Source: an uncultured Bifidobacteriaceae bacterium (lineage in GTDB: Bacteria > Bacteroidota > Bacteroidia > Cytophagales > UBA9547). Taken from it: a DNA stretch of 64,000 bases. Shown here piece after piece: positions 1-64,000 of this stretch. Below the pieces are notes generated by a model. The model had not been told where the DNA came from. It saw nothing but the letters and a program-made list of their open reading frames with translations, and ran no database searches. The position numbers and the translations under genes were made by a program. Within the stretch, counting starts at the first letter, position 1. The number at the start of each line of letters is the position of its first letter. Location of the stretch: NCBI GenBank assembly GCA_964572965.1, contig CAZNHL010000009.1:4836-68835 (forward strand), written 5' to 3'.

Positions 1-2
1 TT

Positions 3-2999
3 TCTGTACCACAAAACGAGAAAGGAGGCCGGCTTGAAACCGATAAATGGCATAATGTAAATATTGCTGTTGTGAATGCAGAAGGGAAACTCATAAACCG
101 TAAGGAAGTAGAAGTTACCTTATATAAAATGGATTGGCGCTGGTGGTGGGAAAACTCCTACGAAAATGTGGCCTATTATGTAAGTGACAATTACAAAGCT
201 GCGCTTAAGAAAGAAACACTGAGCCTTTCTAATGGTAAAGGTACCTGGAAAATGAAAATTGATTATCCGGCCTGGGGTCGCTACCTGGTACGTGTAACAG
301 ATCCTGTATCCGGACATTCAAGCGGTTCTATTGTTTATATAGACTGGCCGTCTACTTACAGCAGAGACAAGCGTGAAGGTTCAAACTGGGCAACCATGCT
401 TTCATTCACAACTGATAAACAAAAATACAATGTAGGCGACCAGGTTCACCTGACAATACCAAGCAGCGAAGGTGGCCGGGCCTTTATTTCATTAGAAAGC
501 GGCAGCAAGGTGGTTAAAACTTTCTGGGTTAAAACTACAGCAGGACAAACTGTTTATAGTTTTGAAGCAACAGCAGACCTATCACCGAACGTGTATGCGC
601 ACGTTACCCTGATCCAGCCACATAAAAACACCACCAACGATCTTCCGATCAGGATGTATGGTGTGATACCGTTTTTTGTGGAAGACCCTAACACCCATAT
701 TACACCCAAAATGACAATTCCGGATGTATTGAGACCGGATGAGGACTATACAATCAAAGTAAATGAGGAAAAAGGCAAAGCAATGACCTACACCATTGCC
801 ATTGTAGATGAAGGGCTGCTTGATCTGACAAAATTCAAAACTCCTGATCCTTGGAAAAGCTTCTATTCACGTGAAGCTTTGGGTGTAAAAACCTGGGATT
901 TATACGACTTTGTTTGTGGCGCCTATGGTGTTCAGCTAGAGCGCATACTTGCCATTGGTGGTGATGAGGAATTGAAAAACAAAGGAGGCATGAAAGCTTC
1001 CCGCTTTAAACCGGTAGTAAGTTACCTTGGCCCATTTACATTAAAGGCCGGAGCCAGCAATAATCACGTAGTACATATGCCAAATTATATAGGCTCTGTA
1101 AGGGCAATGATTGTTGCAGGAGAAGAAGGCGCTTATGGCGCTACTGAAAAAACAATCCCGGTAAAACAGTCGCTGATGGTACTGGGTACACTTCCTCGTG
1201 TGCTTGGGCCTCAGGAAAATGTTAAGCTGCCTGTCAACCTGTTTGCTACAGACAATACAGTTAAAAACGTTACTGTAACTGTCGAGACCAACAAATTGCT
1301 TTCTATTCAGGGCTCAGCCACTCAAAACCTGAGCTTCACCAAACAAGGCGAAAAAATGGCTTATTTCAATCTAAAAACAGAAAGTATCCTTGGTGTTGGT
1401 GAAGTACTTATCAAAGCTACTTCAGGCAAAACTGTTACTACCTACAAAGTTGAACTGGATATACGTAACCCAAGTCAGCAAATCATAGATGTAAAGGAGT
1501 TTGCTGTTCCTGCAGGAAAAACGATTAATGCGAGCATTAACCCATTAGGTATGGCAGGTACTAATCGTGCAACGTTGGAAGTTTCGAGTATTCCTGCTAT
1601 TAACCTGGAATCACGTCTGAACTACCTCATTACCTATCCGCATGGTTGTATAGAACAAACAACTTCATCTGTTTTCCCTCAGCTTTATCTTACCGGTATC
1701 CTTGACCTGAATGAATCATACAAAGCTGAAATTGAGAGAAATGTGAGAGCCGCGATTGAAAAGCTCCAGAGCTTCCAGACAGCCGACGGTGGTTTCTCTT
1801 ACTGGCCCGGCGAAATGGTTGCTGACGAATGGGGAAGCAGTTATGCCGGTCATTTCCTTGTAGAAGCATCAAACAAAGGCTATCCCGTACCTGTTACCAT
1901 ACTTAAGAAATGGCGTAAATTCCAGTCTAAACTGGCAAACGATTATTCTTATAACGATAAACATCAATACGAATATCTGATGCAGGCTTATCGTCTCTAC
2001 ACTCTGGCATTGGCTAAAGAACCGGAACTGGGCGCTATGAACCGTATGCGTGAACAAAGCAAAGTCTCTAACCTGGCACGCTGGCAATTAGCTGCTGCTT
2101 ACATTATGGCCGGGCAGACAGAAGTCGGAAGGGCAATTGCCAAGTCTTGTAGCTATGAGGTTGATAAATATCGTGAATTCGGCTATACCTACGGCTCTGA
2201 CGATCGCGATCAGGCAATGATTTTAGAAGTTCTGAACCTGTTGAATGACCAGGCAGAATCTTATAATATGCTCAAAACAGTAGCATCGGCACTCAGCAGC
2301 CAGGAATGGATGAGTACTCAGACTACTGCTTATTGCTTAATAGCTGTGAGTAAATACGCTGAAAAAAATAGCACAAAAGCTACAATGGAGTTTAGCTACG
2401 ACTGGAATAAGGCAGGCAATAAAACCATTGAATCACCAAAAAGTGTTACTCAGGCTAATCTGCCGCTGAAAGAAGGCGCAACTAATTCACTATCATTACA
2501 TAATACGGGTAATGCGGTATTGTTTGCCAGGGTGATTTCAAGAGGTAAACCAATGTTTGATACCCAACCGGCAGGTGCAAACGGCTTACAAATGGAGGTT
2601 ACTTACAAAGACAAACAAGGCAAAAATCTGGATGTTACAAATATTGCTCAGGGTACAGATTTTTATGCTGAAGTAACTGTGAGTAATAATGGATTGCGTG
2701 GCAACTACCAGGAGCTGATTTTGTCACAGATATTTGCTTCAGGATGGGAAATTTTGAACTCACGCATAAACGAAGGCCCGGACAATAATAATAAAGGTGC
2801 CCAATATCAGGATTACCGTGATGACAGGGTATATACTTATTTTGACCTGCGCCAAAACGAACGTAAAACATTCCGCATTAACCTCAATGCAACCTATGAA
2901 GGCAAGTTCTACATGCCGCTCGTGAATTGTGAAGCCATGTATGACAATACTGTCTTTGCACGTCAGCCGGGTTATTGGGTGAATGTGGTTAAAAAATAA
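3..2999 (+). CDS. Bacterial alpha-2-macroglobulin (YfhM/MG2 family), 5' end truncated by the window edge
   Basis: Frame is open from base 3, so the ORF-track start at 72 is internal. Thioester motif PHGCIEQ (CxEQ), A2M-type bait region GGDEEL...RFKP, and C-terminal RDDRV...Y.MP.V.CEAMYD signature. Confidence 0.95.
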   Translation, partial: SVPQNEKGGRLETDKWHNVNIAVVNAEGKLINRKEVEVTLYKMDWRWWWENSYENVAYYVSDNYKAALKKETLSLSNGKGTWKMKIDYPAWGRYLVRVTDPVSGHSSGSIVYIDWPSTYSRDKREGSNWATMLSFTTDKQKYNVGDQVHLTIPSSEGGRAFISLESGSKVVKTFWVKTTAGQTVYSFEATADLSPNVYAHVTLIQPHKNTTNDLPIRMYGVIPFFVEDPNTHITPKMTIPDVLRPDEDYTIKVNEEKGKAMTYTIAIVDEGLLDLTKFKTPDPWKSFYSREALGVKTWDLYDFVCGAYGVQLERILAIGGDEELKNKGGMKASRFKPVVSYLGPFTLKAGASNNHVVHMPNYIGSVRAMIVAGEEGAYGATEKTIPVKQSLMVLGTLPRVLGPQENVKLPVNLFATDNTVKNVTVTVETNKLLSIQGSATQNLSFTKQGEKMAYFNLKTESILGVGEVLIKATSGKTVTTYKVELDIRNPSQQIIDVKEFAVPAGKTINASINPLGMAGTNRATLEVSSIPAINLESRLNYLITYPHGCIEQTTSSVFPQLYLTGILDLNESYKAEIERNVRAAIEKLQSFQTADGGFSYWPGEMVADEWGSSYAGHFLVEASNKGYPVPVTILKKWRKFQSKLANDYSYNDKHQYEYLMQAYRLYTLALAKEPELGAMNRMREQSKVSNLARWQLAAAYIMAGQTEVGRAIAKSCSYEVDKYREFGYTYGSDDRDQAMILEVLNLLNDQAESYNMLKTVASALSSQEWMSTQTTAYCLIAVSKYAEKNSTKATMEFSYDWNKAGNKTIESPKSVTQANLPLKEGATNSLSLHNTGNAVLFARVISRGKPMFDTQPAGANGLQMEVTYKDKQGKNLDVTNIAQGTDFYAEVTVSNNGLRGNYQELILSQIFASGWEILNSRINEGPDNNNKGAQYQDYRDDRVYTYFDLRQNERKTFRINLNATYEGKFYMPLVNCEAMYDNTVFARQPGYWVNVVKK

Positions 3000-3004
3000 T
3001 ACTT

Positions 3005-3034
3005 ATTCCCGCAGCAAATGCTGCGGGAATTTTT
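3005..3034 (+). terminator. Rho-independent terminator
   Basis: ATTCCCGCAGCA-AA-TGCTGCGGGAAT perfect 12-bp stem followed by TTTT, just after the A2M stop. Confidence 0.8.
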
Positions 3035-3131
3035 ACTTCCTGCTAACTACTCTAATTTAGTAACCGATGATTTTATAGTTAATTATAAATTAGTTTTCCT
3101 AATTTGACATTCAAACCAATTTAACCTTATA

Positions 3132-3557
3132 ATGAATCAAAAACCTTCTAACGCATTTATTGGTGCATCATGGATTGCCCTTGCAGCCGGTGTCCTTTCT
3201 TACAATATCGGTTTGTGGAACGCTGCAATGCTCCTGAATGAAAAAGGCTACTACTTTACCGTATTAATGTATGGTCTTTTTGCCGCAGTTTCAGTACAGA
3301 AAACAGTAAGAGATAAAATGGAAGGAATTCCGGTAACGAACATTTACTACGGCATCAGTTGGGTTTCTGCTGTTCTTGCCATCCTTTTACTCATCGTAGG
3401 TTTGTGGAATGCAAATACACTTACATCAAGTGAAAAAGGTTTTTACGGGATGTCGTTTTTATTGAGCCTGTTTGCTGCCATTGCAGTACAGAAAAACACA
3501 CGTGACAGTCAGCCTGTCCCAACTAAAACACATCATTCGGAAAAAGAACCGGCATAA
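3132..3557 (+). CDS. yiaA: Inner membrane protein YiaA (YiaAB two-helix repeats)
   Basis: Duplicated motif GLWNA...EKG(Y/F)Y...LF(A/G)A(V/I)(S/A)VQK.(V/T)RD and four hydrophobic segments. Confidence 0.88.
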
Positions 3558-3573
3558 TCTTTTAATAATATCC

Positions 3574-3616
3574 AAAAGTGAGGGGTACTTTCTTAAAGAA
3601 AGTACCCCTCACTTTT
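3574..3616. terminator. Bidirectional terminator, 21-bp perfect inverted repeat
   Basis: AAAAGTGAGGGGTACTTTCTT-A-AAGAAAGTACCCCTCACTTTT between convergent ORFs, with A/T tails on both sides. Confidence 0.8.
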
Positions 3617-3649
3617 TGTATAAGTTTATTGGATCTATAAAATCAATTT

Positions 3650-3802
3650 TTACTTTTTCTTCACATCCATTTTTTTAACCAACTTCTCAATCTGCTCTAA
3701 AGATCTTGAAGCTTCCTGTTTGTCAAATGTATAATCCTTGATTTTAACTGGCTTTCCATCACTTCCCAATGATGTGATCCTTTTATTGGTGAATATAGCC
3801 AT
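3650..3802 (-). CDS. Small basic hypothetical protein (50 aa, MAIFTNKR...)
   Basis: Non-overlapping ORF ending next to the bidirectional terminator. Start chosen at internal ATG 3802. No recognisable family. Confidence 0.5.
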   Translation of the reverse strand: MAIFTNKRITSLGSDGKPVKIKDYTFDKQEASRSLEQIEKLVKKMDVKKK

Positions 3803-3969
3803 ATCAGTATTTTTTATATGATACATCAAATCTACAAAAGTGTTAAGCATTCTTCACAAATAAATACCTGATTTTCAAATAAATATCCTGTTTTTGTTTG
3901 AGTTAGACCGTTAAAGGCCTATCTTGATTAGATATACCTACCAATTTTTACTCCTAACCAATAACCACA

Positions 3970-4875
3970 ATGGCAGACAAAAAAGATTTAGATTTTACAT
4001 ACACCACTATCGATGAGATATTTCGCCTGAGCATGGGTGAAAGCAGTGATTACAGTGGTGCAAAGTATGATGGTGATTTTACTATGTCACTGGAAGCGGC
4101 ACAAAAGGCTAAACACAAATTTATTGCCGATAGTTTAAATATTAAAGGAGGCAGCAAGGTGCTGGATATGGCTTGTGGCTGGGCACCATTTACCAATTAT
4201 ATTGTGAATGAAAGAGGTGCAGAAAGTATTGGCCTCACATTGTCACAAGGACAAGCCAATGCCTGTAAAGCAAACGGTTTCAATGTAATCGTACAGGATT
4301 GCCGTACTGTTAAACCCGAACATTTCGGAACATTCGATGCTATTACCTGTATTGGTGGCTTGGAACATTTTGTTTCTGTGGAAGAATATAAAGCGGGCAA
4401 GCAAGAGCAGATTTACAGAGACTTCTTCAAAACATTGAACGACCTTTTGCCCGTTGGGGGCAGGTTTTACATGCAGACTATGGTTTTTAGCAAAAACATG
4501 GTTGATTATGAAACAATCAGCGTAGATGCTCCAAAAGACTCTGCAGCTTATATGTGTGCATTAATGGTAAAACAGTTTCCCGGCTCATGGTTACCGTACG
4601 GTCCGGAAATGGTGATCAAAAATGCCGAACCTCATTTTAAACTGATTTCCCAAAGCAGCGGAAGACTGGATTACATCGAAACGATCGGCCAGTGGCGTAA
4701 GAAATTCCGGAAGTTTAACCTGAAAAAATACTGGCTCTACCTCTCTCTCGTTCCCAAGTTCATTACAGATCGTGAATTCAGGCATCAGGTAGCCGTTTTT
4801 AAAGTAAGCCCTAACAGGGTTTGTTTTGAAAAAGAAATTATGGATCACTACAGATTGGTATTTGAGAAAGTATAA
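3970..4875 (+). CDS. SAM-dependent methyltransferase, cyclopropane-fatty-acid/mycolic-acid synthase (CMAS)-like
   Basis: DYSGAKY, SLEAAQ.AK, VLDMACGW (SAM motif I), FDAITCIGGLEH, L..GGRF.MQT and FPGSWLP match Cfa/CMAS motifs. Confidence 0.85.
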   Translation: MADKKDLDFTYTTIDEIFRLSMGESSDYSGAKYDGDFTMSLEAAQKAKHKFIADSLNIKGGSKVLDMACGWAPFTNYIVNERGAESIGLTLSQGQANACKANGFNVIVQDCRTVKPEHFGTFDAITCIGGLEHFVSVEEYKAGKQEQIYRDFFKTLNDLLPVGGRFYMQTMVFSKNMVDYETISVDAPKDSAAYMCALMVKQFPGSWLPYGPEMVIKNAEPHFKLISQSSGRLDYIETIGQWRKKFRKFNLKKYWLYLSLVPKFITDREFRHQVAVFKVSPNRVCFEKEIMDHYRLVFEKV

Positions 4876-4877
4876 AT

Positions 4878-4909
4878 AATAGAAAGGGGGCTTAAGCCCC
4901 CTTTCTATT
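4878..4909. terminator. Bidirectional terminator, 32-bp perfect palindrome
   Basis: AATAGAAAGGGGGCTTAAGCCCCCTTTCTATT between convergent genes, overlapping the mlaD stop. Confidence 0.8.
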
Positions 4910-5609
4910 TCTTCTCTTGTTCTTTTTTCTGTTTTTCCTGCTCTTCCTTTTCCATTTTTTTGTAACCGCCTTTTAACAGGAAAGACCTTTTTGCAGCTTC
5001 CATGTTCTGACTAAAGCCTTTAGTTCCCTGTTTAAGGTTTACTATAGTAGTACCGAGGTTATCAGCAAACACAGTATCCATAAACAATTTTCCTACAGTA
5101 CCTTTCCCCCTTCTAATATTATGAGTAATTACAGCAAGGTCTGTAGTAATTTTAGCTGCATTGTCGGTAGTAACCCGAAGCTGGCTCATCAACTGATCCA
5201 TACTCACCGGTGTTTCAGTAATAATCACATCTCTGTCCTCTATGATTTCAGAGCTGGAACCGGGCACAATGTTAATGGCTTTATTACCCATCAGGCCTTC
5301 AGAAGATATTAATGCCAGGGCATCTTTTTTAATAAATTTTTTGGTCTCCGAGTTGATCACCATATCCACCCTTACAGTAGAATCAGTTACTATTTCTATC
5401 TTATCAATAATACCAACACTGATTCCGAGAAAGCGGACGTTATCGCCAACCATCAGGCCACTGACATTTTTAAATATCCCCTGTAACCTGAAAGTATTAC
5501 TGAAAAGTTGCTGGTGACTGCCTACCATGTATATTCCCAGAACAAACAAAGCAACGGCTGTTGATACAAATACTCCTAAAGTGATTTTATTCTTATTGTC
5601 CTTTTTCAT
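4905..5609 (-). CDS. mlaD: MlaD/MCE family substrate-binding protein
   Basis: N-terminal TM helix, MCE motifs GL.VGD.VRF.GI.VG.I and ISSEGLMGNK, helical C-terminus. Third gene of an E-F-D operon. Confidence 0.9.
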   Translation of the reverse strand: MKKDNKNKITLGVFVSTAVALFVLGIYMVGSHQQLFSNTFRLQGIFKNVSGLMVGDNVRFLGISVGIIDKIEIVTDSTVRVDMVINSETKKFIKKDALALISSEGLMGNKAINIVPGSSSEIIEDRDVIITETPVSMDQLMSQLRVTTDNAAKITTDLAVITHNIRRGKGTVGKLFMDTVFADNLGTTIVNLKQGTKGFSQNMEAAKRSFLLKGGYKKMEKEEQEKQKKEQEKK

Positions 5610-5623
5610 AACTGTAAATTTTT

Positions 5624-6385
5624 TTATTCAAAAAATGAACGGATCCATTCGTCATCCGATTTTCTTACTTCTTCATAAGTACCTTCAGCAACTACAAGAC
5701 CTTCCTTCAAAACTATTACACGGTTTGCTGTAAGGCGCGCGCACTCAATATCATGTGTGATAATGATTGAGGTTGTTTTATACTTTTTTTGCAGATCGAG
5801 AATAAGCTTACTTATTTCCTTAGAAGTAATAGGATCAAGACCTGTCGTAGGTTCATCATAAAGCATGATTTCCGGTTTCAATATCATCGTTCTTGCCAGA
5901 CCGACTCTTTTTCTCATACCACCTGAAAGTTCCGAAGGCATTTTGTCGATTGCTTTTTCAAGCCCTACATTGTCAAGCGCTTCTACCACCAAAGCATCTA
6001 TTTTCGTTTGTTTTAAACCTGAATCCCTTAAAGGAAACTCCAGATTTTCACGCACAGACATCGAATCGTATAAGGCAGCACTCTGAAACAAAAAGCCGAC
6101 TTTTTTTCTCGCAAGATTAAGTTCTTTTTCTTTGAGTTCAGACATGTTTTTCCCTAAAAGAACGACTTCACCCTCGTCGGCTTTCAGGAGCCGGATCATA
6201 CATTTGATCAAAACCGATTTTCCTGTACCCGATTTTCCCAACACAACAAGGTTTTCTCCTCTGCGGATACGTAAGCTTACTCCTTTGAGTACATGATGGT
6301 CTCCAAAAGACTTTTTGAGACCTTTAATATCAACTACAAATTCTGCATTTGTAATATCATCTATATTTTCTGCCTTTTCTTTCAT
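5624..6385 (-). CDS. mlaF: MlaF-type ABC transporter ATP-binding protein
   Basis: Walker A GKSGTGKS, Q-loop FQSAALYDSM, signature LSGGMRKR, Walker B MLYDEPTTGLDP, H-loop ITHD. Confidence 0.92.
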   Translation of the reverse strand: MKEKAENIDDITNAEFVVDIKGLKKSFGDHHVLKGVSLRIRRGENLVVLGKSGTGKSVLIKCMIRLLKADEGEVVLLGKNMSELKEKELNLARKKVGFLFQSAALYDSMSVRENLEFPLRDSGLKQTKIDALVVEALDNVGLEKAIDKMPSELSGGMRKRVGLARTMILKPEIMLYDEPTTGLDPITSKEISKLILDLQKKYKTTSIIITHDIECARLTANRVIVLKEGLVVAEGTYEEVRKSDDEWIRSFFE

Positions 6386-6390
6386 AAGGC

Positions 6391-7191
6391 TTACATAAAA
6401 AAGCTTGTTACCTGAACGGCAATCATATCAATAATAAAAATGGCTAAGGAAGCTTCTACTACAGCCGAATTTGCTGCTTTTCCTACACCTGCAGTACCCT
6501 CATTTGATGTATAGCCTTTGAAACACGAAATCAGACCTATAGCCAGCCCGAAGAATATTGATTTACAGAACGCGGGAATAATATCAATAAAATGCAGGCT
6601 CGCGAATACTTGTCCGAAAAACAGCCTCATGCTCACCTCCGACTTTATATTGACCCCGACATAAGACCCTATAAAACCAATTGCATCTGAAAAAATCACC
6701 AGAAGCGGAATCATCAATGTTGTGGCTACTATACGAGTTACAACTACATAATTGAAGGGATTGATTCCTGAAGCCTCCATGGCATCTATCTGTTCTGTTA
6801 CTTTCATAGAAGATAGCTCTGCACCAATGCCCGACCCTGTTTTCCCCGCACAAATAACTGCCGTAATTACCGGTGCAATTTCACGTACAATTGAAATGGA
6901 AACCATGGCAGGCAACCAGGATTCTGCACCAAACTGTGCTAATGTGGGTTGAGACTGAAGCGTAAGCACAAGCCCCATGATAAATGCTGTAATTCCCACT
7001 AAAGGCAGCGATTTATAACCCAGCAGATAACACTGCTTTAAAAGCTCGTTCAACTCGTAAGGAGGCTGAACCAACTGGCTGAAAAAACGACCGGTAAACC
7101 TTGTCAGTAAAGTTATTTCTTCAAAAAAACGCCTGATGGCAGAGCTTTCTTCGAAAACTTCGTTCTCTTCAACTGAATTCTCTTTTTCCAT
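6391..7191 (-). CDS. mlaE: MlaE family ABC transporter permease
   Basis: VREIAPVITAVICAGK.GSGIGAELSSMKVTEQIDAME is the MlaE signature; C-terminal G.AGVGKA...AVV. Confidence 0.92.
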   Translation of the reverse strand: MEKENSVEENEVFEESSAIRRFFEEITLLTRFTGRFFSQLVQPPYELNELLKQCYLLGYKSLPLVGITAFIMGLVLTLQSQPTLAQFGAESWLPAMVSISIVREIAPVITAVICAGKTGSGIGAELSSMKVTEQIDAMEASGINPFNYVVVTRIVATTLMIPLLVIFSDAIGFIGSYVGVNIKSEVSMRLFFGQVFASLHFIDIIPAFCKSIFFGLAIGLISCFKGYTSNEGTAGVGKAANSAVVEASLAIFIIDMIAVQVTSFFM

Positions 7192-7388
7192 TTATGTAAT
7201 CAAAAAATGTTTAAAATTGCTTTGTCAGGATTCTAAACCGATCTTTTATTCTTTATTTACCTATTTTCCACGAGAAATCAAAATAAAGTCGGTTTTATAG
7301 ATGATAAGCCGCTGTTTTTAAATTAATCCAAATACTTTACAGGCATTATTTAAAATCATACCTTTTGAGAATAATTCAGTGTATTAAA

Positions 7389-8633
7389 ATGCCGCTACTT
7401 AATACAAAAGTTCAGATAGTCTTTTTTTTCATACTGCTTTCTGCTGCACTGCTTTTCAGGTCAGAAATTGAAAAAACACATTATTGTACTCCCGACTCAA
7501 AATATTATCTTGAAGTATCAGACAACATTTTAAAAGGACTTGGTCCTGTAGGTCCTCCTGTATTTGGATATGACAGCAGCGCAAAAGCTGTTGTCACTTT
7601 CCGGCAAAAAACACAATTCGGCAATCCGGATACCTACGATAAACAATACTTTGCCATCTGGCCATTAGGGTATCCTTTGGCAATTGTAGCTGTTGCTTCT
7701 GTTACTAACCTCTCTCCTCTCTGGGCTTCTAAAGTTTTAAATATTCTGTTACTTGCTGTCAGTTTTTACCTTTTATGGATATTACTGGATTCCCATGCAC
7801 TCTTGTCTGTTTTTTATTTTGGGAGTTATACTATGCTGGAAATCTGTTCTTACACTTGGTCAGAGAACTTATATCTTCCCTTGTTTCTGCTTTTTCTTCT
7901 TTCAATTAAAAAAATCCATAAGAGCAATAGCTTCTCGGTAAGGTGGATATTTCTATTCACTCTTTCTTTATCAGGAATGTGTCTTGCCAGATACGCCTCT
8001 GCCGTCTATTTTATTGTAGGAGGAATTATCCTGCTTTATTACTTCTATAAATCTGAAAAAAGTAAGTCCATTGCAATTGCTCTGGGTTTGTTTTTCAGTA
8101 GTCTGATTTTCATAAGTTACTTATATATAAACTATTTAAAAACCGGCTATATAACAGGCATGCAAAGAACCGATATCCAGGAATTAAGTTTCTGGCAGCT
8201 AGTTCAACTGTTCTGGCTAGGTATGTTTAACCAGTTACATATTATAAAACAGTTCAGGTTCAACGGCAATGCTGATTTTATACTATATCTCCTTTTAACA
8301 ATTATCCAGATTGCTGTGATATTTTTTATTATTTATCAGCTACGCAAAAAACAATATCAGTTGCGATTTGATACACTTGCCCGCTTACTGCTTTTAAACA
8401 GTTCTGTCTATTTAGTTTTTATTACTTACCTCACATTTAATTCTACCATAGACCCTTTCGATTATCGCACCCTGCTCCCTTTTACATTTCCACTAATAAT
8501 CGCTCTGCTTTTTACACTGGAAAAAGAACTCCGGAAAAAGCATCAAATGATGCTAATGCTGATTATTCAGGGGTTTTTCCTCTTTTCATTAATCATGAAT
8601 TTACCAAAACATTATTTGCTGAGCCTGCTTTAA
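7389..8633 (+). CDS. Polytopic membrane protein, possibly a GT-C-fold glycosyltransferase
   Basis: About 10 hydrophobic segments. First loop has PDSKYY, followed by WPLGYP, SENLY and LARY motifs, reminiscent of GT-C (PMT/ArnT-like) enzymes. Start set at ATG 7389; the ORF track uses TTG 7365. Confidence 0.6.
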   Translation: MPLLNTKVQIVFFFILLSAALLFRSEIEKTHYCTPDSKYYLEVSDNILKGLGPVGPPVFGYDSSAKAVVTFRQKTQFGNPDTYDKQYFAIWPLGYPLAIVAVASVTNLSPLWASKVLNILLLAVSFYLLWILLDSHALLSVFYFGSYTMLEICSYTWSENLYLPLFLLFLLSIKKIHKSNSFSVRWIFLFTLSLSGMCLARYASAVYFIVGGIILLYYFYKSEKSKSIAIALGLFFSSLIFISYLYINYLKTGYITGMQRTDIQELSFWQLVQLFWLGMFNQLHIIKQFRFNGNADFILYLLLTIIQIAVIFFIIYQLRKKQYQLRFDTLARLLLLNSSVYLVFITYLTFNSTIDPFDYRTLLPFTFPLIIALLFTLEKELRKKHQMMLMLIIQGFFLFSLIMNLPKHYLLSLL

Positions 8634-8669
8634 TGCAAATTTGAATTGGGTATATCTTACTTTCGTAGC

Positions 8670-11060
8670 ATGATCCGGAATTCCCTGCAAAAATTATTCG
8701 TACGTATCAGCCCAAAGCAAAAATGGAGTATCGCTGTTTTACTCGGATTTATTACCTGGTATACTTTTTTCCTGCTGCCTAAACCCCTATTCAAAGATCC
8801 AAACTGTACTATTCTTGAAGATAAAAACGGGCGGCTTTTAGCAGCTTCGATTGCCAAAGACGGCCAATGGCGTTTCCCGCTTATTGACACTGTTCCTCAA
8901 AAATTTGAAACCTGCCTTCTCTATTTTGAAGATCAGTACTTCTATAAACACCCCGGCGTAAACCCAGTTTCAATGGGTCGCGCATTGATTCAAAATGTCA
9001 GTCAAAGAAAAAAAATAAGTGGAGGAAGTACTATTACTATGCAGGTGGTCAGACTGGCAAGAAAAGGGCAGAGCAGAAATATTTATGAAAAATTAATTGA
9101 GACAATCTGGGCTACGAGAGTAGAACTGGCTTATTCTAAAAAAGATATTCTACGCCAATATTGTACATATGCACCTTTCGGCAGCAATGTGGTTGGCCTG
9201 GAAGCCGCATCATGGCGTTATTTCGGAAGAAAACCAGCCACACTTTCATGGGCCGAATCTGCTTTACTGGCAGTTCTGCCAAACTCTCCTTCATTAATTT
9301 ATCCGGGTAAAAACCAGGAAATACTTCTGAAAAAACGCAACAGGCTACTAAAAAAACTAAAGGACAATCAAATCATTGATGCACTAACCTATTCTCTTGC
9401 AGTAATCGAAAAAATACCCGGCAGCCCTCATTCTCTTCCGCAGTATGCTCCTCATTTACTTTCAAGAGCAAGAAGTGAGGGTTTCGAAGGACAAAGAATA
9501 GTTTCAACCCTCAATGTTCACCTGCAGCAACGGGCCGACGAGCTTATTAATCGTTACCATGAATTTTTAAAAGACAACGGAGTTTTTAATGCCTGTGCAA
9601 TTATTCTTGATATAAAAACAGGAAAGACCTTGGCATACATCGGCAACACACGGGTTAAAGAAAAAGAGCATGGTGGTTATGTAGACATCACAACAGCACA
9701 AAGAAGCTACGGGAGTTTATTAAAGCCTTTTCTTTACGCCTCGGCATTGGATGCCGGCCTGATAACTCCCCAAATGTTGTTAGCCGATTATCCGGTGATG
9801 ATTAATGGTTATAATCCACAAAATTTCTTCGGAACATTTGATGGCGCTGTACCTGCAAACTTTGCATTGTCCCGATCTCTCAATGTACCTTTTGTAAGGC
9901 TACTCCAGAATTACGGTAATGAAAAGTTTCTTTATAAAATTCAGAAAGCAGGTCTGGTATCTCTTAACAAATCTGCCCATCATTATGGCTTAAGTATTAT
10001 TCTTGGAGGCGGGGAATCCAACCTCTGGGAAATGACCGGGGCTTATGCTTCTATGGCACGCTGCCTGAATAACCGCTCGGAATGGATCGGAAATTATGAT
10101 TATAAAGACTTTCATCCTCCGGTATATATTGCTACTGATACTGCCAAAACATATACTCCTGATCTGAAAACCGAAGCAATTATCTCTTATGCTTCTTTAT
10201 GGACTACCATGAAAGCCTTGCTCGATGTTAAACGGCCCGGGCTTGAAACCAATTGGATGGAGTTTGGTTCTGCTAATCATATTTCATGGAAAACAGGTAC
10301 AAGTTTTGGATTCAGAGATGCCTGGTCTATCGGAGTTACCGGAAACTATGCAGTTGGTGTCTGGGTTGGTAATGCTGATGGTGAAGGCCGGGCCGGATTA
10401 ACCGGAGTGTCCACTGCTGCGCCAATCATGTTTGAGCTGTTTGGGCTTTTACCTAAAAGTTCCTGGTTTAAAGAACCTGTCGACGGCATGGCACAAATGA
10501 TTATTTGCAGACAAAGCGGAATGAGAGCAACATCACTCTGTCAGCCTGTTGATACCCTCCCTATTCCCAAAACTTGTTTAATTGCTCCCTCCTGCTCTTA
10601 CCATCAATTAATTCATCTTGATAAAAACCAATTACTACGTGTTACCGGCCAGTGTGAATCTGTAAATAATATGGACCATAAAAGCTGGTTTGTGCTGCCT
10701 GCTGTTATGGAATATTATTACAAAAAGAATAATCCGACTTATTTAAGCCTGCCTCCATACCGCTCAGACTGTGCCTTGACGGCAGAACAGCGGAATATGG
10801 ACTTCATTTATCCCAAAAACAACACAAAACTTTACATCCCGAAAGAGCTGGACGGCAACATTGGCAAAACTGTTTTTGAAGTGGCGCACAGAAAACCTCA
10901 AACAAAGGTTTACTGGCATTTAGACGATAGCTATATTGGTGTTACACAGCACTTTCACCAAATTCCGCTAAGCCCGGAAACAGGTAAACACCGCCTTTCT
11001 ATAGTAGATGAAAATGGTGAAGCTCAGCAGGTATTTTTTGAGATAATCAGTAATAATTAA
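8670..11060 (+). CDS. pbpC: Penicillin-binding protein 1C
   Basis: Transglycosylase motifs EDQYFY.HPGVN, GGSTITMQVVRL and RKLIE-like; transpeptidase SLLK (SxxK), SLN (SxN) and KTGT; C-terminal BiPBP-type domain (VYWHLDD.YIG.T). ATG 8670 follows a TACTTTCG -7-like element. Confidence 0.95.
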   Translation: MIRNSLQKLFVRISPKQKWSIAVLLGFITWYTFFLLPKPLFKDPNCTILEDKNGRLLAASIAKDGQWRFPLIDTVPQKFETCLLYFEDQYFYKHPGVNPVSMGRALIQNVSQRKKISGGSTITMQVVRLARKGQSRNIYEKLIETIWATRVELAYSKKDILRQYCTYAPFGSNVVGLEAASWRYFGRKPATLSWAESALLAVLPNSPSLIYPGKNQEILLKKRNRLLKKLKDNQIIDALTYSLAVIEKIPGSPHSLPQYAPHLLSRARSEGFEGQRIVSTLNVHLQQRADELINRYHEFLKDNGVFNACAIILDIKTGKTLAYIGNTRVKEKEHGGYVDITTAQRSYGSLLKPFLYASALDAGLITPQMLLADYPVMINGYNPQNFFGTFDGAVPANFALSRSLNVPFVRLLQNYGNEKFLYKIQKAGLVSLNKSAHHYGLSIILGGGESNLWEMTGAYASMARCLNNRSEWIGNYDYKDFHPPVYIATDTAKTYTPDLKTEAIISYASLWTTMKALLDVKRPGLETNWMEFGSANHISWKTGTSFGFRDAWSIGVTGNYAVGVWVGNADGEGRAGLTGVSTAAPIMFELFGLLPKSSWFKEPVDGMAQMIICRQSGMRATSLCQPVDTLPIPKTCLIAPSCSYHQLIHLDKNQLLRVTGQCESVNNMDHKSWFVLPAVMEYYYKKNNPTYLSLPPYRSDCALTAEQRNMDFIYPKNNTKLYIPKELDGNIGKTVFEVAHRKPQTKVYWHLDDSYIGVTQHFHQIPLSPETGKHRLSIVDENGEAQQVFFEIISNN

Positions 11061-11151
11061 ACTATTATGTCCTAAATATTACATCAACTTTACTAAAAGA
11101 CAAATATTTCTTATCATTGTTATAAAGCCTCTATAACAACCGTAAAAGCCC

Positions 11152-12477
11152 TTGGGAACCTATAAAGCCGATATCGTCCTTGTATATACTCCTGAATTAA
11201 CTCCAAGAATAAAGTATATTTTCGATTTAATTTTCCAGGATATTCTTAAAAAAGAGGTTGCATTAACAACCTCACCAGAAGACTTTCAGGATTTTCCGGG
11301 AGTCAAATTTTCATATGGGCAACAGCCTGTCAGCAACAACTTACACTTCCAGTCCTCTTTGCTTTTGTACGAAACCAATATTCGCCCGCAAGAAATCAGA
11401 GTAGTAGATTATCAGGGTACAAAATCATTTTTTGAGGTTTCAGGCGGAGAATTACCTTTCGATCCATTTTCCGCAGCTTTTTATCTTGTAACTAGATATG
11501 AAGAATACCTGCCAGGCCGAAGAGACAGACATAAAAGATTCAGAGCAGATGACAGTGTAGCTTTTAAAAAGCATTTTCTTTTAAAGCCAGTTGTAAACCA
11601 ATATGCCCTCCTTCTCAAAAATTTAATTCTCAGGGAATACCCCGAAACATATTTCCCTCATATTCCTTATACATTTACACCTACTTTAGATATTGATAAT
11701 GCTTATGCATTTAAGTATAAAGGTGCTTTAAGAGCCAGTATGGCTCTGGCCAAGCATTTCATTTTTTTCAATTTCGGAGAACTTAAAGCCAGAATCAAAG
11801 TTTATTCCGGACTTGAAAGTGACCCTTATGATTCTTATGACAAACAATTCAATTTACACGAACGCTATAAAGTAAAACCTATTTATTTCTTCTTATTAGG
11901 TAATTACAGTCAATATGACCGTAACCTGTCTCATAATAATGAAGCAATGGTTAACCTGATAAAACGTGTAAAAGAAAAAGCTGAAGTTGGTATTCATCCT
12001 TCATATGCTTCAAATAAATCTGTTTTTCAGTTAGGCATTGAAAAGGAAAGGCTTGAAGAAACAATTGGGGAAACTGTGACTAAGTCCAGGCAACATTACC
12101 TGATGCTCTCTTTTCCTGAGACTTATGAAAACCTGATCAAAATCGGGATTACTGATGATTACACAATGGGGTATGCCAGCCAGATCGGGTTTCGTGCAAG
12201 TATATGCTGTCCTTTCTTTTTTTACAATTTGGTTGAAGAAAAACAAACAACCTTACGCGTCCATCCATTCGTTGCAATGGACACGACCTTCAAACATTAC
12301 ATGAAGATACGTTCTTCTGAAATCTGTAAAACATTGAATCCAATATTTGAAGAAGTAAAAAAAATTGGCGGGAATGTCACTATTCTCTTTCATAATGAAT
12401 CAATTAGCGGAAAGAAGCGTCCTTGGAAACGTTGGACTGATATTTATGAAGAGGTATTAAGATTAGCTACACGTTAA
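11152..12477 (+). CDS. Polysaccharide deacetylase family protein with N-terminal extension
   Basis: PTLDIDNA (D-x-D), EVGIHPSY, SRQHYL, DDYTMGYA..GFRAS and ILFHNE are CE4/NodB-like motifs. Confidence 0.8.
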   Translation: MGTYKADIVLVYTPELTPRIKYIFDLIFQDILKKEVALTTSPEDFQDFPGVKFSYGQQPVSNNLHFQSSLLLYETNIRPQEIRVVDYQGTKSFFEVSGGELPFDPFSAAFYLVTRYEEYLPGRRDRHKRFRADDSVAFKKHFLLKPVVNQYALLLKNLILREYPETYFPHIPYTFTPTLDIDNAYAFKYKGALRASMALAKHFIFFNFGELKARIKVYSGLESDPYDSYDKQFNLHERYKVKPIYFFLLGNYSQYDRNLSHNNEAMVNLIKRVKEKAEVGIHPSYASNKSVFQLGIEKERLEETIGETVTKSRQHYLMLSFPETYENLIKIGITDDYTMGYASQIGFRASICCPFFFYNLVEEKQTTLRVHPFVAMDTTFKHYMKIRSSEICKTLNPIFEEVKKIGGNVTILFHNESISGKKRPWKRWTDIYEEVLRLATR

Positions 12478-12584
12478 TACCGGTCTGAAAATTTAACAAA
12501 AGAAAAAAGGATTATAAGCAACTTAACGGCGGTTAGCGTGGTTATTAATCATATATTGCGACTACTATTACTATCGTCTTTTAT

Positions 12585-13025
12585 ATGTTTGAGTTGCTGG
12601 CAAAATATTTCTCGATTATCCTCTCAAGTTCCCTAAAGTTCTTTTTGGGTCCTATTGCAGGGAGTGCATTTAACCTTTCATTTTGGGAAACGGCTATATG
12701 CACGGCGGTAGGTATGATGGCTTCAGTAATTCTCTTTGCCATTTTAGGCCACAAAATAAAGGTCTGGCAAGAAAAGAATTTTCCAAGAAAGAAAACCCTC
12801 TTCACTTCTAAAAACAGAAGAATCGTAAGCGTTTGGCAAAAATTCGGTTTAGCCGGAGTTGCATTTCTTACTCCTGTTTTACTTACTCCAATTGGCGGAA
12901 CAATTATTGCCACAGCCTTTGGCGAACACACCAGGCGTATTGTCCTTTTTATGCTTCCAAGTGCAATCGGATGGGCTATTGTAGCTACTGCACTAATAGA
13001 TGAAATTCAAGCTTTGATTCACTAA
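12585..13025 (+). CDS. Small membrane protein (small multidrug export-like)
   Basis: Four hydrophobic segments with W.KFGL.GVAFLTP.LLTPIGG motif. Confidence 0.7.
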   Translation: MFELLAKYFSIILSSSLKFFLGPIAGSAFNLSFWETAICTAVGMMASVILFAILGHKIKVWQEKNFPRKKTLFTSKNRRIVSVWQKFGLAGVAFLTPVLLTPIGGTIIATAFGEHTRRIVLFMLPSAIGWAIVATALIDEIQALIH

Positions 13026-14182
13026 ATCAGTTTTGCATGTACGTTAATCCATCTATTAGGCAACTCCCCGTTTGTTGCTGTTAAGTAATCTGAATAACTG
13101 CAAGGCACAACAGAGTTAACCGCATAACGGTGTTTTAGATCCGGATAAGGGACTTCCATCCACCATTTTTCAGAACGTGTACTTTTATAGAAAATAAGTT
13201 TATGGGGCTCTTGTTCCAAACTCACAGTGTACTTTGTGTAATGGTCACTTTCAAAATTGGTCTCATTATGACGGTTATAAAAACCCTCAACCAGATACCA
13301 CACCATCGTGGCAATTACCGAAGCTGTTTGCTCTCTGAAATCCAATTCAGGATTATACCCATAGAAACCTGCCGAAGTCAGTTTTTCGTTAATTCCTGCA
13401 TACCAGCAAACCTGGCAGGCCTCTTCGCCTGTTAAACCAAACGGAAGTGCTAAAGTATTGGCCGGCGCATCCTGCATTTTAATAGCAGAAATATCAAAGC
13501 TGAGCATGTCAGCCTGGCGGATAACCGGTTCAATTTCTTCCATGTTATCGCGAATCTGCCCTAATCGATAGTGTTCAAAATAGAATTTTTCAAGAACCGT
13601 TAACGCTTCCGGTTCATTCAGGTATGACTGATAAGCCAGGTTCGTAAAATTAAAAAGATAGTTAGGTTCATGAATTAACACCTGATGAACATGACGCAAA
13701 TGCATAGGAGCATCTTCCTTCGCATCCATATCTATAATAGCATCTACATTCAGGACATTGATCAGTTTTTCAAAAGACTCATAGGATAAATACTGTCCAT
13801 AAGCCATATCGTGGCTGCTTCCCAGTAAAATGGGAAAAGTCTTTTCTTTCATTAATACCTCACAAACTTCTTTCAGACGCAGGTAAGAATCTTCCAGTTT
13901 TACACCACAGCGTAAGTCACCCAAATCAACAATCTTATAACCCGATGATCCTTTCTTCAGCTTATACAGCTTTTCTCTGATGGCATCGGCAGCATTTGCC
14001 ACTCCTGTGTGGTTAGGCTGTCCACGATCTTCAACTAAGCCAATAATTGCAAAATCAGCCTCCTTCCAATCTGGAAATGATGCCTGATGTAAGCTGATAT
14101 GGTTTACCCATGCGTTTACGTCATTCGTAGCAGTAATTGTAAGTTCAGGGTTAATGGTGTCGAAAAAGATTTTCAGTTCCAT
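13022..14182 (-). CDS. Formimidoylglutamase/arginase (ureohydrolase) family protein
   Basis: IVDLGD, LGSSHDMAYGQY, NVDAIID, LSFDISAIK...PA and PFGLTGEE match ureohydrolase-fold motifs, with metal ligands partly degenerate. Confidence 0.8.
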   Translation of the reverse strand: MELKIFFDTINPELTITATNDVNAWVNHISLHQASFPDWKEADFAIIGLVEDRGQPNHTGVANAADAIREKLYKLKKGSSGYKIVDLGDLRCGVKLEDSYLRLKEVCEVLMKEKTFPILLGSSHDMAYGQYLSYESFEKLINVLNVDAIIDMDAKEDAPMHLRHVHQVLIHEPNYLFNFTNLAYQSYLNEPEALTVLEKFYFEHYRLGQIRDNMEEIEPVIRQADMLSFDISAIKMQDAPANTLALPFGLTGEEACQVCWYAGINEKLTSAGFYGYNPELDFREQTASVIATMVWYLVEGFYNRHNETNFESDHYTKYTVSLEQEPHKLIFYKSTRSEKWWMEVPYPDLKHRYAVNSVVPCSYSDYLTATNGELPNRWINVHAKLI

Positions 14183-14575
14183 GAGGAGGTCTAATGTAAT
14201 TGTAAGTTAAATATGAAAAAGAAGCTTCTGAAATCCTAAATTTTCGTAATAAACTACATTCACAAGTACAATCCCGGATAAAATTTAATTGATTATCGGT
14301 TTGGTTGAACCTTCTTTTGATAAACCTTACAGGTTTTAGCTATTGAGATTAGAATCTTTTAAACCCCTGCAGGTTTTACTAAGCGGATAGGCATAAAATT
14401 TATTACTTTTTTAAAAAAAATCAGGGAAAATGTGAAATTATATTTTGATTATGAGACAGTTACGAAAAAAGTTCTTTTTTTATCTCTTTTTTTCTCAAAA
14501 AGTGAAACATTAATCCGACGACCTCGTATAAGAGTGTAATTAAACCCTAAACTTTCCTATTTTTTGAACTTAGAT

Positions 14576-14602
14576 AAGGCCTGCGAGTAGTTCGCTGGCC
14601 TT
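14576..14602. terminator. GC-rich hairpin at the 3' end of the oxidoreductase gene
   Basis: AAGGCCTGCGA-GTAGT-TCGCTGGCCTT, one internal mismatch. Confidence 0.5.
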
Positions 14603-15251
14603 ATTTTTTTGCTATTTCTGATAATAAGTCATTTTCATACACACGATAGCCATTCTCTTGTTCTAAAGCAACCCTATGCATTGCCTTTGCCACGTCCTCC
14701 ACATGAATACCTTTATATTTTTCAGGAATTAAAAAATTAAGCGCATTATTAAAAACGATCCCAACACGTTCTCCTAATCTGTTCTCCGCCCTGTTCCCGA
14801 TCAACAAAGAAGGCCTGAAAACAGAAAGCCGTGGAAAATTAAGCCGAATCAAAGCATTCTCCATTTCCCCTTTGGTTCTATTATAGAAAATGGATGATTT
14901 AGCATTTGCGCCCATTGCTGAAATAACACCAAAATGGTTCACTCCTTTTTTCTTACAGGCCTCTGCCAGTCTTACCACATATTCATAATCAACCAGAACA
15001 AACGCTTCTTTCGAGCCGGCCTGCTTCATTGTAGTTCCTAAACAACAATAACAAACATCAACCTGCTCTGGTACCAACGGTAACAGGTCATGGTTAAAAT
15101 CAACCGTAATTTCTATAATTCGCGGGTTTTGAATTATAGATGTTGGTCTTCTTACTAAAAGATAAATTTCTGTAAAAGCCGGGTCACCCAAAAGCTCCTC
15201 CACTAAAGACTGTCCCACCAAACCGGTGGCTCCTGCAACTAATGCCCTCAT
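14601..15251 (-). CDS. NAD(P)-binding oxidoreductase, atypical SDR (YraR/HTATIP2-like)
   Basis: GATGLVG Rossmann motif, CCLGTT...AGS..AF..VD, SSIFYNRTKGEME and RPSLL.G.R. Confidence 0.88.
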   Translation of the reverse strand: MRALVAGATGLVGQSLVEELLGDPAFTEIYLLVRRPTSIIQNPRIIEITVDFNHDLLPLVPEQVDVCYCCLGTTMKQAGSKEAFVLVDYEYVVRLAEACKKKGVNHFGVISAMGANAKSSIFYNRTKGEMENALIRLNFPRLSVFRPSLLIGNRAENRLGERVGIVFNNALNFLIPEKYKGIHVEDVAKAMHRVALEQENGYRVYENDLLSEIAKK

Positions 15252-15297
15252 ATTTAAAAACTGCTTTTTATCTATATACGGGAAATCCCTAAAAAAT

Positions 15298-15324
15298 AAA
15301 CAGCCTCCAATGAGGAGGCTGTTT
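15298..15324 (-). terminator. Rho-independent terminator on the minus strand
   Basis: AAACAGCCTCC-AATGA-GGAGGCTGTTT perfect 11-bp stem; on the minus strand followed by ATTTTTT. Confidence 0.65.
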
Positions 15325-15513
15325 AACCGTTCTTTACCTGCATTAAGCAGTTCTAATCTAAAACCTATTATTAAAACTTTAAATGATTGGCATTTTCTTT
15401 GGGTCTAATTTGGTTACTTGTTGTGTTAACAAGCAAATACTGTGCCAAAATATTTTGCTTGTGCTAAAAAACTTTTTCCTCATCTTTGATGTTGCTGAAA
15501 AAACAAAAATACA

Positions 15514-15708
15514 ATGGCTGGATGCGGATATTTATGTCCTCAATGTGAAGGAAGAGGTTTTTTGGACGACACCAGTGAATGCAATTGGTGCAGCCCCGAA
15601 AAACCTAAGCAACAAACAAACTCACTACAAACCAAAGAAGAAGAATTGGAAGAATGGATTGCCAAAGTGCATGGTTCTAACTGCTGTAGTGATATAGGTA
15701 ATCACTAA
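15514..15708 (+). CDS. Small cysteine-rich putative zinc-binding protein (64 aa)
   Basis: CPQCEGRG, CNWC and C-terminal CC. Fits the intergenic gap and has an AT-rich translation initiation region. Confidence 0.7.
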   Translation: MAGCGYLCPQCEGRGFLDDTSECNWCSPEKPKQQTNSLQTKEEELEEWIAKVHGSNCCSDIGNH

Positions 15709-15715
15709 ACATTAC

Positions 15716-16330
15716 CTAGTAAAGCTTATCACAAATTTGAGAAAGCGCATCAGACAGCAATTCGCTTACCGGATTTTGTAATGCAACTTGCCTGACTGTT
15801 TCTTTGAGAAAAAGATTTTCTCCATTAACAAAAACCTTTCCTTGGGTAAAAGCTTCTCCTTTTTGGGAGAAAACAGATTTTCCGGTAGCAGCATCGGCAA
15901 TTTCTATATTGACAATCACTTTCAGTTCTATGTGCATTTTAGTAATGTCTACATAGTTAGTTGTACCGGAACTCATAATAGCAGTTGACCCTCCTTCCAT
16001 TAACTTTACAATAATCTTGACAAGGTTATGTCCGGGATTTGCCTGAAAAGCCTTTTTAAAAGATGTGCACATCGGATAACCCCACTGATCAAATTGTACT
16101 TTATTTTTCAGTTCATCTTTAGGCAACATATCAAGGCAGCCATAACTCCTCAATATACGATCGACCTGAAGATATGCACTATCCACCATACACTGGCGTT
16201 CAGGTGATGTAAAAGAGGTACTGATCAATAAATCGAAGTACGAGATAGCGAGGTCTTTTCTTGGTACATTCTGAGCTTGTGCAACATATAGACCTGATAC
16301 CAGAAATACGAGAAGAAGTAGTCTTTTCAT
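15716..16330 (-). CDS. Secreted hypothetical protein
   Basis: Signal peptide MKRLLLLVFLVSGLYVAQA. TATTTTTG -7 element lies 5 nt upstream of ATG 16330. Confidence 0.7.
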   Translation of the reverse strand: MKRLLLLVFLVSGLYVAQAQNVPRKDLAISYFDLLISTSFTSPERQCMVDSAYLQVDRILRSYGCLDMLPKDELKNKVQFDQWGYPMCTSFKKAFQANPGHNLVKIIVKLMEGGSTAIMSSGTTNYVDITKMHIELKVIVNIEIADAATGKSVFSQKGEAFTQGKVFVNGENLFLKETVRQVALQNPVSELLSDALSQICDKLY

Positions 16331-16354
16331 TTTACAAAAATAGAGGAACAAAAT

Positions 16355-16378
16355 AAAAAAAGGGCTTTCGCCCCTTTT
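16355..16378 (-). terminator. Rho-independent terminator
   Basis: Minus strand GGGC-GAAA-GCCC followed by a T run, right after the stop of the upstream minus-strand gene. Confidence 0.7.
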
Positions 16379-16382
16379 AAAA

Positions 16383-16838
16383 TTACTTGCCTTCTGCTTT
16401 TTGGATTGTTTCTTCTAAAAACAAAATGCTCCAGATGATGTTATCTTTATCTGCATAAAAAGTGATGTCATCCAAAGTATCTTTTACAGACTGAAGATAA
16501 GATGCTTTATTCTTAACCTCTTTATTTAAGTGTTCCGTATTTTGTGATGATTCCGGAATACCCATTTGCTTCAGGGTAGCGCCGGGTTTTGATTTCAGCG
16601 CGATGTAAGGAACAATTTCAGTAATAATAGAAACCCTTTCCATGTATATCTGAACCAGCTCAGTTTTACCTAAACCTTTTAATTCATCTACTGTATGCGT
16701 TTTCGTAAGTATTGCATTCGGACTTACATATGTATTGCCTGATGCACCTGCTACACCCTTATCTTTTTGTGCGAAAGCACTCATTGAAACGGCCGACAGA
16801 CCTATCAACATTGAAAATACTAATAAGTACTTTTTCAT
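16383..16838 (-). CDS. Secreted hypothetical protein
   Basis: Signal peptide MKKYLLVFSMLIGLSAVSMSAFA, helical mature region, own terminator. Confidence 0.75.
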   Translation of the reverse strand: MKKYLLVFSMLIGLSAVSMSAFAQKDKGVAGASGNTYVSPNAILTKTHTVDELKGLGKTELVQIYMERVSIITEIVPYIALKSKPGATLKQMGIPESSQNTEHLNKEVKNKASYLQSVKDTLDDITFYADKDNIIWSILFLEETIQKAEGK

Positions 16839-17013
16839 AATATACGTAATACAGTTTTTAAAAATTCTTTCCTTAAAACTAACGATAATCACAAAAAGAC
16901 AAAAATATTGTTAATAAATAAAGAATTTGCTTTAATATTTTCACTTATAGACCGTTACTAAAAAATGACAATTTATTCAAGTAAAAATGTCACCGCTTTT
17001 TATAAAAATGGTT

Positions 17014-17021
17014 TAACTTTG
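17014..17021 (+). promoter_or_regulatory. Bacteroidota sigmaA -7 element upstream of secA
   Basis: TAACTTTG matches the TAnnTTTG consensus, ~70 bp before the secA ATG. Confidence 0.55.
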
Positions 17022-17091
17022 ATATTCGAAATATTGTATTTTGTGGGCTGAGAAAAAAGCCTACCACAGTGATAAGCCAGAAGGAAAAATT

Positions 17092-20000
17092 ATGTTGGAT
17101 TTAATTACCAAAGGAATCGCCAAAATATTTGGCACCAAGTCTGAGCGTGACATCAAGGAGCTGATGCCTTATGTCGAGCACACAAATATCGAATTTGCTA
17201 AACTATTAAATATTAGTGACGAAGACTTACGTGGAAAATCTCAGGAGTTAAAAGTTGAGATTAAAGAGCGCCTCAGCAAAATTGACGAAGAGCTCTCAGA
17301 CCTTCACAAAAAGATTCAGGATGATGTCAATCTGAGTATCGACCAGAAAGAAGCCGTCTTTGCTAAAATAGATAAGCTGGAAAAAGACAGGGATAAGGAA
17401 TTAGAAAAAGTATTACTCGACATTCTTCCTCGTGCTTTCGCTATTGTAAAAGAAACTGCGCGCCGCTGGAAAGACATCGGCAAAATGGAAGTTGCAGTCG
17501 GCGACCATGACCGCAAAGTTGCTGCCCGTAGAAAAGGGGTGGAAATTGTTGGTGACAAGGCTATCTGGCATAACAGCTGGACAGCAGCCGGTGCAGATAT
17601 TACCTGGAACATGATGCACTATGATGTGCAGCTGATTGGCGGGGTTGTTTTGCATCAGGGTAAAATTGCCGAAATGGCAACCGGTGAAGGTAAAACACTG
17701 GTAGCAACACTTCCGGCATTCTTGAATGCGCTTGCAGGGCTTGGTGTACACATCGTTACGGTCAACGACTATCTTGCAAAACGTGATAGTGAGTGGATGG
17801 CTCCTTTATTTGAGTTCCACTTATTGAACGTTGACTGCATTGACAAGCACGAGCCAAACTCTGAAGAAAGACGTAACGCCTATCTGGCAGATATTACATA
17901 CGGTACCAATAACGAATTCGGCTTCGATTACCTCCGCGATAACATGGCAAGAGGCATTGATGATCTGGTACAACGTAAACACCATTTTGCAATGGTCGAT
18001 GAGGTCGATTCAGTATTGGTCGATGATGCACGTACCCCTTTGATTATTTCAGGCCCGGTTCCGCGCGGCGACAAGCACATGTTCCATGACCTGAAGCCTC
18101 GTGTTGTAAAACTGGTTGAAGAACAAAAGAAACTGGTAAATAACTTCCTTGTTGAAGCTAAAAAGAAAATAGGCGAAGACGATAAAGAAGAAGGTGGTCT
18201 GGCATTGTTCAGAGCACACCGTGGTTTGCCAAAAGCCAAGCCATTAATCAAGTTCCTTTCTGAACAAGGTAACAGAGCCATTCTTCAGAAAGTAGAAAAC
18301 CATCACCTTCAAGACAATCAAAAAGAAATGCCAAAGGCAGATGAGCCTTTGTTCTTTACGATTGACGAGAAAAACAACTCTATTGAACTGACCGATAAAG
18401 GCGCTGATCTGATTACAGGTGAAGGTGAAGATCCGTCATTGTTCGTTCTTCCGGATATTGGTTCGGAAATGGCTTTGATTGAAAACGACAAAACACTTTC
18501 TAAAGAAGAGAAATTAAGCCGTACAGAAAAATTGGTTGATGATTACAACCTGAAATCAGAAAGACTTCATACAATCAACCAGTTACTGAAAGCTTATACC
18601 CTTTTCGAAAAAGAAACAGAGTATATCATAGTAGAAGGAAAAGTAAAAATCGTTGATGAGCAGACTGGCCGTGTAATGGAGGGTCGTCGTTACTCTGACG
18701 GTTTGCACCAGGCTTTAGAAGCAAAAGAAAGTGTGAAAGTGGAAGACGCTACACAAACTTATGCTACCGTTACCCTTCAGAACTACTTCCGTATGTATCA
18801 CAAACTTTGTGGTATGACCGGTACTGCCGAAACAGAAGCGGGTGAGTTTATGGAAATCTACAAGCTCGACGTAGTTACTATTCCTACAAACAGAAGCATC
18901 AGCCGTAAAGATCATGAGGATAAGGTTTACAAAACCATCCGTGAGAAATTCAACGCCGTTGCAGAAGAGATTATTGAATTAAATAAAATAGGCCGTCCGG
19001 TACTTGTAGGTACAACTTCTGTAGAAATTTCTGAAGTATTGAGCCGTATGCTGAAAATGCGTGGCATCAAACACCAGGTATTGAACGCGAAATATCACCA
19101 GAAAGAAGCTGAAATTGTAGCTGCAGCAGGTCAGTCAGGAGCAGTAACTATTGCAACCAACATGGCTGGTCGTGGTACCGATATTAAACTAAGCCCTGAA
19201 GCAAAAGCTGCAGGTGGTCTGGCTATCGTAGGTACAGAGCGTCACGAATCCCGTCGTGTCGACAGACAGTTACGTGGACGTTCAGGCCGTCAGGGAGATC
19301 CGGGTTCTTCTCAATTCTTCGTTTCATTGGAAGATAGCTTAATGCGTCTTTTCGGATCAGAACGTATTATCAAGATCATGGACACCATGGGCTTGGAAGA
19401 AGGAGAAGTAATTCAGCACTCAATGATTACGAGATCTATTGAAAGAGCGCAGACTAAAGTTGAAGAAAACAACTTTGGTGTACGTAAGCGTTTGCTTGAA
19501 TATGATGACGTAATGAACTCTCAGCGTGAGGTAATTTACAGACGCCGTCGTAATGCACTTTATGGTGAACGTTTACCGTTGGATGTATTGAATATGCTTT
19601 ACTATACTTGTGATTCTATTGCAAGCGGCGCAGCATTCAACAAAGACCTGGAAGATTTCCGTCTGGAAGTTGTAAGCAAACTTGGCTATTATAGCAATCT
19701 TACTGAAGCTGATTTAGGCAGAAAACCTGAAGTATTGAGCGATTTGCTTTACAATGAGGCATTGAAGCAATACCAGCAACGCAAAAACCAATTGGCAGAA
19801 AACTCGATGCCGATTTTCAAGGATATTGAAAGAAACCGCGATAACGTTGAAAATGTGATTGTTCCTTTCACTGACGGACGTCATTTCATTCAGGCTACAG
19901 TAAACCTTAAAAAAGCACTGGAAAGCAATGGTCAGGAGTTGGGTAATGGTTTGGAAAAATACACTACCCTTTCATTTATCGATCAGGAATGGAAAGAGCA

Positions 20001-20460
20001 TCTGCGTGCAATGGACGACCTGAAACAGTCAGTACAGAATGCTGTTTATGAACAAAAAGATCCATTATTGATTTACAAAATGGAAGCTTTTAACTTGTTC
20101 AAAAACTTTATCGGTAAAGTAGATGGCGACATTACTAATTTCCTGATGCGTTCTGAGATTCCGGTACAACGTGCTGAAGATGTATCTGCAGCAAGTGCAC
20201 AACGTCCACGCGAAGTTTACAATGAAGAAAAAGATGAAGTACATTCTATTTTAGGAAACGGTTCTTCTTCTCAGCAACAAGAAGAGGATGACAGACCTAA
20301 ACTGACACCACTTCAGTCTGATAGAATTGCCGGCCGTAATGATCGTGTAACTGTTCAATACATGGATGGTACTATCAAACGTGATGTAAAATTCAAAACA
20401 GTAGAAGAAGATTTACGCACAAACCGCTGCATTTTGCTTAGCATTGATGCCGAAGCGTAA
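17092..20460 (+). CDS. secA: Preprotein translocase ATPase SecA
   Basis: IAEMATGEGKT (Walker A), VDEVDSVLVD, ATNMAGRGTDI and QLRGRSGRQGDPG. Start set at ATG 17092 (MLDLITK). Confidence 0.98.
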   Translation: MLDLITKGIAKIFGTKSERDIKELMPYVEHTNIEFAKLLNISDEDLRGKSQELKVEIKERLSKIDEELSDLHKKIQDDVNLSIDQKEAVFAKIDKLEKDRDKELEKVLLDILPRAFAIVKETARRWKDIGKMEVAVGDHDRKVAARRKGVEIVGDKAIWHNSWTAAGADITWNMMHYDVQLIGGVVLHQGKIAEMATGEGKTLVATLPAFLNALAGLGVHIVTVNDYLAKRDSEWMAPLFEFHLLNVDCIDKHEPNSEERRNAYLADITYGTNNEFGFDYLRDNMARGIDDLVQRKHHFAMVDEVDSVLVDDARTPLIISGPVPRGDKHMFHDLKPRVVKLVEEQKKLVNNFLVEAKKKIGEDDKEEGGLALFRAHRGLPKAKPLIKFLSEQGNRAILQKVENHHLQDNQKEMPKADEPLFFTIDEKNNSIELTDKGADLITGEGEDPSLFVLPDIGSEMALIENDKTLSKEEKLSRTEKLVDDYNLKSERLHTINQLLKAYTLFEKETEYIIVEGKVKIVDEQTGRVMEGRRYSDGLHQALEAKESVKVEDATQTYATVTLQNYFRMYHKLCGMTGTAETEAGEFMEIYKLDVVTIPTNRSISRKDHEDKVYKTIREKFNAVAEEIIELNKIGRPVLVGTTSVEISEVLSRMLKMRGIKHQVLNAKYHQKEAEIVAAAGQSGAVTIATNMAGRGTDIKLSPEAKAAGGLAIVGTERHESRRVDRQLRGRSGRQGDPGSSQFFVSLEDSLMRLFGSERIIKIMDTMGLEEGEVIQHSMITRSIERAQTKVEENNFGVRKRLLEYDDVMNSQREVIYRRRRNALYGERLPLDVLNMLYYTCDSIASGAAFNKDLEDFRLEVVSKLGYYSNLTEADLGRKPEVLSDLLYNEALKQYQQRKNQLAENSMPIFKDIERNRDNVENVIVPFTDGRHFIQATVNLKKALESNGQELGNGLEKYTTLSFIDQEWKEHLRAMDDLKQSVQNAVYEQKDPLLIYKMEAFNLFKNFIGKVDGDITNFLMRSEIPVQRAEDVSAASAQRPREVYNEEKDEVHSILGNGSSSQQQEEDDRPKLTPLQSDRIAGRNDRVTVQYMDGTIKRDVKFKTVEEDLRTNRCILLSIDAEA

Positions 20461-20485
20461 GATTTAAATCTATTACAAAATAAAC

Positions 20486-20520
20486 AAACAGGGATCCGCC
20501 AACAGGCTGATTCCTGTTTT
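20486..20520 (+). terminator. Probable terminator after secA
   Basis: AAACAGG-GATCCGCC-AACA-GGCTGATT-CCTGTTTT imperfect stem with T tail. Confidence 0.6.
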
Positions 20521-20555
20521 CTATATTCGGGCAGTCCCCTTAAAAATCAAAAGCA

Positions 20556-21083
20556 ATGAAAAAAAGCCTTCTTTTCCTTCTCTTCGGCCTTCTGACTTTG
20601 AGCATTGCTTTTGGTCAGAAAAAAGAAAAAGAGTTGCCTCCTTACAGCGAGGATTTGTCGGCTACACGACCACGTTACAATCCTGACGACACAAGGCCAA
20701 AGGATATTAAACCGGCCGGACAACAGCGCTATATTAAAGAAGTGCCTGCTGAAAATGAGAAGATGAAATCAATGTATTGCGTAAATGACACGCTTAGGCT
20801 TATTATTGACAGCTTAGCACAAAAAAACATAAAAATACTTTACACTCCGGGTTATCGAATTCAGGTATATAATGGAAACAATAAGGATGAAATCAGTAAG
20901 CTGAAAACCAAAATATATACGAAGCTACCTGATATTGACATTTATACTACATTCAGACAACCTGATTACAAAGTAAAGTTTGGCGACTTTAAAACAAAAA
21001 TAGAAGCATATCAGGCCATGGGTTCTTTGAAAGAAATTCCCGAAGCTATTATTGTACCTGATCAGGTCAATATCAATAAATAG
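20556..21083 (+). CDS. SPOR domain-containing secreted protein
   Basis: Signal peptide; C-terminal GYRIQVY.G...Y..F.QP.YKVKFGDF.TK.EA is the Bacteroidota SPOR pattern. Confidence 0.8.
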   Translation: MKKSLLFLLFGLLTLSIAFGQKKEKELPPYSEDLSATRPRYNPDDTRPKDIKPAGQQRYIKEVPAENEKMKSMYCVNDTLRLIIDSLAQKNIKILYTPGYRIQVYNGNNKDEISKLKTKIYTKLPDIDIYTTFRQPDYKVKFGDFKTKIEAYQAMGSLKEIPEAIIVPDQVNINK

Positions 21084-21120
21084 TTGTTGGTTGTTGGTTG
21101 TTGGTTGTTGGTTGTTGGTT
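21083..21120. repeat. Heptamer tandem repeat (GTTGTTG)x5.4
   Basis: Five exact copies plus GTT, starting at the G of the upstream TAG stop. Confidence 0.95.
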
Positions 21121-21181
21121 TAACAACATTATTTTAAAATACTTTATACTTGGTACATAGTACTAAGTACATTATAAAAAT

Positions 21182-22381
21182 ATGGGTTCATTAAAAAGTA
21201 AAATCAAAGACCTTGCTACAAAGCATGCAGCAGAAGTGATTGCAGACCGCCGTCATATTCATGCTAATCCAGAATTGTCTTTCAAGGAGTTTGAAACTGC
21301 TAAATATATTGCTGCTAAGCTGAAGTCTTTTGGTTTAGAGCCACAGGAAGGTGTTGCCGGAACAGGTGTGGTGGCTTTAATCAAAGGAAAAAATCCAGAA
21401 AGCAGAACTGTGGCGCTTCGCGCAGATATGGATGCCCTTCCAATTATTGAGGTCAACAACGTTCCTTATAAATCAAAAGTTGAAGGGGTGATGCATGCAT
21501 GCGGCCACGACGTGCATAGTTCTTCTTTACTTGGAACAGCGCGCATTTTAAGTCAGCTGAAAAATGATTTTGAGGGGACTGTTAAATTGATTTTCCAACC
21601 GGGGGAAGAATTGCTTCCGGGCGGTGCTTCTTTAATGATCAAAGAAAGAGTACTTGAAAACCCTAAACCAACCGGTATCCTCGGCCAACACGTGTTTCCA
21701 ATGCTGGAAGCAGGAAAAGTTGGCTTTAGAGAAGGAATGTACATGGCAAGTACTGACGAAATTTATGTAACAGTAAAAGGAAAAGGCGGCCATGGGGCAA
21801 TGCCTGATCAGAATATAGATCCGGTGGTCATTGCTGCTCACATCATAGTTGCACTGCAAACCATTGTAAGCCGTCATGCCAACCCCAAATTACCAACAGT
21901 ACTTTCATTTGGAAAAGTGAATGCCGAAGGTGCCACAAATGTCATTCCCGGGGAAGTAAAAATTGAAGGTACTTTCCGCACACTGAATGAAGAGTGGCGT
22001 AAACAGGCGCACCAAAAAATGAAAAAAATGGCTGAAGCCATTGCCGAAGGCATGGGTGGAAGCTGCGAATTTACGGTAATGAACGGTTACCCTTTCCTGA
22101 AAAACAATGCTGAACTGACCCGGAAAATGAGAATTGCGGCACAGGATTTTTTAGGAAAAGAAAATGTAGTTGAGCTTGATCTTTCCATGACAGCTGAAGA
22201 TTTTGCCTATTATACACAGGTAACCGATGCTTGTTTCTATCGCCTGGGCATAAGAAACGAAGCAAAAGGGATTACCTCTTCAGTACATACACCAACATTT
22301 GATATTGATGAAAGCGCTTTGGAACTCGGCTCGGGCTTAATGGCCTGGCTTGCAGTTTCTGAACTGGCCGGAAATAATTAA
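21182..22381 (+). CDS. M20D amidohydrolase (hippurate hydrolase/IAA-amino acid hydrolase-like)
   Basis: RRHIHANPELSF.E, ALRADMDALP, MHACGHD, FQPGEE, GGHGA.P and AEDFAYY. Confidence 0.93.
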   Translation: MGSLKSKIKDLATKHAAEVIADRRHIHANPELSFKEFETAKYIAAKLKSFGLEPQEGVAGTGVVALIKGKNPESRTVALRADMDALPIIEVNNVPYKSKVEGVMHACGHDVHSSSLLGTARILSQLKNDFEGTVKLIFQPGEELLPGGASLMIKERVLENPKPTGILGQHVFPMLEAGKVGFREGMYMASTDEIYVTVKGKGGHGAMPDQNIDPVVIAAHIIVALQTIVSRHANPKLPTVLSFGKVNAEGATNVIPGEVKIEGTFRTLNEEWRKQAHQKMKKMAEAIAEGMGGSCEFTVMNGYPFLKNNAELTRKMRIAAQDFLGKENVVELDLSMTAEDFAYYTQVTDACFYRLGIRNEAKGITSSVHTPTFDIDESALELGSGLMAWLAVSELAGNN

Positions 22382-22383
22382 TA

Positions 22384-24000
22384 ATGGCATTAGAAACACC
22401 TGATATCGCTGCATTAAAACCGACTCCTCAAAAGGACTGGAAGGATATTCTTATCAAAGGCACTTTTCTGCTTCTGACATTCTATCTTTTCTTTGTAGTT
22501 ATTGAGCTGATGGTTCAAGGCTTTAACCTGATGGGAAAAGACCTTGTTAGCGAGATTGTAGTGGTTACTTCCAACCCATTTGTAGCCATTTTCATCGGCT
22601 TACTTTCCTCTGCCATTATACAAAGTTCTTCAACCATTACCGCTGCTGTGGTAGCCATGGTAGCATCGGGAACCTTAACACTTGGCAATGCCACTTATGT
22701 AATTATAGGAGCGAATGTAGGAACTACACTCACAAGTATGATTGTGGCAATGACCCACATTTCTCAAAATAAAGAGTATAAAAGAGCTGTTGCGGCGGCG
22801 GCCTCTCACAATATTTTCAATATCATTTCTGTAGTATTATTCTTTCCTTTAGAATATTACTTTCACTTTCTTACAAAAATGGCTACTCAAGCCACTCAGT
22901 GGCTGCCGATAAGTGATTCTAACAGCAAGCTGGAAAAAATAAGCACAGAACTGCACCTTGTAAAACCTGCCGTGGATCTGATTGCCGGGCTACTTCAAAA
23001 TAATCCGTTTTTGATTGTACTGCTGTCACTTGTATTGCTTTTTGGAGCTATCCGTGGATTCACCATGTTGATTCAAAGGGTCTTTCTGGGAAATGCTCAA
23101 AAACAACTACGCGAAGTTATTTTCGGGAGCCCGTCACGCTCATTAATTTCAGGAATAGCTTTAACAGCATTGGTGAGATCGAGCTCATCAACAACAGCTC
23201 TGGTTGTACCAATGGTAGCAACCAGAAAAGTGTCTCTGAAAAGAGCTTTTGATTTTATTTTGGGAGCCAACCTTGGAACAACTATCACCGCAGTATTGGC
23301 AGCTTTTGACAAATCTGACGCAGCTGTAACAATTGCCCTGGTGCATGTGCTTTTCAATTTAATTGGAGTAGTACTCTTCTTCCCTTTTTCTTTTATTAAA
23401 AACATTCCAATAAATCTTGCTAAAAAGCTCGGAGCATTTTGTGCAGACAACAAAGTTTTTGGATTTATATATATTGGCGTCACCTTCTTCCTGATTCCTT
23501 TTATTCTTATTTCTGTGACTAATCACGAAAAAGAAATACAGCATATAATTTATCGCAGTTATGAAGACGGCACTCAGGTAAGTTCCATTTATACTTTGGT
23601 AGACTCCTTTGACCGTAATTCAGGAAAGGGACAGAAAAAAAAATACCCCTTTGAAGCCGGAAAAGCAATTGCCGTCACCGATGTTCCTCTTAATACAATT
23701 GACTATGTATATGAAGATGCCATTTATTCAGAAAATGGCAGAAACTACCTTTTAACACTTCCCGGTGCTTGTGACGGACCAGACAGCTCAAGAATATGTC
23801 TGGAAAAAGTGCTGAAAGAGATGAAAATCGATGGTGAGATATATAAGTCAATTTATGTATATCACATCACCAATCCGGATAGCACCATTACCGAAGCCTA
23901 TTTTTATCCTGCAGGAAGGCTATTTCTGAGAAAAGAACTTTTATTGACGAATGGCAAAAAAATTGTCATATTAGAGCTGGTAAAAATAAAAGATGAATAG
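22384..24000 (+). CDS. Na+/Pi cotransporter family protein (NptA-like) with soluble C-terminal extension
   Basis: Duplicated QSSS...(I)IGANVGTT and RSSSST...ILGANLGTT signatures of the SLC34/NptA family, then ~155 aa of non-membrane tail. Confidence 0.85.
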   Translation: MALETPDIAALKPTPQKDWKDILIKGTFLLLTFYLFFVVIELMVQGFNLMGKDLVSEIVVVTSNPFVAIFIGLLSSAIIQSSSTITAAVVAMVASGTLTLGNATYVIIGANVGTTLTSMIVAMTHISQNKEYKRAVAAAASHNIFNIISVVLFFPLEYYFHFLTKMATQATQWLPISDSNSKLEKISTELHLVKPAVDLIAGLLQNNPFLIVLLSLVLLFGAIRGFTMLIQRVFLGNAQKQLREVIFGSPSRSLISGIALTALVRSSSSTTALVVPMVATRKVSLKRAFDFILGANLGTTITAVLAAFDKSDAAVTIALVHVLFNLIGVVLFFPFSFIKNIPINLAKKLGAFCADNKVFGFIYIGVTFFLIPFILISVTNHEKEIQHIIYRSYEDGTQVSSIYTLVDSFDRNSGKGQKKKYPFEAGKAIAVTDVPLNTIDYVYEDAIYSENGRNYLLTLPGACDGPDSSRICLEKVLKEMKIDGEIYKSIYVYHITNPDSTITEAYFYPAGRLFLRKELLLTNGKKIVILELVKIKDE

Positions 24001-24826
24001 AATTCACCTCTTTATACTTCTGGCACTGGCAATTACGGTGTCTGCACAGGCTCAGAATAACAGTCCTGACGACGACAACGTGTACAAGGCTTATAATCCT
24101 ACAGAAATCGGCTCGGCATTTCAGGTATCCTATTTCTGGAAAAAACAGCATTTCATAACAGCTAATTTTGATCAGCGTTATACCACCGAAAGAGGTCTGG
24201 ACGGTTTCATGGAAAAGACTTTCCTTGACAGGCTTTACAGAATGCAATATTCTCTTTATGGAAATTATTGTCTGGACGGAAAACACTGGAACATTGGATT
24301 CAGCGAAATGTTATCGCAAAAAACGCAGGGTGTAAATGCTTTTAGTAGTCGCCTGCTTTTGACACATATCGGTAGTTTCCACAATATTGACTTTATCAAG
24401 CAGATTTCAGGGGCTTATATTAGTAATCCCGACGCAACCGGACCTTACTATTCTTATGAAGCCAATTATCCTGTTTATGACTTCACACTTTTTCTTTCAC
24501 TTGCCAAGCGTTTCAAAATCAAAGACAAAGATAAATTAAGAGTTTCTTTTGCATACGGACTCTCCTGCCGTGGTCCATGGAAAACAGAAGATTTTGATTA
24601 CTATAATGCCCGATTTATTGATCTGACCAAAATGAGGGTAGATATATCGTGGATGTTTACTGATTTAATTAATTTAAATTTGTTCGCAATACGAGAGTCC
24701 CGCTTCACAGAATCGGCCAATGCGAACACTAATGGCAAGTATAATGTAGTAACTCCGGTGTATGGTGCGGAACTAAGATTTTTTATTCGTCAGGAAAAAA
24801 TGCAACTTTTGAACTATATTTTCTAA
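23993..24826 (+). CDS. Secreted/outer-membrane hypothetical protein
   Basis: Signal peptide ending AQA, beta-strand-rich and aromatic-rich, C-terminal Phe. Overlaps the upstream stop by 8 bp. Confidence 0.72.
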   Translation: MNRIHLFILLALAITVSAQAQNNSPDDDNVYKAYNPTEIGSAFQVSYFWKKQHFITANFDQRYTTERGLDGFMEKTFLDRLYRMQYSLYGNYCLDGKHWNIGFSEMLSQKTQGVNAFSSRLLLTHIGSFHNIDFIKQISGAYISNPDATGPYYSYEANYPVYDFTLFLSLAKRFKIKDKDKLRVSFAYGLSCRGPWKTEDFDYYNARFIDLTKMRVDISWMFTDLINLNLFAIRESRFTESANANTNGKYNVVTPVYGAELRFFIRQEKMQLLNYIF

Positions 24827-24907
24827 CTTAGGGTTACGAACCAGACTCGAATTGTATTTAAGGGTAAAAAAATAGGAAAGTAAAGGTATTTATAAACTTA
24901 GAAAGGA

Positions 24908-25069
24908 ATGTTGAAAAGAATTGTTTTACCAATCGCAGTATTAGGAATAATACTAAGCTCGTTTGCCTGTTCGGAGCGCGTTAGTTATTCTAAGAAATGT
25001 AAGGATGACCACAAAAAGGTTAAAAAGCTGAAGAAAGGCAATGAGCATGTAGCTCCGGGTTTCAAATAA
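24908..25069 (+). CDS. Small basic lipoprotein (53 aa), absent from the ORF track
   Basis: MLKRIVLPIAVLGIILSSFACSERVSYSKKCKDDHKKVKKLKKGNEHVAPGFK*: basic n-region, hydrophobic h-region, Cys21, and a terminator 10 bp after the stop. Confidence 0.65.
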   Translation: MLKRIVLPIAVLGIILSSFACSERVSYSKKCKDDHKKVKKLKKGNEHVAPGFK

Positions 25070-25078
25070 GATCCCATA

Positions 25079-25108
25079 AAAAAAGTCCCGTTTAAACGGG
25101 ACTTTTTT
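25079..25108. terminator. Bidirectional terminator, 30-bp perfect palindrome
   Basis: AAAAAAGTCCCGTTTAAACGGGACTTTTTT between the small lipoprotein ORF and accD. Confidence 0.85.
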
Positions 25109-25111
25109 ATT

Positions 25112-25954
25112 TTATCTCAACATGCCGAGCAAGTCTGCCAGCTTTTGTTTTATTTCCTTTCTGTCTACGATAAAGTCAAGGAAGCCATGTTCCAATACAA
25201 ACTCTGCACTCTGGAAACCTTCGGGTAAATCTTTACCTATTGTTTCACGGATAACACGTGGTCCCGCAAAACCGATCAAAGCACCAGGTTCAGAGATATT
25301 GAAATCCCCAAGCATAGCATAAGAAGCAGTTACACCACCGGTTGTAGGATCAGTCAGCAACGAAATATAAGGAAGTCCTTCCTCAGCCAGCAAAGACAAT
25401 TTTGCAGAAGTCTTAGCCATTTGCATCAGAGAGTAACCCGCCTCCATCATACGTGCGCCACCTGATTTTGAAATCATGATAAAAGGTGCTTTCAATTCAC
25501 GAGCCTTATCAATCCCTCTTGCAATTTTCTCACCTACCACAGAACCCATAGACCCTCCGATAAAAGCAAAGTCCATACAGGAAATTACTACTGTTGATCC
25601 GTTCATCGGACCGTAAGCAGTACGAACAGCGTCAATCAAACCCGTTTTCTTTTGAGTTGCCTCAATACGCTCAGGGTATTTTTTTGTATCTACGAAATTT
25701 AACGGGTCACCGGAAGAAAGAAGACGGTCGATTTCAGTAAAAGTGTTGTCATCAAAAAACACTTCGAAATATTCAGCTGAACCGATACGCTCATGGTAAG
25801 AACAGGCTGTACAAGTATAAAGATTGGCTTTGTGTTCACGCGTATGCATTACCTTCTTACACTCCGGACACTGATACCAAAGGCCATCAGGCGTTTCTTT
25901 CTTAAGCTCTGTAGGTGTTACAATACCTTTTTCTTTTCTGGTAAACCAAGACAT
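25112..25954 (-). CDS. accD: Acetyl-CoA carboxylase carboxyltransferase beta subunit
   Basis: [11 protein letters not shown]...CTAC zinc finger, [39 protein letters not shown] and GFAGPRVI. Confidence 0.98.
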
Positions 25955-26206
25955 ATTATTTGGATATTTTGGATCAGTATCTTATTCAATTTCTGGCTGC
26001 AGTACTTTTTACCTTAACTCAATCCCGACTTTGTACGGCTGCAGGGGATACAAAATTATCTAAAATTTCGACAACAACAACGCATTTCCAAAAGCAAATA
26101 GCAGCTAGCCTGTTTATATTGCTTAAAAAGGCATTTTTCAGTAAAGTTGATCACCTGATGGTTACTTTTAACTTTCAACTTTGTAGTTGTTCTATAATAC
26201 CAGATT

Positions 26207-27592
26207 ATGGAAAATTGCTACAAGTTTATTTATAAGTTGGTTATAGGTAATATTTTACTTCTTAATACCTTTTGCTTTGGCCAGACACCATTGGGAATAC
26301 AAAGCTCTCAACAGTTAATTTGTGCCGGCAGCAACGTTACCTTATATGCCATAGGCAGTGGCTCTGCACGTTCCTGGTCACCCGGCGGGCAAACATCACA
26401 GACTATAACTGTAAGCCCATCTTTTACAACAACTTATACGCTGAATTCCGGTGGTAACACAACAACTTATACGGTCTATGTTTGTGACGATGCTGACTGC
26501 CAGGCAACAAGTTCTTTCTCCCCTCTCTTATTTAATACAGGCAATAATGGTTTGTCCGGTATTAAAACTATTGGCCAGGCCGATAATAACTGGCAAATAA
26601 GTACCAATGAAAACGGCCCTTTCACACCTGCCATCGTTTCAGACAATAGCGTGATTCCGGGCAATTATAGTAAAAGCAGCTGGCCTAACACTCAATGGAT
26701 TGGCCCCAATGCCAACCTGAGATCTTCCCGTGGTGATTACTATTTCAGGGTGCAGTTTATGCTTACTGAAGCAGAACTACAAGACCTGGTACTCAACATG
26801 CAGTTTATGGCAGACAATACTGTCATGGGTGTTTATGTAAACGGAATACTTGTCCCAAACAGTTCAACACCCGGACTGGCCAGTTATGGTTTTCAGATGC
26901 AAAATGCTTCCAGCGCAAAAATGGAAGGCAATTGGGTAGAAGGTTTGAATTCAATTCTGGTAAAAGTATATGACGAAGGTGGCTATACCGGCTTCCTTGG
27001 GCAACTGAATCCTATTCTTAAAATACCAACACAAAAAATCCCTGGTTGCGCTATTCCATTGCCGATTAGGTTTACCAGCTTTTCAGTAAAATCTTCAGAA
27101 ACTCAGGTATATTTTAAATGGAATGGAGAAGCAAAAGATGTAGCTTATTTTACCATTGAAGAATCGGGCTCTGGTGAGCATTTTACAAGCATCGGCACTG
27201 TAAGTGCAGGGAATAATAAAATTGGCAGCTGGACTTTCCATAGTAAGAAAGCTAACAATGCAATTACTTATTACCGTATTGTAGCACACGATATTGACGG
27301 AAGCCTTTCATTCAGTGATATCAGGACCATCAATAACGAAAACCTTGTTGTTACAATTTCACCTAACCCCGGTAGCGGAATATTCAATCTTAGCGGAAAA
27401 AGTTCAGGTATAGAGAGCAACACAATTACTATCACTAATTGCGAAGGAAAAGAAGTCATTAGGGAACACATAGCTCTTGAAGAGGAAAATTTCAATTTAA
27501 CTCTTGACTTAACACACCTTAATCCTGGTGTTTATTTTCTCCGTTACAGTTCTCTTGACGGACAGGTTGTAAAGAAACTGATCAAAGATTAA
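26207..27592 (+). CDS. T9SS type A sorting domain protein (Ig-like repeat + beta-sandwich/lectin-like domain)
   Basis: Signal peptide; ICAG..VTL...WSPGG.TS.TITVSP..TTTYT Ig-like repeat; LPI.F.SF motif; CTD ISPNPGSGIF...L..GVYFL....VVKKLIK. Confidence 0.85.
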   Translation: MENCYKFIYKLVIGNILLLNTFCFGQTPLGIQSSQQLICAGSNVTLYAIGSGSARSWSPGGQTSQTITVSPSFTTTYTLNSGGNTTTYTVYVCDDADCQATSSFSPLLFNTGNNGLSGIKTIGQADNNWQISTNENGPFTPAIVSDNSVIPGNYSKSSWPNTQWIGPNANLRSSRGDYYFRVQFMLTEAELQDLVLNMQFMADNTVMGVYVNGILVPNSSTPGLASYGFQMQNASSAKMEGNWVEGLNSILVKVYDEGGYTGFLGQLNPILKIPTQKIPGCAIPLPIRFTSFSVKSSETQVYFKWNGEAKDVAYFTIEESGSGEHFTSIGTVSAGNNKIGSWTFHSKKANNAITYYRIVAHDIDGSLSFSDIRTINNENLVVTISPNPGSGIFNLSGKSSGIESNTITITNCEGKEVIREHIALEEENFNLTLDLTHLNPGVYFLRYSSLDGQVVKKLIKD

Positions 27593-27763
27593 TACCATCA
27601 CTCGTTTACACACAAATAGTATTTAGGCTCTCTAACCTATTAAGAAAGAAAAACCATTCTCAAAACTCACTGCAATTAGCTAATTTCGTTTATTCTGCTT
27701 TCCTACAAACTCGGCGACATCAGAGGGAAGCTTGTGTGCTATAATATTTCTTAATCTCCACCC

Positions 27764-28771
27764 ATGCAGTTGAAACTGTGTTATTTATTCATTTTCTGTA
27801 GTTTTTGGTCCTGCAAACCAAATGATAAACAAACACAAACAGCCTTTTATTATTGGAGGCAGAACCTTGCTCTTTCAGCGCAGGAAAAAACAGTGCTGGA
27901 AAACTGCCGGACGCAACAACTGTACATCAGGTTATTTGATATTGTTTTTAATCCCAATAGCCGGTTGCCTCAGCCAATAGCGGATATTACCATTGCAGAC
28001 ACTTCCGGCATAACTAAGATGGACATCATACCCTGTGTATTTATTGTCAACAATGTCTTTCGCCATATGACACCCGTGCAGACAGACTCTCTGGCATCTG
28101 CCACTGTTAAAAGAATAAAAGCCCATTGTTCTAAATTTAAACCGATAAAGGAAATCCAGATTGACTGTGACTGGACCACGGGTACAAAAGAGCTCTACTT
28201 CCGGTTTTTGAATCAGGTAAAAACTTTTTCCGGGTTAAAAATAAGTGCTACAATACGCCTTCATCAGGTAAAATATATAAGCAAATCCGGTATTCCACCT
28301 GTCGATAAAGGTGTTCTGATGTGCTACAATATGAGTCCTCCGCAGGTTTTTGGTGAACTTAATTCTATTTTCGAAAAAAGGACTTTGGAAAGCTATACCC
28401 GCAACCTTTCAAATTATCCGCTGAAACTGGATATTGCCTTGCCAATATATTCCTGGGGAATACTCTTTCATAATAAGGAATTTAACGGTTTTATTAATAA
28501 TATTACCTCTGCAGGGATGGCCGGATATTCAAACCTGAAAGCAATAGGAAAAAACAATTACCTCTGTACTGAAAGCGGAACCGTTAAAAACAAGCGTGTT
28601 TACAAAGGAGATATTATCAGAATTGAAGATATTAGCAATGCAGAGCTCAATGATGCAAAAACCGAACTACTCAGGAAAACAAACAGTAGCACCGTTATAT
28701 ATTTCGATTTAAGTAAAAACAATATCAATAATCATGAAGAAGTTTTTAGTCCTGCTTACTCTTTTAGGTAA
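27764..28771 (+). CDS. Lipoprotein with GH18-like TIM-barrel signature (DUF3142-like)
   Basis: Lipobox-like FWSC; AFYYW, LYIRLFD, EIQIDCDWT, SATIRLHQ, VLMCYN and LDIALPIYSWG. Confidence 0.72.
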   Translation: MQLKLCYLFIFCSFWSCKPNDKQTQTAFYYWRQNLALSAQEKTVLENCRTQQLYIRLFDIVFNPNSRLPQPIADITIADTSGITKMDIIPCVFIVNNVFRHMTPVQTDSLASATVKRIKAHCSKFKPIKEIQIDCDWTTGTKELYFRFLNQVKTFSGLKISATIRLHQVKYISKSGIPPVDKGVLMCYNMSPPQVFGELNSIFEKRTLESYTRNLSNYPLKLDIALPIYSWGILFHNKEFNGFINNITSAGMAGYSNLKAIGKNNYLCTESGTVKNKRVYKGDIIRIEDISNAELNDAKTELLRKTNSSTVIYFDLSKNNINNHEEVFSPAYSFR

Positions 28772-31037
28772 TATTCTGCTAAGTGAAAACAAAACAATGG
28801 CCTGTGGCGGCAGTGATGATGACTGGTGGGGGAATGATCCATATATATTTTTAAGTAGTTTTGTTGCAGACACTACTTATATCCGCTATTTTGATGCTGC
28901 TCCTCACTGTGATGAATGTTCGGATCTCTTGCACAATGCCATCGTCAACGAATGGGCTGCGCAATTTCCCAAAGCCGAATGGACAGATATTGAAACAGCG
29001 CTTTTTGGTTTAAGTAAACAGGATTTGCAAAGTTTAAGCCAAGGCACAAATCCTGTTTCTGGCAACGGCTTCCTCGCTTTTCTTATCCAGAATCAACAGA
29101 CAGAAGTTATTGCCTATTTAAACTTCATTGCAGACGAAAATGCACTGACAGTAAAAGAATACAACTATTGGGAAGAAGAAATAGCTAAAAACAAAACGAC
29201 AGCATCAGCACTTCTTGCGATAGCAAAGGAAAAAGCTACAACACTTAGCCACAATCCTTTTCTTCAGCAAAAATATGTTTATCAGGTTGTAAGGCTTTTG
29301 TTTTACAATGAACAATACCCTGAAGTAGTCAGTTACTTCGAAGACAATATAAAAGCATCTACACCACCTTCCCTTACCTATTACAGATCTCTTGGCTATA
29401 AAGCCGGGGCTATCAGAAAAAACGGAGACTTGGTACAAGCCAAATACCTTTTCGCGACCATCTTTGATAAAAGTCCTGCCCTAAGACACATGGCTTACAA
29501 AAACTTCAAATACATTTATCTTGAAGAAAATGACTGGCCCCAATGCCTTGCTTATGCAAAAAACAACTCTGAACGCTCTTCTTTATGGATCGTCAAAAAT
29601 GTGTATGAAGATGTAGTAGACGTACGGGCATTACAAGAACTATATACCAATGATCCTGCATCCGGTCGACTGGAAATTGCTTTACTGAAACAGCTTAACA
29701 ATTTCCATAACAGCAATTACATAGCAGGTCTGAAAGCTACTGCCGAGCTCGATTCAACACTGCTGATAAAAAATCCATACATCTATAATGAAAGTGGTAT
29801 TGATAAATCGACCATCAAAGAAGATGGCTGGTTTACACGTTTATGGCGTTCTGTCAGTAATTTTTTCAGAAAGCTCTTTGGGAAAGCACCATTGAGAGAA
29901 AATCATGAAGGCGTGGACAAAGAGCCTGAAGTAACTTACAGGCAACATGCTTTTAAAGAAGAATGGCTGGGTGAAATCATTTCACTGCTGGAAAAAATCA
30001 ACAACGAAAAGAAAACTAAAAACCCGGAACTATACAAACTTGCACTTGGCTATACTTATATAGCCGATGGCGAATTTGATAAAGGTGAAAAAGAACTGAA
30101 AACAATTGCCGGAAGCACCAACAGCGACATGAAAGAGCTTGCAGAATACCTAACTCAATGGAGTACTCTTCTGAAAGCAGAAAAGATCAGTGATGAACTG
30201 GAGGAAAACCTGATTACTTATCTACAGGCAAATCCAAAACTTGATTCTCAGAGAAAGAACGAACTGGTGAAGGAGCTTGGCAGAAGATACCTGATAGAAA
30301 AACAATATGACAAAGCTTACCTGATATTCAATGGCTTTGGTCACAGACAGATTGATAATTACTATACATTAAGCATACTTGATGGTTTGCTGGAAAAGGT
30401 TGAAAAAGGCCAGAACAGTAAATTCAATGTACATTTCGGAACAATAAGAAAAGAAGATATCCTGAGAAACTATGCCTATAAGTTAGCTTTGATGGGGCGC
30501 TTTGAAGAGGCTTCCTCCAAGCAAAACAGCAACCTTGCTTTTGAGGAAGATGATGCGATTGTGACTTACAAGGATCTTTCAGCACTATTGAAAAAAAGGA
30601 ATGAGGAAAGCTATGCCAAACTGGCAAATTATCTTTCGACATCTTCTAGCTGGCCTTACAACCAAACTCCTTCTTACAATTACTATCCTTATTTCTATTA
30701 TGAAAGAACCTGCGAATATCCTTTTAATGTAAGCGGCATGGCTGAAACCATTGTCAACAGGGCTAACCTGTACATAAAACAAAAATACAGTACAGAATTG
30801 GCCGAAAGCTATTATAGAAAAGCATTTGAGCTCTCTAAAAATGACGAACGCAAAGCGGAAATCCTGTTTATGGCACAAACCGTAGCAATCAAAGATAAAT
30901 ATGCTTTCAAAGATGGAAAGACAGTAGACAAAGGCTATTACTATGCTGAAATGGAGAAGTTTAAGAACACTAAATTCTATCAGGAGGCATACAACTCATG
31001 TTCATTCCTGCAATACGGTAAAATTTTCTATTATTAA
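28734..31037 (+). CDS. Large alpha-helical TPR-like exported protein
   Basis: Signal peptide followed by ACG, repeated helical TPR-like segments (Y.LGY.AGA...A...FA.IF). Overlaps the upstream gene by 38 bp. Confidence 0.8.
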   Translation: MKKFLVLLTLLGNILLSENKTMACGGSDDDWWGNDPYIFLSSFVADTTYIRYFDAAPHCDECSDLLHNAIVNEWAAQFPKAEWTDIETALFGLSKQDLQSLSQGTNPVSGNGFLAFLIQNQQTEVIAYLNFIADENALTVKEYNYWEEEIAKNKTTASALLAIAKEKATTLSHNPFLQQKYVYQVVRLLFYNEQYPEVVSYFEDNIKASTPPSLTYYRSLGYKAGAIRKNGDLVQAKYLFATIFDKSPALRHMAYKNFKYIYLEENDWPQCLAYAKNNSERSSLWIVKNVYEDVVDVRALQELYTNDPASGRLEIALLKQLNNFHNSNYIAGLKATAELDSTLLIKNPYIYNESGIDKSTIKEDGWFTRLWRSVSNFFRKLFGKAPLRENHEGVDKEPEVTYRQHAFKEEWLGEIISLLEKINNEKKTKNPELYKLALGYTYIADGEFDKGEKELKTIAGSTNSDMKELAEYLTQWSTLLKAEKISDELEENLITYLQANPKLDSQRKNELVKELGRRYLIEKQYDKAYLIFNGFGHRQIDNYYTLSILDGLLEKVEKGQNSKFNVHFGTIRKEDILRNYAYKLALMGRFEEASSKQNSNLAFEEDDAIVTYKDLSALLKKRNEESYAKLANYLSTSSSWPYNQTPSYNYYPYFYYERTCEYPFNVSGMAETIVNRANLYIKQKYSTELAESYYRKAFELSKNDERKAEILFMAQTVAIKDKYAFKDGKTVDKGYYYAEMEKFKNTKFYQEAYNSCSFLQYGKIFYY

Positions 31038-31046
31038 TAGAAATAG

Positions 31047-31083
31047 TTCAACCTGTAAGGTTTTAAAAATCTTACAGGTTGAA
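31047..31083. repeat. REP-like inverted repeat / bidirectional terminator
   Basis: TTCAACCTGTAAG-GTTTTAAAAAT-CTTACAGGTTGAA, 13-bp perfect arms. Related half AAACCTTACAGGTTTT at ~14322. Confidence 0.72.
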
Positions 31084-31123
31084 AATAGCCGAACTACACT
31101 TAAGGTTTTCTTTTTTATGGTAA

Positions 31124-31642
31124 TTAGCGATTCATAAAATACTCTCTGAAAATAGCCATTTCCTGGAGTTCAATTTCTACATACTTCTCAAAGATTTTAT
31201 CTCCTACCTGTGTTCTCAAGGCTGAAATACCTACATCAATTAGTCTTAGGCCATGTTCAGTCAGGAGAATATTGTCAAAGGCCAAACCGCCAATATCAGA
31301 AGGTCGTTTTAAATCGCGATGGACAAAACCGGCCTTATGTAACTCTTTAAGCTCGTCCTCAAAAACGTCTAGCCAGAGAGCTCTTACTTCTAATTCATAA
31401 GCCCTGAAATCCATCGGTTTTATGCGCTCCATTACAAGCATCTCTGCCTGTATGTCTTCATTATAGTCCAAGCGAATAAAAGTTACAACTAATTGATTAA
31501 CTGTATTCGCAAACTTCATTTTATCCGCTTCTGATCCTATTTCAGAGCGAGTATCATCAGTAAAAAGCTTAGCCACTTCTTGGTCAGACAATACAATGAC
31601 AGTATTGTTCGCTCCGGCAGAAAGTTTACGAGGATATTTCAT
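31124..31642 (-). CDS. Minimal protein-kinase-like (Bud32/RIO/Kdo-like) protein, 172 aa
   Basis: Gly-loop remnant SAGANN, VAK lysine, LVMERI hinge, catalytic loop VHRDLK...DNILL, DFG-equivalent IDVG. Confidence 0.75.
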   Translation of the reverse strand: MKYPRKLSAGANNTVIVLSDQEVAKLFTDDTRSEIGSEADKMKFANTVNQLVVTFIRLDYNEDIQAEMLVMERIKPMDFRAYELEVRALWLDVFEDELKELHKAGFVHRDLKRPSDIGGLAFDNILLTEHGLRLIDVGISALRTQVGDKIFEKYVEIELQEMAIFREYFMNR

Positions 31643-31764
31643 GTTTATTAAAATCGAGTATCGAATAAAATTACAAAATCTATTGTAGTTATAAATAAAT
31701 TTCTCTGGCTCTGACGAAACCTAAATGCCAGGGTCTCATTTTTCCGTTTTTCACTAAAAAAACT

Positions 31765-31772
31765 TACTTTTG
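31765..31772 (+). promoter_or_regulatory. sigmaA -7 element upstream of glyQS
   Basis: TACTTTTG matches TAnnTTTG, 30 bp before ATG 31802. Confidence 0.55.
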
Positions 31773-31801
31773 TGGTTTAAGTAAAATTGGAAGCATTCTC
31801 A

Positions 31802-33280
31802 ATGGAAACCCAGGAAAAAACCCAAACAGACAATATCCTTAAAAAGGTAATTTCACATGCCAAAGAATATGGCTTTGTTTTCCCTTCTTCTGAAATATAT
31901 GACGGCTTGCAGGCTGTATATGACTATGGTCAATACGGTGTGGAGTTGAAAAATAATATTAAAACGGCTTGGTGGAAAACCATGACGATGGTTCATGATA
32001 ACATTGTCGGAATTGATGCGGCAATTTTCATGCACCCGCTTACATGGAAAGCTTCAGGCCACGTGGATGGTTTCAGCGATCCGATGATCGATAACAAAGA
32101 CAGCAAAAAGCGCTACCGTGCCGATGTACTGGTAGAAGACCGTGCTGCCGAATATGAAAAAGCCGGTGATGCTGCTAAAGCTGATGCTTTGGTAAAGAAA
32201 CTGGCTCGTTTGCTAGAAGCAAATGACCTTGACGGTGTGCGTGACCTGATCACAAATGAAGGTATTAAATGCCCTGTATCAGGTACAAGCAACTGGACGG
32301 ACGTTCGCCAGTTCAACCTGATGTTCTCTACGCAGGTTGGTGCTGTAGCTGAAGATTCTTCATTGATCTACCTTCGTCCGGAAACGGCTCAGGGTATTTT
32401 CGTAAACTTCCTGAACGTACAGAAATCAGGCCGTATGAAGGTTCCTTTCGGTATTGCTCAGATCGGTAAAGCTTTCCGTAACGAGATTGTTGCCCGCCAG
32501 TTTATCTTCCGTATGCGTGAGTTCGAACAAATGGAAATGCAATTCTTCGTTCGTCCGGGTTCTGAAATGGAATGGTACAAGCACTGGAAAGAAACCCGCA
32601 TGAAATTCCACGTAGCAATGGGCTTACCTGCTGCAAGTTTGAAATTCCATGACCACGAAAAGCTGGCACATTATGCCAATGCTGCTGTGGATATTGAATA
32701 CACATTCCCATTCGGTACTAAAGAGATTGAAGGTATCCACTCCCGTACTGACTTCGATCTGAAAAACCATACTGAACTTTCTGGTAAGAAGATGCAGTAT
32801 TTCGATGCTGAAATCAACCAGAACTATATTCCTTATGTAGTGGAAACGTCTGTTGGTGCTGACCGCCTATTCCTTGCGCATTTGTGCAATGCTTATACTG
32901 AAGAAGTAACAGGTGAAGGAGAAAACCAGAAAGAACGTACTTTGTTGAAATTGCACCCTGCTTTGGCTCCGGTAAAAGCAGCAATTTTCCCATTGACGAA
33001 AAAAGATGGTTTGCCTGATGTAGCAAAAGAAATCTTCGAAGATCTGAAGTTTGACTTCAATGTGATCTATGAAGAAAAAGATACTGTCGGTAAGCGTTAT
33101 ACTCGCCAGGATTTGATTGGTACACCGTTCTGTGTGGTAATTGACTACCAGACTCTGGAAGACAAAACAGTTACAATCCGCCACCGTGATACTACAGAGC
33201 AAGAGCGTGTAGCCATTGCTGACCTGAAAGGCATTATCGGCCAGGCGGTATCTATGAAGAGAATCTTCGAAAAAATATAA
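31802..33280 (+). CDS. glyQS: Glycine--tRNA ligase, homodimeric (alpha2) type
   Basis: SSEIYDGL.AVYDYG..GVELKNNIK, LRPETAQGIF.NF, GIAQIGKAFRNEI, FR.REFEQME, ETSVGADR and C-terminal anticodon-binding domain. Confidence 0.98.
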   Translation: METQEKTQTDNILKKVISHAKEYGFVFPSSEIYDGLQAVYDYGQYGVELKNNIKTAWWKTMTMVHDNIVGIDAAIFMHPLTWKASGHVDGFSDPMIDNKDSKKRYRADVLVEDRAAEYEKAGDAAKADALVKKLARLLEANDLDGVRDLITNEGIKCPVSGTSNWTDVRQFNLMFSTQVGAVAEDSSLIYLRPETAQGIFVNFLNVQKSGRMKVPFGIAQIGKAFRNEIVARQFIFRMREFEQMEMQFFVRPGSEMEWYKHWKETRMKFHVAMGLPAASLKFHDHEKLAHYANAAVDIEYTFPFGTKEIEGIHSRTDFDLKNHTELSGKKMQYFDAEINQNYIPYVVETSVGADRLFLAHLCNAYTEEVTGEGENQKERTLLKLHPALAPVKAAIFPLTKKDGLPDVAKEIFEDLKFDFNVIYEEKDTVGKRYTRQDLIGTPFCVVIDYQTLEDKTVTIRHRDTTEQERVAIADLKGIIGQAVSMKRIFEKI

Positions 33281-33296
33281 GTTTTAGAATACACAG

Positions 33297-33325
33297 AAAA
33301 GGCCGCCTTATTGACGGCCTTTTTT
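33297..33325 (+). terminator. Rho-independent terminator after glyQS
   Basis: AAAAGGCCG-CCTTATTGA-CGGCCTTTTTT. Confidence 0.75.
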
Positions 33326-33331
33326 GTTCAA

Positions 33332-33388
33332 TAACCACAGAGAACACAGAAAGTAAAGCATATTATTGAGTTAAAGCTTCTGTGGTTA
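33332..33388. repeat. CACAGA-type REP-like inverted repeat
   Basis: TAACCACAGA(GAACACAGA)...TCTGTGGTTA: 10-bp perfect arms with an internal CACAGA duplication. Confidence 0.6.
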
Positions 33389-33400
33389 AATAATTACTGG

Positions 33401-34648
33401 ATGAGAAAACATTCCTTTTTTTATTTGACAGCTCTTTTCTGCGGACTACTTTTTCTTTGTTCGTGTGAGGAAAACAATCCGGTCATCAGGAAAATACGTA
33501 AACCCAAAGCTGCCAATGACCCTATACAGGTTCCCTGCATAGAATCGCTGATTCCGGGTGCAGACCAAATGGAACTTACTGCCAGAGGAATTGATGCAGT
33601 AACTAAATCAGCAAAAATAGACAGCATTTTTAAGGTAAAAGCAGCCCGTTCCCATTTTAACGGAGCGGCATTGGTTGTCCAGAAAGGTGTTGTACTTTAC
33701 AGGAAAAGCTTCGGTATCAGATGCAAAGAAGGCCGCAAATCAGACAGCCTTACGATTGATGCAAAATTTCAACTGGCCTCGCTTTCCAAAACATTTACAG
33801 CAATTGCCACACTCAAGCTTATTCAGGAAGAAAAAATAAGCCTTAACGATACACTACAGAAATTCTTTCCGGAACTTCCTTATCCTGATATTACCGTACA
33901 AATGTTGCTGAGCCACCGCAGCGGATTACCTTATTATGCCTACGCTTTTGAAGACAGCGCCAGAAGGGTGAAGTATAATCCCAACAACGCCGAAATTATT
34001 AACTGGCTGGTGAGCTCACACCCAGCCCGCTATAATTATCCGAACCGCGGCTTCTCCTACAACAATACCAATTACATGCTGCTTGCCAGTATTATTGAGC
34101 AGGTCAGCGGCATGACTTACGATGCCTACATACGCCGGGAAATATGTGAACCACTGGGCATGAGGGACACCTGGGTTATTACTACACCAAACGACTCCAT
34201 CAATATCAACAGAACCTGCGGCCATGAGCGTTGGGGTAAAGTACCTTTCGACTATTTCGACAATGTAGTTGGCGACAAAGGGGTTTATTCTACCGTGGAC
34301 GATCTATACAAGTGGTACCTGGCTCTTAATTCTAATTGCCTGCTCAATTACGAAATGCTGCAAAAAGCATTCACACCTTACAGCAATGAGCATTACGGAT
34401 TAAAGAATTACGGACTTGGCTTCCGGATGATACTTGACAAAAAAACTAAAAAACCCAAATACATTTATCACAACGGCTGGTGGAAAGGCTATAATTCACT
34501 ATTCTGGTTTATTCCAGAAACACAAACAGTCATTATCATTCTCGGCAACGTGCGTAACCGAGTCGTTTACGATATCAAAAGCATTGTAAAAGTGCTGGAA
34601 AACGGCATGGAAGCAAGTGAAGATATGGAGGATGAGTTATCATACTAG
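33401..34648 (+). CDS. Serine hydrolase, class C beta-lactamase/PBP4 family lipoprotein
   Basis: Lipobox-like LCSC; FQLASLSK (SxxK), LLSHRSGL, FSYNNTNY (YxN) and HNG. Confidence 0.9.
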   Translation: MRKHSFFYLTALFCGLLFLCSCEENNPVIRKIRKPKAANDPIQVPCIESLIPGADQMELTARGIDAVTKSAKIDSIFKVKAARSHFNGAALVVQKGVVLYRKSFGIRCKEGRKSDSLTIDAKFQLASLSKTFTAIATLKLIQEEKISLNDTLQKFFPELPYPDITVQMLLSHRSGLPYYAYAFEDSARRVKYNPNNAEIINWLVSSHPARYNYPNRGFSYNNTNYMLLASIIEQVSGMTYDAYIRREICEPLGMRDTWVITTPNDSININRTCGHERWGKVPFDYFDNVVGDKGVYSTVDDLYKWYLALNSNCLLNYEMLQKAFTPYSNEHYGLKNYGLGFRMILDKKTKKPKYIYHNGWWKGYNSLFWFIPETQTVIIILGNVRNRVVYDIKSIVKVLENGMEASEDMEDELSY

Positions 34649-35490
34649 GACTGTGATTCTGTTGATTTATTTAACTTCTTTATTCCATTGTTCTCAACCA
34701 AAGATTTCATTTGAGATATAGCAACCCTGTTTAGTTGAACAAGTCTCTCTCCTTGCGAAAGGTTCTGTTGAATTAATAATGCATTGATGCTTTCCATATT
34801 GCTTAATACGACCAATTGCTCAAGAGTAGCGTCATCTCTCAGGTTTCCTTTTGCATCAGAATTGTTGTCTCGCCATTCTTTAGCTGTTAGTCCAAATAAA
34901 GCTACATTAAATAAATCTGCTTCGTTGGCATAAATTAACATTATCTGTTTATTGGTAATCTCCTTAGGAATCAGGTTTTCTTTAATTGCATCTGTATGTA
35001 TTCGATAATTAATCTTTGAAATCATTCTATGAAGATTCCATTCAAGTTGATTGCGACTACTTTCTTCTTCCTTAAGGCGCTGGAATTCTTTAATAATATA
35101 CAGCTTGAACTCTATTGAAATCCAGGAAGCAAACTCGAAAGCAATATCTTTATGAGCAAAAGTTCCACCATATCGTCCTGACTTAGAAATAATACCAACA
35201 GCATTAGTAGTCTCAATCCATTTTTTCGGAGTCATTGTAAAACTATTGAGCCCTGCTTGTTTTCTAAACCCGTCGAATTCGACGGGTTTAAAATCTGGAT
35301 TATTTAATTGCTCCCAAAAACCTAGCAATTCAATTGTATTTCTATTCCTTAGCCAGTTCTTAATAATATCATCTGTATGATCAGAATCTTTATGTCTCGC
35401 AATATCAGTCAAGGAAATATAATCCGAGTGATCTGCTTCAAAAATGCTGATCTCTGTACCTTTTACACTAATTGTCTTATTCTTCGCCAT
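34645..35490 (-). CDS. KilA-N domain DNA-binding protein
   Basis: DYISLTDIAR, IKNWLRNRNTIE.LG.WE and GRYGGT.AH.DIAFEFASWIS.EFKLY.IKEFQRLK. Start set at ATG 35490 (MAKNK). Confidence 0.9.
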   Translation of the reverse strand: MAKNKTISVKGTEISIFEADHSDYISLTDIARHKDSDHTDDIIKNWLRNRNTIELLGFWEQLNNPDFKPVEFDGFRKQAGLNSFTMTPKKWIETTNAVGIISKSGRYGGTFAHKDIAFEFASWISIEFKLYIIKEFQRLKEEESSRNQLEWNLHRMISKINYRIHTDAIKENLIPKEITNKQIMLIYANEADLFNVALFGLTAKEWRDNNSDAKGNLRDDATLEQLVVLSNMESINALLIQQNLSQGERLVQLNRVAISQMKSLVENNGIKKLNKSTESQS

Positions 35491-35630
35491 AATTAAAAAA
35501 TGCGTCATAAATAAAGACATGAATTTAAGAAAAGTACTCGTGGCTATTGGTTAAAATAGATCTCAAAAGTTACACATGTCAGCCTAAACTATAATTTGCA
35601 TAATCATAGCAATCACACAAATCAAAAGAA

Positions 35631-36893
35631 TCACAGTACTGACAATGTTATCTTATGCCATCCACCCTCATACACATAACTCAACTGTAAATCATCATTC
35701 TCACAAATCTGTTTCACAATAGCCAGTCCTAGTCCAAGTGATTCAGAAGCCTGATTTTCTTTTTTAAACCTTTCAAAAAACTGCTTCGGATCTGCTGTTG
35801 GCTCCTTACCCGAATTATGGACAGCAAAACTATTTCTGGTTATTTGCACGTGTAAACGTCCACCGTTAAAATTGTGCCTTATAGCATTGCTGAAAAGATT
35901 GTTGACCAGAATTTCTGTCAGTCCGGGATTCATTTTTACCAGAAAATCCTCTTCGATGTTTACTGATACTTCAATGGTTTTATGCTGGAGCATATCTTCA
36001 TATTCTTCCAGTTTGCGAATTGCCAATGCTGTAAATGAGATTTCCAGCTTATGGTTAAACTGGCGGTTTTCTATTTTTGATAACAAAGACAATGCCTGAT
36101 ACATTTTGGAAATACGCCCTGAAGCCTCATAAATTTCCTGTATCCGGTACATCTGCTGCTCAGAAAAACCTTCTGACTGGATCAACTCCTCTACTCTGCC
36201 ATTAATAAGCGCTAGCGGTGTCTGTATTTCATGAGCGGCATTTTCGGTAAATTCTTTCAAACCCCGATAATCGCGACGCATCTTTCGGGTCATCTTTTTG
36301 AGTTCCGTATTCAGCTCCTCAAATTCCTGAATATTATTTCCATTAAACTTAAGTTCATGCGTATCTGAAAGGTGGAATTCTTTGATACTTTTCAAAGTCC
36401 TGTAAAAAGGTTTCCAGAGATCGCGGGATATTTTTTCCTGTAAGAAAAACATAACGATAAGTGCTGTACCGAACAGGGCGACCATTGTCATAGTAATACC
36501 TGCAACAAGTTTGTCCGATTCCAGAATCGATTTCCTGATCCTCACTTTATAGATACCCGAACCTCTTTTTACATTGAACCCGATTTGCCTGAAACGAACT
36601 TCCTGACCCGAATATTTATTCAGCATAACAGTGTCTTTAAATTCGGTCAATCCCGGAACAAAGACAGAAGACCTCTGCAGACTGACCTTATCCTCCACAA
36701 AATTATAGCTATTGTTCCAGTTGTTGTGTCTGGCAAAAAAACGTTCAAAGTCCATCCGCTCCATTTGAAGGCGGTCATCCACTTCACTATGGATAAGTTT
36801 ATTTGTAACAAAATAGAAAGCTGCACCAATAATTATATAAGTAAGCAGCGAGAAAAAAAGATAAAACAAACTGGTGCGCGTAATCAGCTTCAT
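35631..36893 (-). CDS. Sensor histidine kinase (HisKA, QseC/CusS-like)
   Basis: Two TM helices, H-box ENAAHEIQTPLA, N-box NLFSNAIRH, F-box FFERF, G2 GLGLAIVKQI. Confidence 0.95.
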   Translation of the reverse strand: MKLITRTSLFYLFFSLLTYIIIGAAFYFVTNKLIHSEVDDRLQMERMDFERFFARHNNWNNSYNFVEDKVSLQRSSVFVPGLTEFKDTVMLNKYSGQEVRFRQIGFNVKRGSGIYKVRIRKSILESDKLVAGITMTMVALFGTALIVMFFLQEKISRDLWKPFYRTLKSIKEFHLSDTHELKFNGNNIQEFEELNTELKKMTRKMRRDYRGLKEFTENAAHEIQTPLALINGRVEELIQSEGFSEQQMYRIQEIYEASGRISKMYQALSLLSKIENRQFNHKLEISFTALAIRKLEEYEDMLQHKTIEVSVNIEEDFLVKMNPGLTEILVNNLFSNAIRHNFNGGRLHVQITRNSFAVHNSGKEPTADPKQFFERFKKENQASESLGLGLAIVKQICENDDLQLSYVYEGGWHKITLSVL

Positions 36894-37567
36894 TCCTTTC
36901 CGAATTTATAGCCGATCCCATAAATAGAATGCAGGTAATCTACAGCCCCTTTTTCAACCAATTTCCTCCGCAGGTTTTTGATGTGCGAATAAACAATATC
37001 CAGCGAATCGGCCGAGTCTGCCTGATCACCCCAGAGGTGCTCCGCAATAGCTACCTTTGTTAGTGCCACATTCACATTTGACAAAAAATATAATAGTAAG
37101 TCGTACTCTTTTTTAGATAAGGCCGTTTCATGGTCGTGTACAAATACTTTTCTGGAAAGCAAGCTCACCGTGAGTTCATTATAAACAATGTCATTACTTC
37201 CACCAAAGTTTCGCCTGCGCATCAAAGATTTTACACGCGCATTAAGTTCCGATAAATGAAAAGGTTTAGTCAGATAGTCGTCAGAACCAATCTCCAACCC
37301 ACGGATTTTATCATCAAGTGAATTACGGGCAGAAATGATAATAACCCCCGTAGCCGGTGTGATTTTCTTCAACGCTTCTACAATACCAAAGCCGGTACCA
37401 TCGGGCAGATTAATATCTACAATGAGGCAATCATAAGTATAAAGGTTGATTTTCTCCAAAGCCATTTCATAGCCGTCTGACGTTTCGCAGATAAATCCCT
37501 CTTTGGAAAGATAAGACGATATACTCTCCGAAAGCCCCCTCTCGTCTTCTACAACCAACAGTTTCAT
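36890..37567 (-). CDS. OmpR-family response regulator
   Basis: LLVVEDE, IVDINLPDG.G, ISAR, GSDDYLTKPF and C-terminal wHTH (HIKNLRRKL...I.SIYGIGYKF). Confidence 0.95.
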   Translation of the reverse strand: MKLLVVEDERGLSESISSYLSKEGFICETSDGYEMALEKINLYTYDCLIVDINLPDGTGFGIVEALKKITPATGVIIISARNSLDDKIRGLEIGSDDYLTKPFHLSELNARVKSLMRRRNFGGSNDIVYNELTVSLLSRKVFVHDHETALSKKEYDLLLYFLSNVNVALTKVAIAEHLWGDQADSADSLDIVYSHIKNLRRKLVEKGAVDYLHSIYGIGYKFGKE

Positions 37568-37737
37568 ATGTTAAAATTTAACTGATTTACAGAGAACTTA
37601 ACTTGGTGTAGGTATGAGGATGTTTTTCCTTTTTCGTCCAACAAATTTGCGGAGCGAAAGGCCTATAAGCCTTAGAATAGCAATTATCCCTAACTCACGA
37701 TAAATTATTTCTCTTCAAAAACTCTGCAACAGGGGTC

Positions 37738-37758
37738 TTTCCAGAATTTTTCCAGATT
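37738..37758 (+). promoter_or_regulatory. Candidate OmpR-type tandem binding site
   Basis: TTTCCAGA repeated at 37738 and 37749 (11-bp period), just upstream of a TAATCTTG -7-like element at 37766 in the divergent TCS/efflux promoter. Confidence 0.5.
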
Positions 37759-37826
37759 CGATTCTTAATCTTGTATAAATCTATGGATTTTATAGGAAAT
37801 ATAAAAGCCCATGAAAATTGAAAGAG

Positions 37827-39212
37827 ATGAAGAGATTGCTGCAAAAAATTACAATCGCCACAACACTGCTCGGTTCACTTGTTTTCAATGCCTTTGCGCA
37901 AGAATACACCCTTGACAAAGTACTCGAAACAGCCCGACTGAATTATCCTTTGTTGAAAGCTAAACAGGCAGACGCTGCCAGTGCCGGCAAACGGGTAAGT
38001 CTGTCAAGAACAGATTACCTTCCGGTGATTACCGCACAAGGACAATACACTTATTCCTCCAACAATAACCTAACCGGTTCTTTTGTTCCGGGCGAGGGCC
38101 TTGGACTGGGTACTACCGGACCTCCAAATACAGCTGACAATTACGATGGTGTTTTTGGCTCACTGGCAAGTGTTTCGGTTGACTGGCGAATTTTCAATTT
38201 CTGCAAAGTACGTGCAGGAGTAAATGTTGCACAGAGAAACAGAGACATCTCCCAGGCCGACTATGACAATGAGCTATTTCAACATCAGGTACGCGTTGCT
38301 GATGTTTTTCTTTCAGCACAATTGAGCAGGAAAATGGTAATTGCACAGGAGAATAATTTCAGCCGTGCTTCACACCTGAAAAGTATCGGGCGTGCCGGTA
38401 GTCTTTCTGGTATCAGACCATCTGTCGATAGTTTGTTGTCCAATGCAGAATATGCCAAAGCATCACTGGCTCTGGCAGAAAGTTACCGTAATGACAAAAT
38501 ACAAAGGCTGAAACTGGCAGAACTGATCGGCACTTCGGGTGAAATTTCTGTAGATACAAGTTTTTATCAGCAACCGCTACCATCAAGCATTGCAGCTGCT
38601 GCCACAGAGTTGAGTGCGCACCCTCGCCTACGCCTGCAAAAGTCGCAGCTTGAAGCTACCAACTCACGTATTTCAGTGGTCAAAAGAACCTATATGCCCA
38701 GCTTATCTCTCGTTGCTACCGGACTCGCCAGAGGCTCAGGTATGTCCCGTACCGATGGTTCATATAATTACGACTTTGCCGCAGGTACACAATTCGGCAT
38801 GTACAATTACCTGGCGGGTGTGGCACTTCGCTGGAACCTCACAGGCCTTGCCCGCCTCCGCTACGACTATGGTAGTGAAAAAGCCCAGGCCGATCGTTTT
38901 CAGTATTTGTATGAAGAACAAGAGCTGATCCTGAAACGACAGGTCAGTGAGTCGGAAGTACAGCTTCAACTGGCGCAGAAACAACTACAAGTAGCCCCGA
39001 TCCAGAGAGCCGCTGCCGAAAAGGCTTATGACCAGGCAGAGTCTCGCTACCAAAACGGCCTTACTGACATCCTGATCCTAAACCAGAGCTATTATGTACT
39101 CAACAGAGCAGAAGTCGACTATTACATAGCAGTGAATAACTTCTGGAAATCGCTCCTCATCAGAGCCGCCGCCAATGGAGATCTGGAGCTGTTTTTAAAA
39201 GAAATTAAATAG
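37827..39212 (+). CDS. TolC-family outer membrane efflux protein
   Basis: Signal peptide, duplicated OEP halves, Y..A..RY.NGL.DIL C-terminal motif. First gene of the efflux operon; alternative TTG start at 37818. Confidence 0.9.
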   Translation: MKRLLQKITIATTLLGSLVFNAFAQEYTLDKVLETARLNYPLLKAKQADAASAGKRVSLSRTDYLPVITAQGQYTYSSNNNLTGSFVPGEGLGLGTTGPPNTADNYDGVFGSLASVSVDWRIFNFCKVRAGVNVAQRNRDISQADYDNELFQHQVRVADVFLSAQLSRKMVIAQENNFSRASHLKSIGRAGSLSGIRPSVDSLLSNAEYAKASLALAESYRNDKIQRLKLAELIGTSGEISVDTSFYQQPLPSSIAAAATELSAHPRLRLQKSQLEATNSRISVVKRTYMPSLSLVATGLARGSGMSRTDGSYNYDFAAGTQFGMYNYLAGVALRWNLTGLARLRYDYGSEKAQADRFQYLYEEQELILKRQVSESEVQLQLAQKQLQVAPIQRAAAEKAYDQAESRYQNGLTDILILNQSYYVLNRAEVDYYIAVNNFWKSLLIRAAANGDLELFLKEIK

Positions 39213-39226
39213 TGCCATATGCCTGG

Positions 39227-39277
39227 TGCTTAACGCGAAACGCAACGAATAATACTCTAAGCGTTCCGCATTAAGCA
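39227..39277. repeat. Intergenic 17-bp-arm inverted repeat (REP-like)
   Basis: TGCTTAACGCGAAACGC...GCGTTCCGCATTAAGCA; the two mismatches become G-U wobbles on the minus strand. Confidence 0.62.
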
Positions 39278-39298
39278 TTCAGCCTTAAGCAAAAAACT

Positions 39299-42200
39299 AT
39301 GAACAAACTTATCAAAGGCGCTTTACGAAAGCCCATTACAGTGGTAGTAGCCATTATTGCCACGCTGTTTTTCTCAGTACTCACACTGTTCAGGATTCCT
39401 GTGGATATTTTCCCGAACCTGAACCTGCCGACTATTTATGTGATACAGCCTTATGGCGGTATGGCACCTGACCAGATGGATGGTTTCATTGCCACCCGTT
39501 ATCAGGATCACTTCCTGTATGTATCAGGGATCAAAGACATGGACATCAAATCCATTCAGGGTTTGACGGTGATGCGTCTGGAGTTTTATCCGGATGCAGA
39601 CATGGCACAGGCCGCGGGTGAAATTGCTATCAACATTGCCAGAGCCAAATCCTACATGCCTGAGGGGACCGTGCCACCGCAGGTAGTTCGCTTTGACGCC
39701 AGCTCTGTTCCCGTGGGACAGCTTGTGTTCGAAAGCAGCACCCGTTCACTAAACGAAATACAGGATTTTGCTGCTTCACGGGTAAGACCGATGTTCTCCA
39801 AAATAGCAGGCGTTTCTTCACCTCCACCATTCGGGGGGAACCAACGCTCGATCGTTATCAAGGTTGATCCAAACCTGATGAAGAGCTACAAGCTAAGCGC
39901 GGAAGAAGTGGTGAAAATGATTGCTGCAAACAACCAGCCTTCTCCGGCAGGCAACATCCGTATCGGCGACAAAACGCTGATGACTCCGGTAAACTCTCTT
40001 ATCAACAAACCGGAAGAGTTTTTGAATATCCCGGTAAAACTAGGCAATGGGCCAACTGTTTTTGTAAAAGACATTGCCACCGTAGAAGACGCTGCTGACG
40101 TTACTGTGAGCTATGCGCTGGTTAACGGTAAAAGAGCTGTTTATATTCCTGTAGTAAAAAAAGCAGATGCTTCTACTTTGGAGGCTGTAAGCAATATCAA
40201 AAATGCTTTGCCTAAACTTCAGGATGCTGTTCCTGAAGACGTGAAAATCAGCTTTGAATTTGACCAGTCAGCTTACGTAGTGCATGCGCTAAAAAGTCTG
40301 ATTACCGAAGGTGTATTAGGTGCATTGCTTACAGGTCTGGTTGTTTTTCTCTTCCTCCGCGACTGGCGTAGTGTGATCATTGTGGTAGTGACCATTCCGG
40401 TTTCTGTACTGTCTGCCGTGCTGATGTTGCACCTTTTCGGGCAAACCATTAACACCATGACTTTGAGCGGACTGGCATTGGCCATCGGTATTCTCGTCGA
40501 CGAGTCTACGGTAACCATAGAAAACATACATCGCCACCTGGAAATGCACAAAACCAAAGCTCAGGCCATTTGGGATGCCTGTAAGGAAATTGCTTTCCCA
40601 AAATTCCTGATCCTGCTTTCCATCCTGGCAGTATTTGCTCCTGCCTTTGTCATGGAAGGAATTCCAAGATCCATGTTCCTGCCTTTGTCGTTGTCAGTTG
40701 GTTTCGCCATGATTTCATCCTTCCTCTTGTCGCAGACTTTCGTTCCTGTGCTTTCAAACTGGCTGCTGAAAAACGAAGCTCACCATGAAGAGGAAGATGG
40801 TTTTTTCGGAAGGTTTAAAGAACGCTACAGACATATCCTTAAAAATCTTTTAGGTAAAAAAAGAAGAGTAGTCAGCATCTATCTGGTAAGCTCACTGTTA
40901 GTAGCTGGTTTGGCTTTCACTTTTCTCGGAACAGATATTTTACCGAAATCAAATACCAAGCAATTTCAGCTGCGTTTGCGTGCACCCGACGGAACGCGTA
41001 TTGAGCGTACAGAAGAATACACGCTAAAAGTGCTAGATCTGGTAAAAGAGCAGTCAGGTGGCAAGGTGGACATCACTTCCTCATATGTAGGAACTGTCCC
41101 CTCAAGTTATGGTACTTCCAGTATTTACGTTTTCAACCGCGGACCACATGAGGCAGTATTGCAGGTGGCATTATCACCAAAAGTTAAAGGAAACATGGAT
41201 GAGTTCCGTGAGCAGCTTCGCAAAAGAATTGCTTCTGCTTTGCCGGATGTTCAGGTTTCTTTCGAACCAATTGAGTTGGTTGAAAAAATCATGAGTCAGG
41301 GTTCTTCCACACCTATTGAAATTAGCGTAGCTGCTAAAGACATTCTTGAAGCCAATAGCCACGCTAAAAAAATTGTGAACAAACTTCAACAGGTCTCTTT
41401 CCTGAAAGATGTGCAGATAGCCCAGCCGATGGACTATCCTGTAATGGACGTGAATATTAACCGCGAGCGTGCCGGACAGTTGGGAATCACTTCCACACAA
41501 GTGGCTAAGTCATTAGTTGCGGCAACTTCATCGAGCCGTTTTGTGGAGAAAAATCTTTGGCTCGATAACAAGAAAGGCCAGGCCTATCAGGTACAGGTAC
41601 AGATTCCTGAACACCTGATGAACGATGCCGGTGACATCAGCAGTATTTCTGTGAAAAACGGTGAAGCATATCCGCTCCTGGCCGATGTAGCAACCGTACA
41701 CGAGAAAGTCGGCCCGGGCGAATACGACCGTTCAGGTTCAAACCGACTTGTAACTATTACTGCCAACATGTATCAAAAGGACCTGGGTACAGCCTACAAA
41801 GCTGTTCAAAAAGTGCTGAAAGATATGGGAGATCCACCTCGAGGTGTCATTGTGGAAACAAAAGGCCAGACCAAACTTCTCAACGATACCCTTAAAAGTT
41901 TGCAGACAGGTTTACTGGTAGCTATTGTTATCATCTTCCTGCTCTTCAGCGCCAACTTCCAGTCGTTCAAACTCGCAATCGTGATCCTTTCTACTGTTCC
42001 GGCAGTACTCGCCGGTTCACTTTCACTGCTCTGGCTGACGGGTGCCACACTCAATCTTCAATCTTACATGGGACTGATCATGTCTGTCGGTGTTTCTATT
42101 GCCAACTCCTTATTGCTGGTAACAAGCGCCGAAGAAGCCAGACTGGAAAACCACAATGCCAAAGTCTCTGCCATTGAAGCCGGGTTAACACGTATCCGCC

Positions 42201-42466
42201 CAATCATCATGACCAGTTTAGCCATGATAGCAGGTATGATCCCGATGGCACTTGGCTTGGGTGAAGGCGGCGAACAGGTGGCGCCTCTTGGACAGGCGGT
42301 AATCGGCGGGCTCGTAGCTTCTACTGTTTCAACCTTATTGATTTTACCTGTTGTATTCAACCTCGCGCAGCAAAAATCTGGAATCAAATCACCTTCACTT
42401 GACCCGGAAGACCCTCAAAGTATCTTTTACAACAAACAAGAAATTTACTCTTATGAAGAAGCTTAA
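39299..42466 (+). CDS. RND efflux permease (AcrB/CzcA/NolG superfamily)
   Basis: 1055 aa; DIFP..LP, TM4 GLALAIGILVDES, TM11 TRIRPIIMTSLAMIAGMIPMALG, LGQAVIGGL. Confidence 0.95.
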   Translation: MNKLIKGALRKPITVVVAIIATLFFSVLTLFRIPVDIFPNLNLPTIYVIQPYGGMAPDQMDGFIATRYQDHFLYVSGIKDMDIKSIQGLTVMRLEFYPDADMAQAAGEIAINIARAKSYMPEGTVPPQVVRFDASSVPVGQLVFESSTRSLNEIQDFAASRVRPMFSKIAGVSSPPPFGGNQRSIVIKVDPNLMKSYKLSAEEVVKMIAANNQPSPAGNIRIGDKTLMTPVNSLINKPEEFLNIPVKLGNGPTVFVKDIATVEDAADVTVSYALVNGKRAVYIPVVKKADASTLEAVSNIKNALPKLQDAVPEDVKISFEFDQSAYVVHALKSLITEGVLGALLTGLVVFLFLRDWRSVIIVVVTIPVSVLSAVLMLHLFGQTINTMTLSGLALAIGILVDESTVTIENIHRHLEMHKTKAQAIWDACKEIAFPKFLILLSILAVFAPAFVMEGIPRSMFLPLSLSVGFAMISSFLLSQTFVPVLSNWLLKNEAHHEEEDGFFGRFKERYRHILKNLLGKKRRVVSIYLVSSLLVAGLAFTFLGTDILPKSNTKQFQLRLRAPDGTRIERTEEYTLKVLDLVKEQSGGKVDITSSYVGTVPSSYGTSSIYVFNRGPHEAVLQVALSPKVKGNMDEFREQLRKRIASALPDVQVSFEPIELVEKIMSQGSSTPIEISVAAKDILEANSHAKKIVNKLQQVSFLKDVQIAQPMDYPVMDVNINRERAGQLGITSTQVAKSLVAATSSSRFVEKNLWLDNKKGQAYQVQVQIPEHLMNDAGDISSISVKNGEAYPLLADVATVHEKVGPGEYDRSGSNRLVTITANMYQKDLGTAYKAVQKVLKDMGDPPRGVIVETKGQTKLLNDTLKSLQTGLLVAIVIIFLLFSANFQSFKLAIVILSTVPAVLAGSLSLLWLTGATLNLQSYMGLIMSVGVSIANSLLLVTSAEEARLENHNAKVSAIEAGLTRIRPIIMTSLAMIAGMIPMALGLGEGGEQVAPLGQAVIGGLVASTVSTLLILPVVFNLAQQKSGIKSPSLDPEDPQSIFYNKQEIYSYEEA

Positions 42467-43577
42467 TTATACACTTTTCCTGCTTGGCGGTTTGGCACTG
42501 CTGAGCGGATGTTCTTCGGAAGAAGAACTGGAAAATTCTATTTCAAAACATTCATCACATATTGCAACAACCGAAGTACTGGGCCTGCGCCCGGCCAAGG
42601 AAGTCGTAATTCCGGGAGAGTTGAAGCCTTGGGACAAAGTGGATATTTTCCCAAAAACAAAAGGCTTTATTAAGTCGGTAAAAGCTGACCGTGGCGCCAT
42701 TGTGCAGGAAGGGCAAGTATTGGCAGTACTCGAATCACCGGAGACAGTGGCGGAGCTGAACCAATCGAAGGCACAATTGCAAGCTTTTCAGGGAACATTA
42801 CAGGAGCAAAAAGCCAAGTTCCACGCAAGCAAATCGACTTACCTTCGTCTGCTCAAAACGAGCCAGACAAATGGTGCCGTATCGGCCAGTGAACTGGAAC
42901 ACGCCCATGCACGCTATATTGCCGACAGCGCTATTGTACTCAGCGGCATTGAACATGTCAATAGCGCGCGTGAGTTCTACAATGCCAAAAAGCAGATCGT
43001 CGACTACCTGACCATCACTGCTCCTTTTGACGGTGTTATCATGGAAAGAAATATCAGTCCGGGCACACTGGTAGGCCCGGAGCTAAATGGACAAAAGCCG
43101 ATGTATGTGTTGGTGAATAGCTCCAAACTACGTTTGACCGTGGCCGTGCCTGAAGTGTATTCTGGTTCTATTTCTAAAAAAGCTGTAGCAAGTTTTACTG
43201 TCAACTCATTGCCTGACCAGCATTTCAAAGCCAACTACGCACGTAGTGCCGAAAACATCGACAATCACGTACGTGTGATGCTCACTGAATTTGATGTGCC
43301 CAATCAAAATTATCAACTTAAGGCGGGTATGTATGCCGAAGTGAAAATTCCCGTGCAACGCAAAGGTCACACACTGTTTGTTCCGACCAAATCCATAGTT
43401 ACTTCCAGCGAAAAAGTTTTCGTGATTAAAGTAAAAGACCATCAGGCTGAATGGGTAAACGTCCGTCGTGGCAATGTAGTTGACACCCTCACAGAAGTAT
43501 TCGGCAATATCAAAGAAGGTGACAGACTTGTACTCAAAGCTTCTGAGGAAATCAGGGACGGGCAGAAGGTGAAGTAG
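42453..43577 (+). CDS. RND periplasmic adaptor (membrane fusion protein), lipoprotein
   Basis: Start ATG 42453 (MKKLNYTLF...LLSGC lipobox); G.I..V.AD.G..V.EGQVLA, TITAPFDGVI and L.AGMYAEV. Confidence 0.93.
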   Translation: MKKLNYTLFLLGGLALLSGCSSEEELENSISKHSSHIATTEVLGLRPAKEVVIPGELKPWDKVDIFPKTKGFIKSVKADRGAIVQEGQVLAVLESPETVAELNQSKAQLQAFQGTLQEQKAKFHASKSTYLRLLKTSQTNGAVSASELEHAHARYIADSAIVLSGIEHVNSAREFYNAKKQIVDYLTITAPFDGVIMERNISPGTLVGPELNGQKPMYVLVNSSKLRLTVAVPEVYSGSISKKAVASFTVNSLPDQHFKANYARSAENIDNHVRVMLTEFDVPNQNYQLKAGMYAEVKIPVQRKGHTLFVPTKSIVTSSEKVFVIKVKDHQAEWVNVRRGNVVDTLTEVFGNIKEGDRLVLKASEEIRDGQKVK

Positions 43578-43652
43578 TTGTTCGGTGTTTGTTGATTGTT
43601 GTTAGTAAAAAACACTCCAAAGGTTTGAATCTTAGGACTGTTTCTATTTTTT

Positions 43653-43692
43653 CAAATATTGCGAGATTATTTACAAATCTTGCAATATTTAC
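43653..43692. repeat. Palindromic site A (copy 1 of a direct-repeat pair flanking Fic-1)
   Basis: C-AAATATTGCGAGATT-ATTTACA-AATCTTGCAATATTT-AC: 15-bp arms with one mismatch and a 7-bp spacer. The right arm overlaps the Fic-1 stop codon. Confidence 0.9.
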
Positions 43693-44987
43693 ACATTATA
43701 GCTTTGTAAAACATCATCAAAGTTTTTTGATCTGATGAAGTTCTGTTTGATTTTATTTACCTGAATAATCTCCAGGAAACCCAATTCAACCAGCAGCTTC
43801 AGATCAGCACGCGCCGTAAAATTTGAGATGCTGAAACGTTTCTCTATTTCTTTGCTATTTAAAACCCTGTCGGCATCGTCGTTTACAATTTTCAGAATCT
43901 GAGCCATTCTGTCATTTACATTCGGGATCTTCAAAAACTTAGCGGCTTGTACTACTTCCTTCTGCTTTCTACTCATATAGTCCTTAAGCGCCTCAAAAGC
44001 CATTTCCATGGTTTTGATGTGGTAGGTAATAAAGTAGCTCAAATCATTGTCATCAATTTCAGTATACAGATATGCCTTTTCATACTGATTCTTACTATTC
44101 TGAATGATTCGGGATATCGACAAATATTCCGTCAGCCAATATCCTTTTTTCAGCATATACCAATAAAACAGCGCACGTGCCGTACGTCCGTTTCCATCAG
44201 TGAAAGGGTGGATCCAACCAATCATAAAATGAATTATACAACCTTTTATAATCGGATGGATAAAGCTCTTCGAATCATTATTAAAGAAAATACACAGTTC
44301 TTCAATTAGCTTTTCCAGTTCATCTTTCGGAGGCGGAATATGGACAATATCTCCGTTACTATTGTTGGCTACAAAAATCTCGTCATTCTCCCTGAAGTTG
44401 CCTTCTTCATTGGCATTATCCAGCGTTTTATAAGCTATCAGTCTGTGGATTTCAAGTAAACCTTCCGGCGTCAGGTCATCATTTTTATGCTGAATAATAT
44501 GCTTCATGGTCACATAATTATTCATAATCATCTGCTCCGATTTCGTTCTCGGCTTTTGCTCTTTCTGTATCAGTTCCTTGGCCTTCTTTCGTGTGGTATT
44601 CGCCCCTTCCATCTGGCTGCTGCTGATGGCTTCTTCCATAATGGAGCTGATAATAAACTTTGTTTTATCGGTTTCCGCAATGCTGATATTGCTACCCAAA
44701 GTACCTCCGATATTCAGGTCAAACTGATGCAGGGCACGCTGCATAAAATCAGTAATCACATAAGTAAACTGATGCTTCCCAAACTGCAGATGGCTTGCAT
44801 TGAGCGTTCTGTGTAATTTAACAGCATTCCAAAACTGGCTGGCATCGTGTGGTTTCGATTTATATTTGATCTTATCCCAATACAAATATTCGTCCTGGAC
44901 ATTTTTCAATACACCTGTCACCTGCAAATCTACCATGAGATTAACAGTAGTGCTGTCTTGCTTTGCGGATGGGGCTTTTTCTAACAT
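43689..44987 (-). CDS. Fic family protein 1 (class II, C-terminal winged HTH)
   Basis: Catalytic HPFTDGNGRTAR, inhibitory SSQMEG, C-terminal wHTH (KEIEKRFSISNFTARADLKLLVELGFL). Confidence 0.95.
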   Translation of the reverse strand: MLEKAPSAKQDSTTVNLMVDLQVTGVLKNVQDEYLYWDKIKYKSKPHDASQFWNAVKLHRTLNASHLQFGKHQFTYVITDFMQRALHQFDLNIGGTLGSNISIAETDKTKFIISSIMEEAISSSQMEGANTTRKKAKELIQKEQKPRTKSEQMIMNNYVTMKHIIQHKNDDLTPEGLLEIHRLIAYKTLDNANEEGNFRENDEIFVANNSNGDIVHIPPPKDELEKLIEELCIFFNNDSKSFIHPIIKGCIIHFMIGWIHPFTDGNGRTARALFYWYMLKKGYWLTEYLSISRIIQNSKNQYEKAYLYTEIDDNDLSYFITYHIKTMEMAFEALKDYMSRKQKEVVQAAKFLKIPNVNDRMAQILKIVNDDADRVLNSKEIEKRFSISNFTARADLKLLVELGFLEIIQVNKIKQNFIRSKNFDDVLQSYNV

Positions 44988-45014
44988 CTGATAGATTCAA
45001 TAGATCAATCTAAA

Positions 45015-45054
45015 CAAATATTGCGAGATATTGATATAATCTCGCAATATTTAC
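45015..45054. repeat. Palindromic site B (copy 2)
   Basis: C-AAATATTGCGAGAT-ATTGATATA-ATCTCGCAATATTT-AC: 14-bp perfect arms, same 37-bp length and same flanking C/AC as site A, 28 bp upstream of the Fic-1 ATG. Confidence 0.9.
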
Positions 45055-45067
45055 TTGAATTAATAGA

Positions 45068-46183
45068 CTAAACCCTAACTAATCTCATTAATGGCTCAAA
45101 TGAATACAAAGCAGGTCTTCTTCCTGAAGCAGCTTCCTTTTGTTTCAGATAACCATTTTCTATAAGTTTTTTTACCACCGCAGCAGCTGTTGCAACCGGA
45201 ATTTTAGTGTTACTGATAAATCTGTTATTTCTGAAAACAGGGTTAGTAAATACAAAGTCCAAAACACCCACACTCCATTTTGATGAAAGCAATTCAGAAA
45301 ATTCAACTTTCATTTCTTCATACAAGCTCCTGATATTTTCAGCAATCTGCAGGTTTTGAACTGCCTGCTTTTCTACAGCAATAAGGAAAAAACGTATCCA
45401 TGCATTCCAATCATTGGTTCTTGAAACATCTCTCATAGCCTCAATGTATGCATCTTTATTTTCTTCAAAATAGCCGCTAATATAGAAGTGTGGTTGCGAT
45501 AATACACCCGATTTCCAAAGTAATAATGTGATAAGCATTCTTCCTATTCTTCCGTTGCCATCCTGAAAAGGGTGCAAAGCTTCAAATTCAAGATGCGCTA
45601 CTGCCGTGCGTATAATAGGTGGTTCACTACTACCTTCCATATAAGCAAAAAGTTTGTCAAGGCCATCGGGCAGCTGTTCAGCACTGATTGGTACAAACTG
45701 GATTTTTTTTGCAGAGCGGTCGGCAAGATAATTTTGCTCTTTTTTAAACTCCCCGGGCGACTTTGTTGCTCCACGTCCAAAATACAATAATTGCTGGTGC
45801 ATTTGTTTAATAAAACTCTGAGAGAAAGGATAACCATCATTCAAAGCCGACTGTGCACTTTTCAACGCTCTTTGATATAAAACCGTCTCTACTACATCAC
45901 TTCTTGTTCCTTGTGGTTCAGTCCCGTCATCGTCAGCTTCGTACTCCAGTATTTCATCCATAGTACTGATTGTACCTTCTATTCTGGAAGATAAAACCGC
46001 TTCCCTGTTTCTAAGTGGGGCTAGCAAAATTTCGCTGTTATGCAGGTTTTTGAGCATCTGGTCAAAACGTGCCAATGCATCAGTAGCACTCAGCAGTTCT
46101 TGTATAAAAAACTCATACCGAATACCTATAGGCGGAAATTTATCGTAATGATAATGTACAGCCTCATCCAAATTGAAGTTCAT
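45068..46183 (-). CDS. Fic family protein 2 (Fic/DOC N-terminal domain, class II, C-terminal wHTH)
   Basis: EAVLSSRIEG, HLEFEALHPFQDGNGRIGR, LYISGYFE-like segment and C-terminal HTH (VATAAAVVKKLIENGYL). Confidence 0.95.
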   Translation of the reverse strand: MNFNLDEAVHYHYDKFPPIGIRYEFFIQELLSATDALARFDQMLKNLHNSEILLAPLRNREAVLSSRIEGTISTMDEILEYEADDDGTEPQGTRSDVVETVLYQRALKSAQSALNDGYPFSQSFIKQMHQQLLYFGRGATKSPGEFKKEQNYLADRSAKKIQFVPISAEQLPDGLDKLFAYMEGSSEPPIIRTAVAHLEFEALHPFQDGNGRIGRMLITLLLWKSGVLSQPHFYISGYFEENKDAYIEAMRDVSRTNDWNAWIRFFLIAVEKQAVQNLQIAENIRSLYEEMKVEFSELLSSKWSVGVLDFVFTNPVFRNNRFISNTKIPVATAAAVVKKLIENGYLKQKEAASGRRPALYSFEPLMRLVRV

Positions 46184-46190
46184 ATACTAG

Positions 46191-46406
46191 TTTGTCTACA
46201 ATAAAATGCATTTTCTATCATACAAGATAGCTTATCGACGGAAATTATCAAATAACAATACACAAAAGGTTTTGTCTACAAAAAACAACACACAAAACGG
46301 TTTGCCTACAAAAAAAGGCAAAAAACAGATGACAAAATGATTTGTCTACATAAAACAGCACCCAGGAAGCTTTGCCTACAAAAAATGAACAAAAACGGAT
46401 GACAAA
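46191..46406. repeat. Phased TTTGYCTACA direct-repeat array with a 70-bp tandem duplication, upstream of Fic-2
   Basis: 10-mers at 46191, 46271, 46301, 46341 and 46371 (spacings 80, 30, 40, 30); 46261-46330 and 46331-46400 are diverged duplicates. Confidence 0.85.
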
Positions 46407-46454
46407 CAATATTTTGGTTGTTATCTCTTATATTTAAGTTTAAATGACAATCAC

Positions 46455-46730
46455 ATGACAACTCAAAAATTTGCCTGTCCGTGCTGTGGCTACAAGACAT
46501 TCACAGAAGAAGCCCACGGTACTTATGATATTTGTGAGGTTTGTTACTGGGAAGACGACCCTAACCAGTTCGCAGATCCCGACGATGAAGATGGTGCAAA
46601 CAGGGTTTCATTGAGACAAGCACAAAAGAACTTTGCCGAGTTTGGAGCCTGCGAAAAAGAAATGGTTGCCAACGTAAGAAAACCCCATGCCGATGAAATG
46701 AGGGATAAGGATTGGAAGCCATTGGTATAA
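46455..46730 (+). CDS. CPCC-family cysteine-rich protein
   Basis: FACPCCGYKT, YDICEVCYWEDD and GAN.VSL.QAQKNF form the Cys_rich_CPCC pattern. Confidence 0.85.
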   Translation: MTTQKFACPCCGYKTFTEEAHGTYDICEVCYWEDDPNQFADPDDEDGANRVSLRQAQKNFAEFGACEKEMVANVRKPHADEMRDKDWKPLV

Positions 46731-46761
46731 ATTCTGAGATTTACCTGTTTTTACAAGCCTT

Positions 46762-47436
46762 CTAAAAAATGGGCCTTATGAAGACAATCTGTATAATCAC
46801 CCATATCACAAGGCATATACCACCAAATATCATCATCTGTTTACCTAGCTCTCTGTCTCTCACAGAAAAAGCATTCACCAATTCTCCATTGGGCATTGTT
46901 TTCTTATGAGAAGACAGATGCCAGCCTATCATAAAGCCTAATATTCCTCCAAATAAAGAAGCAATATAGCCAGCGTATATCCAGGCTATTGGAAGTGTCT
47001 CTTGTTTTGACAAATCTGTTATTCTTTGCTTTCTGAGTAAGGCAACTAAGTCTCCATTTACTTCCTTGCCCCTTTCTTTCAATAGTTTTTGTGCAAGCAG
47101 AAAATCGAAGTGACCCCACTCATCGCGCTTCACAATTATTTCAAGTAACTCCTCATCAGTAAAATCAAATAGGTAATAGCTACGATCTATGTTTTCAAGT
47201 TGAGTCTTTGTGTTTTCCTGTAGCAACTGGTCAACCTTCAAAAAATCATCTTTCTGTAGTTTAACCCTGAATTCTCTCGACAATTCACTACTCCCAAAAG
47301 TATTGCCAAGCCCGATCGCTGTGGAATCTTCATCCAATAAATATTCTATATTATTTTCTTCGAGAAACGCCGTAAGCTCTGCCGCAGCCATGCGGTCATT
47401 GAATTTCTGAAAAGTAAGAAAGCGTTCTGTTGACAT
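46762..47436 (-). CDS. Membrane-anchored hypothetical protein with DUF2007-like N-terminal domain
   Basis: N-terminal F...AAAELT.FLE.NNI.Y and ..V.L...D...V.QLL resemble the putative signal-transducing (DUF2007) domain; two C-terminal TM helices. Confidence 0.65.
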   Translation of the reverse strand: MSTERFLTFQKFNDRMAAAELTAFLEENNIEYLLDEDSTAIGLGNTFGSSELSREFRVKLQKDDFLKVDQLLQENTKTQLENIDRSYYLFDFTDEELLEIIVKRDEWGHFDFLLAQKLLKERGKEVNGDLVALLRKQRITDLSKQETLPIAWIYAGYIASLFGGILGFMIGWHLSSHKKTMPNGELVNAFSVRDRELGKQMMIFGGICLVIWVIIQIVFIRPIF

Positions 47437-47465
47437 ATCGATTATACTTTAAAATCTCTTAACTA

Positions 47466-48923
47466 TTATTCACTTAACCAGCTCGATTTCTTAGCCAAAG
47501 TAACAACACCAATGTTGTACGCATAAATGGCCGCCGGAACAAAAGTGACATTTAAACCATCTATTGTTTTGTTACCCGGTTGATCTATTGTTGTCACCAC
47601 TGAAGCATTAAAGTTATTTGCTTTACAGAAATGAACCAAACTATTCAATTCATTCGGTTTATCGAAATAACGGTTAGTCCATTTTACTTCCACGCTCCAT
47701 TGCGGTTTGAAAAGCTTACTATCTACCAGTACAATATCAACTTCCCCTTCAGAGCGACCCATTTTCCAACGTGCATACTTCAGGTCCAGGTTTTCTCTGT
47801 GCATCCATTGTGAAAAAATTGCTGTTTCCACCATATTTCCGGTTTCCGGATCAGTTTCCTGAATCGGTGAAAATAAAGCTGTTCTCAGCGACGGATTAGT
47901 GAGATAGACTTTGAAACTGGTAATGCGTTTAAACTTTTTAGCATTGTCATCTATTTTGTGTATGACTTTGATTAAGAAAGCCGCTTCAAGATATTCCAGG
48001 TATTTTTTGATGATATCACCTTTAATACCACTATCCGTTGCCAGTTTTTCAAAAGAAAACTCATTACCGGTATTGTAAGCCAGGTAACTGAAAAAACTAT
48101 TGAGCTCCTGTACATCTTTAATTCCATACAGACTCGGCAAATCTCTCAGCAATACTTTATCCACAATATCGCTTTTTACATAACGTCCCATATCGCTTTG
48201 AATCTTTTCAGAGAAAACGACTTCCGGATAACCCCCGAAATTGAGATACTGAAAAAACTCTTTGTTAAATGCCTTATGATCGTGTGTAGTGAAAAACGGC
48301 ACTTCCTTGTTATTATAAACGATAGATTTTGACTGGACTAAGTGACTCAAACCTTTCAGGTGTATGTATTCATGAAAAGTAAGTGGAGGCAACATAAAAT
48401 CTGTGAACCGCCCTGCACCACTTTCAGAACTTTGCAAACGCAATGCCGCAGCTGCAGAACCGGAAACAATAAACTTAGTTTTAGGATACATATCTACCAA
48501 CACTTTAAGGTGACGCTCCCAGTCTTTCATGTATTGAATCTCATCAAAGAAAACAAAGCAGCCTTCCAGATTTTCCAGTTTTACAGCTTCCTTACCTAAC
48601 AAAAGAATCTCTTCCAAACCCAGGTGCATATAAATCGGATTATCGATTCCGATAAAGAAGATCTTCTGAGGTGGTACACCTTCAGTTATCAGCTCCTGAA
48701 TGGCATGAAACATCATCACAGTTTTGCCCACACGGCGCGGCCCCATCAACACGACCGCTCTTTTAACTTCTGTTTCTTTTACAAATGGATAAAACAAGTC
48801 AAAATAGAGACGTTTTGACATTTCGCGATAGACCTGCTGTACCTCGCCGGTTAGCCACCAGGGGTTTTCGTATTGCAAACGCTCTATCCGTTTGGCTGTT
48901 GGAATAACATGATTGAAATCCAT
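47466..48923 (-). CDS. AAA+ ATPase (AAA_14) with central wHTH and C-terminal DUF4143/PD-(D/E)XK-like domain
   Basis: Walker A GPRRVGKT, Walker B VFFDEIQ, VSGSA, YL.FGGYPE, G.MVET and EVDIV...SVEVKW. Confidence 0.9.
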   Translation of the reverse strand: MDFNHVIPTAKRIERLQYENPWWLTGEVQQVYREMSKRLYFDLFYPFVKETEVKRAVVLMGPRRVGKTVMMFHAIQELITEGVPPQKIFFIGIDNPIYMHLGLEEILLLGKEAVKLENLEGCFVFFDEIQYMKDWERHLKVLVDMYPKTKFIVSGSAAAALRLQSSESGAGRFTDFMLPPLTFHEYIHLKGLSHLVQSKSIVYNNKEVPFFTTHDHKAFNKEFFQYLNFGGYPEVVFSEKIQSDMGRYVKSDIVDKVLLRDLPSLYGIKDVQELNSFFSYLAYNTGNEFSFEKLATDSGIKGDIIKKYLEYLEAAFLIKVIHKIDDNAKKFKRITSFKVYLTNPSLRTALFSPIQETDPETGNMVETAIFSQWMHRENLDLKYARWKMGRSEGEVDIVLVDSKLFKPQWSVEVKWTNRYFDKPNELNSLVHFCKANNFNASVVTTIDQPGNKTIDGLNVTFVPAAIYAYNIGVVTLAKKSSWLSE

Positions 48924-48931
48924 AAATAAGT

Positions 48932-49034
48932 TTATTTATACATAAATGTAAAAATAAGCATGAAAAAAAAGTATTATTTTGACAAAAATGTAAAAATAAG
49001 GTTATTTTGGTGATATTTTCTGCTTATTTGTACA
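48932..49034. repeat. Operator-like half-sites TGTA(A/C/T)AAATAA upstream of the AAA ATPase
   Basis: Inverted copy 48932-48943, direct copies 48946 and 48988 (AAATGTAAAAATAAG twice, 42 bp apart), inverted copy 49024-49034. Confidence 0.65.
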
Positions 49035-49124
49035 ATAAAGTATATCACCAAGGCTTAATTTTCCAACTGTACTTTCAGGTAATTACTAGGCTTTTGATAA
49101 AACAATATCAACAGCTTGTTTTTA

Positions 49125-49182
49125 TAAAAAATGTCTAAAAAATGTCTAAAAAATGTCTAAAAAATCAGTGCTTAGACATTTT
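49125..49182. repeat. (TAAAAAATGTC)x3 tandem repeat plus an inverted copy inside the 3' end of the neighbouring gene
   Basis: Exact 11-mers at 49125, 49136 and 49147; TTAGACATTTT at 49172-49182 encodes KMSK on the minus strand. Confidence 0.85.
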
Positions 49183-50823
49183 CCATATCTTACCTTCGGG
49201 GTATATAAGACCCTTCATTCTAAGTTTTTGGAGATTGTTTTTTATTTTATTGCTTTTTTGAGCCGGATCTAATACATCTGGAAGTTTATCTAAAAGTACT
49301 TTTTCAAAATCTTCTCTTTTACCTTCCTTAAACTTTTTCAGATAATCCAGAATAATCTTCTGACAATACCCATCATCAATACCTCGCTGTTTTATATAAT
49401 CGGCCTTGTCACCGGTTACTCTGGCTACCGTAGCTGAAATATGAAAGTTTGGTTTTCTTCCTTCTATTAAGCTCTTTGCTTTTAGTTGATTAATTTCATC
49501 ATTATTTAAGCTTTTGGACTTGGAAACTTTATCCAGAGCGATAATATCTATCAAACTAAGGTCTGGTATAGCTGCTACTTTTCTGGCATAGTTAATATCC
49601 ACTACTTTACCTGTCACGGTTAACTTTACTGTATTGGGCGAAAATTCGTAATCGGGTAAAGGAAAAAATTTCTTGCGCTGAATATTAAACATCCTTTTAA
49701 TACCACTGCCAATAGCATCAATCATATTCAGATTAATCATTGCTTCTACTAAAAACGGATTGCGGTATGTAGGTTCTGGTGCATCGGAAATAACTACTTC
49801 CTCCACACTTGCCGGAATAAACTTTCCTGAGTTGATAAATACCAGTTTACCATCTTCATGTTCAACTACATTTATTTTACCCCCAAGTGTATAATCCTGA
49901 TGCGCAATACAGTTGTTTAAAGCTTCTCTTACTATATATGGATCATATTGATCTACTTCCTCAGGAAATAAACTACCGTCTGTAATATAGCGATACTTCA
50001 GGTTTCTGATTTTTTTATATACTTCTTCTGTATTTAATAATAACGGACAGGTAAAATGCTGGTAGTCTTTCTCTAGGTTATCGCTATCTCGAAGAATCCA
50101 TGAAACTTTTGCTGTAGAGGGGTTAATAAAGTGTTCTGATTCTGACTTGCCCAACAACAAAATAGCAGTGCGGGTAATTTTCCCTTTAATACACACTTTT
50201 GATTTATTCAGAAAAGTGATATCGTCCCATTGGTCAATTTCACTCACCAAATGGCTGTTTTTCTTTTTATATGACTCACGGGCTTTATGAATGGCTTCTG
50301 AAGACAAATCGTCAAATGTTGCATCGTCAATAATTGCGGCGCTCCAATCTTCTCCTTTTGTTTGTTCACGAATACGCTCTACTTCTTCAAGATTCAGGGC
50401 ATTCAACTCTTCACCGTCACGGCCATAATAATGTCCCTTCCAGGAAATGGGAATGCCTTTTGGTGCCGCAGGGATTTCAAATAATACAACTCTGCCGTTT
50501 GGTGTATTTGTCTCGTAAATTTCTATAAAAGTAATTCTGCCAGTGGTATGGTTTGCCAGCTCTGCCTTAAGACTGTCTAAATCATTATGATGAACTCTAA
50601 ATTGAGAGCCTACGATACTTTTGTCGCTATCCTTCACTCCAAAAACCAGCCAAGCCGAGCGTTTGCCTTTTAAATTAGCTTCATTACAAAGAGCAGAAAA
50701 ATACTTCCCTAGTTTATTAGAATCAAACTGATTATTCGCTTCTTTAAACTCCACCACTTCGTTTTCATACCCTTGCGAACAAAGTGATTGCAAAATGTCT
50801 TGTATTTCTGCCGGATTTCTCAT
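49165..50823 (-). CDS. Schlafen/AlbA_2 domain + HATPase_c_4 + wHTH protein (RecG-like C-terminal architecture)
   Basis: ENEVVEFKEA, YFSALCNEAN and WLVFGVKD (AlbA_2); VREALNNCIAHQDY, RNPFL and IDAIGSGIKRM (HATPase_c_4); C-terminal wHTH. Confidence 0.9.
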   Translation of the reverse strand: MRNPAEIQDILQSLCSQGYENEVVEFKEANNQFDSNKLGKYFSALCNEANLKGKRSAWLVFGVKDSDKSIVGSQFRVHHNDLDSLKAELANHTTGRITFIEIYETNTPNGRVVLFEIPAAPKGIPISWKGHYYGRDGEELNALNLEEVERIREQTKGEDWSAAIIDDATFDDLSSEAIHKARESYKKKNSHLVSEIDQWDDITFLNKSKVCIKGKITRTAILLLGKSESEHFINPSTAKVSWILRDSDNLEKDYQHFTCPLLLNTEEVYKKIRNLKYRYITDGSLFPEEVDQYDPYIVREALNNCIAHQDYTLGGKINVVEHEDGKLVFINSGKFIPASVEEVVISDAPEPTYRNPFLVEAMINLNMIDAIGSGIKRMFNIQRKKFFPLPDYEFSPNTVKLTVTGKVVDINYARKVAAIPDLSLIDIIALDKVSKSKSLNNDEINQLKAKSLIEGRKPNFHISATVARVTGDKADYIKQRGIDDGYCQKIILDYLKKFKEGKREDFEKVLLDKLPDVLDPAQKSNKIKNNLQKLRMKGLIYPEGKIWKMSKH

Positions 50824-50921
50824 GAGCCCATTGCTACTGTTTTTATTCTTACACCGTAGTTAAAGTTAAGCTTATTTATGGTTGCTGTATCTATCGTGTC
50901 AGGGTGTCAGGCATGATTTTA

Positions 50922-51251
50922 TTAATAGTTGTTACTCTGATCTCTATATTTTTCAACAAACTCATTCGCTTCTCCTAGGTTTTCTGGATATTTAGCATAG
51001 GACGAGTATACTTTACAGCCTCTAATTATTTCCATTTTTTCATAAACATGATCATAGTCGAAACCATTAGCTACTAAAAACCTAACTACTTCCCATTTCT
51101 GAGTTTCTGTTTTTTTAGGTGGTCGAAACCTGTGAGAAAGAAATACCATTGGCTTTCCACAATCAGGACAATTTGCAACTCGTCTATTATTGTAATCCGT
51201 TCCCTGACTAAACGATTTTCTACAGTCTAGGCAAACTACTTTATTACCCAT
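50922..51251 (-). CDS. Zinc-ribbon hypothetical protein (109 aa)
   Basis: VCLDCRKSF...CPDCGKPM..L.HRFRPPKK...KW. Confidence 0.72.
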   Translation of the reverse strand: MGNKVVCLDCRKSFSQGTDYNNRRVANCPDCGKPMVFLSHRFRPPKKTETQKWEVVRFLVANGFDYDHVYEKMEIIRGCKVYSSYAKYPENLGEANEFVEKYRDQSNNY

Positions 51252-51254
51252 GTT

Positions 51255-51467
51255 TTACTTCAACTTATTAGGATTCAATAACTCCCTTATATCCACATTT
51301 AAGACCTCTGCAATCTGAAGTAAAGTCTCCAATGATGGTTGAGAGTCATTGGTACACCAACGAGAAATTGTAGCAGTATTCTTTCCTAGCTTAGTTGCCA
51401 GCCACTTGTTTGTTCTTTCCTGTTCGGCCAGTACAACCTTTATTCTATTTATCGATGTCTTTGACAT
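51255..51467 (-). CDS. XRE-family HTH transcriptional regulator
   Basis: NRIKVVLAEQ.RTNKWLA.KLGK..ATISRWCTN.SQPSLETL..IA..L.V is the typical Bacteroidota Cro/XRE pattern. Start ATG 51467. Confidence 0.9.
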   Translation of the reverse strand: MSKTSINRIKVVLAEQERTNKWLATKLGKNTATISRWCTNDSQPSLETLLQIAEVLNVDIRELLNPNKLK

Positions 51468-51472
51468 AAAAA

Positions 51473-51703
51473 TCACTTTTCATTCTCAAAAAACCTACCT
51501 GTTGAAATTCCCAACCCTTCTGCCAAAAGCATAATAGTATTCAAGCTGGTATTGATTACCCCTGTTTCTATCCTCGCTATCTGACTAAGTGATATTCCCG
51601 TCCTGTGTGCTAACTCTTCCTGAGTAACACCTAGGGATTTACGGCATACTGCAAACTGTTTGCCGAATGCCTTTATCTTCTCTTTATTGACTGTTTTTCT
51701 CAC
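51473..51703 (-). CDS. XRE-family HTH transcriptional regulator
   Basis: FG......RK.LG.TQEELA.RTGIS.SQIARIE.G..N.SL.TI..LA..L; GTG start. Confidence 0.85.
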   Translation of the reverse strand: MRKTVNKEKIKAFGKQFAVCRKSLGVTQEELAHRTGISLSQIARIETGVINTSLNTIMLLAEGLGISTGRFFENEK

Positions 51704-51734
51704 AGGTCAAAGGTTAATAAAAAGTATCTATTCC

Positions 51735-51872
51735 TTAAACTTCAAACCTAAAAAGCAAATCAGGTTCTATGCCCATTCCTTTGCTTAGTGCATAAATAGT
51801 TGAAATTGTTGGGCTTCGTTCTCCTCTTTCCAGTCTGCTGATTTGTTTGGCATCTAATACTGTTACCTTCAA
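51735..51872 (-). pseudogene. 5'-truncated XRE HTH fragment, not in the ORF track
   Basis: Translates to LKVTVLDAKQISRLERGERSPTISTIYALSKGMGIEPDLLFRFEV*, the C-terminal half of an XRE domain. An in-frame TAG lies 9 codons upstream of this fragment. Confidence 0.7.
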
Positions 51873-51976
51873 ATACTTTGATAACCTGAAAGTAATCTAT
51901 TTCTCAAATACTACCAACTGGTAGTGGTCAAAGTGTTTCAGCTATAATATCTTTCCTCCATAGAAATTATTATACT

Positions 51977-52365
51977 ATGGAAAAACACAAACCAGCTATC
52001 AGCATTATGCTGGTGGAGCGTGACGAACTGGCCTTGCAGGTATTAGTATGGCTTTTTGAGAAAAGCGGCTATCTCGGCGAGCTGCTGTTGTTTACAGATC
52101 CGGACAAAGCTGCGGAATACCTCAACACACATAAGCTGCCTGACCTGATTATCGCTGACTTTTCCTGAACAAAATGGAGGAATTTAGCTTTCTGCTGCGG
52201 GCACAGGAACTCGCTGCTTCGTGGAACAAGCCAATGGCTATTGTTATTCTGGGAGATTTCGCTGGTGATATACGGGAAGTATCTACTGTAATTGCTGATA
52301 TCCATTTTGTGCTAAAACCGCTTACGCTTGATGTGGCTGAGAGGTGGATTGGGTTGCTACAGTAA
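51977..52365 (+). pseudogene. Stand-alone receiver (CheY-like) domain split by a 1-nt frameshift
   Basis: ORF 51977-52168 ends ...PDLIIADFS*. Adding one T to the T4 run at 52160-52163 gives DLIIADFFLNKMEEF... in frame with ORF 52174-52365, which ends FVLKPLT (conserved Lys-Pro). Confidence 0.75.
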
Positions 52366-52390
52366 GCGGCTTGCAAATCCTATGATCTGG

Positions 52391-52443
52391 CTTCGAGATT
52401 ATAAATCCCGAAGAGCAATTTTGCAGCAGCAGCTGCAAAATTG
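52391..52443. terminator. Two adjacent hairpins between the convergent receiver pseudogene and Fic-3
   Basis: CTTCGAGATT-ATA-AATCCCGAAG and the perfect CAATTTTGCAGC-AGCA-GCTGCAAAATTG. Confidence 0.62.
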
Positions 52444-52503
52444 AACTAGACTAGAGTTGTGTTACAAACATGTATCTCGTCAGTCCTCAAACTAGTTTGG
52501 TTT

Positions 52504-53577
52504 CTATCTTTTAGACAACAATTCAAACAAGCGTGTATTGATATAATAGTTTCCGGTTCCTAGTTTGGCTTTTTGCAAAAGGCCGTCTTCTGCCAGTTTG
52601 TTCAAATAGGAAGCTGCTGTTATTCTGGAAACTCCCAGATCATTCATCAGGAATTCTATTTTTGTATAAGGGTGTTTGAATAAATTATTCAACAAATCCT
52701 GGCTGTAAAACTTATAGTTTTCCCGTAACTCATACTTATAGGTTTGCATCAGTTTTTTTATCTGGCCGATAAGCTCAATCGTTTCTTTAGAAGTTTCTTC
52801 TATGCCTTTGATCATAAAGAGTAGCCATTCTTCCCAATTTTTCTTATCACGCACTTCTTGAAGCAGTCTGTAATAATCTGCTTTGTGTTTGATAATATAG
52901 CTACTCAAATAGAGGATCGGTAAGTTTTGCAGGTTTTCGAGGATAAGATAGAGAATATTCACAATCCGGCCAGTTCTGCCGTTTCCGTCATAAAATGGAT
53001 GAATACTTTCAAACTGATAATGGATAACAGCCATTTTAACGAGTGCGTCATATTCACTGAATTCCTTGTTATTGATAAAGGACTCCAGGTTGGCCATCAG
53101 ACTATCGATCTCATCATAACTTTGAGGAGGTGTATAAACAACTTCACCGGTTTGTGCATTTTTCAGGTTTGTGCCGGGCAGTTTTCTGAAGCCTGCTTTG
53201 TTTCGTTCCAATTCTTCCTGAATAATGAGAATGGTTTTATTGGTAATCAGCCCGCTTGCCGATGTCAGTTCAAAACCCTTCTTTAAGGCTGATATATAAT
53301 TCTGCACTTCTTTAGCATTTAATGAATTGAGTGCTTCAAAATTCAACTCTGACTTATACAGATCGTCATGTGTCGTAATGATATTTTCAATAGCTGAACT
53401 GTCTTTTGCTTCCTGTAAACCAAGGGTATTGATAAGAATATGCTGGTTCGGAATTGTAGAGGCTACTCCCTTCAATTCTGCCAAAGCAGCATGCGCAGCT
53501 GGCAGGCTCTTTAAAACCTTGATAGTCTCGAGATCATGCTTTACAGGTAACGGTTCTAATTTCCAGTTTGTCTCCAT
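52504..53577 (-). CDS. Fic family protein 3 (class II, C-terminal wHTH)
   Basis: QEAKDSSAIENI, HYQFESIHPFYDGNGRTGR and wHTH (LGVSRITAASYLNKLAEDGLL). True start ATG 53577 (METNW); the ORF-track extension reads through the repeat array. Confidence 0.95.
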   Translation of the reverse strand: METNWKLEPLPVKHDLETIKVLKSLPAAHAALAELKGVASTIPNQHILINTLGLQEAKDSSAIENIITTHDDLYKSELNFEALNSLNAKEVQNYISALKKGFELTSASGLITNKTILIIQEELERNKAGFRKLPGTNLKNAQTGEVVYTPPQSYDEIDSLMANLESFINNKEFSEYDALVKMAVIHYQFESIHPFYDGNGRTGRIVNILYLILENLQNLPILYLSSYIIKHKADYYRLLQEVRDKKNWEEWLLFMIKGIEETSKETIELIGQIKKLMQTYKYELRENYKFYSQDLLNNLFKHPYTKIEFLMNDLGVSRITAASYLNKLAEDGLLQKAKLGTGNYYINTRLFELLSKR

Positions 53578-53582
53578 AGTAC

Positions 53583-53736
53583 TATGTAAAGATTTTGCTG
53601 TTTTCTTTACATAGCAAAACCTATATGTAAAGAAAATCAATTTTTCTTTACATATGCAAAGTGTTATGTAAAGATTTTGCCGTTTTCTTTACATAGCAAA
53701 CCTCATATGTAAAGAAAAGTTAAAAATCTTTACAGA
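53583..53736. repeat. Four palindromic units TATGTAAAGA-N11-TCTTTACATA at an exact 41-bp period
   Basis: Left arms at 53583, 53624, 53665 and 53706; units 1+2 and 3+4 form an 82-bp duplication. The last right arm is TCTTTACAGA. Confidence 0.95.
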
Positions 53737-54093
53737 TACCTATCTCTCACTTTTTTATCAAAAACACTCACCTTAAAAATTCTATTTTCTACCGCTTCAA
53801 ATCAGTCTTTCACCGAAGTCCTGTTTCTACTGAAAAAATGCTGTTTTAAATTTTAAAAAAATTAAGAAGATGCATAATCAAAAGGCCGGAACTAATCCTA
53901 CTCAGAAGAAGCCAATCCGTAAAAAAAATGGTGTTGAACTAACGGCAAAGCGGGTAGTTAAAACGGGTACACACCTGCCCGTGATGCTGCAAGTCGGTGT
54001 TTTCGGGTTATTTTCTCCGCTAGGCTGGTAGTGCGTTGCTATTCTATGAAGTAATTTGTTAATTGGCTTATTCCGGTTATAAATTCTACATAG

Positions 54094-55158
54094 ATGAAAG
54101 GTGCATCTCTCACGGCTTTGGTGCTGGTGTTTGTTTTGGCTGTTCTTGGTTTAACAGTCGCTTTTACTTTTTTACACCCTTCAAAAAAGCTTTTCGGAAA
54201 AATAACCGTTGATGGCAGTAAAACTCTAGTGGTATCTGAGATTTCAGCATCCAGAAAATCCCGTTTCCTAAGTGTTGCCGATTCTTTGTTTTTCCGCTTC
54301 GATTCTCTGGCTAAAGTTTCAAAACCAATAATGGGTTATCGTTTTTGCATTGTGGGAAACTTTGACAGCGACCAGATTGCTGATACATTGGTTGAATGTT
54401 ATACTGATTCTTTGCTAAAAACGGAGGTAGCAAAATACGATGAAGTTTATGAATATGCAGATGTTTTGTACCGTGCCGGATACTACAATTACCAGTCATT
54501 TATGAAAGTAAAAGGTAAGTCAGACATTGCCCATTTACCGGGTGCTTTTCTTGGTTTTAGTTATGTGGAAAACTGTGGTGACCTGAACGGAGATCGGCGC
54601 GACGAGGTGTTTTGTGTCAAAAACCATGGTGGCTATTCAAATGTAACAACGGGGTATTTTTATACACTGACCGATACCGGCTGGGCTGAGCTAAACAGGA
54701 CGGGTGTTTGGTTATGGATGTTTCCGCCGACACCAGGTGCCGCTATGGTTAGTTCTATGTTTGGCGCTTTTGAGTTTGGTTATACTGGCTCAGACAGTAT
54801 GGATATAGCATTGGAAAAACAATTAAAGGAATTTCAGTATGTAGTGCGGAAGGGAAAATGTGCGGTGGAATTTGAATGTATGAGTTTCCTTGAAATGGAC
54901 GAAGCGCTGGATGAAGATGACTATTACAAAAAGCGGTTTAAGAAAACTAAAACAGGCAACGAAATATTCCTGACAGACCAATATTATAAAGCATTGTCCT
55001 ACCCTGCTTCTGTACTGAATATGACCGGTGACGATAAAGGAAATTATATTTTACCTATCAATGACGGAGCTTCGTCTTTGCTGGTAAGGGTAAATACCTG
55101 CTCACCCGAATCACCGTTCAGGTTAAGGAAGAGTTTTAATAAAGTTTGGCTGCAATAA
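54094..55158 (+). CDS. Membrane-anchored hypothetical protein with FG-GAP/DxDxDG-like loops
   Basis: N-terminal TM helix; GNFDSDQIADTL and GDLNGDRRDEV resemble Ca-binding beta-propeller loops. Confidence 0.62.
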   Translation: MKGASLTALVLVFVLAVLGLTVAFTFLHPSKKLFGKITVDGSKTLVVSEISASRKSRFLSVADSLFFRFDSLAKVSKPIMGYRFCIVGNFDSDQIADTLVECYTDSLLKTEVAKYDEVYEYADVLYRAGYYNYQSFMKVKGKSDIAHLPGAFLGFSYVENCGDLNGDRRDEVFCVKNHGGYSNVTTGYFYTLTDTGWAELNRTGVWLWMFPPTPGAAMVSSMFGAFEFGYTGSDSMDIALEKQLKEFQYVVRKGKCAVEFECMSFLEMDEALDEDDYYKKRFKKTKTGNEIFLTDQYYKALSYPASVLNMTGDDKGNYILPINDGASSLLVRVNTCSPESPFRLRKSFNKVWLQ

Positions 55159-55173
55159 CTCCGCGATAAACTA

Positions 55174-55902
55174 TCAGTTATAATGGAGCTCCATTGTCCT
55201 TCCTCTAGACATGTATTTGATTTTGTCGAGCCGGAACCCTAAGGCTAGTGCAAAAACATTGGCGCTGCTACTCGGATAATTGTCGATAGCTAAATTTCCG
55301 GCAAAGGTTGTGTTGCTACTTTTTACAAGGTTATCGGGATACAGAATGCACTTTATATAGCTGTTTCTTAATGTGTATTGTAAAAAGACTGATGTATGAA
55401 AAACATCTACTCTGTCTGAGAACCATTCTGATTTCTTGGTTTTAGAATCATCCTGCCAGATTTTCTCTTTGTAGTTCATAAAGATATTCAGCTCTGCTCC
55501 TCCTGAAAGGTATGATTGCCGGCTAAGTTTTCCGAGTTTAACAGCCAGAGGAATCACAAGTGCATAAATGCGCTTTTTTGTTTTTAGCTCCGTGCCTGCT
55601 GTGGCACCTGGTGCAAAATAAACCGGTCTGTCAATAAAACCAATATTGCGGACACCCAGCCCGGTATATAAACCAAAGGATTTTGAAAGGTTAAAATGAA
55701 ACTCATGCCCGGCATTAATCACAGGGGAAAATCTGATTTTATCGGTAATAGGTTCTCCATTCTGATATGTATTTGAACCTGAAAACAGCATTTCCAGATA
55801 AGAATACTGCTCGAATTTTTTCTGACTGGCGTTAGCTGCTGTCTGTGAAAACCCTGCTTTACAAATAAATAGTAAACAAACAATAATGCTGTATTTCTTC
55901 AT
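55174..55902 (-). CDS. Outer membrane beta-barrel (porin-like) protein
   Basis: Signal peptide; G.YTGLG.RNIG, alternating beta strands, IPLA.K.G, and C-terminal ALGFRL. Confidence 0.75.
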   Translation of the reverse strand: MKKYSIIVCLLFICKAGFSQTAANASQKKFEQYSYLEMLFSGSNTYQNGEPITDKIRFSPVINAGHEFHFNLSKSFGLYTGLGVRNIGFIDRPVYFAPGATAGTELKTKKRIYALVIPLAVKLGKLSRQSYLSGGAELNIFMNYKEKIWQDDSKTKKSEWFSDRVDVFHTSVFLQYTLRNSYIKCILYPDNLVKSSNTTFAGNLAIDNYPSSSANVFALALGFRLDKIKYMSRGRTMELHYN

Positions 55903-56105
55903 AAGTAGTTATTACCCGACATTTAACGAAGCCAAAAGGCTGAATATTATTGTATGAAATACACACCCTGTGAACCGAAAAATCAGCCCCCAACTTTAGT
56001 TATCCGTTTTTCTGTGGTAATTCGGACGGACAGTTTCGGCAAGCACAATTACCACGGCCATACATAAAATTTTTGAAATATGAGACGCGATAAATCGCGT
56101 CTCCT

Positions 56106-56543
56106 CTATATAGTTTTTCTTTTTGTGTATTTTTCGTAATCGGGCATTGCTATCTGATATTTTTCTTTGAAAAAAGGTGATGTAATAAGAAAGTCGGCTG
56201 TGGAGCGGCTGCATGCCAATGGTATATTCCAGACAGCTGCCAGTCTTAGTAATGCTTTAATATCCGGATCGTGCGGAAGGGCTTCCATCGGATCCCAGAA
56301 GAAAATGACGATATCTATCTTTCCTTCGGCGATCATGGCGCCAATTTGCTGATCGCCTCCAAGCGGCCCGCTCAGAAGTTTATTTACCGGAAAGTTCAGG
56401 GCTTTTTCGATCAGGCTGCCGGTGGTTCCTGTTGCGTGCAGTTCATGGTTAGTTAATGTTGATTCATTACGTATTGCCCAGTCAACCAGCTCCTGCTTTT
56501 TATTGTCATGCGCAATAAGCGCTACTCTTTTTCTTTCTCTCAT
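56106..56543 (-). CDS. mgsA: Methylglyoxal synthase
   Basis: [26 protein letters not shown] and FFWDP....[17 protein letters not shown]. Confidence 0.97.
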
Positions 56544-56698
56544 CTGAAATTGATAATGGATTCACAACAGTGTTGTGTCAAAATAAACACTATTTTTAGA
56601 GAAATGGCATTTGTGTGTCTGTTATTTTTAAGCCTGCCAGCCAAATTTAGAATATTAACCCTACGATTCTTACGGAAGCTCTAATCTGACATGTGTAT

Positions 56699-56733
56699 AA
56701 AAGGCCCCGCAAAAAATATTTACGAGGCCCTTT
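56699..56733 (-). terminator. Probable terminator after the alkene reductase
   Basis: Imperfect AAAAGGCCCCG...CGAGGCCCTTT stem; T run on the minus strand. Confidence 0.5.
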
Positions 56734-56750
56734 GGGTTTATCCACATTAC

Positions 56751-57830
56751 TTATTGATAAGTCGGATAGTCGGTATACCCTTCAGCACCAGTCGTATAGA
56801 AAAGATCCATTTTCAAATCCTTGCTTAGGGGCCAGTTGTTTTCAAAACGTGCCGGCAAATCGGGATTGTTGATAAACGGTTTCCCGAATGCTACAAGGTC
56901 TCCTTTTGATGCTGCTAAATCTACTTCTGCAGTTTCTTTATTGTAGCCTCCACTCAAAATATAAAGCCCTTTGAATTTTGTACGGATCAGGGATTTCACC
57001 TTAGGAGATACTGCTGGTGCACCCATAGCAGAATGATCAACCACATGTACATAGACGATACCTATTTTATTCAGCTCTTCGGCCAGATAAGCGTAGGTTT
57101 CATCTACCTGATTATATGGCGGCATGTCGCTGGCAATTCCATAAGGAGAAACACGGATTCCAACTTTGTCTTTTCCGATTGCTGCAGCTGTTTCAGTAAC
57201 TACTTCTAAAACAAAACGGGCCCTGTTTTCAATACTTCCTCCATAGTTGTCAGTCCGGACATTGGTTACCGGATTCAGGAATTGCTCCAGTAAATAGCCG
57301 TTTGCGCTATGTAATTCTACTCCGTCAAAACCTGCTGCAACAGCATTCTTTGCTGCCTTTACAAATTCAGCTTTCGTCTTTTCAATGTCCTCGGCTGTCA
57401 TTGCTTTAGGAACAGGATATGGTTTCATCCCATCTTTATCGGTATGTATTTCTCCAGCTGCTTTTACAGCCGATGGTGCCAGTACTTCTGCACCTTCCGG
57501 GAGGTTAAGTGGGTGTCCGATTCTACCTGTATGCATGAGCTGTACAAAAATACGAGAGCTTTGAGCATGTACTGCTTCTGTTATTTTTTTCCAGCCATTT
57601 ATCTGTTCTTCTGAAAATATACCAGGGATACGTGCATAGCCCAAGCCGTTTGGTGATGGCGATGTCCCCTCTGTAATAATTAAACCGGCGCCGGACCGCT
57701 GGCCATAATAGATAGCTCCAAGTTCGCCCGGAATGTTACCGATGCTTCTTGAGCGGGTCAGTGGTGACATGACTATTCTGTTTTTCAGAGTAATGTTACC
57801 CAGTTGTGCATGTGAAAAAAGTATGGACAT
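56751..57830 (-). CDS. Alkene reductase, Old Yellow Enzyme family (NemA-like)
   Basis: LKNRIVMSPLTRSR, GLIITEGT, QLMHTGR, GFDGVELHSANGYLLEQFL, RTDNYGGSIENRARF and VAFGKPFINNPDL. Confidence 0.93.
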   Translation of the reverse strand: MSILFSHAQLGNITLKNRIVMSPLTRSRSIGNIPGELGAIYYGQRSGAGLIITEGTSPSPNGLGYARIPGIFSEEQINGWKKITEAVHAQSSRIFVQLMHTGRIGHPLNLPEGAEVLAPSAVKAAGEIHTDKDGMKPYPVPKAMTAEDIEKTKAEFVKAAKNAVAAGFDGVELHSANGYLLEQFLNPVTNVRTDNYGGSIENRARFVLEVVTETAAAIGKDKVGIRVSPYGIASDMPPYNQVDETYAYLAEELNKIGIVYVHVVDHSAMGAPAVSPKVKSLIRTKFKGLYILSGGYNKETAEVDLAASKGDLVAFGKPFINNPDLPARFENNWPLSKDLKMDLFYTTGAEGYTDYPTYQ

Positions 57831-58029
57831 ATGATTTTGGTTTTAATTTCGCTGTATAGAAGATACATGTTTTCACAACAAATTTCCAGTTGCCGGAATA
57901 TTAAAATTTCATCGCTGATCTGGTCTATTCCACAGGTTTAATACCACCGGAAAGGTATAATCTCACTCGCGGAATAATGTTGCTTCGGAATAGGACTCTA
58001 TGTCTAAAACAATTGTTTTGAAAAGAAAC

Positions 58030-58066
58030 AAAAAGGGGAAGTTCTTTTATCGGAACCTCCCTTTTT
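58030..58066 (-). terminator. Probable terminator after glycogen synthase
   Basis: AAAAAGGGGAAGTTC...GAACCTCCCTTTTT imperfect stem with T tails. Confidence 0.6.
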
Positions 58067-58087
58067 CTGAATATTAAAAAAAACAGT

Positions 58088-59905
58088 CTAACTGAATTTG
58101 CGTTCAATTGCAAGTTCATGGGCTTTGTCATAATATTCCCTCAGATTTGACCAGTCAAAATGTTCTGAAGAACTTTCAACCCTGTTTCTCTGATTGATAC
58201 GCTCTCTGCGCGACTGCACAATAAAATCAAAAAGAATATTTGCCAGCTGCTGTGAAGATTCCTCGTAACTACGGTGATAACGGTTCACAACATAAATTCC
58301 TTTTTCTTCCGGATTTTCTACTTTTTTGATTACATAATCACCAAAACCTGAAAGGTCACTTGTTACTGAAGGCACACCACTGGCCATTGCTTCCAAAGGT
58401 GTATATCCCCATGGCTCATAATAACTTGGAAAAATTCCCAAATGGCAACCACGCACAAACTGTCCATATTCCATACCGAATAGTGGATTGGTTGGTGAAA
58501 TGAAATCTGGGTGATAAACAATTTTCACTTTATCATGTGCATTGTTTACCAGATTTGCAGTACGCAAGAAGCCCAATACTTCGTCATGGTCTGAATGCAC
58601 TAATGTATGGGTTGCAACTTTTGGAAGGTTCCATGTTTTCCAGGACTGCAACGTACGGCGTAAACGCAAACGCCAGTAATCATCTACAAAAAGATTGAGA
58701 TCAGGTAAGGTTTGTGCATGGCTTGATGCCGCAGCTTTGAAGAGCTTCTCTCCTACCTGTTTTTCAATGTTGTCACAAGTGGCACGAATTTCTTCCATTA
58801 CCGCACGTGATTGTAATACTTCAGGATCAATAGAGTGATATGGTTGTTTTGTAACGATAAACATTACCACATTCATGTCAATGTTATTCACCTGCAACAT
58901 GTGGTTTAATCGCGCCAGAGATTCCAGCGTCATATCAAAACCTTTATTTCTGTATTCGAAACGGCCTGAGGTAAAAAAGTATAATGTTTTATCCAGATCA
59001 AAAGAATAGCTCTGGAAGAAGTGTCCCATTACAAATTCATGGATCTGATCTTTGTACTCTTTATGCAATACCTGATGTTCATGCATTGCAGTGAAACGCT
59101 CGATGTTTAAACCGTTTGGTAAAATGAGATCAGGTTTTCTGCCGAGCAAAGCTTCGCACTCATGACCGGTTACTTCACTTACTGTTGTAAATACTTCAGA
59201 ACCATGTGCCGCTGCTCTTTCAATTCTTACAGCAGTTTCAATATTGAAATGGCGGGCTTCGTTGAGCCAGTAATAATTATATAAATTGTCATAGAAGTTT
59301 CCATCGTTCATTGCCAGGTACCTTCCCAGCAAGGTGGCATGGGTTGTAAAGACCGTAGACACGGGTACACCTTCATATCTGAGCTCAGGTATAGCTGTGC
59401 CTACCATCCACTCGTGGAAGTGAGCTACGAGCTTCTTTTCAGATTTTTCTTCTTCATTAATGTCTGCAACGATTCTGATAAATTCTTTTACGAGATAACC
59501 GAAAGCAATTACCTGTGTCTGCAATTCGTCAGCATGTTCGCATGGAATATCATGACGGTCCCACAGGTTGAACTTGATTTCGCCCATTTTCCAGTAAACA
59601 CTGAAAGGATTGATCAGTACAACTAATGGACGACCGGATACAAGCCAGTTACCAAACTGCACTTCTATTCCCATTTCGCGCATACGCAAAACAGCTTTTC
59701 CGTAAGTGCATGAATAATCGTTGATAGGTTCAAACTCAGCAGCTGCCTTACTCTGAAAGTATGGGCCGATCAGGCAATAGTTGCCGTCCCACTTCTTTTT
59801 CATTGAAGGAGCTTTTGAGCGTATCACGGTATAAATACCTCCAACCTGGTTACAAACTTCCCAGGCAACCTCCATCAACATGCTTTCTTGAATTTGATCG
59901 TTCAT
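58088..59905 (-). CDS. Glycogen synthase, GT3 (eukaryote-like) family
   Basis: EVAWEVCNQVGGIYTVIRSK, HFHEW, FTTHATLLGR, SGRFEY.NKG and GIFPSYYEPWGYTPLE (E-X7-E). Confidence 0.93.
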   Translation of the reverse strand: MNDQIQESMLMEVAWEVCNQVGGIYTVIRSKAPSMKKKWDGNYCLIGPYFQSKAAAEFEPINDYSCTYGKAVLRMREMGIEVQFGNWLVSGRPLVVLINPFSVYWKMGEIKFNLWDRHDIPCEHADELQTQVIAFGYLVKEFIRIVADINEEEKSEKKLVAHFHEWMVGTAIPELRYEGVPVSTVFTTHATLLGRYLAMNDGNFYDNLYNYYWLNEARHFNIETAVRIERAAAHGSEVFTTVSEVTGHECEALLGRKPDLILPNGLNIERFTAMHEHQVLHKEYKDQIHEFVMGHFFQSYSFDLDKTLYFFTSGRFEYRNKGFDMTLESLARLNHMLQVNNIDMNVVMFIVTKQPYHSIDPEVLQSRAVMEEIRATCDNIEKQVGEKLFKAAASSHAQTLPDLNLFVDDYWRLRLRRTLQSWKTWNLPKVATHTLVHSDHDEVLGFLRTANLVNNAHDKVKIVYHPDFISPTNPLFGMEYGQFVRGCHLGIFPSYYEPWGYTPLEAMASGVPSVTSDLSGFGDYVIKKVENPEEKGIYVVNRYHRSYEESSQQLANILFDFIVQSRRERINQRNRVESSSEHFDWSNLREYYDKAHELAIERKFS

Positions 59906-60141
59906 GAAAAAATCAATCTATAATTAGCCAACAATACTTAAACTTATGCCCTTATACGGTAAAAATGCCGAAGGTTTCTCTGAATTCCGCTTTTTAGTAA
60001 CAGAAAAGAGAAGCTAAATTAATTAATTTTAAATGACTATCCGCTTCTCTGAACCCTTCTTAAATTTTTCCGCAGAATTTCGCAGATTAAGGTTTAGAAT
60101 TCCATGCTAAATGGATCAGGTAAGGACAATGAAACGGATAC

Positions 60142-61968
60142 TCAATTAATTTTATCACCTCTCAATAATCTGAAGCGTTTTCTTGCTTCAACTGTATAGA
60201 TACTGGAAGGATAATTTTTTAGGAAGTTCTGATAAAGTTCCAGTGCTTTTTCTTTATTCTTCAGATTGACTTCTGCAATAAATGCCTGGTTATAGGCAGC
60301 TTCATCTGCTGTTACAGCTTGTGGATAACTACTTATCAACACCCCAAGCTTCTCATAGGCCTTATCAAAATTCCCTGATTTTCTGTAAATATCAGCAGTA
60401 GTAAGCAATATTTGAGGCATAATGATTTTGTTGCTTCTATAACGCACCTCCATCAGCTGTAACTTTTCGAGCGCTTCTGTTTGCTTATTCCGGAAAACGA
60501 GCAACTCCACTTCGGCATAATTTCTTAACGGCATTCCTGTACTATCAGCGGCAAGGTTATCCTGTATCAGCAAACTTAGTTCAATAGCATCGTTTGAAAT
60601 TTCTCTTGAAGTGGCCAGTTTCAAAACATCAAGCTGGTCTTGCGCCAGCTGAAATTCGTTCTGATAAAAATGTAATTTGGCATCTTTAAATTTAGCCTCA
60701 TGGCCTATGGTTGTTTCTACCTGGGTACGCTCCACCTGCATGTATAACAATGTGGACTCCCAAGGTTCATTTTTCAGTATATACAAATCGGCCAGGTTGA
60801 TTTTTGACTTATCCACAAGGTTCTGATCAAAACGTCCTTGTTTGATTACCTGATTCAACAACACTTCTGCTGTATCAAGTTTTTCCAAATAGAAACCATA
60901 AATTAATGCCTGCGATCTTTTTGCTTCCAGACAGTTGCCACTATTTCCTTCCTGACTGCACACAGATTCATAATCTCTGATAAGTTCACGCAGTTTCAGG
61001 TTATCCACAGGGATAGTATTTTTAACCATCTCTTCCTTGGCGTTAATCATTAAGCGCTTTGCATAAACGTTCTTGTACTCTTTTGCTACGTAATCATAAC
61101 AAAGCACTGCGTTTTCATAGTCCTTATTTTCCAAAGCAATTCTACCGAGATCCAATACTTCCTGTCCCTGCAGCTTAAATCTTTTATCAATTGCTTTTGA
61201 CTGTGTAAATGCACCGAAAAAATCTTTTTCCTGAACATATGCCCAAACCAGTAATTGGCCGTAAGATATATTATCAGGTTCTGCCTGAAGTTTTCTAAGA
61301 ATTACTTTTCTGAGCTTTGTAAGATCTTCCGGCGATTCAGCCAAATTTTGCAATTCACTTTTTACACGATCAATAGAGTTTCCATTGTCAATTGTATTCA
61401 GCAATTCATCAAGCATACTTTCGGTATTGCCTTCGAACTTATAAATGGCTGCTAATTGTGCTGCATAAGCTGCTCTGATTCCCTGCTTTTTCCTGGCCTC
61501 AATAAATAGTTGTTTAGCTATTGTAGATTTGTCGTTTTTCAAAAGGTAGTCTCCCAAATTTTCTGTAGCCTGTTGAGTTGATGAATTTTCTTTAATAACC
61601 TTTTCAATTATTTTTTGCGACTCCTCTGTTTTATCTTGTTTTTGGTAAAGATCTGCAAGGTCTATCTTATATGATGCCTCTTGTGGATAAGTCTTGACTG
61701 CCCTTTTAATTAATTTTTCGGCACCTGTTAGATCCTTTAGGGCAAATTCTGTTTTTAAGTAATTTGAATAAAAGCTTTGTAATGGCTGTTTTCCTTTTTT
61801 AGCTAATTGTTCATAAACTGCTTTTGCTTTATCAAACTCTTTGTTTTGGAAGTATTCATCACCGAGCGCAAGCTCGGAATTTTTTTGAGCAAATACGGTT
61901 ACTGAAAGCAAACATAAAAAAATCAATCCGCGTAGCGGGGGAAAATTTTTGAAAAAGATGATTCTCAT
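60142..61968 (-). CDS. Tetratricopeptide repeat protein (exported)
   Basis: Signal peptide, repeated TPR helices, C-terminal A...YQ..L..YP.SIYT.EARKRFR.LRGD. Confidence 0.85.
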   Translation of the reverse strand: MRIIFFKNFPPLRGLIFLCLLSVTVFAQKNSELALGDEYFQNKEFDKAKAVYEQLAKKGKQPLQSFYSNYLKTEFALKDLTGAEKLIKRAVKTYPQEASYKIDLADLYQKQDKTEESQKIIEKVIKENSSTQQATENLGDYLLKNDKSTIAKQLFIEARKKQGIRAAYAAQLAAIYKFEGNTESMLDELLNTIDNGNSIDRVKSELQNLAESPEDLTKLRKVILRKLQAEPDNISYGQLLVWAYVQEKDFFGAFTQSKAIDKRFKLQGQEVLDLGRIALENKDYENAVLCYDYVAKEYKNVYAKRLMINAKEEMVKNTIPVDNLKLRELIRDYESVCSQEGNSGNCLEAKRSQALIYGFYLEKLDTAEVLLNQVIKQGRFDQNLVDKSKINLADLYILKNEPWESTLLYMQVERTQVETTIGHEAKFKDAKLHFYQNEFQLAQDQLDVLKLATSREISNDAIELSLLIQDNLAADSTGMPLRNYAEVELLVFRNKQTEALEKLQLMEVRYRSNKIIMPQILLTTADIYRKSGNFDKAYEKLGVLISSYPQAVTADEAAYNQAFIAEVNLKNKEKALELYQNFLKNYPSSIYTVEARKRFRLLRGDKIN

Positions 61969-61997
61969 AGTGACGCTTCTTTTGAGGAGGAATGAGC

Positions 61998-62385
61998 TAA
62001 TAATATATATTTAATTAAATAATTAATATTATAATGTATTATGCTGTGGATACGTGGAGAACTTTTAAAATCTCCTGTTGCTTCTTAATTATGTTTATAA
62101 AGTACTGTTGATAAGTATTTATGAACGTGTTATACACAACTAAGTTATTGATTATGAGTAGTCATTTTTTTAATCCACACAAGTTAACAATTGTTTAACA
62201 AATTGGTGTGAATTCTGATTTTGTGGATTAAATGTCTTTCTGGTTGAATAACTATTAGGCTTTTCCACACCATTATTTAGCCCTTAGTTACCAACAATCA
62301 GAACCAGTTTTTATCCACATTTATCCACTTATTTATATGCCTTTATTAAGCTTAAAAGGCACCATTGTTTATATGTTGATAAGTT
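61998..62385. other. Candidate chromosomal replication origin (oriC)
   Basis: Pure A/T run 61998-62035. Exact TTWTNCACA boxes at 62130, 62261 and 62311. One-mismatch boxes at 62045, 62106, 62171, 62222, 62321 and 62374, in both orientations. No ORF in the interval. Confidence 0.72.
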
Positions 62386-62387
62386 AA

Positions 62388-64000
62388 TTAGAAAGAAAAA
62401 ACTGCATCTCTCACTTCCCAGTTCTGTTTTAACGTAATTTTCTGTTCCATATAGATGATTTCTTCCGGTAAGTATCTAGTCCGGTAATTACCATTATCGA
62501 ATTTTTTGTTTTTATTAATATCTATAATTGCTCTTAATTGATATTCACCAGGTTTTAACTGAGGGAATAAAATTGTCTTTTCTGTTGTATAGACTGTATT
62601 GATTACCTCGCCTGTTGAATTAAGTAATTCAATGAAGTAGTCTTTTTTAGAGGTCTTTATCTTCACTTCAAGTAAGGCTACATCTTCTTCTTTTGATACT
62701 TTGAAAGTACTTAATACAGCGGTAGTGCTGTCTCCCTGAGATGATATTAAGAAACCTTCAGGAAGTTTTACTATAACAGAATCTGTTGCTGTTGTGAGAG
62801 GTATTTTTACAACAGTCCTGAACTGATTAAATTTAAGATCTGATTCCTTTAATAGCATTACCTTGTTATCAAGTTTAATATAGGTAGTATCGCTCAAGTT
62901 AACTTTTGCTATTGGTTTTTCCACTACAATTTCGAGTTCTCCCGGAATGATGATAGCATCACCTGAAGAAGGCTTCACAGATTTTAAGTAAACTACTTTT
63001 TTCTTTATCTCTTTATTTTTCTCTTTTTTACCTTCATCCTCTAGTTTAAAAAGAATGTTTTTGGTTGTTTTTAACTGAGCTCCTATGGAATCTATAGCTA
63101 CAATAATCAATGGAATACTGTCTGTATAAGTTTTAGTGATATCACTGTATATTGTAACCTTTTTCTTTTCTTTATCTATAGTATAATATACTGCATCTTT
63201 TGCTTTTATTAAGATACTGTCAATTCCTTTATTGAAGCCGATTTCACAATTCCGGTTTTTGTAGTTGATACTATTTATCGCTAGAGTATCATCATTTTGT
63301 TTAACCAGACCTAGTGTTATATGTTTTGTTGAATCAGAATTGATAGGCAAGGTTTTATCAAGAAAGCCTATTTTTTCAGATCTGCTGTTGAATTCGAAGT
63401 TCTTGTTTTTATCTTCAAAGGCATATAATTCATAATTATTGCTATGAATATTCTGTATCAGGAATTCTCCACTTTCATCAGTATATGTATAATAATAGGG
63501 TTTATGCTTTTTAATATTTAAAGTATCTGATTTTTTCCAAAGGCCGACAAGGACACCTTTTACTGCTTTTGATGTATATTGATCTTTTACTTTACCATGA
63601 AGCTGTAAAGAATCTATTATAGGTCCGGTAGAAAATACAACCTGAAGGTTTTTAGGACTGTTACCTTCTGTTATGTCTTTAATGCCATTATTCATCCTCA
63701 CAATGTAGGTTGTGTTTGGCTTAAGACTGTCTTTGAACCCTATTGTTACATTATAACCGGTTGTTTTGATATCAAGGTTTTTGCCATAATAGGGTGAAAT
63801 TTGTATTTCATCTCTCAGTTTACTTGTTTCTACCTTTTCACTAAACCTCAGGTATATTTTGTTACCTTTAAAATTGGTAGTTTGATTTTTTGGAGATATA
63901 CTTTTTACCGTTGGATTTAACGTGTCTTTTGGACCTCCTTCCAATGGAGTTATATTAGCACAAGAAGTTAGTAACCTGCTTAGTGTTATGAATACAATGA
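62388..64000 (-). CDS. Ig-like (Big_5) domain lipoprotein, 5' end beyond the window edge
   Basis: Frame stays open to the window end (...LLTSCANITPLEGGPKD, lipobox LTSC), so the ORF-track start at 63944 is internal. Big_5 N-terminus (F.E.V, NTTY.V...GIKDITEGN) and C-terminal L.PGEY.LRAI.D.N.N..FD.GN. Confidence 0.8.
   Translation of the reverse strand, partial: IVFITLSRLLTSCANITPLEGGPKDTLNPTVKSISPKNQTTNFKGNKIYLRFSEKVETSKLRDEIQISPYYGKNLDIKTTGYNVTIGFKDSLKPNTTYIVRMNNGIKDITEGNSPKNLQVVFSTGPIIDSLQLHGKVKDQYTSKAVKGVLVGLWKKSDTLNIKKHKPYYYTYTDESGEFLIQNIHSNNYELYAFEDKNKNFEFNSRSEKIGFLDKTLPINSDSTKHITLGLVKQNDDTLAINSINYKNRNCEIGFNKGIDSILIKAKDAVYYTIDKEKKKVTIYSDITKTYTDSIPLIIVAIDSIGAQLKTTKNILFKLEDEGKKEKNKEIKKKVVYLKSVKPSSGDAIIIPGELEIVVEKPIAKVNLSDTTYIKLDNKVMLLKESDLKFNQFRTVVKIPLTTATDSVIVKLPEGFLISSQGDSTTAVLSTFKVSKEEDVALLEVKIKTSKKDYFIELLNSTGEVINTVYTTEKTILFPQLKPGEYQLRAIIDINKNKKFDNGNYRTRYLPEEIIYMEQKITLKQNWEVRDAVFSF

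Follow-up and report, generated by a model that had tools for sequence, protein, structure and literature searches.

Why should a single gene for a Fic enzyme lie exactly between two copies of the same palindrome? The question is raised by a locus that we call Fic-1, located in a stretch of 64,000 nucleotides of DNA that was analyzed as a whole and is referred to here as the window. An earlier note, made from the letters of the window, had offered two main readings. [quoted passage not shown] Comparison of the window with 82 orthologous loci (58-75% amino acid identity; 83 loci in all, numbered with the prefix L) favors a form of the second reading. The palindrome at the promoter would be an operator bound by Fic-1, and the palindrome at the stop codon would be a second copy that marks a boundary. 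Taken as a whole, this reading is one that we hold with moderate confidence, and its parts differ in strength as described below.

Organization of the Fic-1 locus

The features of the locus, with coordinates counted along the window, are the following.

43654..43690, minus strand: site A, a downstream copy of the proposed operator that starts with the second base of the TAA stop codon of Fic-1
43689..44987, minus strand: Fic-1, 432 aa, class II Fic AMP-transferase
43728..43925, minus strand: C-terminal wHTH domain of Fic-1, residues ~355-420
45005..45012, minus strand: putative imperfect Bacteroidetes -7 promoter box TAGATTGA, assigned by position
45016..45052, minus strand: site B, the proposed upstream operator of Fic-1, with its dyad center at 45034
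45068..46183, minus strand: Fic-2, 371 aa, a full-length SoFic-type neighbor outside the bracketed unit

Site A is composed of the arm AAATATTGCGAGAT, the spacer TATTTACAA, and the arm ATCTTGCAATATTT, and site B of the arm AAATATTGCGAGAT, the spacer ATTGATATA, and the arm ATCTCGCAATATTT. Both are 37 bp long, preceded by C and trailed by AC, and a repeat search of the window detected each as self-complementary and the two together as a 40-nt direct repeat with 80% identity. They are separated by 1.36 kb. Site A shares two bases with the Fic-1 TAA stop, as follows from the coordinates of the open reading frame and of the site, and site B starts 15 nt past the Fic-2 stop and ends 28 nt upstream of the Fic-1 ATG. 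The exact bracketing of Fic-1 described in the earlier note was therefore confirmed, and a search of the 4.45-Mb genome (168 contigs) found the full palindrome at these two positions only. The exact 14-nt arm is likewise confined to sites A and B, with one additional single-arm match when one mismatch is allowed. Because the full palindrome occurs at just two positions in the genome, the bracketing of Fic-1 is more than chance.

The same note had described inverted arms around differing asymmetric spacers. The arms and spacers are indeed present, but the functional unit appears to be smaller, namely the 8-mer TTGCGAGA and its complement at a spacing of 11 nt, and what had been described as an asymmetric spacer turns out, in many relatives, to be a degenerate third half-site in 10-bp phase. 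Site B contains the cores TTGCGAGA and TCTCGCAA with 11 nt between them. On the gene strand, site A reads TTGCAAGA-N11-TCTCGCAA, with one change at a nearly invariant G in the stop-proximal half-site. The -7 box of the window starts 22 bp from the dyad center of site B and differs from the consensus TAnnTTTG at the last two positions.

The Fic-1 protein and its DNA-binding domain

Fic-1 is a class II Fic enzyme of the SoFic/CccR type, an AMP-transferase toxin or anti-phage effector. It matches the Pfam Fic family (4e-20) and the PADLOC SoFic profile (2.8e-45, with profile positions 41-349 of 361 covered), and it aligns with SoFic in the PDB over residues 119-418 (E~1e-12). The closest folds to its AF2 model (pLDDT 81) are SoFic (3ZEC/3EQX; Foldseek 1.9e-10), 7XUX, and C. 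burnetii Fic2. The translation contains the Fic catalytic motif HxFx(D/E)GNGRxxR as HPFTDGNGRTAR, and residues H260, P261, F262, D264, G265, N266, G267, R268, and R271 are invariant among 45 orthologues. The inhibitory helix (S/T)xxxE(G/N) is carried by Fic-1 itself, on its N-terminal side, as SSSQMEGA (residues 122-129), of which S123, S124, Q125, E127, and G128 are invariant in the same set. The N-terminus has about 60 residues more than that of SoFic and gives a weak DUF4172-like match. The neighboring Fic-2, with Pfam matches to Fic_N and Fic, is closer to SoFic than Fic-1 is (PADLOC 8.3e-110 versus 2.8e-45).

In the AF2 model, the wHTH domain is made up of helices at residues 359-370 and 378-385, a recognition helix at residues 388-401 (SNFTARADL..., also delimited by AF2 as 389-401), and a two-strand wing at residues 405-419. 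Residues S388, T391, A392, R393, and D395 of the recognition helix are invariant in the 45 orthologues. The Pfam model HTH_11 matches this region weakly (7e-4), below its cut-off.

The upstream palindrome across orthologues

The palindrome TTGCGAGA-N11-TCTCGCAA (8+11+8) is found 30-60 bp before the ATG in 81 of the 83 loci, with arms that vary with the Fic lineage. An exact TAnnTTTG -7 box starts 20-22 bp from the upstream dyad center in 64 of the 81 loci. Because the dyad precedes the -7 box by this distance, the upstream site would lie outside the Fic-1 mRNA. The two arms change together and symmetrically: position pairs 8/34, 9/33, 10/32, 13/29, 5/37, and 6/36 are complementary in 96-100%, using several pair types, a level matched by none of 1000 shuffles, and the core CG.GA is nearly invariant. 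This pattern has the appearance of a dimer-binding site rather than of a hairpin drifting freely. Extra direct half-sites at 10-bp phase are present in many loci (for example, L045, L153, L185, L188, and L200-208), and in L045 they build arrays of the form F-F-F-R upstream and F-R-R-R downstream. Such additions would fit cooperative binding by a protein and not a hairpin.

Changes in the operator also coincide with changes in the protein. Three operator changes coincide with substitutions at residues 389/393, 390, and 413, a covariation that was read by direct inspection of the recognition helix and in which each protein-operator switch amounts to one evolutionary event. The L177 protein is 93.5% identical to that of L180, but its operator core is TTGGCTGA/TCAGCCAA, and its recognition helix carries N389K together with R393Q, the latter at a position that is invariant in 45 other orthologues. 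The substitution F/Y390H is unique to the clade with the TTGCGTGA operator, and the wing change K/I413Q is unique to the clade with the CCNCGAGA operator. A column-wise mutual-information scan of protein residues against operator class was dominated by phylogeny and by high-entropy columns. Together with the conservation, position, and symmetry of the site, these matched changes in protein and DNA make site B very probably an autorepression operator read by Fic-1 itself. With its center in the -33 region of the promoter, site B would allow Fic-1 to repress its own potentially toxic gene. The earlier proposal of operators for the wHTH domain is thus strongly supported upstream, by the occurrence in 81 of 83 loci and by the covariation of both arms and wHTH, and is plausible downstream; the looping and silencing that were part of it are something we only infer.

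A scan of 185,579 species for TATTGCRAGA-N0-30-TCTYGCAATA gave, among the matches listed, mostly chance TTGCAAGA hairpins, and the useful loci among them were L045, L059, L130, L016, and L063. Plasmid and phage collections contained distant homologues only (36-46% identity). A Klebsiella plasmid homologue has a different perfect palindrome at its gene start and an ordinary terminator, a Vibrio homologue has no obvious operator, and L213, on a contig labeled "Bacteriophage sp.", has palindromes both upstream and downstream.

The second copy at the stop codon

A downstream copy is present in 20 of the 22 rows of a clade with 100/98 support, the window included. It appears to be ancestral to this clade, with at least two further independent origins elsewhere, and independent gains are seen in L195 and in L207-211. 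The downstream palindrome of L213 occurs beside a protein of 46% identity. In most loci the offset of the copy from the stop codon is -3 to +3, through many genomic contexts. Such retention, in 20 of the 22 clade members and at a constant distance from the stop across unrelated contexts, argues for selection on the downstream copy and not decay. The conservation of the copy across the deep clade also leads us to reject the idea, raised in the earlier note, that the sites are a fixed insertion scar.

Within a locus, the two sites resemble each other more closely than do sites compared between loci, spacer included (permutation p<1e-4), and between the sister loci L179 and L183 all four arms show one and the same base difference. 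Upstream and downstream sites therefore appear to evolve in concert, although their similarity could stem from gene conversion instead of a common reader. About 70% of the orthologues are without a downstream copy, so the second site is not needed for autoregulation. In the window, one half-site of site A has an A in place of a nearly invariant core G, so site A may bind weakly. Among the copies embedded in restriction-modification (R-M) operons are downstream sites ~17 nt ahead of an hsdR gene in the same orientation, without an intervening promoter.

On balance, the patterns of retention and concerted change lead us to think it somewhat probable that the downstream site is bound by Fic-1 and functional. 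Site A would then be a second copy of the operator, most likely bound by the same protein and acting as a boundary element, perhaps a roadblock or insulator that stops transcription from leaving the toxin gene or from entering it out of the convergent efflux operon. Alternatively, it could serve as the second anchor of a repression loop, and a loop between sites A and B is conceivable but doubtful.

Module borders and alternative explanations

In nine pairs of loci with 80-91.5% DNA identity, the sole DNA in common within 5-7 kb begins at the outer border of the upstream palindrome and ends at the stop codon. For L210 and the 98% identical L207/209/211, the point of divergence is exactly the outer border of the downstream palindrome, and in L200, L203, L206, and L208 the Fic module sits between hsdS and hsdR of a type I R-M system. 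Most orthologues are without the downstream site and have an equally sharp right border at the stop codon. The operator-to-stop module thus appears to move between unrelated contexts with very sharp borders, and the description of Fic-1 as a discrete unit holds up well. The operator role alone leaves the sharp borders of the module and the breakpoint at the downstream palindrome unexplained.

These borders would fit an explanation in which a single-gene cassette is mobile and the palindromes form its ends or recombination sites, with a recombinase or transposase acting in trans and the Fic wHTH possibly as an accessory. The nine pairs and the L210 breakpoint speak for such a cassette, as do the Fic-less solo sites in L016 and L063, although nothing ties these solo sites to excision; the same right border at the stop codon is nevertheless seen in orthologues that have no downstream site. 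The two arrays of L045 are mirror images, like terminal inverted repeats, and L045 is the only locus with such arrays. Tyrosine recombinase genes lie directly upstream in L130/L184, L188, and L199, but these adjacent genes are explained by type I R-M or xerD-like contexts. In the window itself, the spacing of 11 nt between cores (9 nt between the 14-nt arms) misfits the 6-8 nt of tyrosine recombinase sites, and the spacers TATTTACAA and ATTGATATA differ from each other. Across the loci, the arms change with the recognition helix of the cargo protein and follow its lineage, unlike the site of a host recombinase. A PF00589 search gave no match on the 80.8-kb contig of Fic-1 and six on other contigs of the genome, and the ORF list of the window holds no transposase ORF in the bracketed unit. 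The features of a transposon or MITE with terminal inverted repeats are likewise missing around the window sites, where the outer flanks, ending in TATTTTTTC on one side and beginning with ACTTGAATT on the other, have no visible target-site duplication in common. No excision, inversion, deletion, or circle joints between the sites were found in Logan contigs from three metagenome runs (3-7x depth, low power); two listed "joints" had sides of 20-23 nt and came from other contigs. The recombinase cassette of the earlier note is thus not supported, and we regard the broader mobile-cassette explanation as improbable. A more elaborate version is similarly a long shot. In it, the Fic-wHTH module is a self-silencing toxin cassette whose mirror-image operator arrays serve as borders for excision and transfer among defense islands and type I R-M operons, whether by palindrome-directed recombination or by an unrecognized activity recruited by the wHTH. 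If this were true, the downstream array in modules embedded between hsdS and hsdR would place hsdR expression under the control of the toxin-repressor.

The downstream palindrome could instead be a mere RNA or DNA hairpin, a terminator or insulator kept operator-like by gene conversion and unused by protein. Sites A and B are both predicted to form stable hairpins (-15 to -22.6 kcal/mol, z-scores -4 to -7), A-runs and T-runs lie beside the arms in many loci, and orthologues without a downstream copy often carry hairpin-plus-T-run terminators at the same spot. The palindrome itself passes the canonical terminator rule in 7 of the 25 loci with a downstream copy, but the T-tail is absent from the other 18, including the sites ~17 nt before hsdR. 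A terminator scan calls neither window site, and their loops of 7-9 nt and tails UAUUUG and UAUUUAC depart from the features of an intrinsic terminator. A systematic terminator identity was rejected because the canonical test fails for both window sites and for 18 of the 25 relatives. A pure terminator would also give no reason for an operator 8-mer kept over a deep clade, nor for the extra direct half-sites at 10-bp phase in L045, L153, and L130, and we consider the hairpin explanation unlikely. The earlier note had also named a common genome-wide, terminator-like repeat. A genome-wide or REP-like repeat was rejected: the genome has two copies, neither of them called as a terminator, and the motif occurs in 2 of 401 genomes of the order, plus one chance hairpin.

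Site A might also be the leftover promoter operator of a third Fic cassette, since deleted, that stood in tandem behind Fic-1. Site B likewise follows a preceding Fic gene, 15 nt past the stop of Fic-2, and other loci offer parallels: in L137 and L178 a further palindrome lies 100-250 bp upstream of the operator of the locus, a Fic fragment follows L178, and the solo site of L063 consists of an operator and a degenerate -7 box with no gene. A remnant of a -7 box is absent, however, after site A and after the R-M-embedded downstream sites, and a leftover is hard to reconcile with a copy kept in 20 of 22 members of the deep clade at a fixed offset from the stop. We view this origin as very unlikely and return to the reading of an operator at the promoter with a second, boundary copy at the stop codon.

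Significance and relation to known systems

SoFic-type Fic proteins make up a widespread family of anti-phage proteins and toxins, and how they are silenced is only now emerging (CccR in 2022, SoFic in 2025-26). To this picture the present comparison adds a sharply defined candidate operator, TTGCGAGA-N11-TCTCGCAA, for a large Bacteroidota subfamily, and natural specificity switches that point to N389/R393, F/Y390, and wing residue 413 as the DNA-reading residues. It also brings out what appears to be a recurrent design, in which a toxin gene is placed between two copies of its own operator. The design raises a number of questions: how a single-gene toxin is insulated from its surroundings, whether private operators prevent cross-talk among the paralogous Fic genes of one island, and what gives the traveling operator-to-stop unit its sharp borders.

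Several known systems share parts of this arrangement. The lox, FRT, dif, and pdif sites have arms of ~11-13 bp around a 6-8-bp overlap that is identical in both partners. Like pairs of pdif, lox, or FRT sites, the Fic-1 sites consist of inverted arms and a central spacer, in two copies around one gene; unlike them, they have non-identical spacers of 9-11 nt and arms that follow the wHTH of the cargo, with no recombinase nearby. PrrC is an abortive-infection toxin of the EcoprrI type I R-M locus, where its gene lies between hsdS and hsdR. The Fic modules of L200, L203, L206, and L208 hold a prrC-like position, whereas the window copy is outside any R-M operon, and PrrC, an anticodon nuclease, has neither a DNA-binding domain nor operators. 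In the lambda CI OL-OR, LacI O1/O2/O3, and DeoR systems, one oligomerizing repressor binds a promoter operator and distant copies of it. The second site of Fic-1 differs in falling exactly at the stop codon, so that the pair brackets the gene of the regulator itself, and we know of no oligomerization beyond the dimer in the Fic-wHTH family.

The nearest comparisons come from Fic enzymes. CccR, a class II Fic-HTH protein of Yersinia pseudotuberculosis, represses its own promoter as a dimer via an inverted repeat; mutation of the palindrome leads to de-repression, and dimerization is required (PMC9755527). Fic-1 resembles CccR in having an N-terminal inhibitory helix (SxxxEG in CccR), a Fic core, and a C-terminal HTH. 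The structure 7XUX, among the top fold matches of the Fic-1 model, is probably CccR, judged solely by its length of 380 aa and its release date, and the structural alignment gives ~19% identity to CccR. The operators differ, with a 10-bp inverted repeat 26 bp apart for CccR and 8-mers at 11 bp for Fic-1 and its orthologues, many of which add half-sites in 10-bp phase. CccR is in addition a T6SS effector, and no further operator has been described at the 3' end of cccR. SoFic (Shewanella oneidensis SO_4266), a member of the anti-phage family, has the same domain order as Fic-1 and is its best match by HMM, sequence, and fold. The SoFic dimer binds the 100 bp of DNA immediately upstream of its own gene, with the operator sequence left undefined (bioRxiv 10.64898/2026.07.09.737422), and bracketing sites are not reported for it. 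Autorepression through an operator of its own is already a known kind of switch for related Fic enzymes, and site B would bring Fic-1 into the same company.

Two Palindromes around the Fic-1 Gene

The gene for the Fic protein Fic-1 is bracketed by two palindromic sites, site A downstream and site B upstream, with a second Fic gene, Fic-2, next to site B. The earlier note had pointed out this bracketing, and it was confirmed by re-reading the coordinates and by a repeat finder, which classes the pair under direct repeats (40 nt) as well as under palindromes.

Features of the Fic-1 region (window coordinates; sites A and B by direct reading of the region)
43654-43690, site A, AAATATTGCGAGAT-TATTTACAA-ATCTTGCAATATTT
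43689..44987, minus strand, Fic-1 ORF, 432 aa
45016-45052, site B, AAATATTGCGAGAT-ATTGATATA-ATCTCGCAATATTT
45068..46183, minus strand, Fic-2 ORF
46455-46730, Cys-rich CPCC protein (Pfam 3e-33)
47466-48923, AAA_14/DUF4143 ATPase gene, 485 aa (PADLOC PDC-S01 match 1.4e-56)

Site B is 28 nt upstream of the Fic-1 ATG and 15 nt past the Fic-2 stop, and the coordinates of site A and the Fic-1 ORF place site A over the Fic-1 TAA stop codon. The stop-proximal half-site of site A carries one G-to-A change, and the spacers of the two sites are unlike each other, as had been described. Arm matches with up to two mismatches number five in the window versus 0.97 expected, and four of the five are the arms of sites A and B. 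The concern that the motif might be a genome-wide repeat was settled by the whole 4.45-Mb assembly, where the full palindrome is confined to sites A and B and no exact arm occurs elsewhere, which rules out a dispersed repeat.

The Fic-1 Protein and Its Neighborhood

Fic-1 carries both the HPFTDGNGRTAR catalytic motif and SSSQMEGA, the inhibitory motif of class II. It matches Pfam Fic (4e-20), weakly HTH_11 and DUF4172, and the PADLOC SoFic model (2.8e-45), and PDB SoFic chains align to its residues 119-418. An AlphaFold2 model from 45 orthologues (mean pLDDT 81) predicts a canonical winged helix-turn-helix (wHTH) at the C-terminus, with helices at 359-370 and 378-385, the recognition helix at 389-401, and the wing at 405-419. 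The top structural matches of the model are SoFic (3ZEC, 3ZCN, 3EQX), 7XUX, and Coxiella Fic2, all members of the DNA-binding Fic group treated in the SoFic preprint (bioRxiv 10.64898/2026.07.09.737422).

Fic-2 is a full-length SoFic match (PADLOC, 8.3e-110). The Fic neighborhood is a defense island, and the flanking CPCC and AAA_14/DUF4143 genes fit this setting. Directly upstream of Fic-2 (46169-46388), a repeat of about TTTGYCTACAAAAAA occurs five times at spacings of 80, 30, 40, and 30 bp, probably as an operator array private to the Fic-2 wHTH; its sequence is unrelated to the Fic-1 palindrome. A third Fic gene (about 52552-53562, minus strand), 25% identical to Fic-2, is directly preceded by four TTCTTTACATA-N-TATGTAAAGAA palindromes with a period of about 41 bp (53583-53736, minus strand). 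In this island, every Fic-wHTH paralogue seems to come with its own operator.

Distribution and Position of the Upstream Palindrome

Within the window's own family (22 genomes), the motif occurs in one further genome, a Cytophagales MAG (G015, record REAG01000033.1) that carries a 69% identical Fic-1 orthologue (locus L006/L045); across the order (401 genomes), it was found in the window genome, in G015, and in one chance hairpin only. The orthologue in G015 has an upstream array in which the unit TATTGCGAGA is present three times directly and once inverted (F-F-F-R, for forward and reverse half-site units). The mirror-image array F-R-R-R sits at its stop codon and is present once more 84 bp on. 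The contig ends inside the second copy of this tandem duplicate (84-bp period, 5033-5153), which may be an assembly break at the repeat.

A metagenome scan with the Fic-1 protein returned 80 orthologous loci (58-75% identity), which with the window, L045, and L130 make up a comparison set of 83. An 8+11+8 palindrome of the TTGCGAGA-N11-TCTCGCAA type stands 30-60 bp before the ATG in 81 of the 83 loci; the two others are L202, a 5'-truncated pseudogene, and L212. An exact Bacteroidetes -7 box (TAnnTTTG) begins 20-22 bp past the dyad center in 64 of these 81 loci, and the window has an imperfect counterpart, TAGATTGA, at 22 bp from the dyad center. The upstream palindrome is therefore centered on the -33 region, 5' of the transcription start. 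Whether the motif tracks this Fic subfamily had been posed as a check, and in these sequence comparisons it does.

Related arrangements were seen farther afield. Of four Spirochaetota/Leptospirales MAG contigs (L079, L117, L058, L031), three have a TTATTGCAAGAT-N8-ATCTTGCAATAA palindrome about 150-200 bp upstream of a Fic-2-like gene (31-35% identical to Fic-2), and the fourth has it at the locus end. Dyads of the TTGCRAGA type may be in wider use by SoFic-type wHTH domains. A Klebsiella pneumoniae plasmid (L214, NZ_CP084826.1, 83337-84710) encodes a 36% identical Fic family gene with a perfect 13-bp-arm palindrome, TTAACTCAATTTT-CGTC-AAAATTGAGTTAA, ending 6 nt before the ATG and an ordinary terminator past the stop. 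The operator principle seems to extend beyond Bacteroidota, with different sequences.

The Probable Reader of the Upstream Palindrome

Arm covariation was assessed on 70 distinct upstream sites against 1000 column shuffles. The core C-G-(A)-G-A is nearly invariant, and the outer positions vary jointly on both arms: 8/34 is T:A, A:T, or C:G; 9/33 is T:A, C:G, or A:T; 10/32 is G:C, A:T, or T:A; and 13/29 is A:T or T:A. Complementarity of these pairs is 96-100%, a level reached by none of the 1000 shuffles. Conserved sequence combined with symmetric change is the signature of a dimeric DNA-binding protein; the sequence of a hairpin could drift freely. Because the core is conserved and the outer pairs change symmetrically, the palindrome appears to be read by a dimer.

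No protein other than the Fic protein travels with the site. Its recognition-helix residues S388, T391, A392, R393, and D395 do not vary among 45 orthologues, and three operator variants each coincide with a unique change in the wHTH reading elements.

Operator variants and coinciding wHTH changes
TTGGCTGA/TCAGCCAA, L177: N389K and R393Q, recognition helix
TTGCGTGA/TCACGCAA, L192-L201: His at position 390 (Phe or Tyr in all other loci)
CCNCGAGA, 8 loci: Gln at wing position 413 (Lys, Ile, or another residue in all other loci)

These changes fall exactly at the DNA-reading positions of a wHTH. The L177 and L180 proteins are 93.5% identical, with N389K and R393Q among 28 differing residues; L180 has the standard TTGCGAGA core, and both operators have the same spacer and flanks. 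Since each switch is one evolutionary event, this covariation is suggestive rather than statistical. Many loci also have extra direct half-sites at 10-bp spacing, which fit cooperative protein binding. Together, these observations make it very likely that the upstream palindrome is read by the wHTH of Fic-1 itself, as a dimer.

The Downstream Copy

Of the 83 loci, 25 have a palindrome of this type that adjoins or overlaps the stop codon. Most of these palindromes start 1-3 nt into or past the stop, and the TAA or TAG falls in the outer, A-rich portion of the arm. On a maximum likelihood tree of 80 proteins, this trait is strongly clustered: one clade (100/98 support) has the downstream site in 20 of its 22 rows, the window among them. 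Of the remaining two, L137 carries a pair of upstream palindromes instead, and the L212 contig breaks off 3 nt past the stop. Outside the clade are two more origins, L195, where the site begins 17 nt past the stop, and L207-211, where it straddles the stop and its left arm encodes the last codons. By these comparisons, the candidate second operator at the stop codon has been retained in one clade and has at least two more independent origins elsewhere. The homologue L213 (MT840011.1), 46% identical, has upstream and downstream palindromes built on TCTTGCAA/TTGCAAGA that share a 20-nt direct repeat.

The two sites of one locus resemble each other more than sites of different loci do, over the full site (mean 34.7/41 versus 31.3/41) and in the spacer (8.8/11 versus 7.1/11, reached by none of 10,000 permutations). 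In L208 and L200, the spacers are reverse complements of each other, as expected if short palindromes flip loops.

Contexts within the clade are unrelated to one another. Fic-1 in the window is convergent to an efflux operon; the gene separates hsdS from hsdR in the type I R-M systems of L200, L203, L206, and L208, follows tyrosine recombinase genes in L130/L184, L188, and L199, and in L183 adjoins a gene read as Tex-like from N-terminal sequence alone. In the R-M-embedded loci, including L130/L184 with its tyrosine recombinase in place of hsdS, hsdR starts about 17 nt past the downstream palindrome with no promoter box between, a position that matches that of prrC in EcoprrI. Because the downstream site is kept with the gene through unrelated contexts, it is probably functional, and the fixed insertion scar suggested in the earlier note was not borne out. 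The companion proposal of operators for the Fic protein's own wHTH appears essentially right for the upstream site; for site A, conservation and within-locus similarity make a second operator with the same reader plausible.

Alternative Readings and an Apparently Mobile Module

Both sites fold stably, and a common, genome-wide terminator-like repeat had been named as a finding that would refute the proposal. The terminator scan called no canonical terminator at site A or B, and 18 of the 25 downstream sites are without a T-tail, including those about 17 nt before a co-directional hsdR; site A was rejected as a canonical terminator on these grounds. The recombinase-acted cassette proposed earlier fared no better: the palindrome spacing is 9-11 nt, the overlap regions of sites A and B differ, the arms vary with the cargo (Fic) protein, and no integrase was found on the 80.8-kb contig, so that the defining features of a tyrosine-recombinase site are missing. 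No target-site duplication flanks the Fic-1 unit in the window, and no joint between sites A and B occurs in three low-depth metagenome assemblies, the only sequencing data.

The unit nevertheless has sharp borders. Nine locus pairs with 80-91.5% DNA identity share a single block of homology within 5-7 kb; it is 1.36-1.40 kb long and is bordered by the upstream palindrome's outer edge (about -52 to -105) on one side and the stop codon (0 to +10) on the other. L210 and L207/L209/L211, 98% identical on both sides, part precisely at the outer border of the downstream palindrome, where a segment has been replaced, 404 bp in L210 (4326-4729) against 1329 bp in the others (4326-5654). Read from translation only, the L210 segment encodes a small protein and the L207 segment a Crp/Fnr-like regulator and a small membrane protein. 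At least two solo sites have no Fic gene within reach (L016, 1817-1870; L063, 5390-5440). Thus, the operator-to-stop unit behaves as a discrete moving module. The L016 site lies between an epimerase-like gene and gltX, read as housekeeping genes from N-terminal sequences only, and the L063 operator precedes a decayed -7 box and a fragment of an ADP-ribosylglycohydrolase. At L178, a Fic ORF truncated to 104 aa is directly followed by another Fic fragment (..DKTKFMISSIMEEAISSSQIEGA), and 315 bp upstream of the locus's own TTGCGAGA site is an additional palindrome with a different arm variant, TAGCGAGA; the arrangement may represent a tandem array in decay. Three readings of this movement are compatible with the sequences. 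Palindrome-stimulated illegitimate recombination is possible, as is trimming by selection in fast-turning defense islands, and a real site-directed mechanism is improbable.

Comparison with Known Fic Switches

The class II Fic toxin CccR of Yersinia pseudotuberculosis, which has an HTH at its C-terminus, represses its own promoter; its dimer binds two 10-bp inverted repeats 26 bp apart, and mutation of the palindrome de-represses (PMC9755527). The SoFic dimer binds the 100 bp that immediately precede its own gene (bioRxiv 10.64898/2026.07.09.737422). Given these precedents, site B would be a new member of a known mechanism, a putative operator through which Fic-1 represses its own promoter, and the mechanism predicted at Fic-1 is the known one of Fic-wHTH toxin autorepression. 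Fic-1 shares with CccR and SoFic the class II Fic protein with a C-terminal HTH and the operator (here predicted) at its own promoter, and it differs from CccR in operator geometry, 8+11+8 rather than 10-bp repeats 26 bp apart. Notable here are this distinct, now well-defined geometry and a candidate second operator at the stop codon, which with the upstream operator forms a pair bracketing the toxin gene.

What the first reader, a model, noticed from the sequence alone, without database searches (positions are those of the whole stretch)
43689..53736. Candidate defence island: three class II Fic proteins, a Schlafen-ATPase, an AAA-nuclease, CPCC and XRE genes in 10 kb
Seen: three divergent Fic genes, each with an intact HPFxDGNGRxxR motif and an internal (S/T)xxxE(G/N) inhibitory helix (SSQMEG, SSRIEG, SSAIEN), interleaved with AlbA_2-HATPase and AAA_14-DUF4143 genes. 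Most are on the minus strand and AT-rich, and two pseudogenes lie among them. Established: Fic enzymes modify proteins by AMPylation and related reactions, Schlafen domains are RNases, and defence genes cluster. Inference: a hotspot accumulating stand-alone, self-inhibited toxic effectors that could trigger abortive infection or dormancy.
Basis: partly seen in the sequence, partly recalled or inferred. Interest (0 to 1): 0.7.

Follow-up and report, generated by a model that had tools for sequence, protein, structure and literature searches.

The report
Cluster of stand-alone anti-phage-type genes
A 10-kb stretch of an uncultured Cytophaga-like bacterium holds five unrelated single-gene modules from families already linked to phage defence, each acquired separately and carrying its own control DNA; it is an ordinary defence-gene cluster, not a new system.

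Summary
Between an RND efflux operon and housekeeping genes lie:
- three divergent class II Fic genes, with intact HPFxDGNGRxxR and inhibitory-Glu motifs
- an AAA_14-DUF4143 ATPase-nuclease (PADLOC PDC-S01)
- a Schlafen/AlbA_2-GHKL gene
- a CPCC gene, a zinc-ribbon gene, two XRE genes and two gene remnants

All five large genes belong to catalogued defence or defence-candidate families: SoFic, PDC-S01 and prokaryotic Schlafen.

Each has orthologues at 70-87% identity scattered across Bacteroidota classes, whereas flanking core genes reach only 69-73% in the closest family. Neighbours are not conserved. Orthologues of the Schlafen and ATPase genes lie near type I restriction, CRISPR or Fic genes in 19 of 76 loci, against 0 of 240 control loci. 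Each Fic gene's upstream repeats recur in front of its orthologues, matching the self-promoter binding published for SoFic and CccR.

So this is a collection of independent, horizontally mobile, self-regulated single-gene modules, here without any restriction system. Not tested: whether the site is a strain-variable hotspot (no close relative is available) and whether any gene blocks phage. The AT-richness is not distinctive.

A side result is more unusual. The Schlafen family carries conserved 11-bp TTAGAC repeats at its 3' end which, in other genomes, flank the start region of hsdR.

The parts
43654..43690 (.). Second copy of the FicA palindrome (AAATATTGCGAGAT-N9-ATCTTGCAATATTT), overlapping the FicA stop codon
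   Evidence: It is absent downstream of FicA orthologues L245 and L246, so it is specific to this window. Its role is unknown.
43689..44987 (-). FicA: class II Fic with an N-terminal extension and a DeoR/HTH_11-like C-terminal winged helix; distant SoFic-type
   Evidence: PADLOC SoFic 153 bits. Orthologues of 432-434 aa at 70-83% identity occur in Paludibacter, Chitinophagaceae, Sphingobacteriaceae and Adhaeribacter.
45016..45052 (.). FicA operator: 14-nt-arm palindrome 28 nt upstream of the FicA ATG
   Evidence: The same AAATTGCGAGATT-N7-ATCTCGCAATTT palindrome lies about 30-35 nt upstream of the ATG in orthologues L245 (Adhaeribacter) and L246 (Chitinophagaceae).
45068..46183 (-). FicB: SoFic-type class II Fic
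   Evidence: PADLOC SoFic 365 bits over the full length. Orthologues at 70-82% identity occur in Elizabethkingia, Salegentibacter, Pedobacter, Reichenbachiella, Myroides and Sphingobacterium. In Pedobacter L244 the gene sits between argF and argB.
46191..46406 (.). FicB upstream array: five TTTGYCTACA repeats at spacings of 80, 30, 40 and 30 nt
   Evidence: TTTGTTTACA / TGTAGACAA-like repeats also lie upstream of orthologues L243 and L244.
46455..46730 (+). Cys_rich_CPCC small protein (PF14206)
   Evidence: E 3e-33. Weak PHROG match phrog_6332. Function unknown.
46762..47436 (-). 224-aa protein with two C-terminal membrane helices and no family match
   Evidence: It lies 29 nt after the AAA14 gene but is absent beside all 52 AAA14 orthologues, so it is not a conserved partner.
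47466..49035 (-). AAA_14-DUF4143 ATPase-nuclease (PADLOC PDC-S01; ORF 47466-48923) with its conserved upstream region of about 60-110 nt
   Evidence: Walker A G61-T68, Walker B D127/E128, and E394, D396, E412 and K414 are conserved in at least 98% of 44 sequences. DNA similarity to orthologues runs 60-110 nt upstream of the ATG and stops near the stop codon. The tree mixes classes.
49125..49165 (-). 3.7 tandem 11-bp units (TTAGACATTTT on the gene strand) abutting the Schlafen stop codon
   Evidence: Three or more TTAGA(C/T) words in the 95-nt test window in 15 of 21 orthologous loci, at least one in 19 of 21 (0.01-0.12 expected by chance).
49165..50823 (-). Prokaryotic Schlafen: SLFN/AlbA_2 nuclease domain plus GHKL-type HATPase_c_4 and a C-terminal region
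   Evidence: Motif E20-x4-E25-x-K27, invariant in 10 orthologues. Orthologues at 56-84% identity occur across Bacteroidota and in a Melioribacteraceae MAG. The gene sits between hsdS and hsdR in L165, L166, L168, L170 and L171, and beside cas3/cas4 in L167.
50922..51251 (-). 109-aa zinc-ribbon protein with no family match
   Evidence: Not found next to Schlafen orthologues (0 of 24).
51255..51703 (-). Two overlapping XRE-family HTH genes (73 and 76 aa)
   Evidence: Generic HTH_3 domains. Not conserved next to Schlafen orthologues.
51735..51884 (-). Remnant of an XRE gene (C-terminal part only)
51977..52365 (+). Frameshifted stand-alone response-regulator receiver gene
   Evidence: PF00072 E 2e-4 for the first half; a 'KP' motif in the second frame.
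52504..53577 (-). FicC: close SoFic homologue (Fic_N, Fic, SoFic-like_C winged helix)
   Evidence: 390 bits. End-to-end match to solved SoFic and EcSofic structures, E about 1e-78. Orthologues at 76-82% identity occur in Sporocytophaga, Bacteroidales, Sphingobacteriales, Mucilaginibacter, Maribellus and Carboxylicivirga.
53585..53734 (.). FicC operator array: four TGTAAAGA-N11-TCTTTACA palindromes at a 41-bp period, abutting the ATG
   Evidence: 4 matches against 0.07 expected. Two copies, perfect or degenerate, lie at the same position in orthologues L240, L241 and L242 from three orders.

Best explanation
The block is an accretion of five independent, horizontally acquired single-gene modules from defence-associated families: three SoFic-type Fic AMP-transferases, one PDC-S01 ATPase-nuclease and one prokaryotic Schlafen RNase-GHKL protein. 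Small regulatory or unknown genes and two gene remnants lie among them.

**Shown here**
- Each module is self-contained and moves on its own between Bacteroidota classes.
- Four modules carry their own control DNA. Each Fic gene has a private operator array directly upstream. The ATPase has a conserved 60-110-nt leader.
- The Schlafen gene instead carries phased TTAGAC repeats at its 3' end.
- In other genomes the same families often sit inside or beside type I restriction operons or CRISPR loci. Here they are gathered together with no restriction system in the window.

**Inferred mechanism**
- Each Fic dimer binds its own operator through its C-terminal winged helix and holds its expression low. 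The three operator words differ, so the paralogues should not cross-talk.
- On an infection or stress cue, the Fic domain AMPylates a translation or division factor and arrests growth. EF-Tu is the target shown for SoFic.
- The Schlafen domain would cleave tRNA.
- The ATPase-nuclease would cut nucleic acid in an ATP-dependent way.

Protection against phage in this host is inferred from family membership and gene neighbourhood. It has not been shown.
For: **Family assignment**
- Pfam, PADLOC and NCBIfam hits.
- FicC aligns end to end with solved SoFic and EcSofic structures, E about 1e-78.
- Catalytic motifs are intact: the Fic motif and inhibitory Glu; Walker A, Walker B and PD-(D/E)xK, invariant in 44 sequences; Schlafen Ex4ExK, invariant in 10.

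**Horizontal transfer**
- Identity to orthologues: Schlafen 56-84%, ATPase 77-87%, FicC 76-82%, FicB 70-82%, FicA 70-83%. These orthologues come from Flavobacteriia, Sphingobacteriia, Bacteroidia, Chitinophagia and Cytophagia.
- The flanking RND pump and glycogen synthase reach only 69% and 73%, and the glycogen synthase's best matches are Cytophagaceae/Cytophagales genomes.
- The ATPase tree needs at least 14 changes of class label (6 is the minimum possible), and inter-class path lengths are as short as about 0.04.

**Independence of the modules**
- None of the window's neighbour genes recurs beside the Schlafen orthologues (XRE and zinc ribbon 0 of 24) or the ATPase orthologues (o224 0 of 52).
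- A Fic gene is nearby in only 1 of 24 and 3 of 52 loci.

**Defence neighbourhood**
- 19 of 76 orthologue loci hold hsdM/S/R, cas3/cas4, Fic or each other within 8 kb. The figure is 0 of 160 for control loci (Fisher p = 8e-11) and 0 of a further 80 metagenome controls.
- hsdM-hsdS-Schlafen-hsdR operons are confirmed by Pfam.
- A FicC orthologue sits between hsdM and hsdR in Mucilaginibacter.
- ATPase orthologues abut hsdR- or hsdM-like genes.

**Operators travel with the genes** and are private within the window.

**Literature**
- SoFic is a single-gene defence system (bioRxiv 10.1101/2022.05.11.491447).
- SoFic binds the first 100 bp upstream of its own gene and AMPylates EF-Tu.
- CccR represses its own promoter (PMC9755527).
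- Prokaryotic Schlafens defend against phage by cutting tRNA (PMC13056530).
- PDC-S01 is a common but untested candidate (PMC12988326).
Against: - No phage-protection data exist for any gene here. None exist for PDC-S01 or for GHKL-type Schlafens in general: of the seven Schlafens tested in PMC13056530, the two that protected had other architectures.
- None of the three Fic proteins reaches NCBIfam's SoFic equivalog cut-off of 550 bits (372.6, 152.4 and 61.7).
- Most Fic orthologues inspected sit alone among housekeeping genes (L240, L241, L243-L246). They are strongly conserved and extremely abundant (at least 6,500-8,000 homologues per search), which also fits a regulatory or addiction role.
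- SoFic and CccR have published non-defence roles: translation control, self-regulation and interbacterial toxin.
- The locus has no integrase, tRNA gene, flanking repeats or distinct composition.
- Variability among strains could not be examined.
- Control loci come partly from other taxa than the test loci, so the enrichment test is first-order only.
Confidence: 0.7

Rival explanations
1. These are regulators or addiction genes and not immunity genes. The winged-helix Fic proteins act as transcription and translation regulators or as selfish toxin-like genes that persist through self-regulation. The Schlafen-GHKL and AAA_14-DUF4143 proteins are DNA-binding regulators. The cluster simply reflects how abundant these families are in Bacteroidota.
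For: - SoFic binds its own promoter and reversibly modifies EF-Tu. CccR is a transcription factor and an interbacterial toxin.
- Fic orthologues lie singly among housekeeping genes, one of them inside an arginine operon.
- Each search returned thousands of homologues.
- PDC-S01 and the GHKL-type Schlafens are unvalidated.
Against: - There is strong co-localisation with restriction, CRISPR and Fic genes, against none in 240 control loci.
- The nuclease and ATPase catalytic residues are invariant.
- One SoFic homologue and several Schlafens protect against phage experimentally.
- Rapid inter-class transfer and frequent decay are typical of defence genes. Five of 24 Schlafen orthologues are split and two are truncated.
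Confidence: 0.2
2. The block is the cargo remnant of a decayed mobile element (integrative element or prophage). Its integration and transfer genes have been lost, so the genes arrived together and not one by one.
For: - Two XRE repressor-like genes, a CPCC gene with a weak phage-family match, two gene remnants, and a KilA-N gene 8 kb to the left.
- The adjacent efflux operon has a higher G+C content than its surroundings.
Against: - The window holds no integrase, transposase, tRNA gene, flanking direct repeats or phage structural genes.
- No close relative of FicC, the Schlafen or the ATPase was found in viral contigs, and only distant ones on plasmids.
- None of the genes co-occurs with the others in 76 orthologous loci beyond 1-3 cases. 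The best matches of the different genes come from different taxa.
Confidence: 0.08

Closest known systems
SoFic (Shewanella oneidensis SO_4266/mloA; E. coli EcSofic), a single-gene anti-phage system and class II Fic AMP-transferase
   Same: - FicC matches the solved SoFic and EcSofic structures end to end (E about 1e-78).
[quoted passage not shown]
- Repeats lie within 100-220 nt upstream of each start codon, as for the promoter DNA that SoFic binds.
   Different: - All three score below NCBIfam's equivalog cut-off.
- FicA has an extra N-terminal region of about 100 aa and a different (HTH_11/DeoR-like) winged helix.
- No AS1-like small gene lies downstream (PMC12249575 describes one for EcSofic).
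- Three mutually divergent copies with three different operator words sit side by side.
- Target and phage protection are untested.
CccR of Yersinia pseudotuberculosis (Fic plus DNA-binding domain; self-repressor and toxin; PMC9755527)
   Same: [quoted passage not shown]
   Different: CccR is secreted by a type VI system and AMPylates FtsZ. Nothing in this window suggests secretion.
PADLOC phage-defence candidate PDC-S01 (AAA_14 ATPase fused to a DUF4143 PD-(D/E)xK domain)
   Same: Same two domains; best model 190 bits over the full length; ATPase and nuclease motifs are intact and invariant.
   Different: PDC-S01 itself is only a guilt-by-association candidate with no experimental validation (PMC12988326). 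New here: the conserved upstream leader and the inter-class transfer.
Prokaryotic Schlafen nucleases (pSlfn) of the HisKinase / HisKinase-HTH architecture, and the SLFN-GHKL module of SLFN-pAgo
   Same: - An N-terminal Schlafen/AlbA_2 domain with the Ex4(E/D)xK motif, followed by a GHKL-type ATPase-like domain. PMC13056530 reports this as the commonest architecture.
- A weak PADLOC pAgo hit covers the SLFN-GHKL part.
- Orthologues lie in defence neighbourhoods.
   Different: - The validated Schlafens carry Ig-like or DUF262 sensors, not GHKL.
- No Argonaute is attached here.
- I found no description of the conserved 3' TTAGAC repeats or of the fixed position before hsdR in the passages I read of the papers consulted.
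Defence islands and passenger genes inside type I restriction operons (for example the anticodon nuclease PrrC in EcoprrI; recalled from memory)
   Same: Orthologues of the Schlafen, FicC and ATPase genes are passengers between hsdM/hsdS and hsdR. Several defence-type genes are clustered within 10 kb.
   Different: Here the passengers are gathered without any restriction genes or remnants of them. The locus has not been shown to vary between strains.

Membership tests
SoFic-type class II Fic (defence system 'SoFic') | Fic active-site motif HxFx(D/E)GNGRxxR | tested here: met
   HPFTDGNGRTAR, HPFQDGNGRIGR and HPFYDGNGRTGR.
SoFic-type class II Fic (defence system 'SoFic') | Inhibitory motif (S/T)xxxE(G/N) on a helix N-terminal to the Fic core (class II) | tested here: met
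   SSQMEG at residue 123, SSRIEG at 65 and SSAIEN at 81 of the TTG-start ORF. In FicC the motif aligns with the EcSofic inhibitory motif.
SoFic-type class II Fic (defence system 'SoFic') | C-terminal winged-helix domain (SoFic-like_C) | tested here: met
   - FicC: PF21248, E 1e-19.
- FicB: no Pfam domain, but the PADLOC SoFic model covers residues 8-369 of 371.
- FicA: only weak HTH_11/DeoR hits, below the curated cut-off. Clear for FicC, indirect for FicB and weak for FicA.
SoFic-type class II Fic (defence system 'SoFic') | Score above NCBIfam's equivalog threshold for SoFic (NF046030, 550 bits) | tested here: not met
   372.6, 152.4 and 61.7 bits. These are family relatives, not equivalogs.
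SoFic-type class II Fic (defence system 'SoFic') | Binds its own promoter region | tested here: inconclusive
   Operator-like repeats are conserved in front of orthologues. This is consistent with binding, but binding itself is not testable here.
SoFic-type class II Fic (defence system 'SoFic') | Protects against phage; AMPylates a host target | not testable with these tools
   Needs experiments.
PADLOC PDC-S01 | AAA_14 ATPase domain followed by DUF4143 | tested here: met
   PF13173 E 1e-29 and PF13635 E 6e-23. PDLC04787: 190 bits over residues 36-458.
PADLOC PDC-S01 | Intact Walker A and B motifs and PD-(D/E)xK residues | tested here: met
   GPRRVGKT at 61-68, D127/E128, and E394, D396, E412 and K414, conserved in at least 98% of 44 sequences.
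PADLOC PDC-S01 | Anti-phage activity | not testable with these tools
   Also unvalidated in the literature.
Prokaryotic Schlafen nucleases (pSlfn) | Schlafen/AlbA_2 domain with the Ex4(E/D)xK active-site motif | tested here: met
   PF04326 E 5e-15. E20-NEVV-E25-F-K27, invariant in alignment A1. Motif definition taken from PMC13056530.
Prokaryotic Schlafen nucleases (pSlfn) | Fusion to a sensor or regulatory domain (HisKinase/GHKL, with or without HTH) | tested here: met
   HATPase_c_4 E 5e-10 at residues 321-402. The C-terminal HTH could not be confirmed, because the structure model had mean pLDDT 52.
Prokaryotic Schlafen nucleases (pSlfn) | Located near known defence genes | tested here: met
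   10 of 24 orthologue loci hold hsdM/S/R, cas3/cas4, Fic or AAA14 within 8 kb.
Prokaryotic Schlafen nucleases (pSlfn) | Phage-triggered tRNA cleavage | not testable with these tools
   Needs experiments.
Defence island / hotspot | Several defence genes clustered within about 10 kb | tested here: met
   Four PADLOC-recognised genes plus a pSlfn in 10 kb.
Defence island / hotspot | Content varies between closely related strains while the flanks are conserved | not testable with these tools
   - No relative closer than 69-73% identity was found, and synteny of the flanks is lost.
- The exact proteins occur in one sequencing sample only.
Defence island / hotspot | Genes show signs of horizontal acquisition | tested here: met
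   Identity to distant classes exceeds that of core genes to the nearest family. The tree mixes classes.

The most novel reading that the evidence does not exclude
The Schlafen-GHKL gene family carries a conserved cis-module. Three to five 11-bp-phased TTAGAC repeats begin at or inside its last codons. In other genomes a second TTAGAC cluster follows 50-70 nt further on, just before the hsdR start codon.

The boldest reading is that the protein's C-terminal DNA-binding region docks on these repeats. That docking could control hsdR transcription, acting as a 'controller protein' for type I restriction. Alternatively the repeats could be a parking site that keeps the RNase inactive until docking is disturbed. 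The window's copy, which keeps cluster 1 only and has no hsdR, would then be an orphan released from that circuit.
Probability: 0.2. Interest if true: 0.6.

Novelty: new member of a known kind. Interest (0 to 1): 0.3.

Why it matters
As a defence cluster it is routine. SoFic and PDC-S01 are among the commonest defence annotations in prokaryotes, and Schlafen defence has been described, so standard pipelines would flag this locus.

Its value is as a clean example of two points:
- These families behave as self-contained, mobile units of one gene plus its own control DNA, and can detach from restriction operons and gather elsewhere.
- Three paralogous self-regulated Fic toxins can coexist by using three different operator words.

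The untested families are very abundant, so any experimental result on the PDC-S01 ATPase-nuclease or the GHKL-type Schlafen would inform thousands of genomes.

The conserved TTAGAC repeats at the Schlafen 3' end, flanking the hsdR start region in other genomes, are the one feature I did not see described in the passages I read of the papers consulted. They give a concrete handle for asking how these Schlafens are regulated.

Tried and rejected
**1. Strain-variability test: no close relative found**
- Scans with the left-flank HlyD gene found nothing in genome contigs or metagenomes.
- The RND pump gave 80 loci at 69% identity or less. Glycogen synthase gave 80 loci at 73% or less. The OYE reductase gave 80 metagenome loci at 69% or less. 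None showed synteny across the island.
- Exact-protein look-ups returned only short contigs from one sample, SRR16798008.
I could therefore not count paralogues genome-wide, run relatives or lay reads.

**2. Multi-gene operon hypotheses: rejected**
- xre2-xre1-zinc ribbon-Schlafen: 0 of 24 orthologue loci keep these neighbours.
- AAA14-o224: 0 of 52.

**3. Classical genomic island or prophage: rejected**
- No tRNA gene, integrase or bounding repeats.
- G+C is not distinctive.

**4. Phage or plasmid carriage**
- No close relatives of FicC, the Schlafen or the ATPase in viral contigs.
- Only relatives at 49% identity or less on plasmids.

**5. Structure of the Schlafen protein**
- The AlphaFold model from 10 orthologues had mean pLDDT 52. 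I ran no fold search, and the C-terminal HTH remains unconfirmed.

**6. RNA and signal scans**
- Rfam gave only chance microRNA-like hits on the palindromes.
- Sigma-70 promoter and terminator scans did not exceed shuffles. Bacteroidota promoters are not covered by that scan.

**7. AS1-like antitoxin downstream of the Fic genes**
- No conserved small ORF was found.

**8. Wasted search**
- One literature search was wasted on an ambiguous term.

Full report
**What is there**

The window is mostly housekeeping DNA: alpha-2-macroglobulin, PBP1C, SecA, glycyl-tRNA synthetase, AccD and glycogen synthase. The best matches of its glycogen synthase are Cytophagaceae/Cytophagales genomes, at 73% protein identity or less.

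A two-component/RND efflux operon (35631-43577) lies on the left. On the right are unknown genes followed by methylglyoxal synthase. Between them the ORF list and family scans give the following:
- FicA, 43689-44987
- FicB, 45068-46183
- a CPCC gene, 46455-46730, + strand
- a 224-aa membrane protein, 46762-47436
- an AAA_14-DUF4143 gene, 47466-48923
- a Schlafen/AlbA_2-HATPase_c_4 gene, 49165-50823
- a zinc-ribbon ORF, 50922-51251
- two overlapping XRE genes, 51255-51703
- FicC, 52504-53577

The two 'pseudogenes' are a frameshifted receiver domain (51977-52365, + strand) and an XRE C-terminal remnant (about 51735-51884). Both are plausible but weakly supported.

Three corrections apply:
- FicC starts at the ATG at 53577, not at the TTG inside the repeat array.
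- Island G+C (0.375) barely differs from the rest of the window (0.388).
- The three Fic proteins share only 25-35% identity with each other.

**Which families**

PADLOC's SoFic model hits FicC (390 bits), FicB (365) and FicA (153). The ATPase hits PDC-S01 at 190 bits. FicC aligns end to end with the solved SoFic and EcSofic structures, E about 1e-78. None of the three reaches NCBIfam's equivalog cut-off.

In the ATPase-nuclease, the Walker A and B motifs and an E-x-D...E-x-K nuclease motif are invariant across 44 orthologues.

The Schlafen protein has E20-x4-E25-x-K27, invariant in 10 orthologues. This is the Ex4(E/D)xK active-site motif reported for prokaryotic Schlafens. Its fusion to a histidine-kinase-like (GHKL) domain is the commonest architecture in that survey (PMC13056530).

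What the literature says about these families:
- SoFic is a published single-gene defence system.
- Wild-type EcSofic is toxic and needs its C-terminal domain (PMC12249575).
- SoFic AMPylates EF-Tu and binds the first 100 bp upstream of its own gene.
- The related CccR represses its own promoter.
- PDC-S01 is the fourth commonest 'defence' annotation but is untested.
- Of seven Schlafens tested, the two that protected were not of the GHKL type.

**Are the genes a unit?**

No. I fetched 24 loci with Schlafen orthologues and 52 with ATPase orthologues.
- The XRE pair and the zinc ribbon are never beside the Schlafen gene.
- The 224-aa gene is never beside the ATPase.
- A Fic gene is nearby in only 1 and 3 loci respectively.
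- DNA similarity to the Schlafen orthologues begins exactly at its ATG and runs about 40 nt past the stop.
- Similarity to the ATPase orthologues begins 60-110 nt upstream of the ATG and ends near the stop codon.

Each gene is therefore its own module.

**Horizontal transfer**

Orthologues reach these identities:
- Schlafen: 56-84%
- ATPase: 77-87%
- FicC: 76-82%
- FicB: 70-82%
- FicA: 70-83%

They come from Flavobacteriia, Sphingobacteriia, Bacteroidia, Chitinophagia and Cytophagia. The flanking RND pump and glycogen synthase reach only 69% and 73% in the best-matching genomes.

A maximum-likelihood tree of the ATPase needs at least 14 changes of class label, where 6 is the minimum possible. 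Isolates of Pedobacter and Flavobacterium sit about 0.04 substitutions per site apart.

One FicB orthologue sits between argF and argB in a Pedobacter arginine operon. Five of 24 Schlafen orthologues are split by frameshifts and two are truncated, the sort of decay expected of costly genes.

**Defence neighbourhood**

Pfam confirms hsdM-hsdS-Schlafen-hsdR operons in several genomes, and a cas3/cas4 neighbour in another. A FicC orthologue sits between hsdM and hsdR in Mucilaginibacter. ATPase orthologues abut hsdR- or hsdM-like genes.

I counted loci that hold hsdM/S/R, cas3/cas4, Fic, ATPase or Schlafen probes within the flanks:
- 19 of 76 orthologue loci
- 0 of 160 control loci around the RND and glycogen-synthase genes (Fisher p = 8e-11)
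- 0 of 80 metagenome control loci

The controls are partly from other taxa, so this is a first-order test. The window itself has no restriction or Cas genes, and no remnants of them.

**Control DNA**

Each Fic gene's upstream repeats recur in front of its orthologues:
- FicC: TGTAAAGA-N11-TCTTTACA, perfect or degenerate, twice just before the ATG in Sporocytophaga, Maribellus and Mucilaginibacter. There are four copies here.
- FicA: AAATTGCGAGATT-N7-ATCTCGCAATTT about 30-35 nt upstream in Adhaeribacter and a Chitinophagaceae strain. The second copy at the FicA stop codon here is not conserved, which argues against a 'bracketed cassette'.
- FicB: TTTGTYTACA-like repeats.

The three words are different, and each occurs only at its own gene in the window. 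This matches the published self-promoter binding of SoFic and CccR, so it is expected biology. Earlier notes of this scan reached the same reading in other genomes.

**Side result**

In 15 of 21 Schlafen orthologue loci the ORF ends in, or abuts, three to five TTAGA(C/T) words, mostly 10-12 nt apart (typically 11). Between 0.01 and 0.12 are expected by chance.

Usually an AT-rich spacer of 50-70 nt follows, then a second cluster, then the hsdR start codon. Three 'solitary' loci still keep a truncated hsdR 5' end. The variable half of the repeat changes together with the protein clade, and the last codons are themselves repeat units.

The window copy has cluster 1 only (49125-49165). The ATPase module follows it directly. 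I did not see this described in the passages I read of the papers consulted. Its function is unknown.

**Limits**

I could therefore not test whether the locus is a strain-variable hotspot, nor count paralogues in the genome. The Schlafen structure model was too poor to use. No phage protection, toxicity or DNA binding has been shown for these genes.

**Verdict**

The 'defence island' reading is partly supported, as a cluster of independent, mobile, self-regulated single-gene modules from known defence or candidate families. It is a new member of a known kind and of modest interest. The Schlafen 3' repeats are a more unusual lead.

Noticed in passing
window 49125-49165; loci L164-L185 just after the Schlafen ORF: Phased TTAGA(C/T) repeats, mostly 10-12 nt apart (typically 11), begin at or inside the last codons of Schlafen-GHKL genes: three or more words in the 95-nt test window in 15 of 21 orthologous loci, at least one in 19 of 21. 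In most loci a second cluster follows 50-70 nt on, directly before the hsdR start. Solitary copies L169, L179 and L183 keep a truncated hsdR 5' end. The repeat variant co-varies with the protein clade. The window copy has only the first cluster.
   Followed up: partly
window 43654-43690: A second copy of the FicA operator palindrome overlaps the FicA stop codon. Orthologues L245 and L246 carry the palindrome only upstream of the gene. The downstream copy is therefore local to this genome: possibly a relic of a lost neighbouring copy, or a looping site.
   Followed up: partly
L244:6001-7116 (Pedobacter nototheniae): A FicB orthologue (73% identity) is inserted between argF and argB of an arginine biosynthesis operon, 5 nt before argB. 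A 23S_rRNA_IVP/bAvd-like gene is also inserted in the same operon.
   Followed up: no
window 34645-35520 (-): A KilA-N domain protein with a strong match to a phage transcriptional-regulator family (phrog_2657, E 6e-59) sits alone between a beta-lactamase-family gene and the two-component/RND operon.
   Followed up: no
window 35631-43577: The HK-RR-OEP-RND-HlyD efflux block has a higher G+C content (0.44-0.48) than the rest of the window (0.39). It is conserved as a five-gene block in about 65-78 of 80 Cytophagales and related loci, at 69% identity or less for the pump.
   Followed up: partly
L193 and L194: Identical AAA_14-DUF4143 proteins occur in a Flavobacterium MAG and an Algoriphagus MAG, apparently from the same study to judge by their isolate and contig names. 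This is either very recent transfer or a binning error.
   Followed up: no
window 48932-49000: The leader of the AAA_14-DUF4143 gene holds two 27-nt repeats (TTATTTATACATAAATGTAAAAATAAG and a variant) with a TACAT-AA-ATGTA dyad. The leader is conserved at about 75% DNA identity in orthologues from several classes.
   Followed up: partly

Follow-up and report, generated by a model that had tools for sequence, protein, structure and literature searches.

Why should a gene for a toxin-like protein be accompanied by a repeated DNA motif, and what reads that motif? The question is posed by a 10-kb island in which five toxin-like candidate anti-phage genes each adjoin their own repeated DNA motif. 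The DNA comes from an uncultured Bifidobacteriaceae bacterium (GTDB Bacteroidota; Bacteroidia; Cytophagales; UBA9547; assembly GCA_964572965.1), whose genome is metagenome-assembled and amounts to 4.45 Mb. We analysed a 64,000-nt stretch of contig CAZNHL010000009.1 (forward-strand positions 4,836 to 68,835), called the window throughout, and within it the piece from 43,653 to 53,736. All five repeat clusters that a sequence-only reading of this DNA had reported were found where it had placed them. In window coordinates, the genes and their repeats are as follows.

43654..43690, Fic-1 site A: palindrome AAATATTGCGAGATT-N7-AATCTTGCAATATTT, over the Fic-1 stop codon and between convergent genes
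43689..44987, minus strand, Fic-1: class II Fic protein with a C-terminal HTH_11/DeoR-like winged helix; HPFTDGNGR, inhibitory SSQMEG
45004..45064, Fic-1 site B: palindrome with ATATTGCGAGAT arms and an N9 spacer, upstream of Fic-1
45068..46183, minus strand, Fic-2: SoFic-like class II Fic protein; HPFQDGNGR, SSRIEG
46191..46388, Fic-2 array: five copies of TGTAGRCAAA (gene strand) at spacings of 80/30/40/30, with a 70-bp duplication
46455..46730, plus strand, Cys_rich_CPCC gene (PF14206, E = 3e-33), divergent from Fic-2
47466..48923, minus strand, AAA14: AAA_14/DUF4143 ATPase (PADLOC PDC-S01); Walker A GPRRVGKT, Walker B FVFFDE
48932..49044, candidate AAA14 operators: palindrome CTTATTTTTACA-TTTR-TGTAAAAATAAG, proximal at 48932-48959 and distal at 48974-49000
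49125-49165, SLFN 3' array: three copies of the 11-nt TTAGACATTTT (gene strand) with an 11-bp period, directly after the stop codon
49165..50823, minus strand, SLFN: Schlafen/AlbA_2, HATPase_c_4 and tandem winged helix (pSlfn HisKinase-HTH type)
49172-49182, inverted copy AAAATGTCTAA of the SLFN repeat, encoding the last residues KMSK
50922..51703, minus strand like SLFN and upstream of it: a Zn-ribbon-like gene (109 aa) and two HTH_3 genes of XRE type
52504..53577, minus strand, Fic-3: SoFic-like class II Fic protein with a SoFic-like_C winged helix; HPFYDGNGR, SSAIEN
53583..53738, Fic-3 array: four 41-bp units, each TATGTAAAGA-N11-TCTTTACATA, with an 82-bp duplication

The Fic-3 array ends 6 nt before the ATG at 53577, which is the start of the gene in preference to the TTG at 53640. 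Ahead of AAA14, the proximal and distal units are 27-nt copies 42 bp apart, accompanied by an additional inverted arm at 49016-49044, and the proximal palindrome is centred on a -7-like box, TACATTTA. Between the end of Fic-1 site B and the Fic-1 ATG there are ~28 nt, and the site lies 15 nt past the Fic-2 stop; together with site A it accounts for three ATATTGCGAGAT palindromes, the only copies in the genome. The Fic-2 array occupies the divergent intergenic region common to Fic-2 and the Cys_rich_CPCC gene, and the latter could equally be its user. This counts against a one-gene module at Fic-2. The SLFN array does not sit at the promoter; it is a feature of the 3' end, ~200 nt upstream of the AAA14 start, and the last 4-5 SLFN codons themselves belong to it. 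The SLFN upstream region holds no array, and the gene is probably co-transcribed with those upstream of it.

The rarity of such arrangements was gauged by a repeat score, defined as the number of bases from -150 to +10 that fall within exact 9-mer repeats, direct or inverted, across 3,510 crude genes of the genome (median 0; 95th percentile ~35-37). Fic-3 ranked first with 115 and, with one AAA_14 paralog, held the top two places among ~3,500 genes; AAA14 scored 59 (99.5th percentile), Fic-2 46 (98th percentile), Fic-1 28 (91st percentile) and SLFN 0. Taken as families, the genome's 8 AAA_14 genes scored 36-93 and its 6 Fic genes 0-115, where the genome as a whole has a median of 0 (Mann-Whitney p = 1.5e-8 and p = 5e-4, respectively). 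As a positive control, the score also picked out classical autoregulated winged-helix-turn-helix (wHTH) genes of the genome, which we take from their sequences to be AbiEi-like, HxlR-like and WYL-like. Core genes of the window had been said to lack arrays, and the sole high scorer among them is 33401-34648 (score 53), where the repeats are a GC-rich terminator hairpin and one 10-bp inverted repeat. In a genome-wide motif search, none of the island motifs formed a cluster elsewhere in the 4.45-Mb genome; their occurrences outside the island are single and mostly within ORFs.

Relatives of the five genes in hundreds of other genomes likewise adjoin repeated motifs, and arrays recur in the flanks of AAA_14, SoFic-like Fic and SLFN homologues, as a recurrent design would have it. 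Among 118 AAA_14/DUF4143 (PDC-S01) genes from ~45 genomes, the median upstream score was 42 and 59% stood at or above the genome-wide 95th percentile (p = 8e-22 for upstream enrichment in the first 34). In SoFic-like Fic genes the arrays lie upstream or immediately past the stop codon (27 genes; upstream p = 7e-11; large downstream arrays in 26%). For SLFN the 3' position is a family-wide trait: stop-codon arrays, with 11-bp-period repeats running from the stop codon, accompany 17 of 21 non-redundant orthologs, which often lie inside type I restriction-modification (R-M) operons. To speak of 'every' wHTH effector was too strong, as no upstream array was detected for ~9% of the AAA_14 genes or for several of the Fic genes, including one on C44.

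What might read these sites is suggested by the proteins themselves. A winged helix, predicted beforehand in all five, is supported in each by profile matches or by an AF2 model with Foldseek. Fic-1 matches HTH_11/DeoR (E = 1e-4), Fic-2 the full-length SoFic model (E = 8e-110) and, weakly, HTH_27, and Fic-3 the SoFic-like_C winged helix (E = 1e-19). AAA14 matches the PDC-S01 models (E = 1e-56) and carries a C-terminal PD-ExK motif (EVD...EVK); its AF2 model is poor (pLDDT 54.6), and the profile of its middle winged helix (~aa 276-333) matches the MarR winged helix 2fbh (E = 1.3e-3) over H2-H3-wing. The SLFN C-terminus, modelled at pLDDT 80, has the canonical H1-b1-H2-H3-b2-b3 topology, and every compact match in Foldseek is to a winged helix, though none has E < 1e-3.

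We consider it probable that the winged helix of the adjacent protein recognises each cluster as its cognate DNA site, gene and site forming a portable one-gene module. At the promoter arrays (Fic-1 site B, Fic-2, Fic-3 and AAA14), an effector dimer or higher oligomer would bind the palindromes or phased repeats, covering the -7 box and transcription start of a short-leader gene, and would thereby repress its own transcription. Self-repression of this kind has a direct experimental precedent among proteins of this class. CccR of Yersinia pseudotuberculosis represses its own promoter via two inverted 10-bp repeats near -35/-10 (PMC9755527), and a dimer of SoFic from Shewanella oneidensis binds its own promoter-proximal DNA, the 100 bp directly ahead of the ATG (bioRxiv 10.64898/2026.07.09.737422). 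Fic-1, -2 and -3 share with both the N-terminal inhibitory helix, the HPFxDGNGR motif and the C-terminal winged helix, whereas in the island the sites come in multiple copies (4 palindromes for Fic-3 and 5 direct units for Fic-2), three modules stand side by side with a different motif each, and sites also occur past the stop or on both sides of a gene, a placement unreported for CccR and SoFic.

These excesses give some weight to the notion that arrays are docking or storage sites, Orc1/ORB-like or iteron-like, tethering an effector oligomer at its own locus until infection disturbs DNA, transcription or protein occupancy and so activates or releases it, with expression control secondary. Phased multi-copy arrays, with an 11-bp period for SLFN and 41-42 bp for Fic-3 and for AAA14, exceed what a simple repressor needs, some genes are flanked on both sides (Fic-1; L078, L024), the related Fic enzyme CbFic2 is stimulated by DNA binding (PMC10628234), and the AAA_14 Walker region is weakly similar to ORC4. 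We nevertheless hold docking to be unlikely as the principal role: evidence of activation is absent, promoter-centred AAA14 and Fic operators with CccR-type autorepression suffice for most arrays, and docking is in any case compatible with autoregulation.

Conservation across orthologs fits a protein-bound operator. A footprint of 77 non-redundant upstream regions from AAA14 orthologs (71-87% identity; from Arcicella, Flavobacterium and Pedobacter, among others) shows a conserved pair of 28-bp palindromes at a distance of 42 bp, amid drifting spacers. In the middle of the palindrome, ~22 nt ahead of the ATG, TACATTTG agrees with TAnnTTTG, the -7 consensus of Bacteroidota, and conserved positions reach well past the promoter words. 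Fic-1 orthologs place a palindrome 0-25 nt before the ATG, and one at 69% identity (L306) keeps a like palindrome after the stop; all Fic-2 orthologs have arrays, with a drifting motif; and SoFic-like genes from other families of this order (L073, L074, L076, L077, L080, L087) have the Fic-3 half-site in their upstream DNA. A point against operators is that some AAA_14 relatives have very long perfect palindromes, with arms to ~32 nt (L048), exceeding typical operators.

At the stop-codon arrays (SLFN, Fic-1 site A and many SoFic relatives), the C-terminal winged helix would bind sites behind its own coding sequence, where an 11-bp-phased row would most plausibly serve as a roadblock or loop anchor. 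Such an arrangement could provide gene-specific feedback even for genes without a promoter of their own, and gate read-through into the next gene. Known cases likewise have a site at or behind the end of their own coding sequence with feedback or cis-action, which is putative here. In RepA-CIS-ori of plasmid R1, a cis-acting protein has its site just past its own gene. LacI on O3, at the 3' end of lacI, was reportedly found by Abo et al. in 2000 to act as a roadblock, with truncated mRNA and tmRNA tagging. Distinct from both are the multi-copy, 11-bp-phased arrays seen here, which begin within the last codons.

Might the repeats instead act as RNA, with 5'-UTR hairpins hiding the start codon and 3' hairpins terminating or stabilising the mRNA, the encoded protein being uninvolved? 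Many AAA_14 palindromes do end at or over the ATG (L044, L048, L050, L052, L102, L103), and the Fic 3' arrays of L078 and L083 precede a terminator and are therefore transcribed. The SLFN inverted copy and first repeat could also pair as an 11-bp stem followed by T-rich sequence, yet SLFN stems are weak and AT-rich. Tandem direct repeats cannot form hairpins; direct repeats alone make up 13 of the 70 AAA_14 arrays and 7 of the 17 from SLFN orthologs, most others mixing direct and inverted copies. Many palindromes have the 9-26-nt spacers typical of dimer sites, and their arms are conserved in sequence beyond mere complementarity, all of which makes an RNA role very unlikely.

Even less probable is a reading of the repeats as edges of mobile cassettes of one gene each, recombination or target sites of attC-like or terminal-repeat-like kind that a recombinase or the nuclease would recognise. 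Similar palindromes do stand on both sides of Fic-1, as do an identical 18-mer at the C121 Fic gene, ~100-nt direct repeats at the C98 Fic gene and the same 77-nt array at L078. At most genes, however, arrays are one-sided; arrays are centred on promoter boxes, the motif differs per orthogroup and would be unreadable by a common recombinase, and the island contains no recombinase gene. Orthologs of AAA14 are scattered over distant Bacteroidota, as a cassette would be, but keep their operators in many contexts without flanking duplicates. Taken together, these comparisons support each array as a cis-element of the adjacent gene, travelling with orthologs into unrelated genomes and contexts.

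How private, then, are the motifs? Paralogs of AAA_14 and Fic within the genome each have a different motif, and sharing rises with protein identity, from 1% of pairs below 35% identity to 47% at 55-65% and 100% above 80%. The motifs, which orthologs share down to ~55-65% identity, are accordingly private to orthogroups rather than, as first proposed, to single genes. A shared TGY core had also been claimed; it is expected in ~35-45% of any 9-12-mers and so carries no information across families, although SoFic-type half-sites do have an (A/C)TGT core in common. Co-evolution of operator and winged helix is only suggestive for AAA_14, where the recognition helix shows +0.048 conservation in motif-sharing pairs and 7% of random protein blocks reach the same. 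The link appears clearer for SLFN: helix KN[N/L]LQ accompanies TTAGAC-ATTTT and helix KN[I]LQ accompanies TTAGAC-GAGAT; between orthologs of 82% identity whose tail is swapped the array is swapped too, and between orthologs of 62% identity that have the tail in common it is retained. This covariation is confounded by physical linkage and could partly reflect co-transfer of adjacent DNA.

Arrays that differ between paralogs and form no regulon argue against one shared host regulator. General boxes unlinked to the adjacent protein are the least probable explanation of all: several motifs hold TTTG or TAnnTTTG words, part of the repetition may be promoter duplication and the 70-bp and 82-bp duplications could multiply promoters, but there are five different motifs within 10 kb and eight more at AAA_14 paralogs, each clusters at its own gene only, and conservation extends well beyond the promoter words.

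The self-operator that we favour is already published for Fic proteins; for the PDC-S01 and Schlafen-HisKinase-HTH families it is apparently undescribed. The sequence-only remark that no general description was known holds only in part. PDC-S01 (COG1373), with which AAA14 has Walker A, Walker B and nuclease motif in common, is an abundant, unvalidated defence candidate (PMC12988326) and a PD-(D/E)XK member (PMC3424549); neither autoregulation nor a middle winged helix with a private operator array is described for it in these two sources. Prokaryotic Schlafens include phage-activated tRNases (Nat Microbiol 2026, PMC13056530), and the pSlfn HisKinase-HTH class has the same SLFN_AlbA_2, HATPase_c_4 and C-terminal HTH as SLFN. 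The tests in that paper, where repeat arrays go unmentioned, concerned other architectures and included no more than 100-150 bp of DNA upstream, whereas the conserved array here is at the stop codon.

There are parallels among mobile, potentially toxic defence modules whose specificity diversifies between systems. In R-M systems, with their controller (C) proteins and C-boxes, and in autoregulated type II/IV toxin-antitoxin systems, an HTH protein of the system reads a palindromic operator that is private to it. AbiEi is one such autoregulated toxin-antitoxin example (PMC7319586). In those systems the DNA binder is a separate small protein or antitoxin, whereas here it would be fused to the effector, so that one gene may be toxin, sensor scaffold and repressor at once, and a potentially toxic AMPylase or ATPase-nuclease would be kept low and buffered wherever the module lands.

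The locus belongs to a metagenome-assembled genome of Bacteroidota type (4.45 Mb, 38.8% GC), whose contig C9 includes the window, and is contained in three runs, all of them DNA metagenomes. Between an RND efflux operon on the plus strand (37.8-43.6 kb) and a set of housekeeping genes (MGS-like, OYE reductase, glycogen synthase) lies an island at 43.6-53.8 kb, encoded almost throughout on the minus strand, which holds the five effector genes Fic-1, Fic-2, Fic-3, AAA14 and SLFN.

Genes of the island, by position in the window (minus strand almost throughout)
43689-44987: Fic-1, class II Fic protein
45068-46183: Fic-2, SoFic-like class II Fic protein
46455-46730, plus strand: CPCC gene (Cys_rich_CPCC), divergent from Fic-2
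46762-47436: hypothetical protein of 224 aa without a family match, 29 nt after AAA14
47466-48923: AAA14, AAA_14/DUF4143 ATPase-nuclease
49165-50823: SLFN, Schlafen/AlbA_2 + HATPase_c_4 protein
50922-51251: Zn-ribbon-like gene (109 aa), between the XRE pair and SLFN
51255-51703: two XRE genes (HTH_3)
52504-53577: Fic-3, SoFic-like class II Fic protein

PADLOC models assign the three Fic proteins to SoFic and the ATPase to PDC-S01, and the 224-aa and Zn-ribbon-like proteins may be partners of the adjacent effectors. All three Fic proteins carry the catalytic motif HPFx[D/E]GN[G/K]R (HPFTDGNGR at aa 260 of Fic-1, HPFQDGNGR at aa 204 of Fic-2, HPFYDGNGR at aa 193 of Fic-3) and, N-terminal on the same chain, the inhibitory-helix motif (S/T)xxxE(G/N) (SSQMEG, SSRIEG and SSAIEN, respectively); a Fic_N domain is present in Fic-2 and Fic-3 and weak in Fic-1. 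Winged helices are matched C-terminally in Fic-3 (SoFic-like_C, E = 1e-19) and Fic-1 (HTH_11, E = 1e-4), and in Fic-2 through the full-length PADLOC SoFic model (E = 8e-110) plus a weak HTH_27 hit. AAA14 (PF13173, E = 1e-29; PF13635, E = 6e-23; PDC-S01, E = 1e-56) combines Walker A GPRRVGKT and Walker B FVFFDE with a PD-(D/E)XK nuclease motif, EVD...EVK. An AF2 model of the full-length protein from a 7-sequence alignment was unusably poor (pLDDT 54.6), and a profile search against PDB sequences was used instead: in an alignment of 118 homologs the region around aa 276-333 has the typical H2-turn-H3-wing arrangement, and the middle-domain profile best matches the winged helix of the MarR-family protein PA3341 (2fbh, E = 1.3e-3), with ArsR, IclR and GntR regulators next. 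SLFN (PF04326, E = 5e-15; PF13749, E = 5e-10) has the domain set of the prokaryotic Schlafen HisKinase-HTH class, namely SLFN_AlbA_2, HATPase_c_4 and a C-terminal HTH. Its last 165 residues form two winged helices in an AF2 model (pLDDT 80), the final one with H3 at aa 520-536, including KIKNNLQKL, and its wing at 540-549; compact Foldseek matches of this C-terminal model were winged helices without exception, none at E < 1e-3.

The five repeat arrays proposed by the sequence-only reading, one per winged-helix gene, were all found in place. With 1,913 peaks, a sliding-window repeat scan of the genome proved too permissive and gave way to a gene-centred score that counts the bases in -150..+10 under exact 9-mer direct or inverted repeats, over 3,510 crudely called genes (median 0, 95th percentile about 35-37, 99th about 52-55). 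By this measure Fic-3 is the highest-scoring gene of the genome (115), followed by an AAA_14 paralog on contig C19 (93); AAA14 scores 59, Fic-2 46 and Fic-1 28. Proteins of the AbiEi, HxlR and WYL types are classical autoregulated winged-helix proteins, and since three other top-scoring genes are, as we read their sequences, presumably AbiEi-like, HxlR-like and WYL-like, the score appears to pick up the genes expected of it. Each motif clusters at its own gene only and occurs elsewhere in the genome as single copies, mostly within ORFs. Palindromes stand 6-28 nt before the ATG of Fic-1, Fic-3 and the orthologs of both; Fic-2 has direct repeats, and its array, though real, occupies a divergent region held in common with the CPCC gene. 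The supposed absence of arrays from core genes needs one qualification, for a single core-gene region of the window (33281-33400) scores high, but the repeats there consist of a GC-rich terminator hairpin (AAAAGGCCG...CGGCCTTTT) and a 10-bp inverted repeat (TAACCACAGA/TCTGTGGTTA); the gene that follows is, by the look of its sequence, presumably beta-lactamase-like. The TGY core said to unite the five motifs is uninformative, as chance alone supplies it in at least a third of such words.

Searches by tblastn and HMM revealed three further Fic genes and seven further AAA_14 loci in the host genome, one of the latter a split pseudogene. Every AAA_14 gene has a different palindrome or tandem repeat of its own immediately before the ATG, and scores run from 36 to 93 over eight AAA_14 upstream regions, that of AAA14 and seven others (p = 1.5e-8), and from 0 to 115 over the six Fic genes (p = 5e-4). 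In the split pseudogene (C27:32637-33786) a strong palindrome (AATTAACGTTAATT...) still precedes the N-terminal piece. The one Fic paralog lacking an upstream array has dense ATGCACAA / TTGTGCAT repeats behind its stop codon (C44:36350-36770). Another Fic paralog (C98:9254-10354) has direct repeats of about 100 nt on either side, and in two other genomes (L006 and L008) an AAA_14 gene is bracketed by a 65-nt repeat; these flanking repeats may have been left by insertions or may belong to a small repeat element, separate from the operator arrays.

Orthologs extend the pattern well beyond this genome. Eighty AAA14 orthologs (71-87% identity) come from Arcicella, Flavobacterium, Pedobacter, Algoriphagus and a large number of metagenome-assembled genomes, and across 77 non-redundant upstream regions two copies of a 28-bp palindrome, CTTATTTTTACA-TTTG-TGTAAAAATAAG, are conserved 42 bp apart between unconserved spacers. 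The palindrome's centre, TACATTTG, fits the Bacteroidota -7 consensus, TAnnTTTG, and is located roughly 22 nt ahead of the ATG. The layout in the window is identical, if slightly degenerate, and its anatomy is what one would expect if an operator covered the core promoter of a gene with a short leader; conservation among the orthologs points to selection on the predicted sites. Near-identical, Bacteroidota-type AAA14 orthologs also occur in assemblies labelled Bifidobacterium, Bdellovibrio and Deltaproteobacteria (L201, L206, L250), probably through mis-binning, or else by recent transfer. Nearly all Fic-1 orthologs (41-70% identity) have a palindrome 0-25 nt before the ATG; close ones retain ATATTGCGAGAT, one of them together with the post-stop copy, and distant ones carry arms of the CTAATT type. 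Arrays accompany all Fic-2 orthologs while the unit drifts from TGTAGACAAA through TGTAAACAA to TGATAAACAA, and the Fic-3 half-site TATGTAAAGA recurs before SoFic-like genes elsewhere in the order, in other families. At its most extreme, array expansion fills the 280 nt upstream of a 62% ortholog of Fic-2 (L332) with four near-perfect 68-bp tandem repeats. Because orthologs of the window genes keep related motifs, the motifs are indeed private, but to orthogroups and not to individual genes.

A survey of about 100 related genomes shows arrays at AAA_14, SoFic-like and some HATPase_c_4 genes too. For 118 AAA_14/DUF4143 genes the median upstream score is 42, with 59% at or above the 95th percentile and 9% at zero, and nothing turned up downstream. 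Upstream repeats are likewise enriched at 27 SoFic-like genes (p = 7e-11), 26% of which have large arrays directly after the stop, typically those with an upstream score of zero; one (L078) has an identical array on both sides. Upstream repeats are not enriched at 28 HATPase_c_4 genes from the order, and in seven of these arrays adjoin the stop codon. A small downstream ORF was considered as the owner of the 3' arrays of Fic genes and rejected: no such ORF is conserved, and the genes that follow differ from case to case. The published 47-aa antitoxin gene AS1 lies downstream of E. coli SoFic (PMC12249575), the position where SoFic-like genes of this order often have arrays (L078, L081, L083, L088, L090, L100). 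Within AAA_14, the fraction of pairs sharing a motif rises from 1% below 35% identity to 100% above 80%, and identical or near-identical recognition helices share a motif, as ETVQRY does with TCGACAAATT in C19, L061 and L063. The covariation of helix and motif that the sequence-only reading would predict is nevertheless only partly borne out: conservation of the recognition helix in motif-sharing AAA_14 pairs exceeds that of equal-length random protein blocks only marginally (residual +0.048, matched by 7% of the blocks), and since this falls short of significance we regard co-evolution there as suggestive, whereas in SLFN a helix residue does covary with the array.

SLFN differs from the other four genes and is the most unusual of the five. 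Its array is real, but the TTAGACATTTT triplet lies behind the stop codon, between SLFN and the AAA14 promoter, and the gene's own upstream region has no array. Tandem repeats with a 10-11-bp period begin at or inside the stop codon in 17 of 21 non-redundant orthologs (49-83% identity, metagenomes). Proteins ending ...KxWKMSK have TTAGACATTTT repeats and an inverted copy that codes for KMSK; those ending ...RQWxLDE(I/A) have TTAGACGAGAT repeats, with LDEI encoded by one unit and the TAG stop in the next. The covarying residue lies in a helix about 20 codons upstream (KN[N/L]LQ versus KN[I]LQ), and in orthologs 82% identical overall a swapped tail comes with the other array, while those 62% identical with the same tail keep theirs. 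Many SLFN orthologs (among them L261-L266, L272, L276) and some Fic orthologs (L072 and L306) sit in settings resembling type I R-M operons, where the upstream gene overlaps their ATG and the 3' array ends up about 20 nt ahead of a gene starting M..TEKGLE.., which from these first residues we take to be hsdR-like. As the array directly precedes this gene, it could control how much restriction subunit is expressed as well.

On the most economical reading, the winged helix of each protein would have its cognate site in the array next to its gene. Promoter arrays would then confer negative autoregulation; for 3' arrays we favour a role as roadblock or loop anchor, by analogy with LacI at O3, and such a role would provide gene-specific feedback for a gene without its own promoter, along with gated read-through to the next. 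Related control has been described: the class II Fic-wHTH protein CccR represses its own gene through two inverted 10-mers near -35/-10 (PMC9755527), and binding of the SoFic dimer to the 100 bp before its own ATG (bioRxiv 10.64898/2026.07.09.737422) makes negative autoregulation likely there as well. Fic-1 and Fic-3 share with CccR the inverted repeats over their own promoters, while Fic-2 differs in having direct repeats. A docking or storage role beyond regulation is compatible with this reading, and DNA does stimulate the activity of CbFic2 (PMC10628234). That the repeats are cassette boundaries agrees with a few bracketed genes, but is at odds with arrays that stand on one side only and centre on promoters, and with the lack of a common site or recombinase. 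Integron-type gene cassettes (attC) were rejected: every gene's motif differs, and the scanned island ORFs include no recombinase domain. RNA hairpins cannot explain many arrays, because 53 of 70 AAA_14 arrays include direct repeats and many are direct-only or mixed, and a shared regulator for all arrays is excluded by the privacy of the motifs.

Cognate binding by each effector could be taken further, into a safety catch as a general design of anti-phage effectors encoded by single genes of the PDC-S01, Schlafen-HisKinase-HTH and SoFic types, though we consider this unlikely. Each effector would pair a fast-evolving winged helix with its own sites, arrayed in phase at the gene that encodes it, over the promoter or beginning within the last codons. 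The occupied array would repress, would act as a roadblock to transcription entering the 3' end of the gene or the next toxic gene (e.g. hsdR), and would store the effector as an inactive chromosome-bound oligomer. When infection empties the array, the effector would be set free and its expression induced again.

The sequence-only reading knew of no general description of such modules. The Fic part is of an already published kind; full-text searches of the literature on DUF4143, COG1373, COG2865 and PDC-S01 turned up no account of arrays like these. PDC-S01, an unvalidated family (PMC12988326), reportedly ranks fourth among prokaryotic defence candidates by abundance, with no known mechanism or ligand, and the searchable papers on it cover abundance and domain content only (PMC12988326, PMC3424549). 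One in five bacterial Schlafens is a Schlafen-HisKinase-HTH protein, and the class is listed without mention of arrays (PMC13056530). Self-operator control of toxic mobile modules is a known kind, and phased sites at the stop codon are apparently undescribed.

If each protein reads its adjoining array, a natural DNA ligand is written beside every such gene, and binding, structures with DNA, the specificity rules of a large wHTH family and regulation would become directly testable. Cloning with only 100-150 bp of upstream sequence, or without the 3' array, may strip control elements, a loss that could account for toxicity or a missing phenotype in defence screens. The control logic of toxin-antitoxin systems and C proteins would extend to fused one-gene modules, and the stop codon is an unusual position for such sites.
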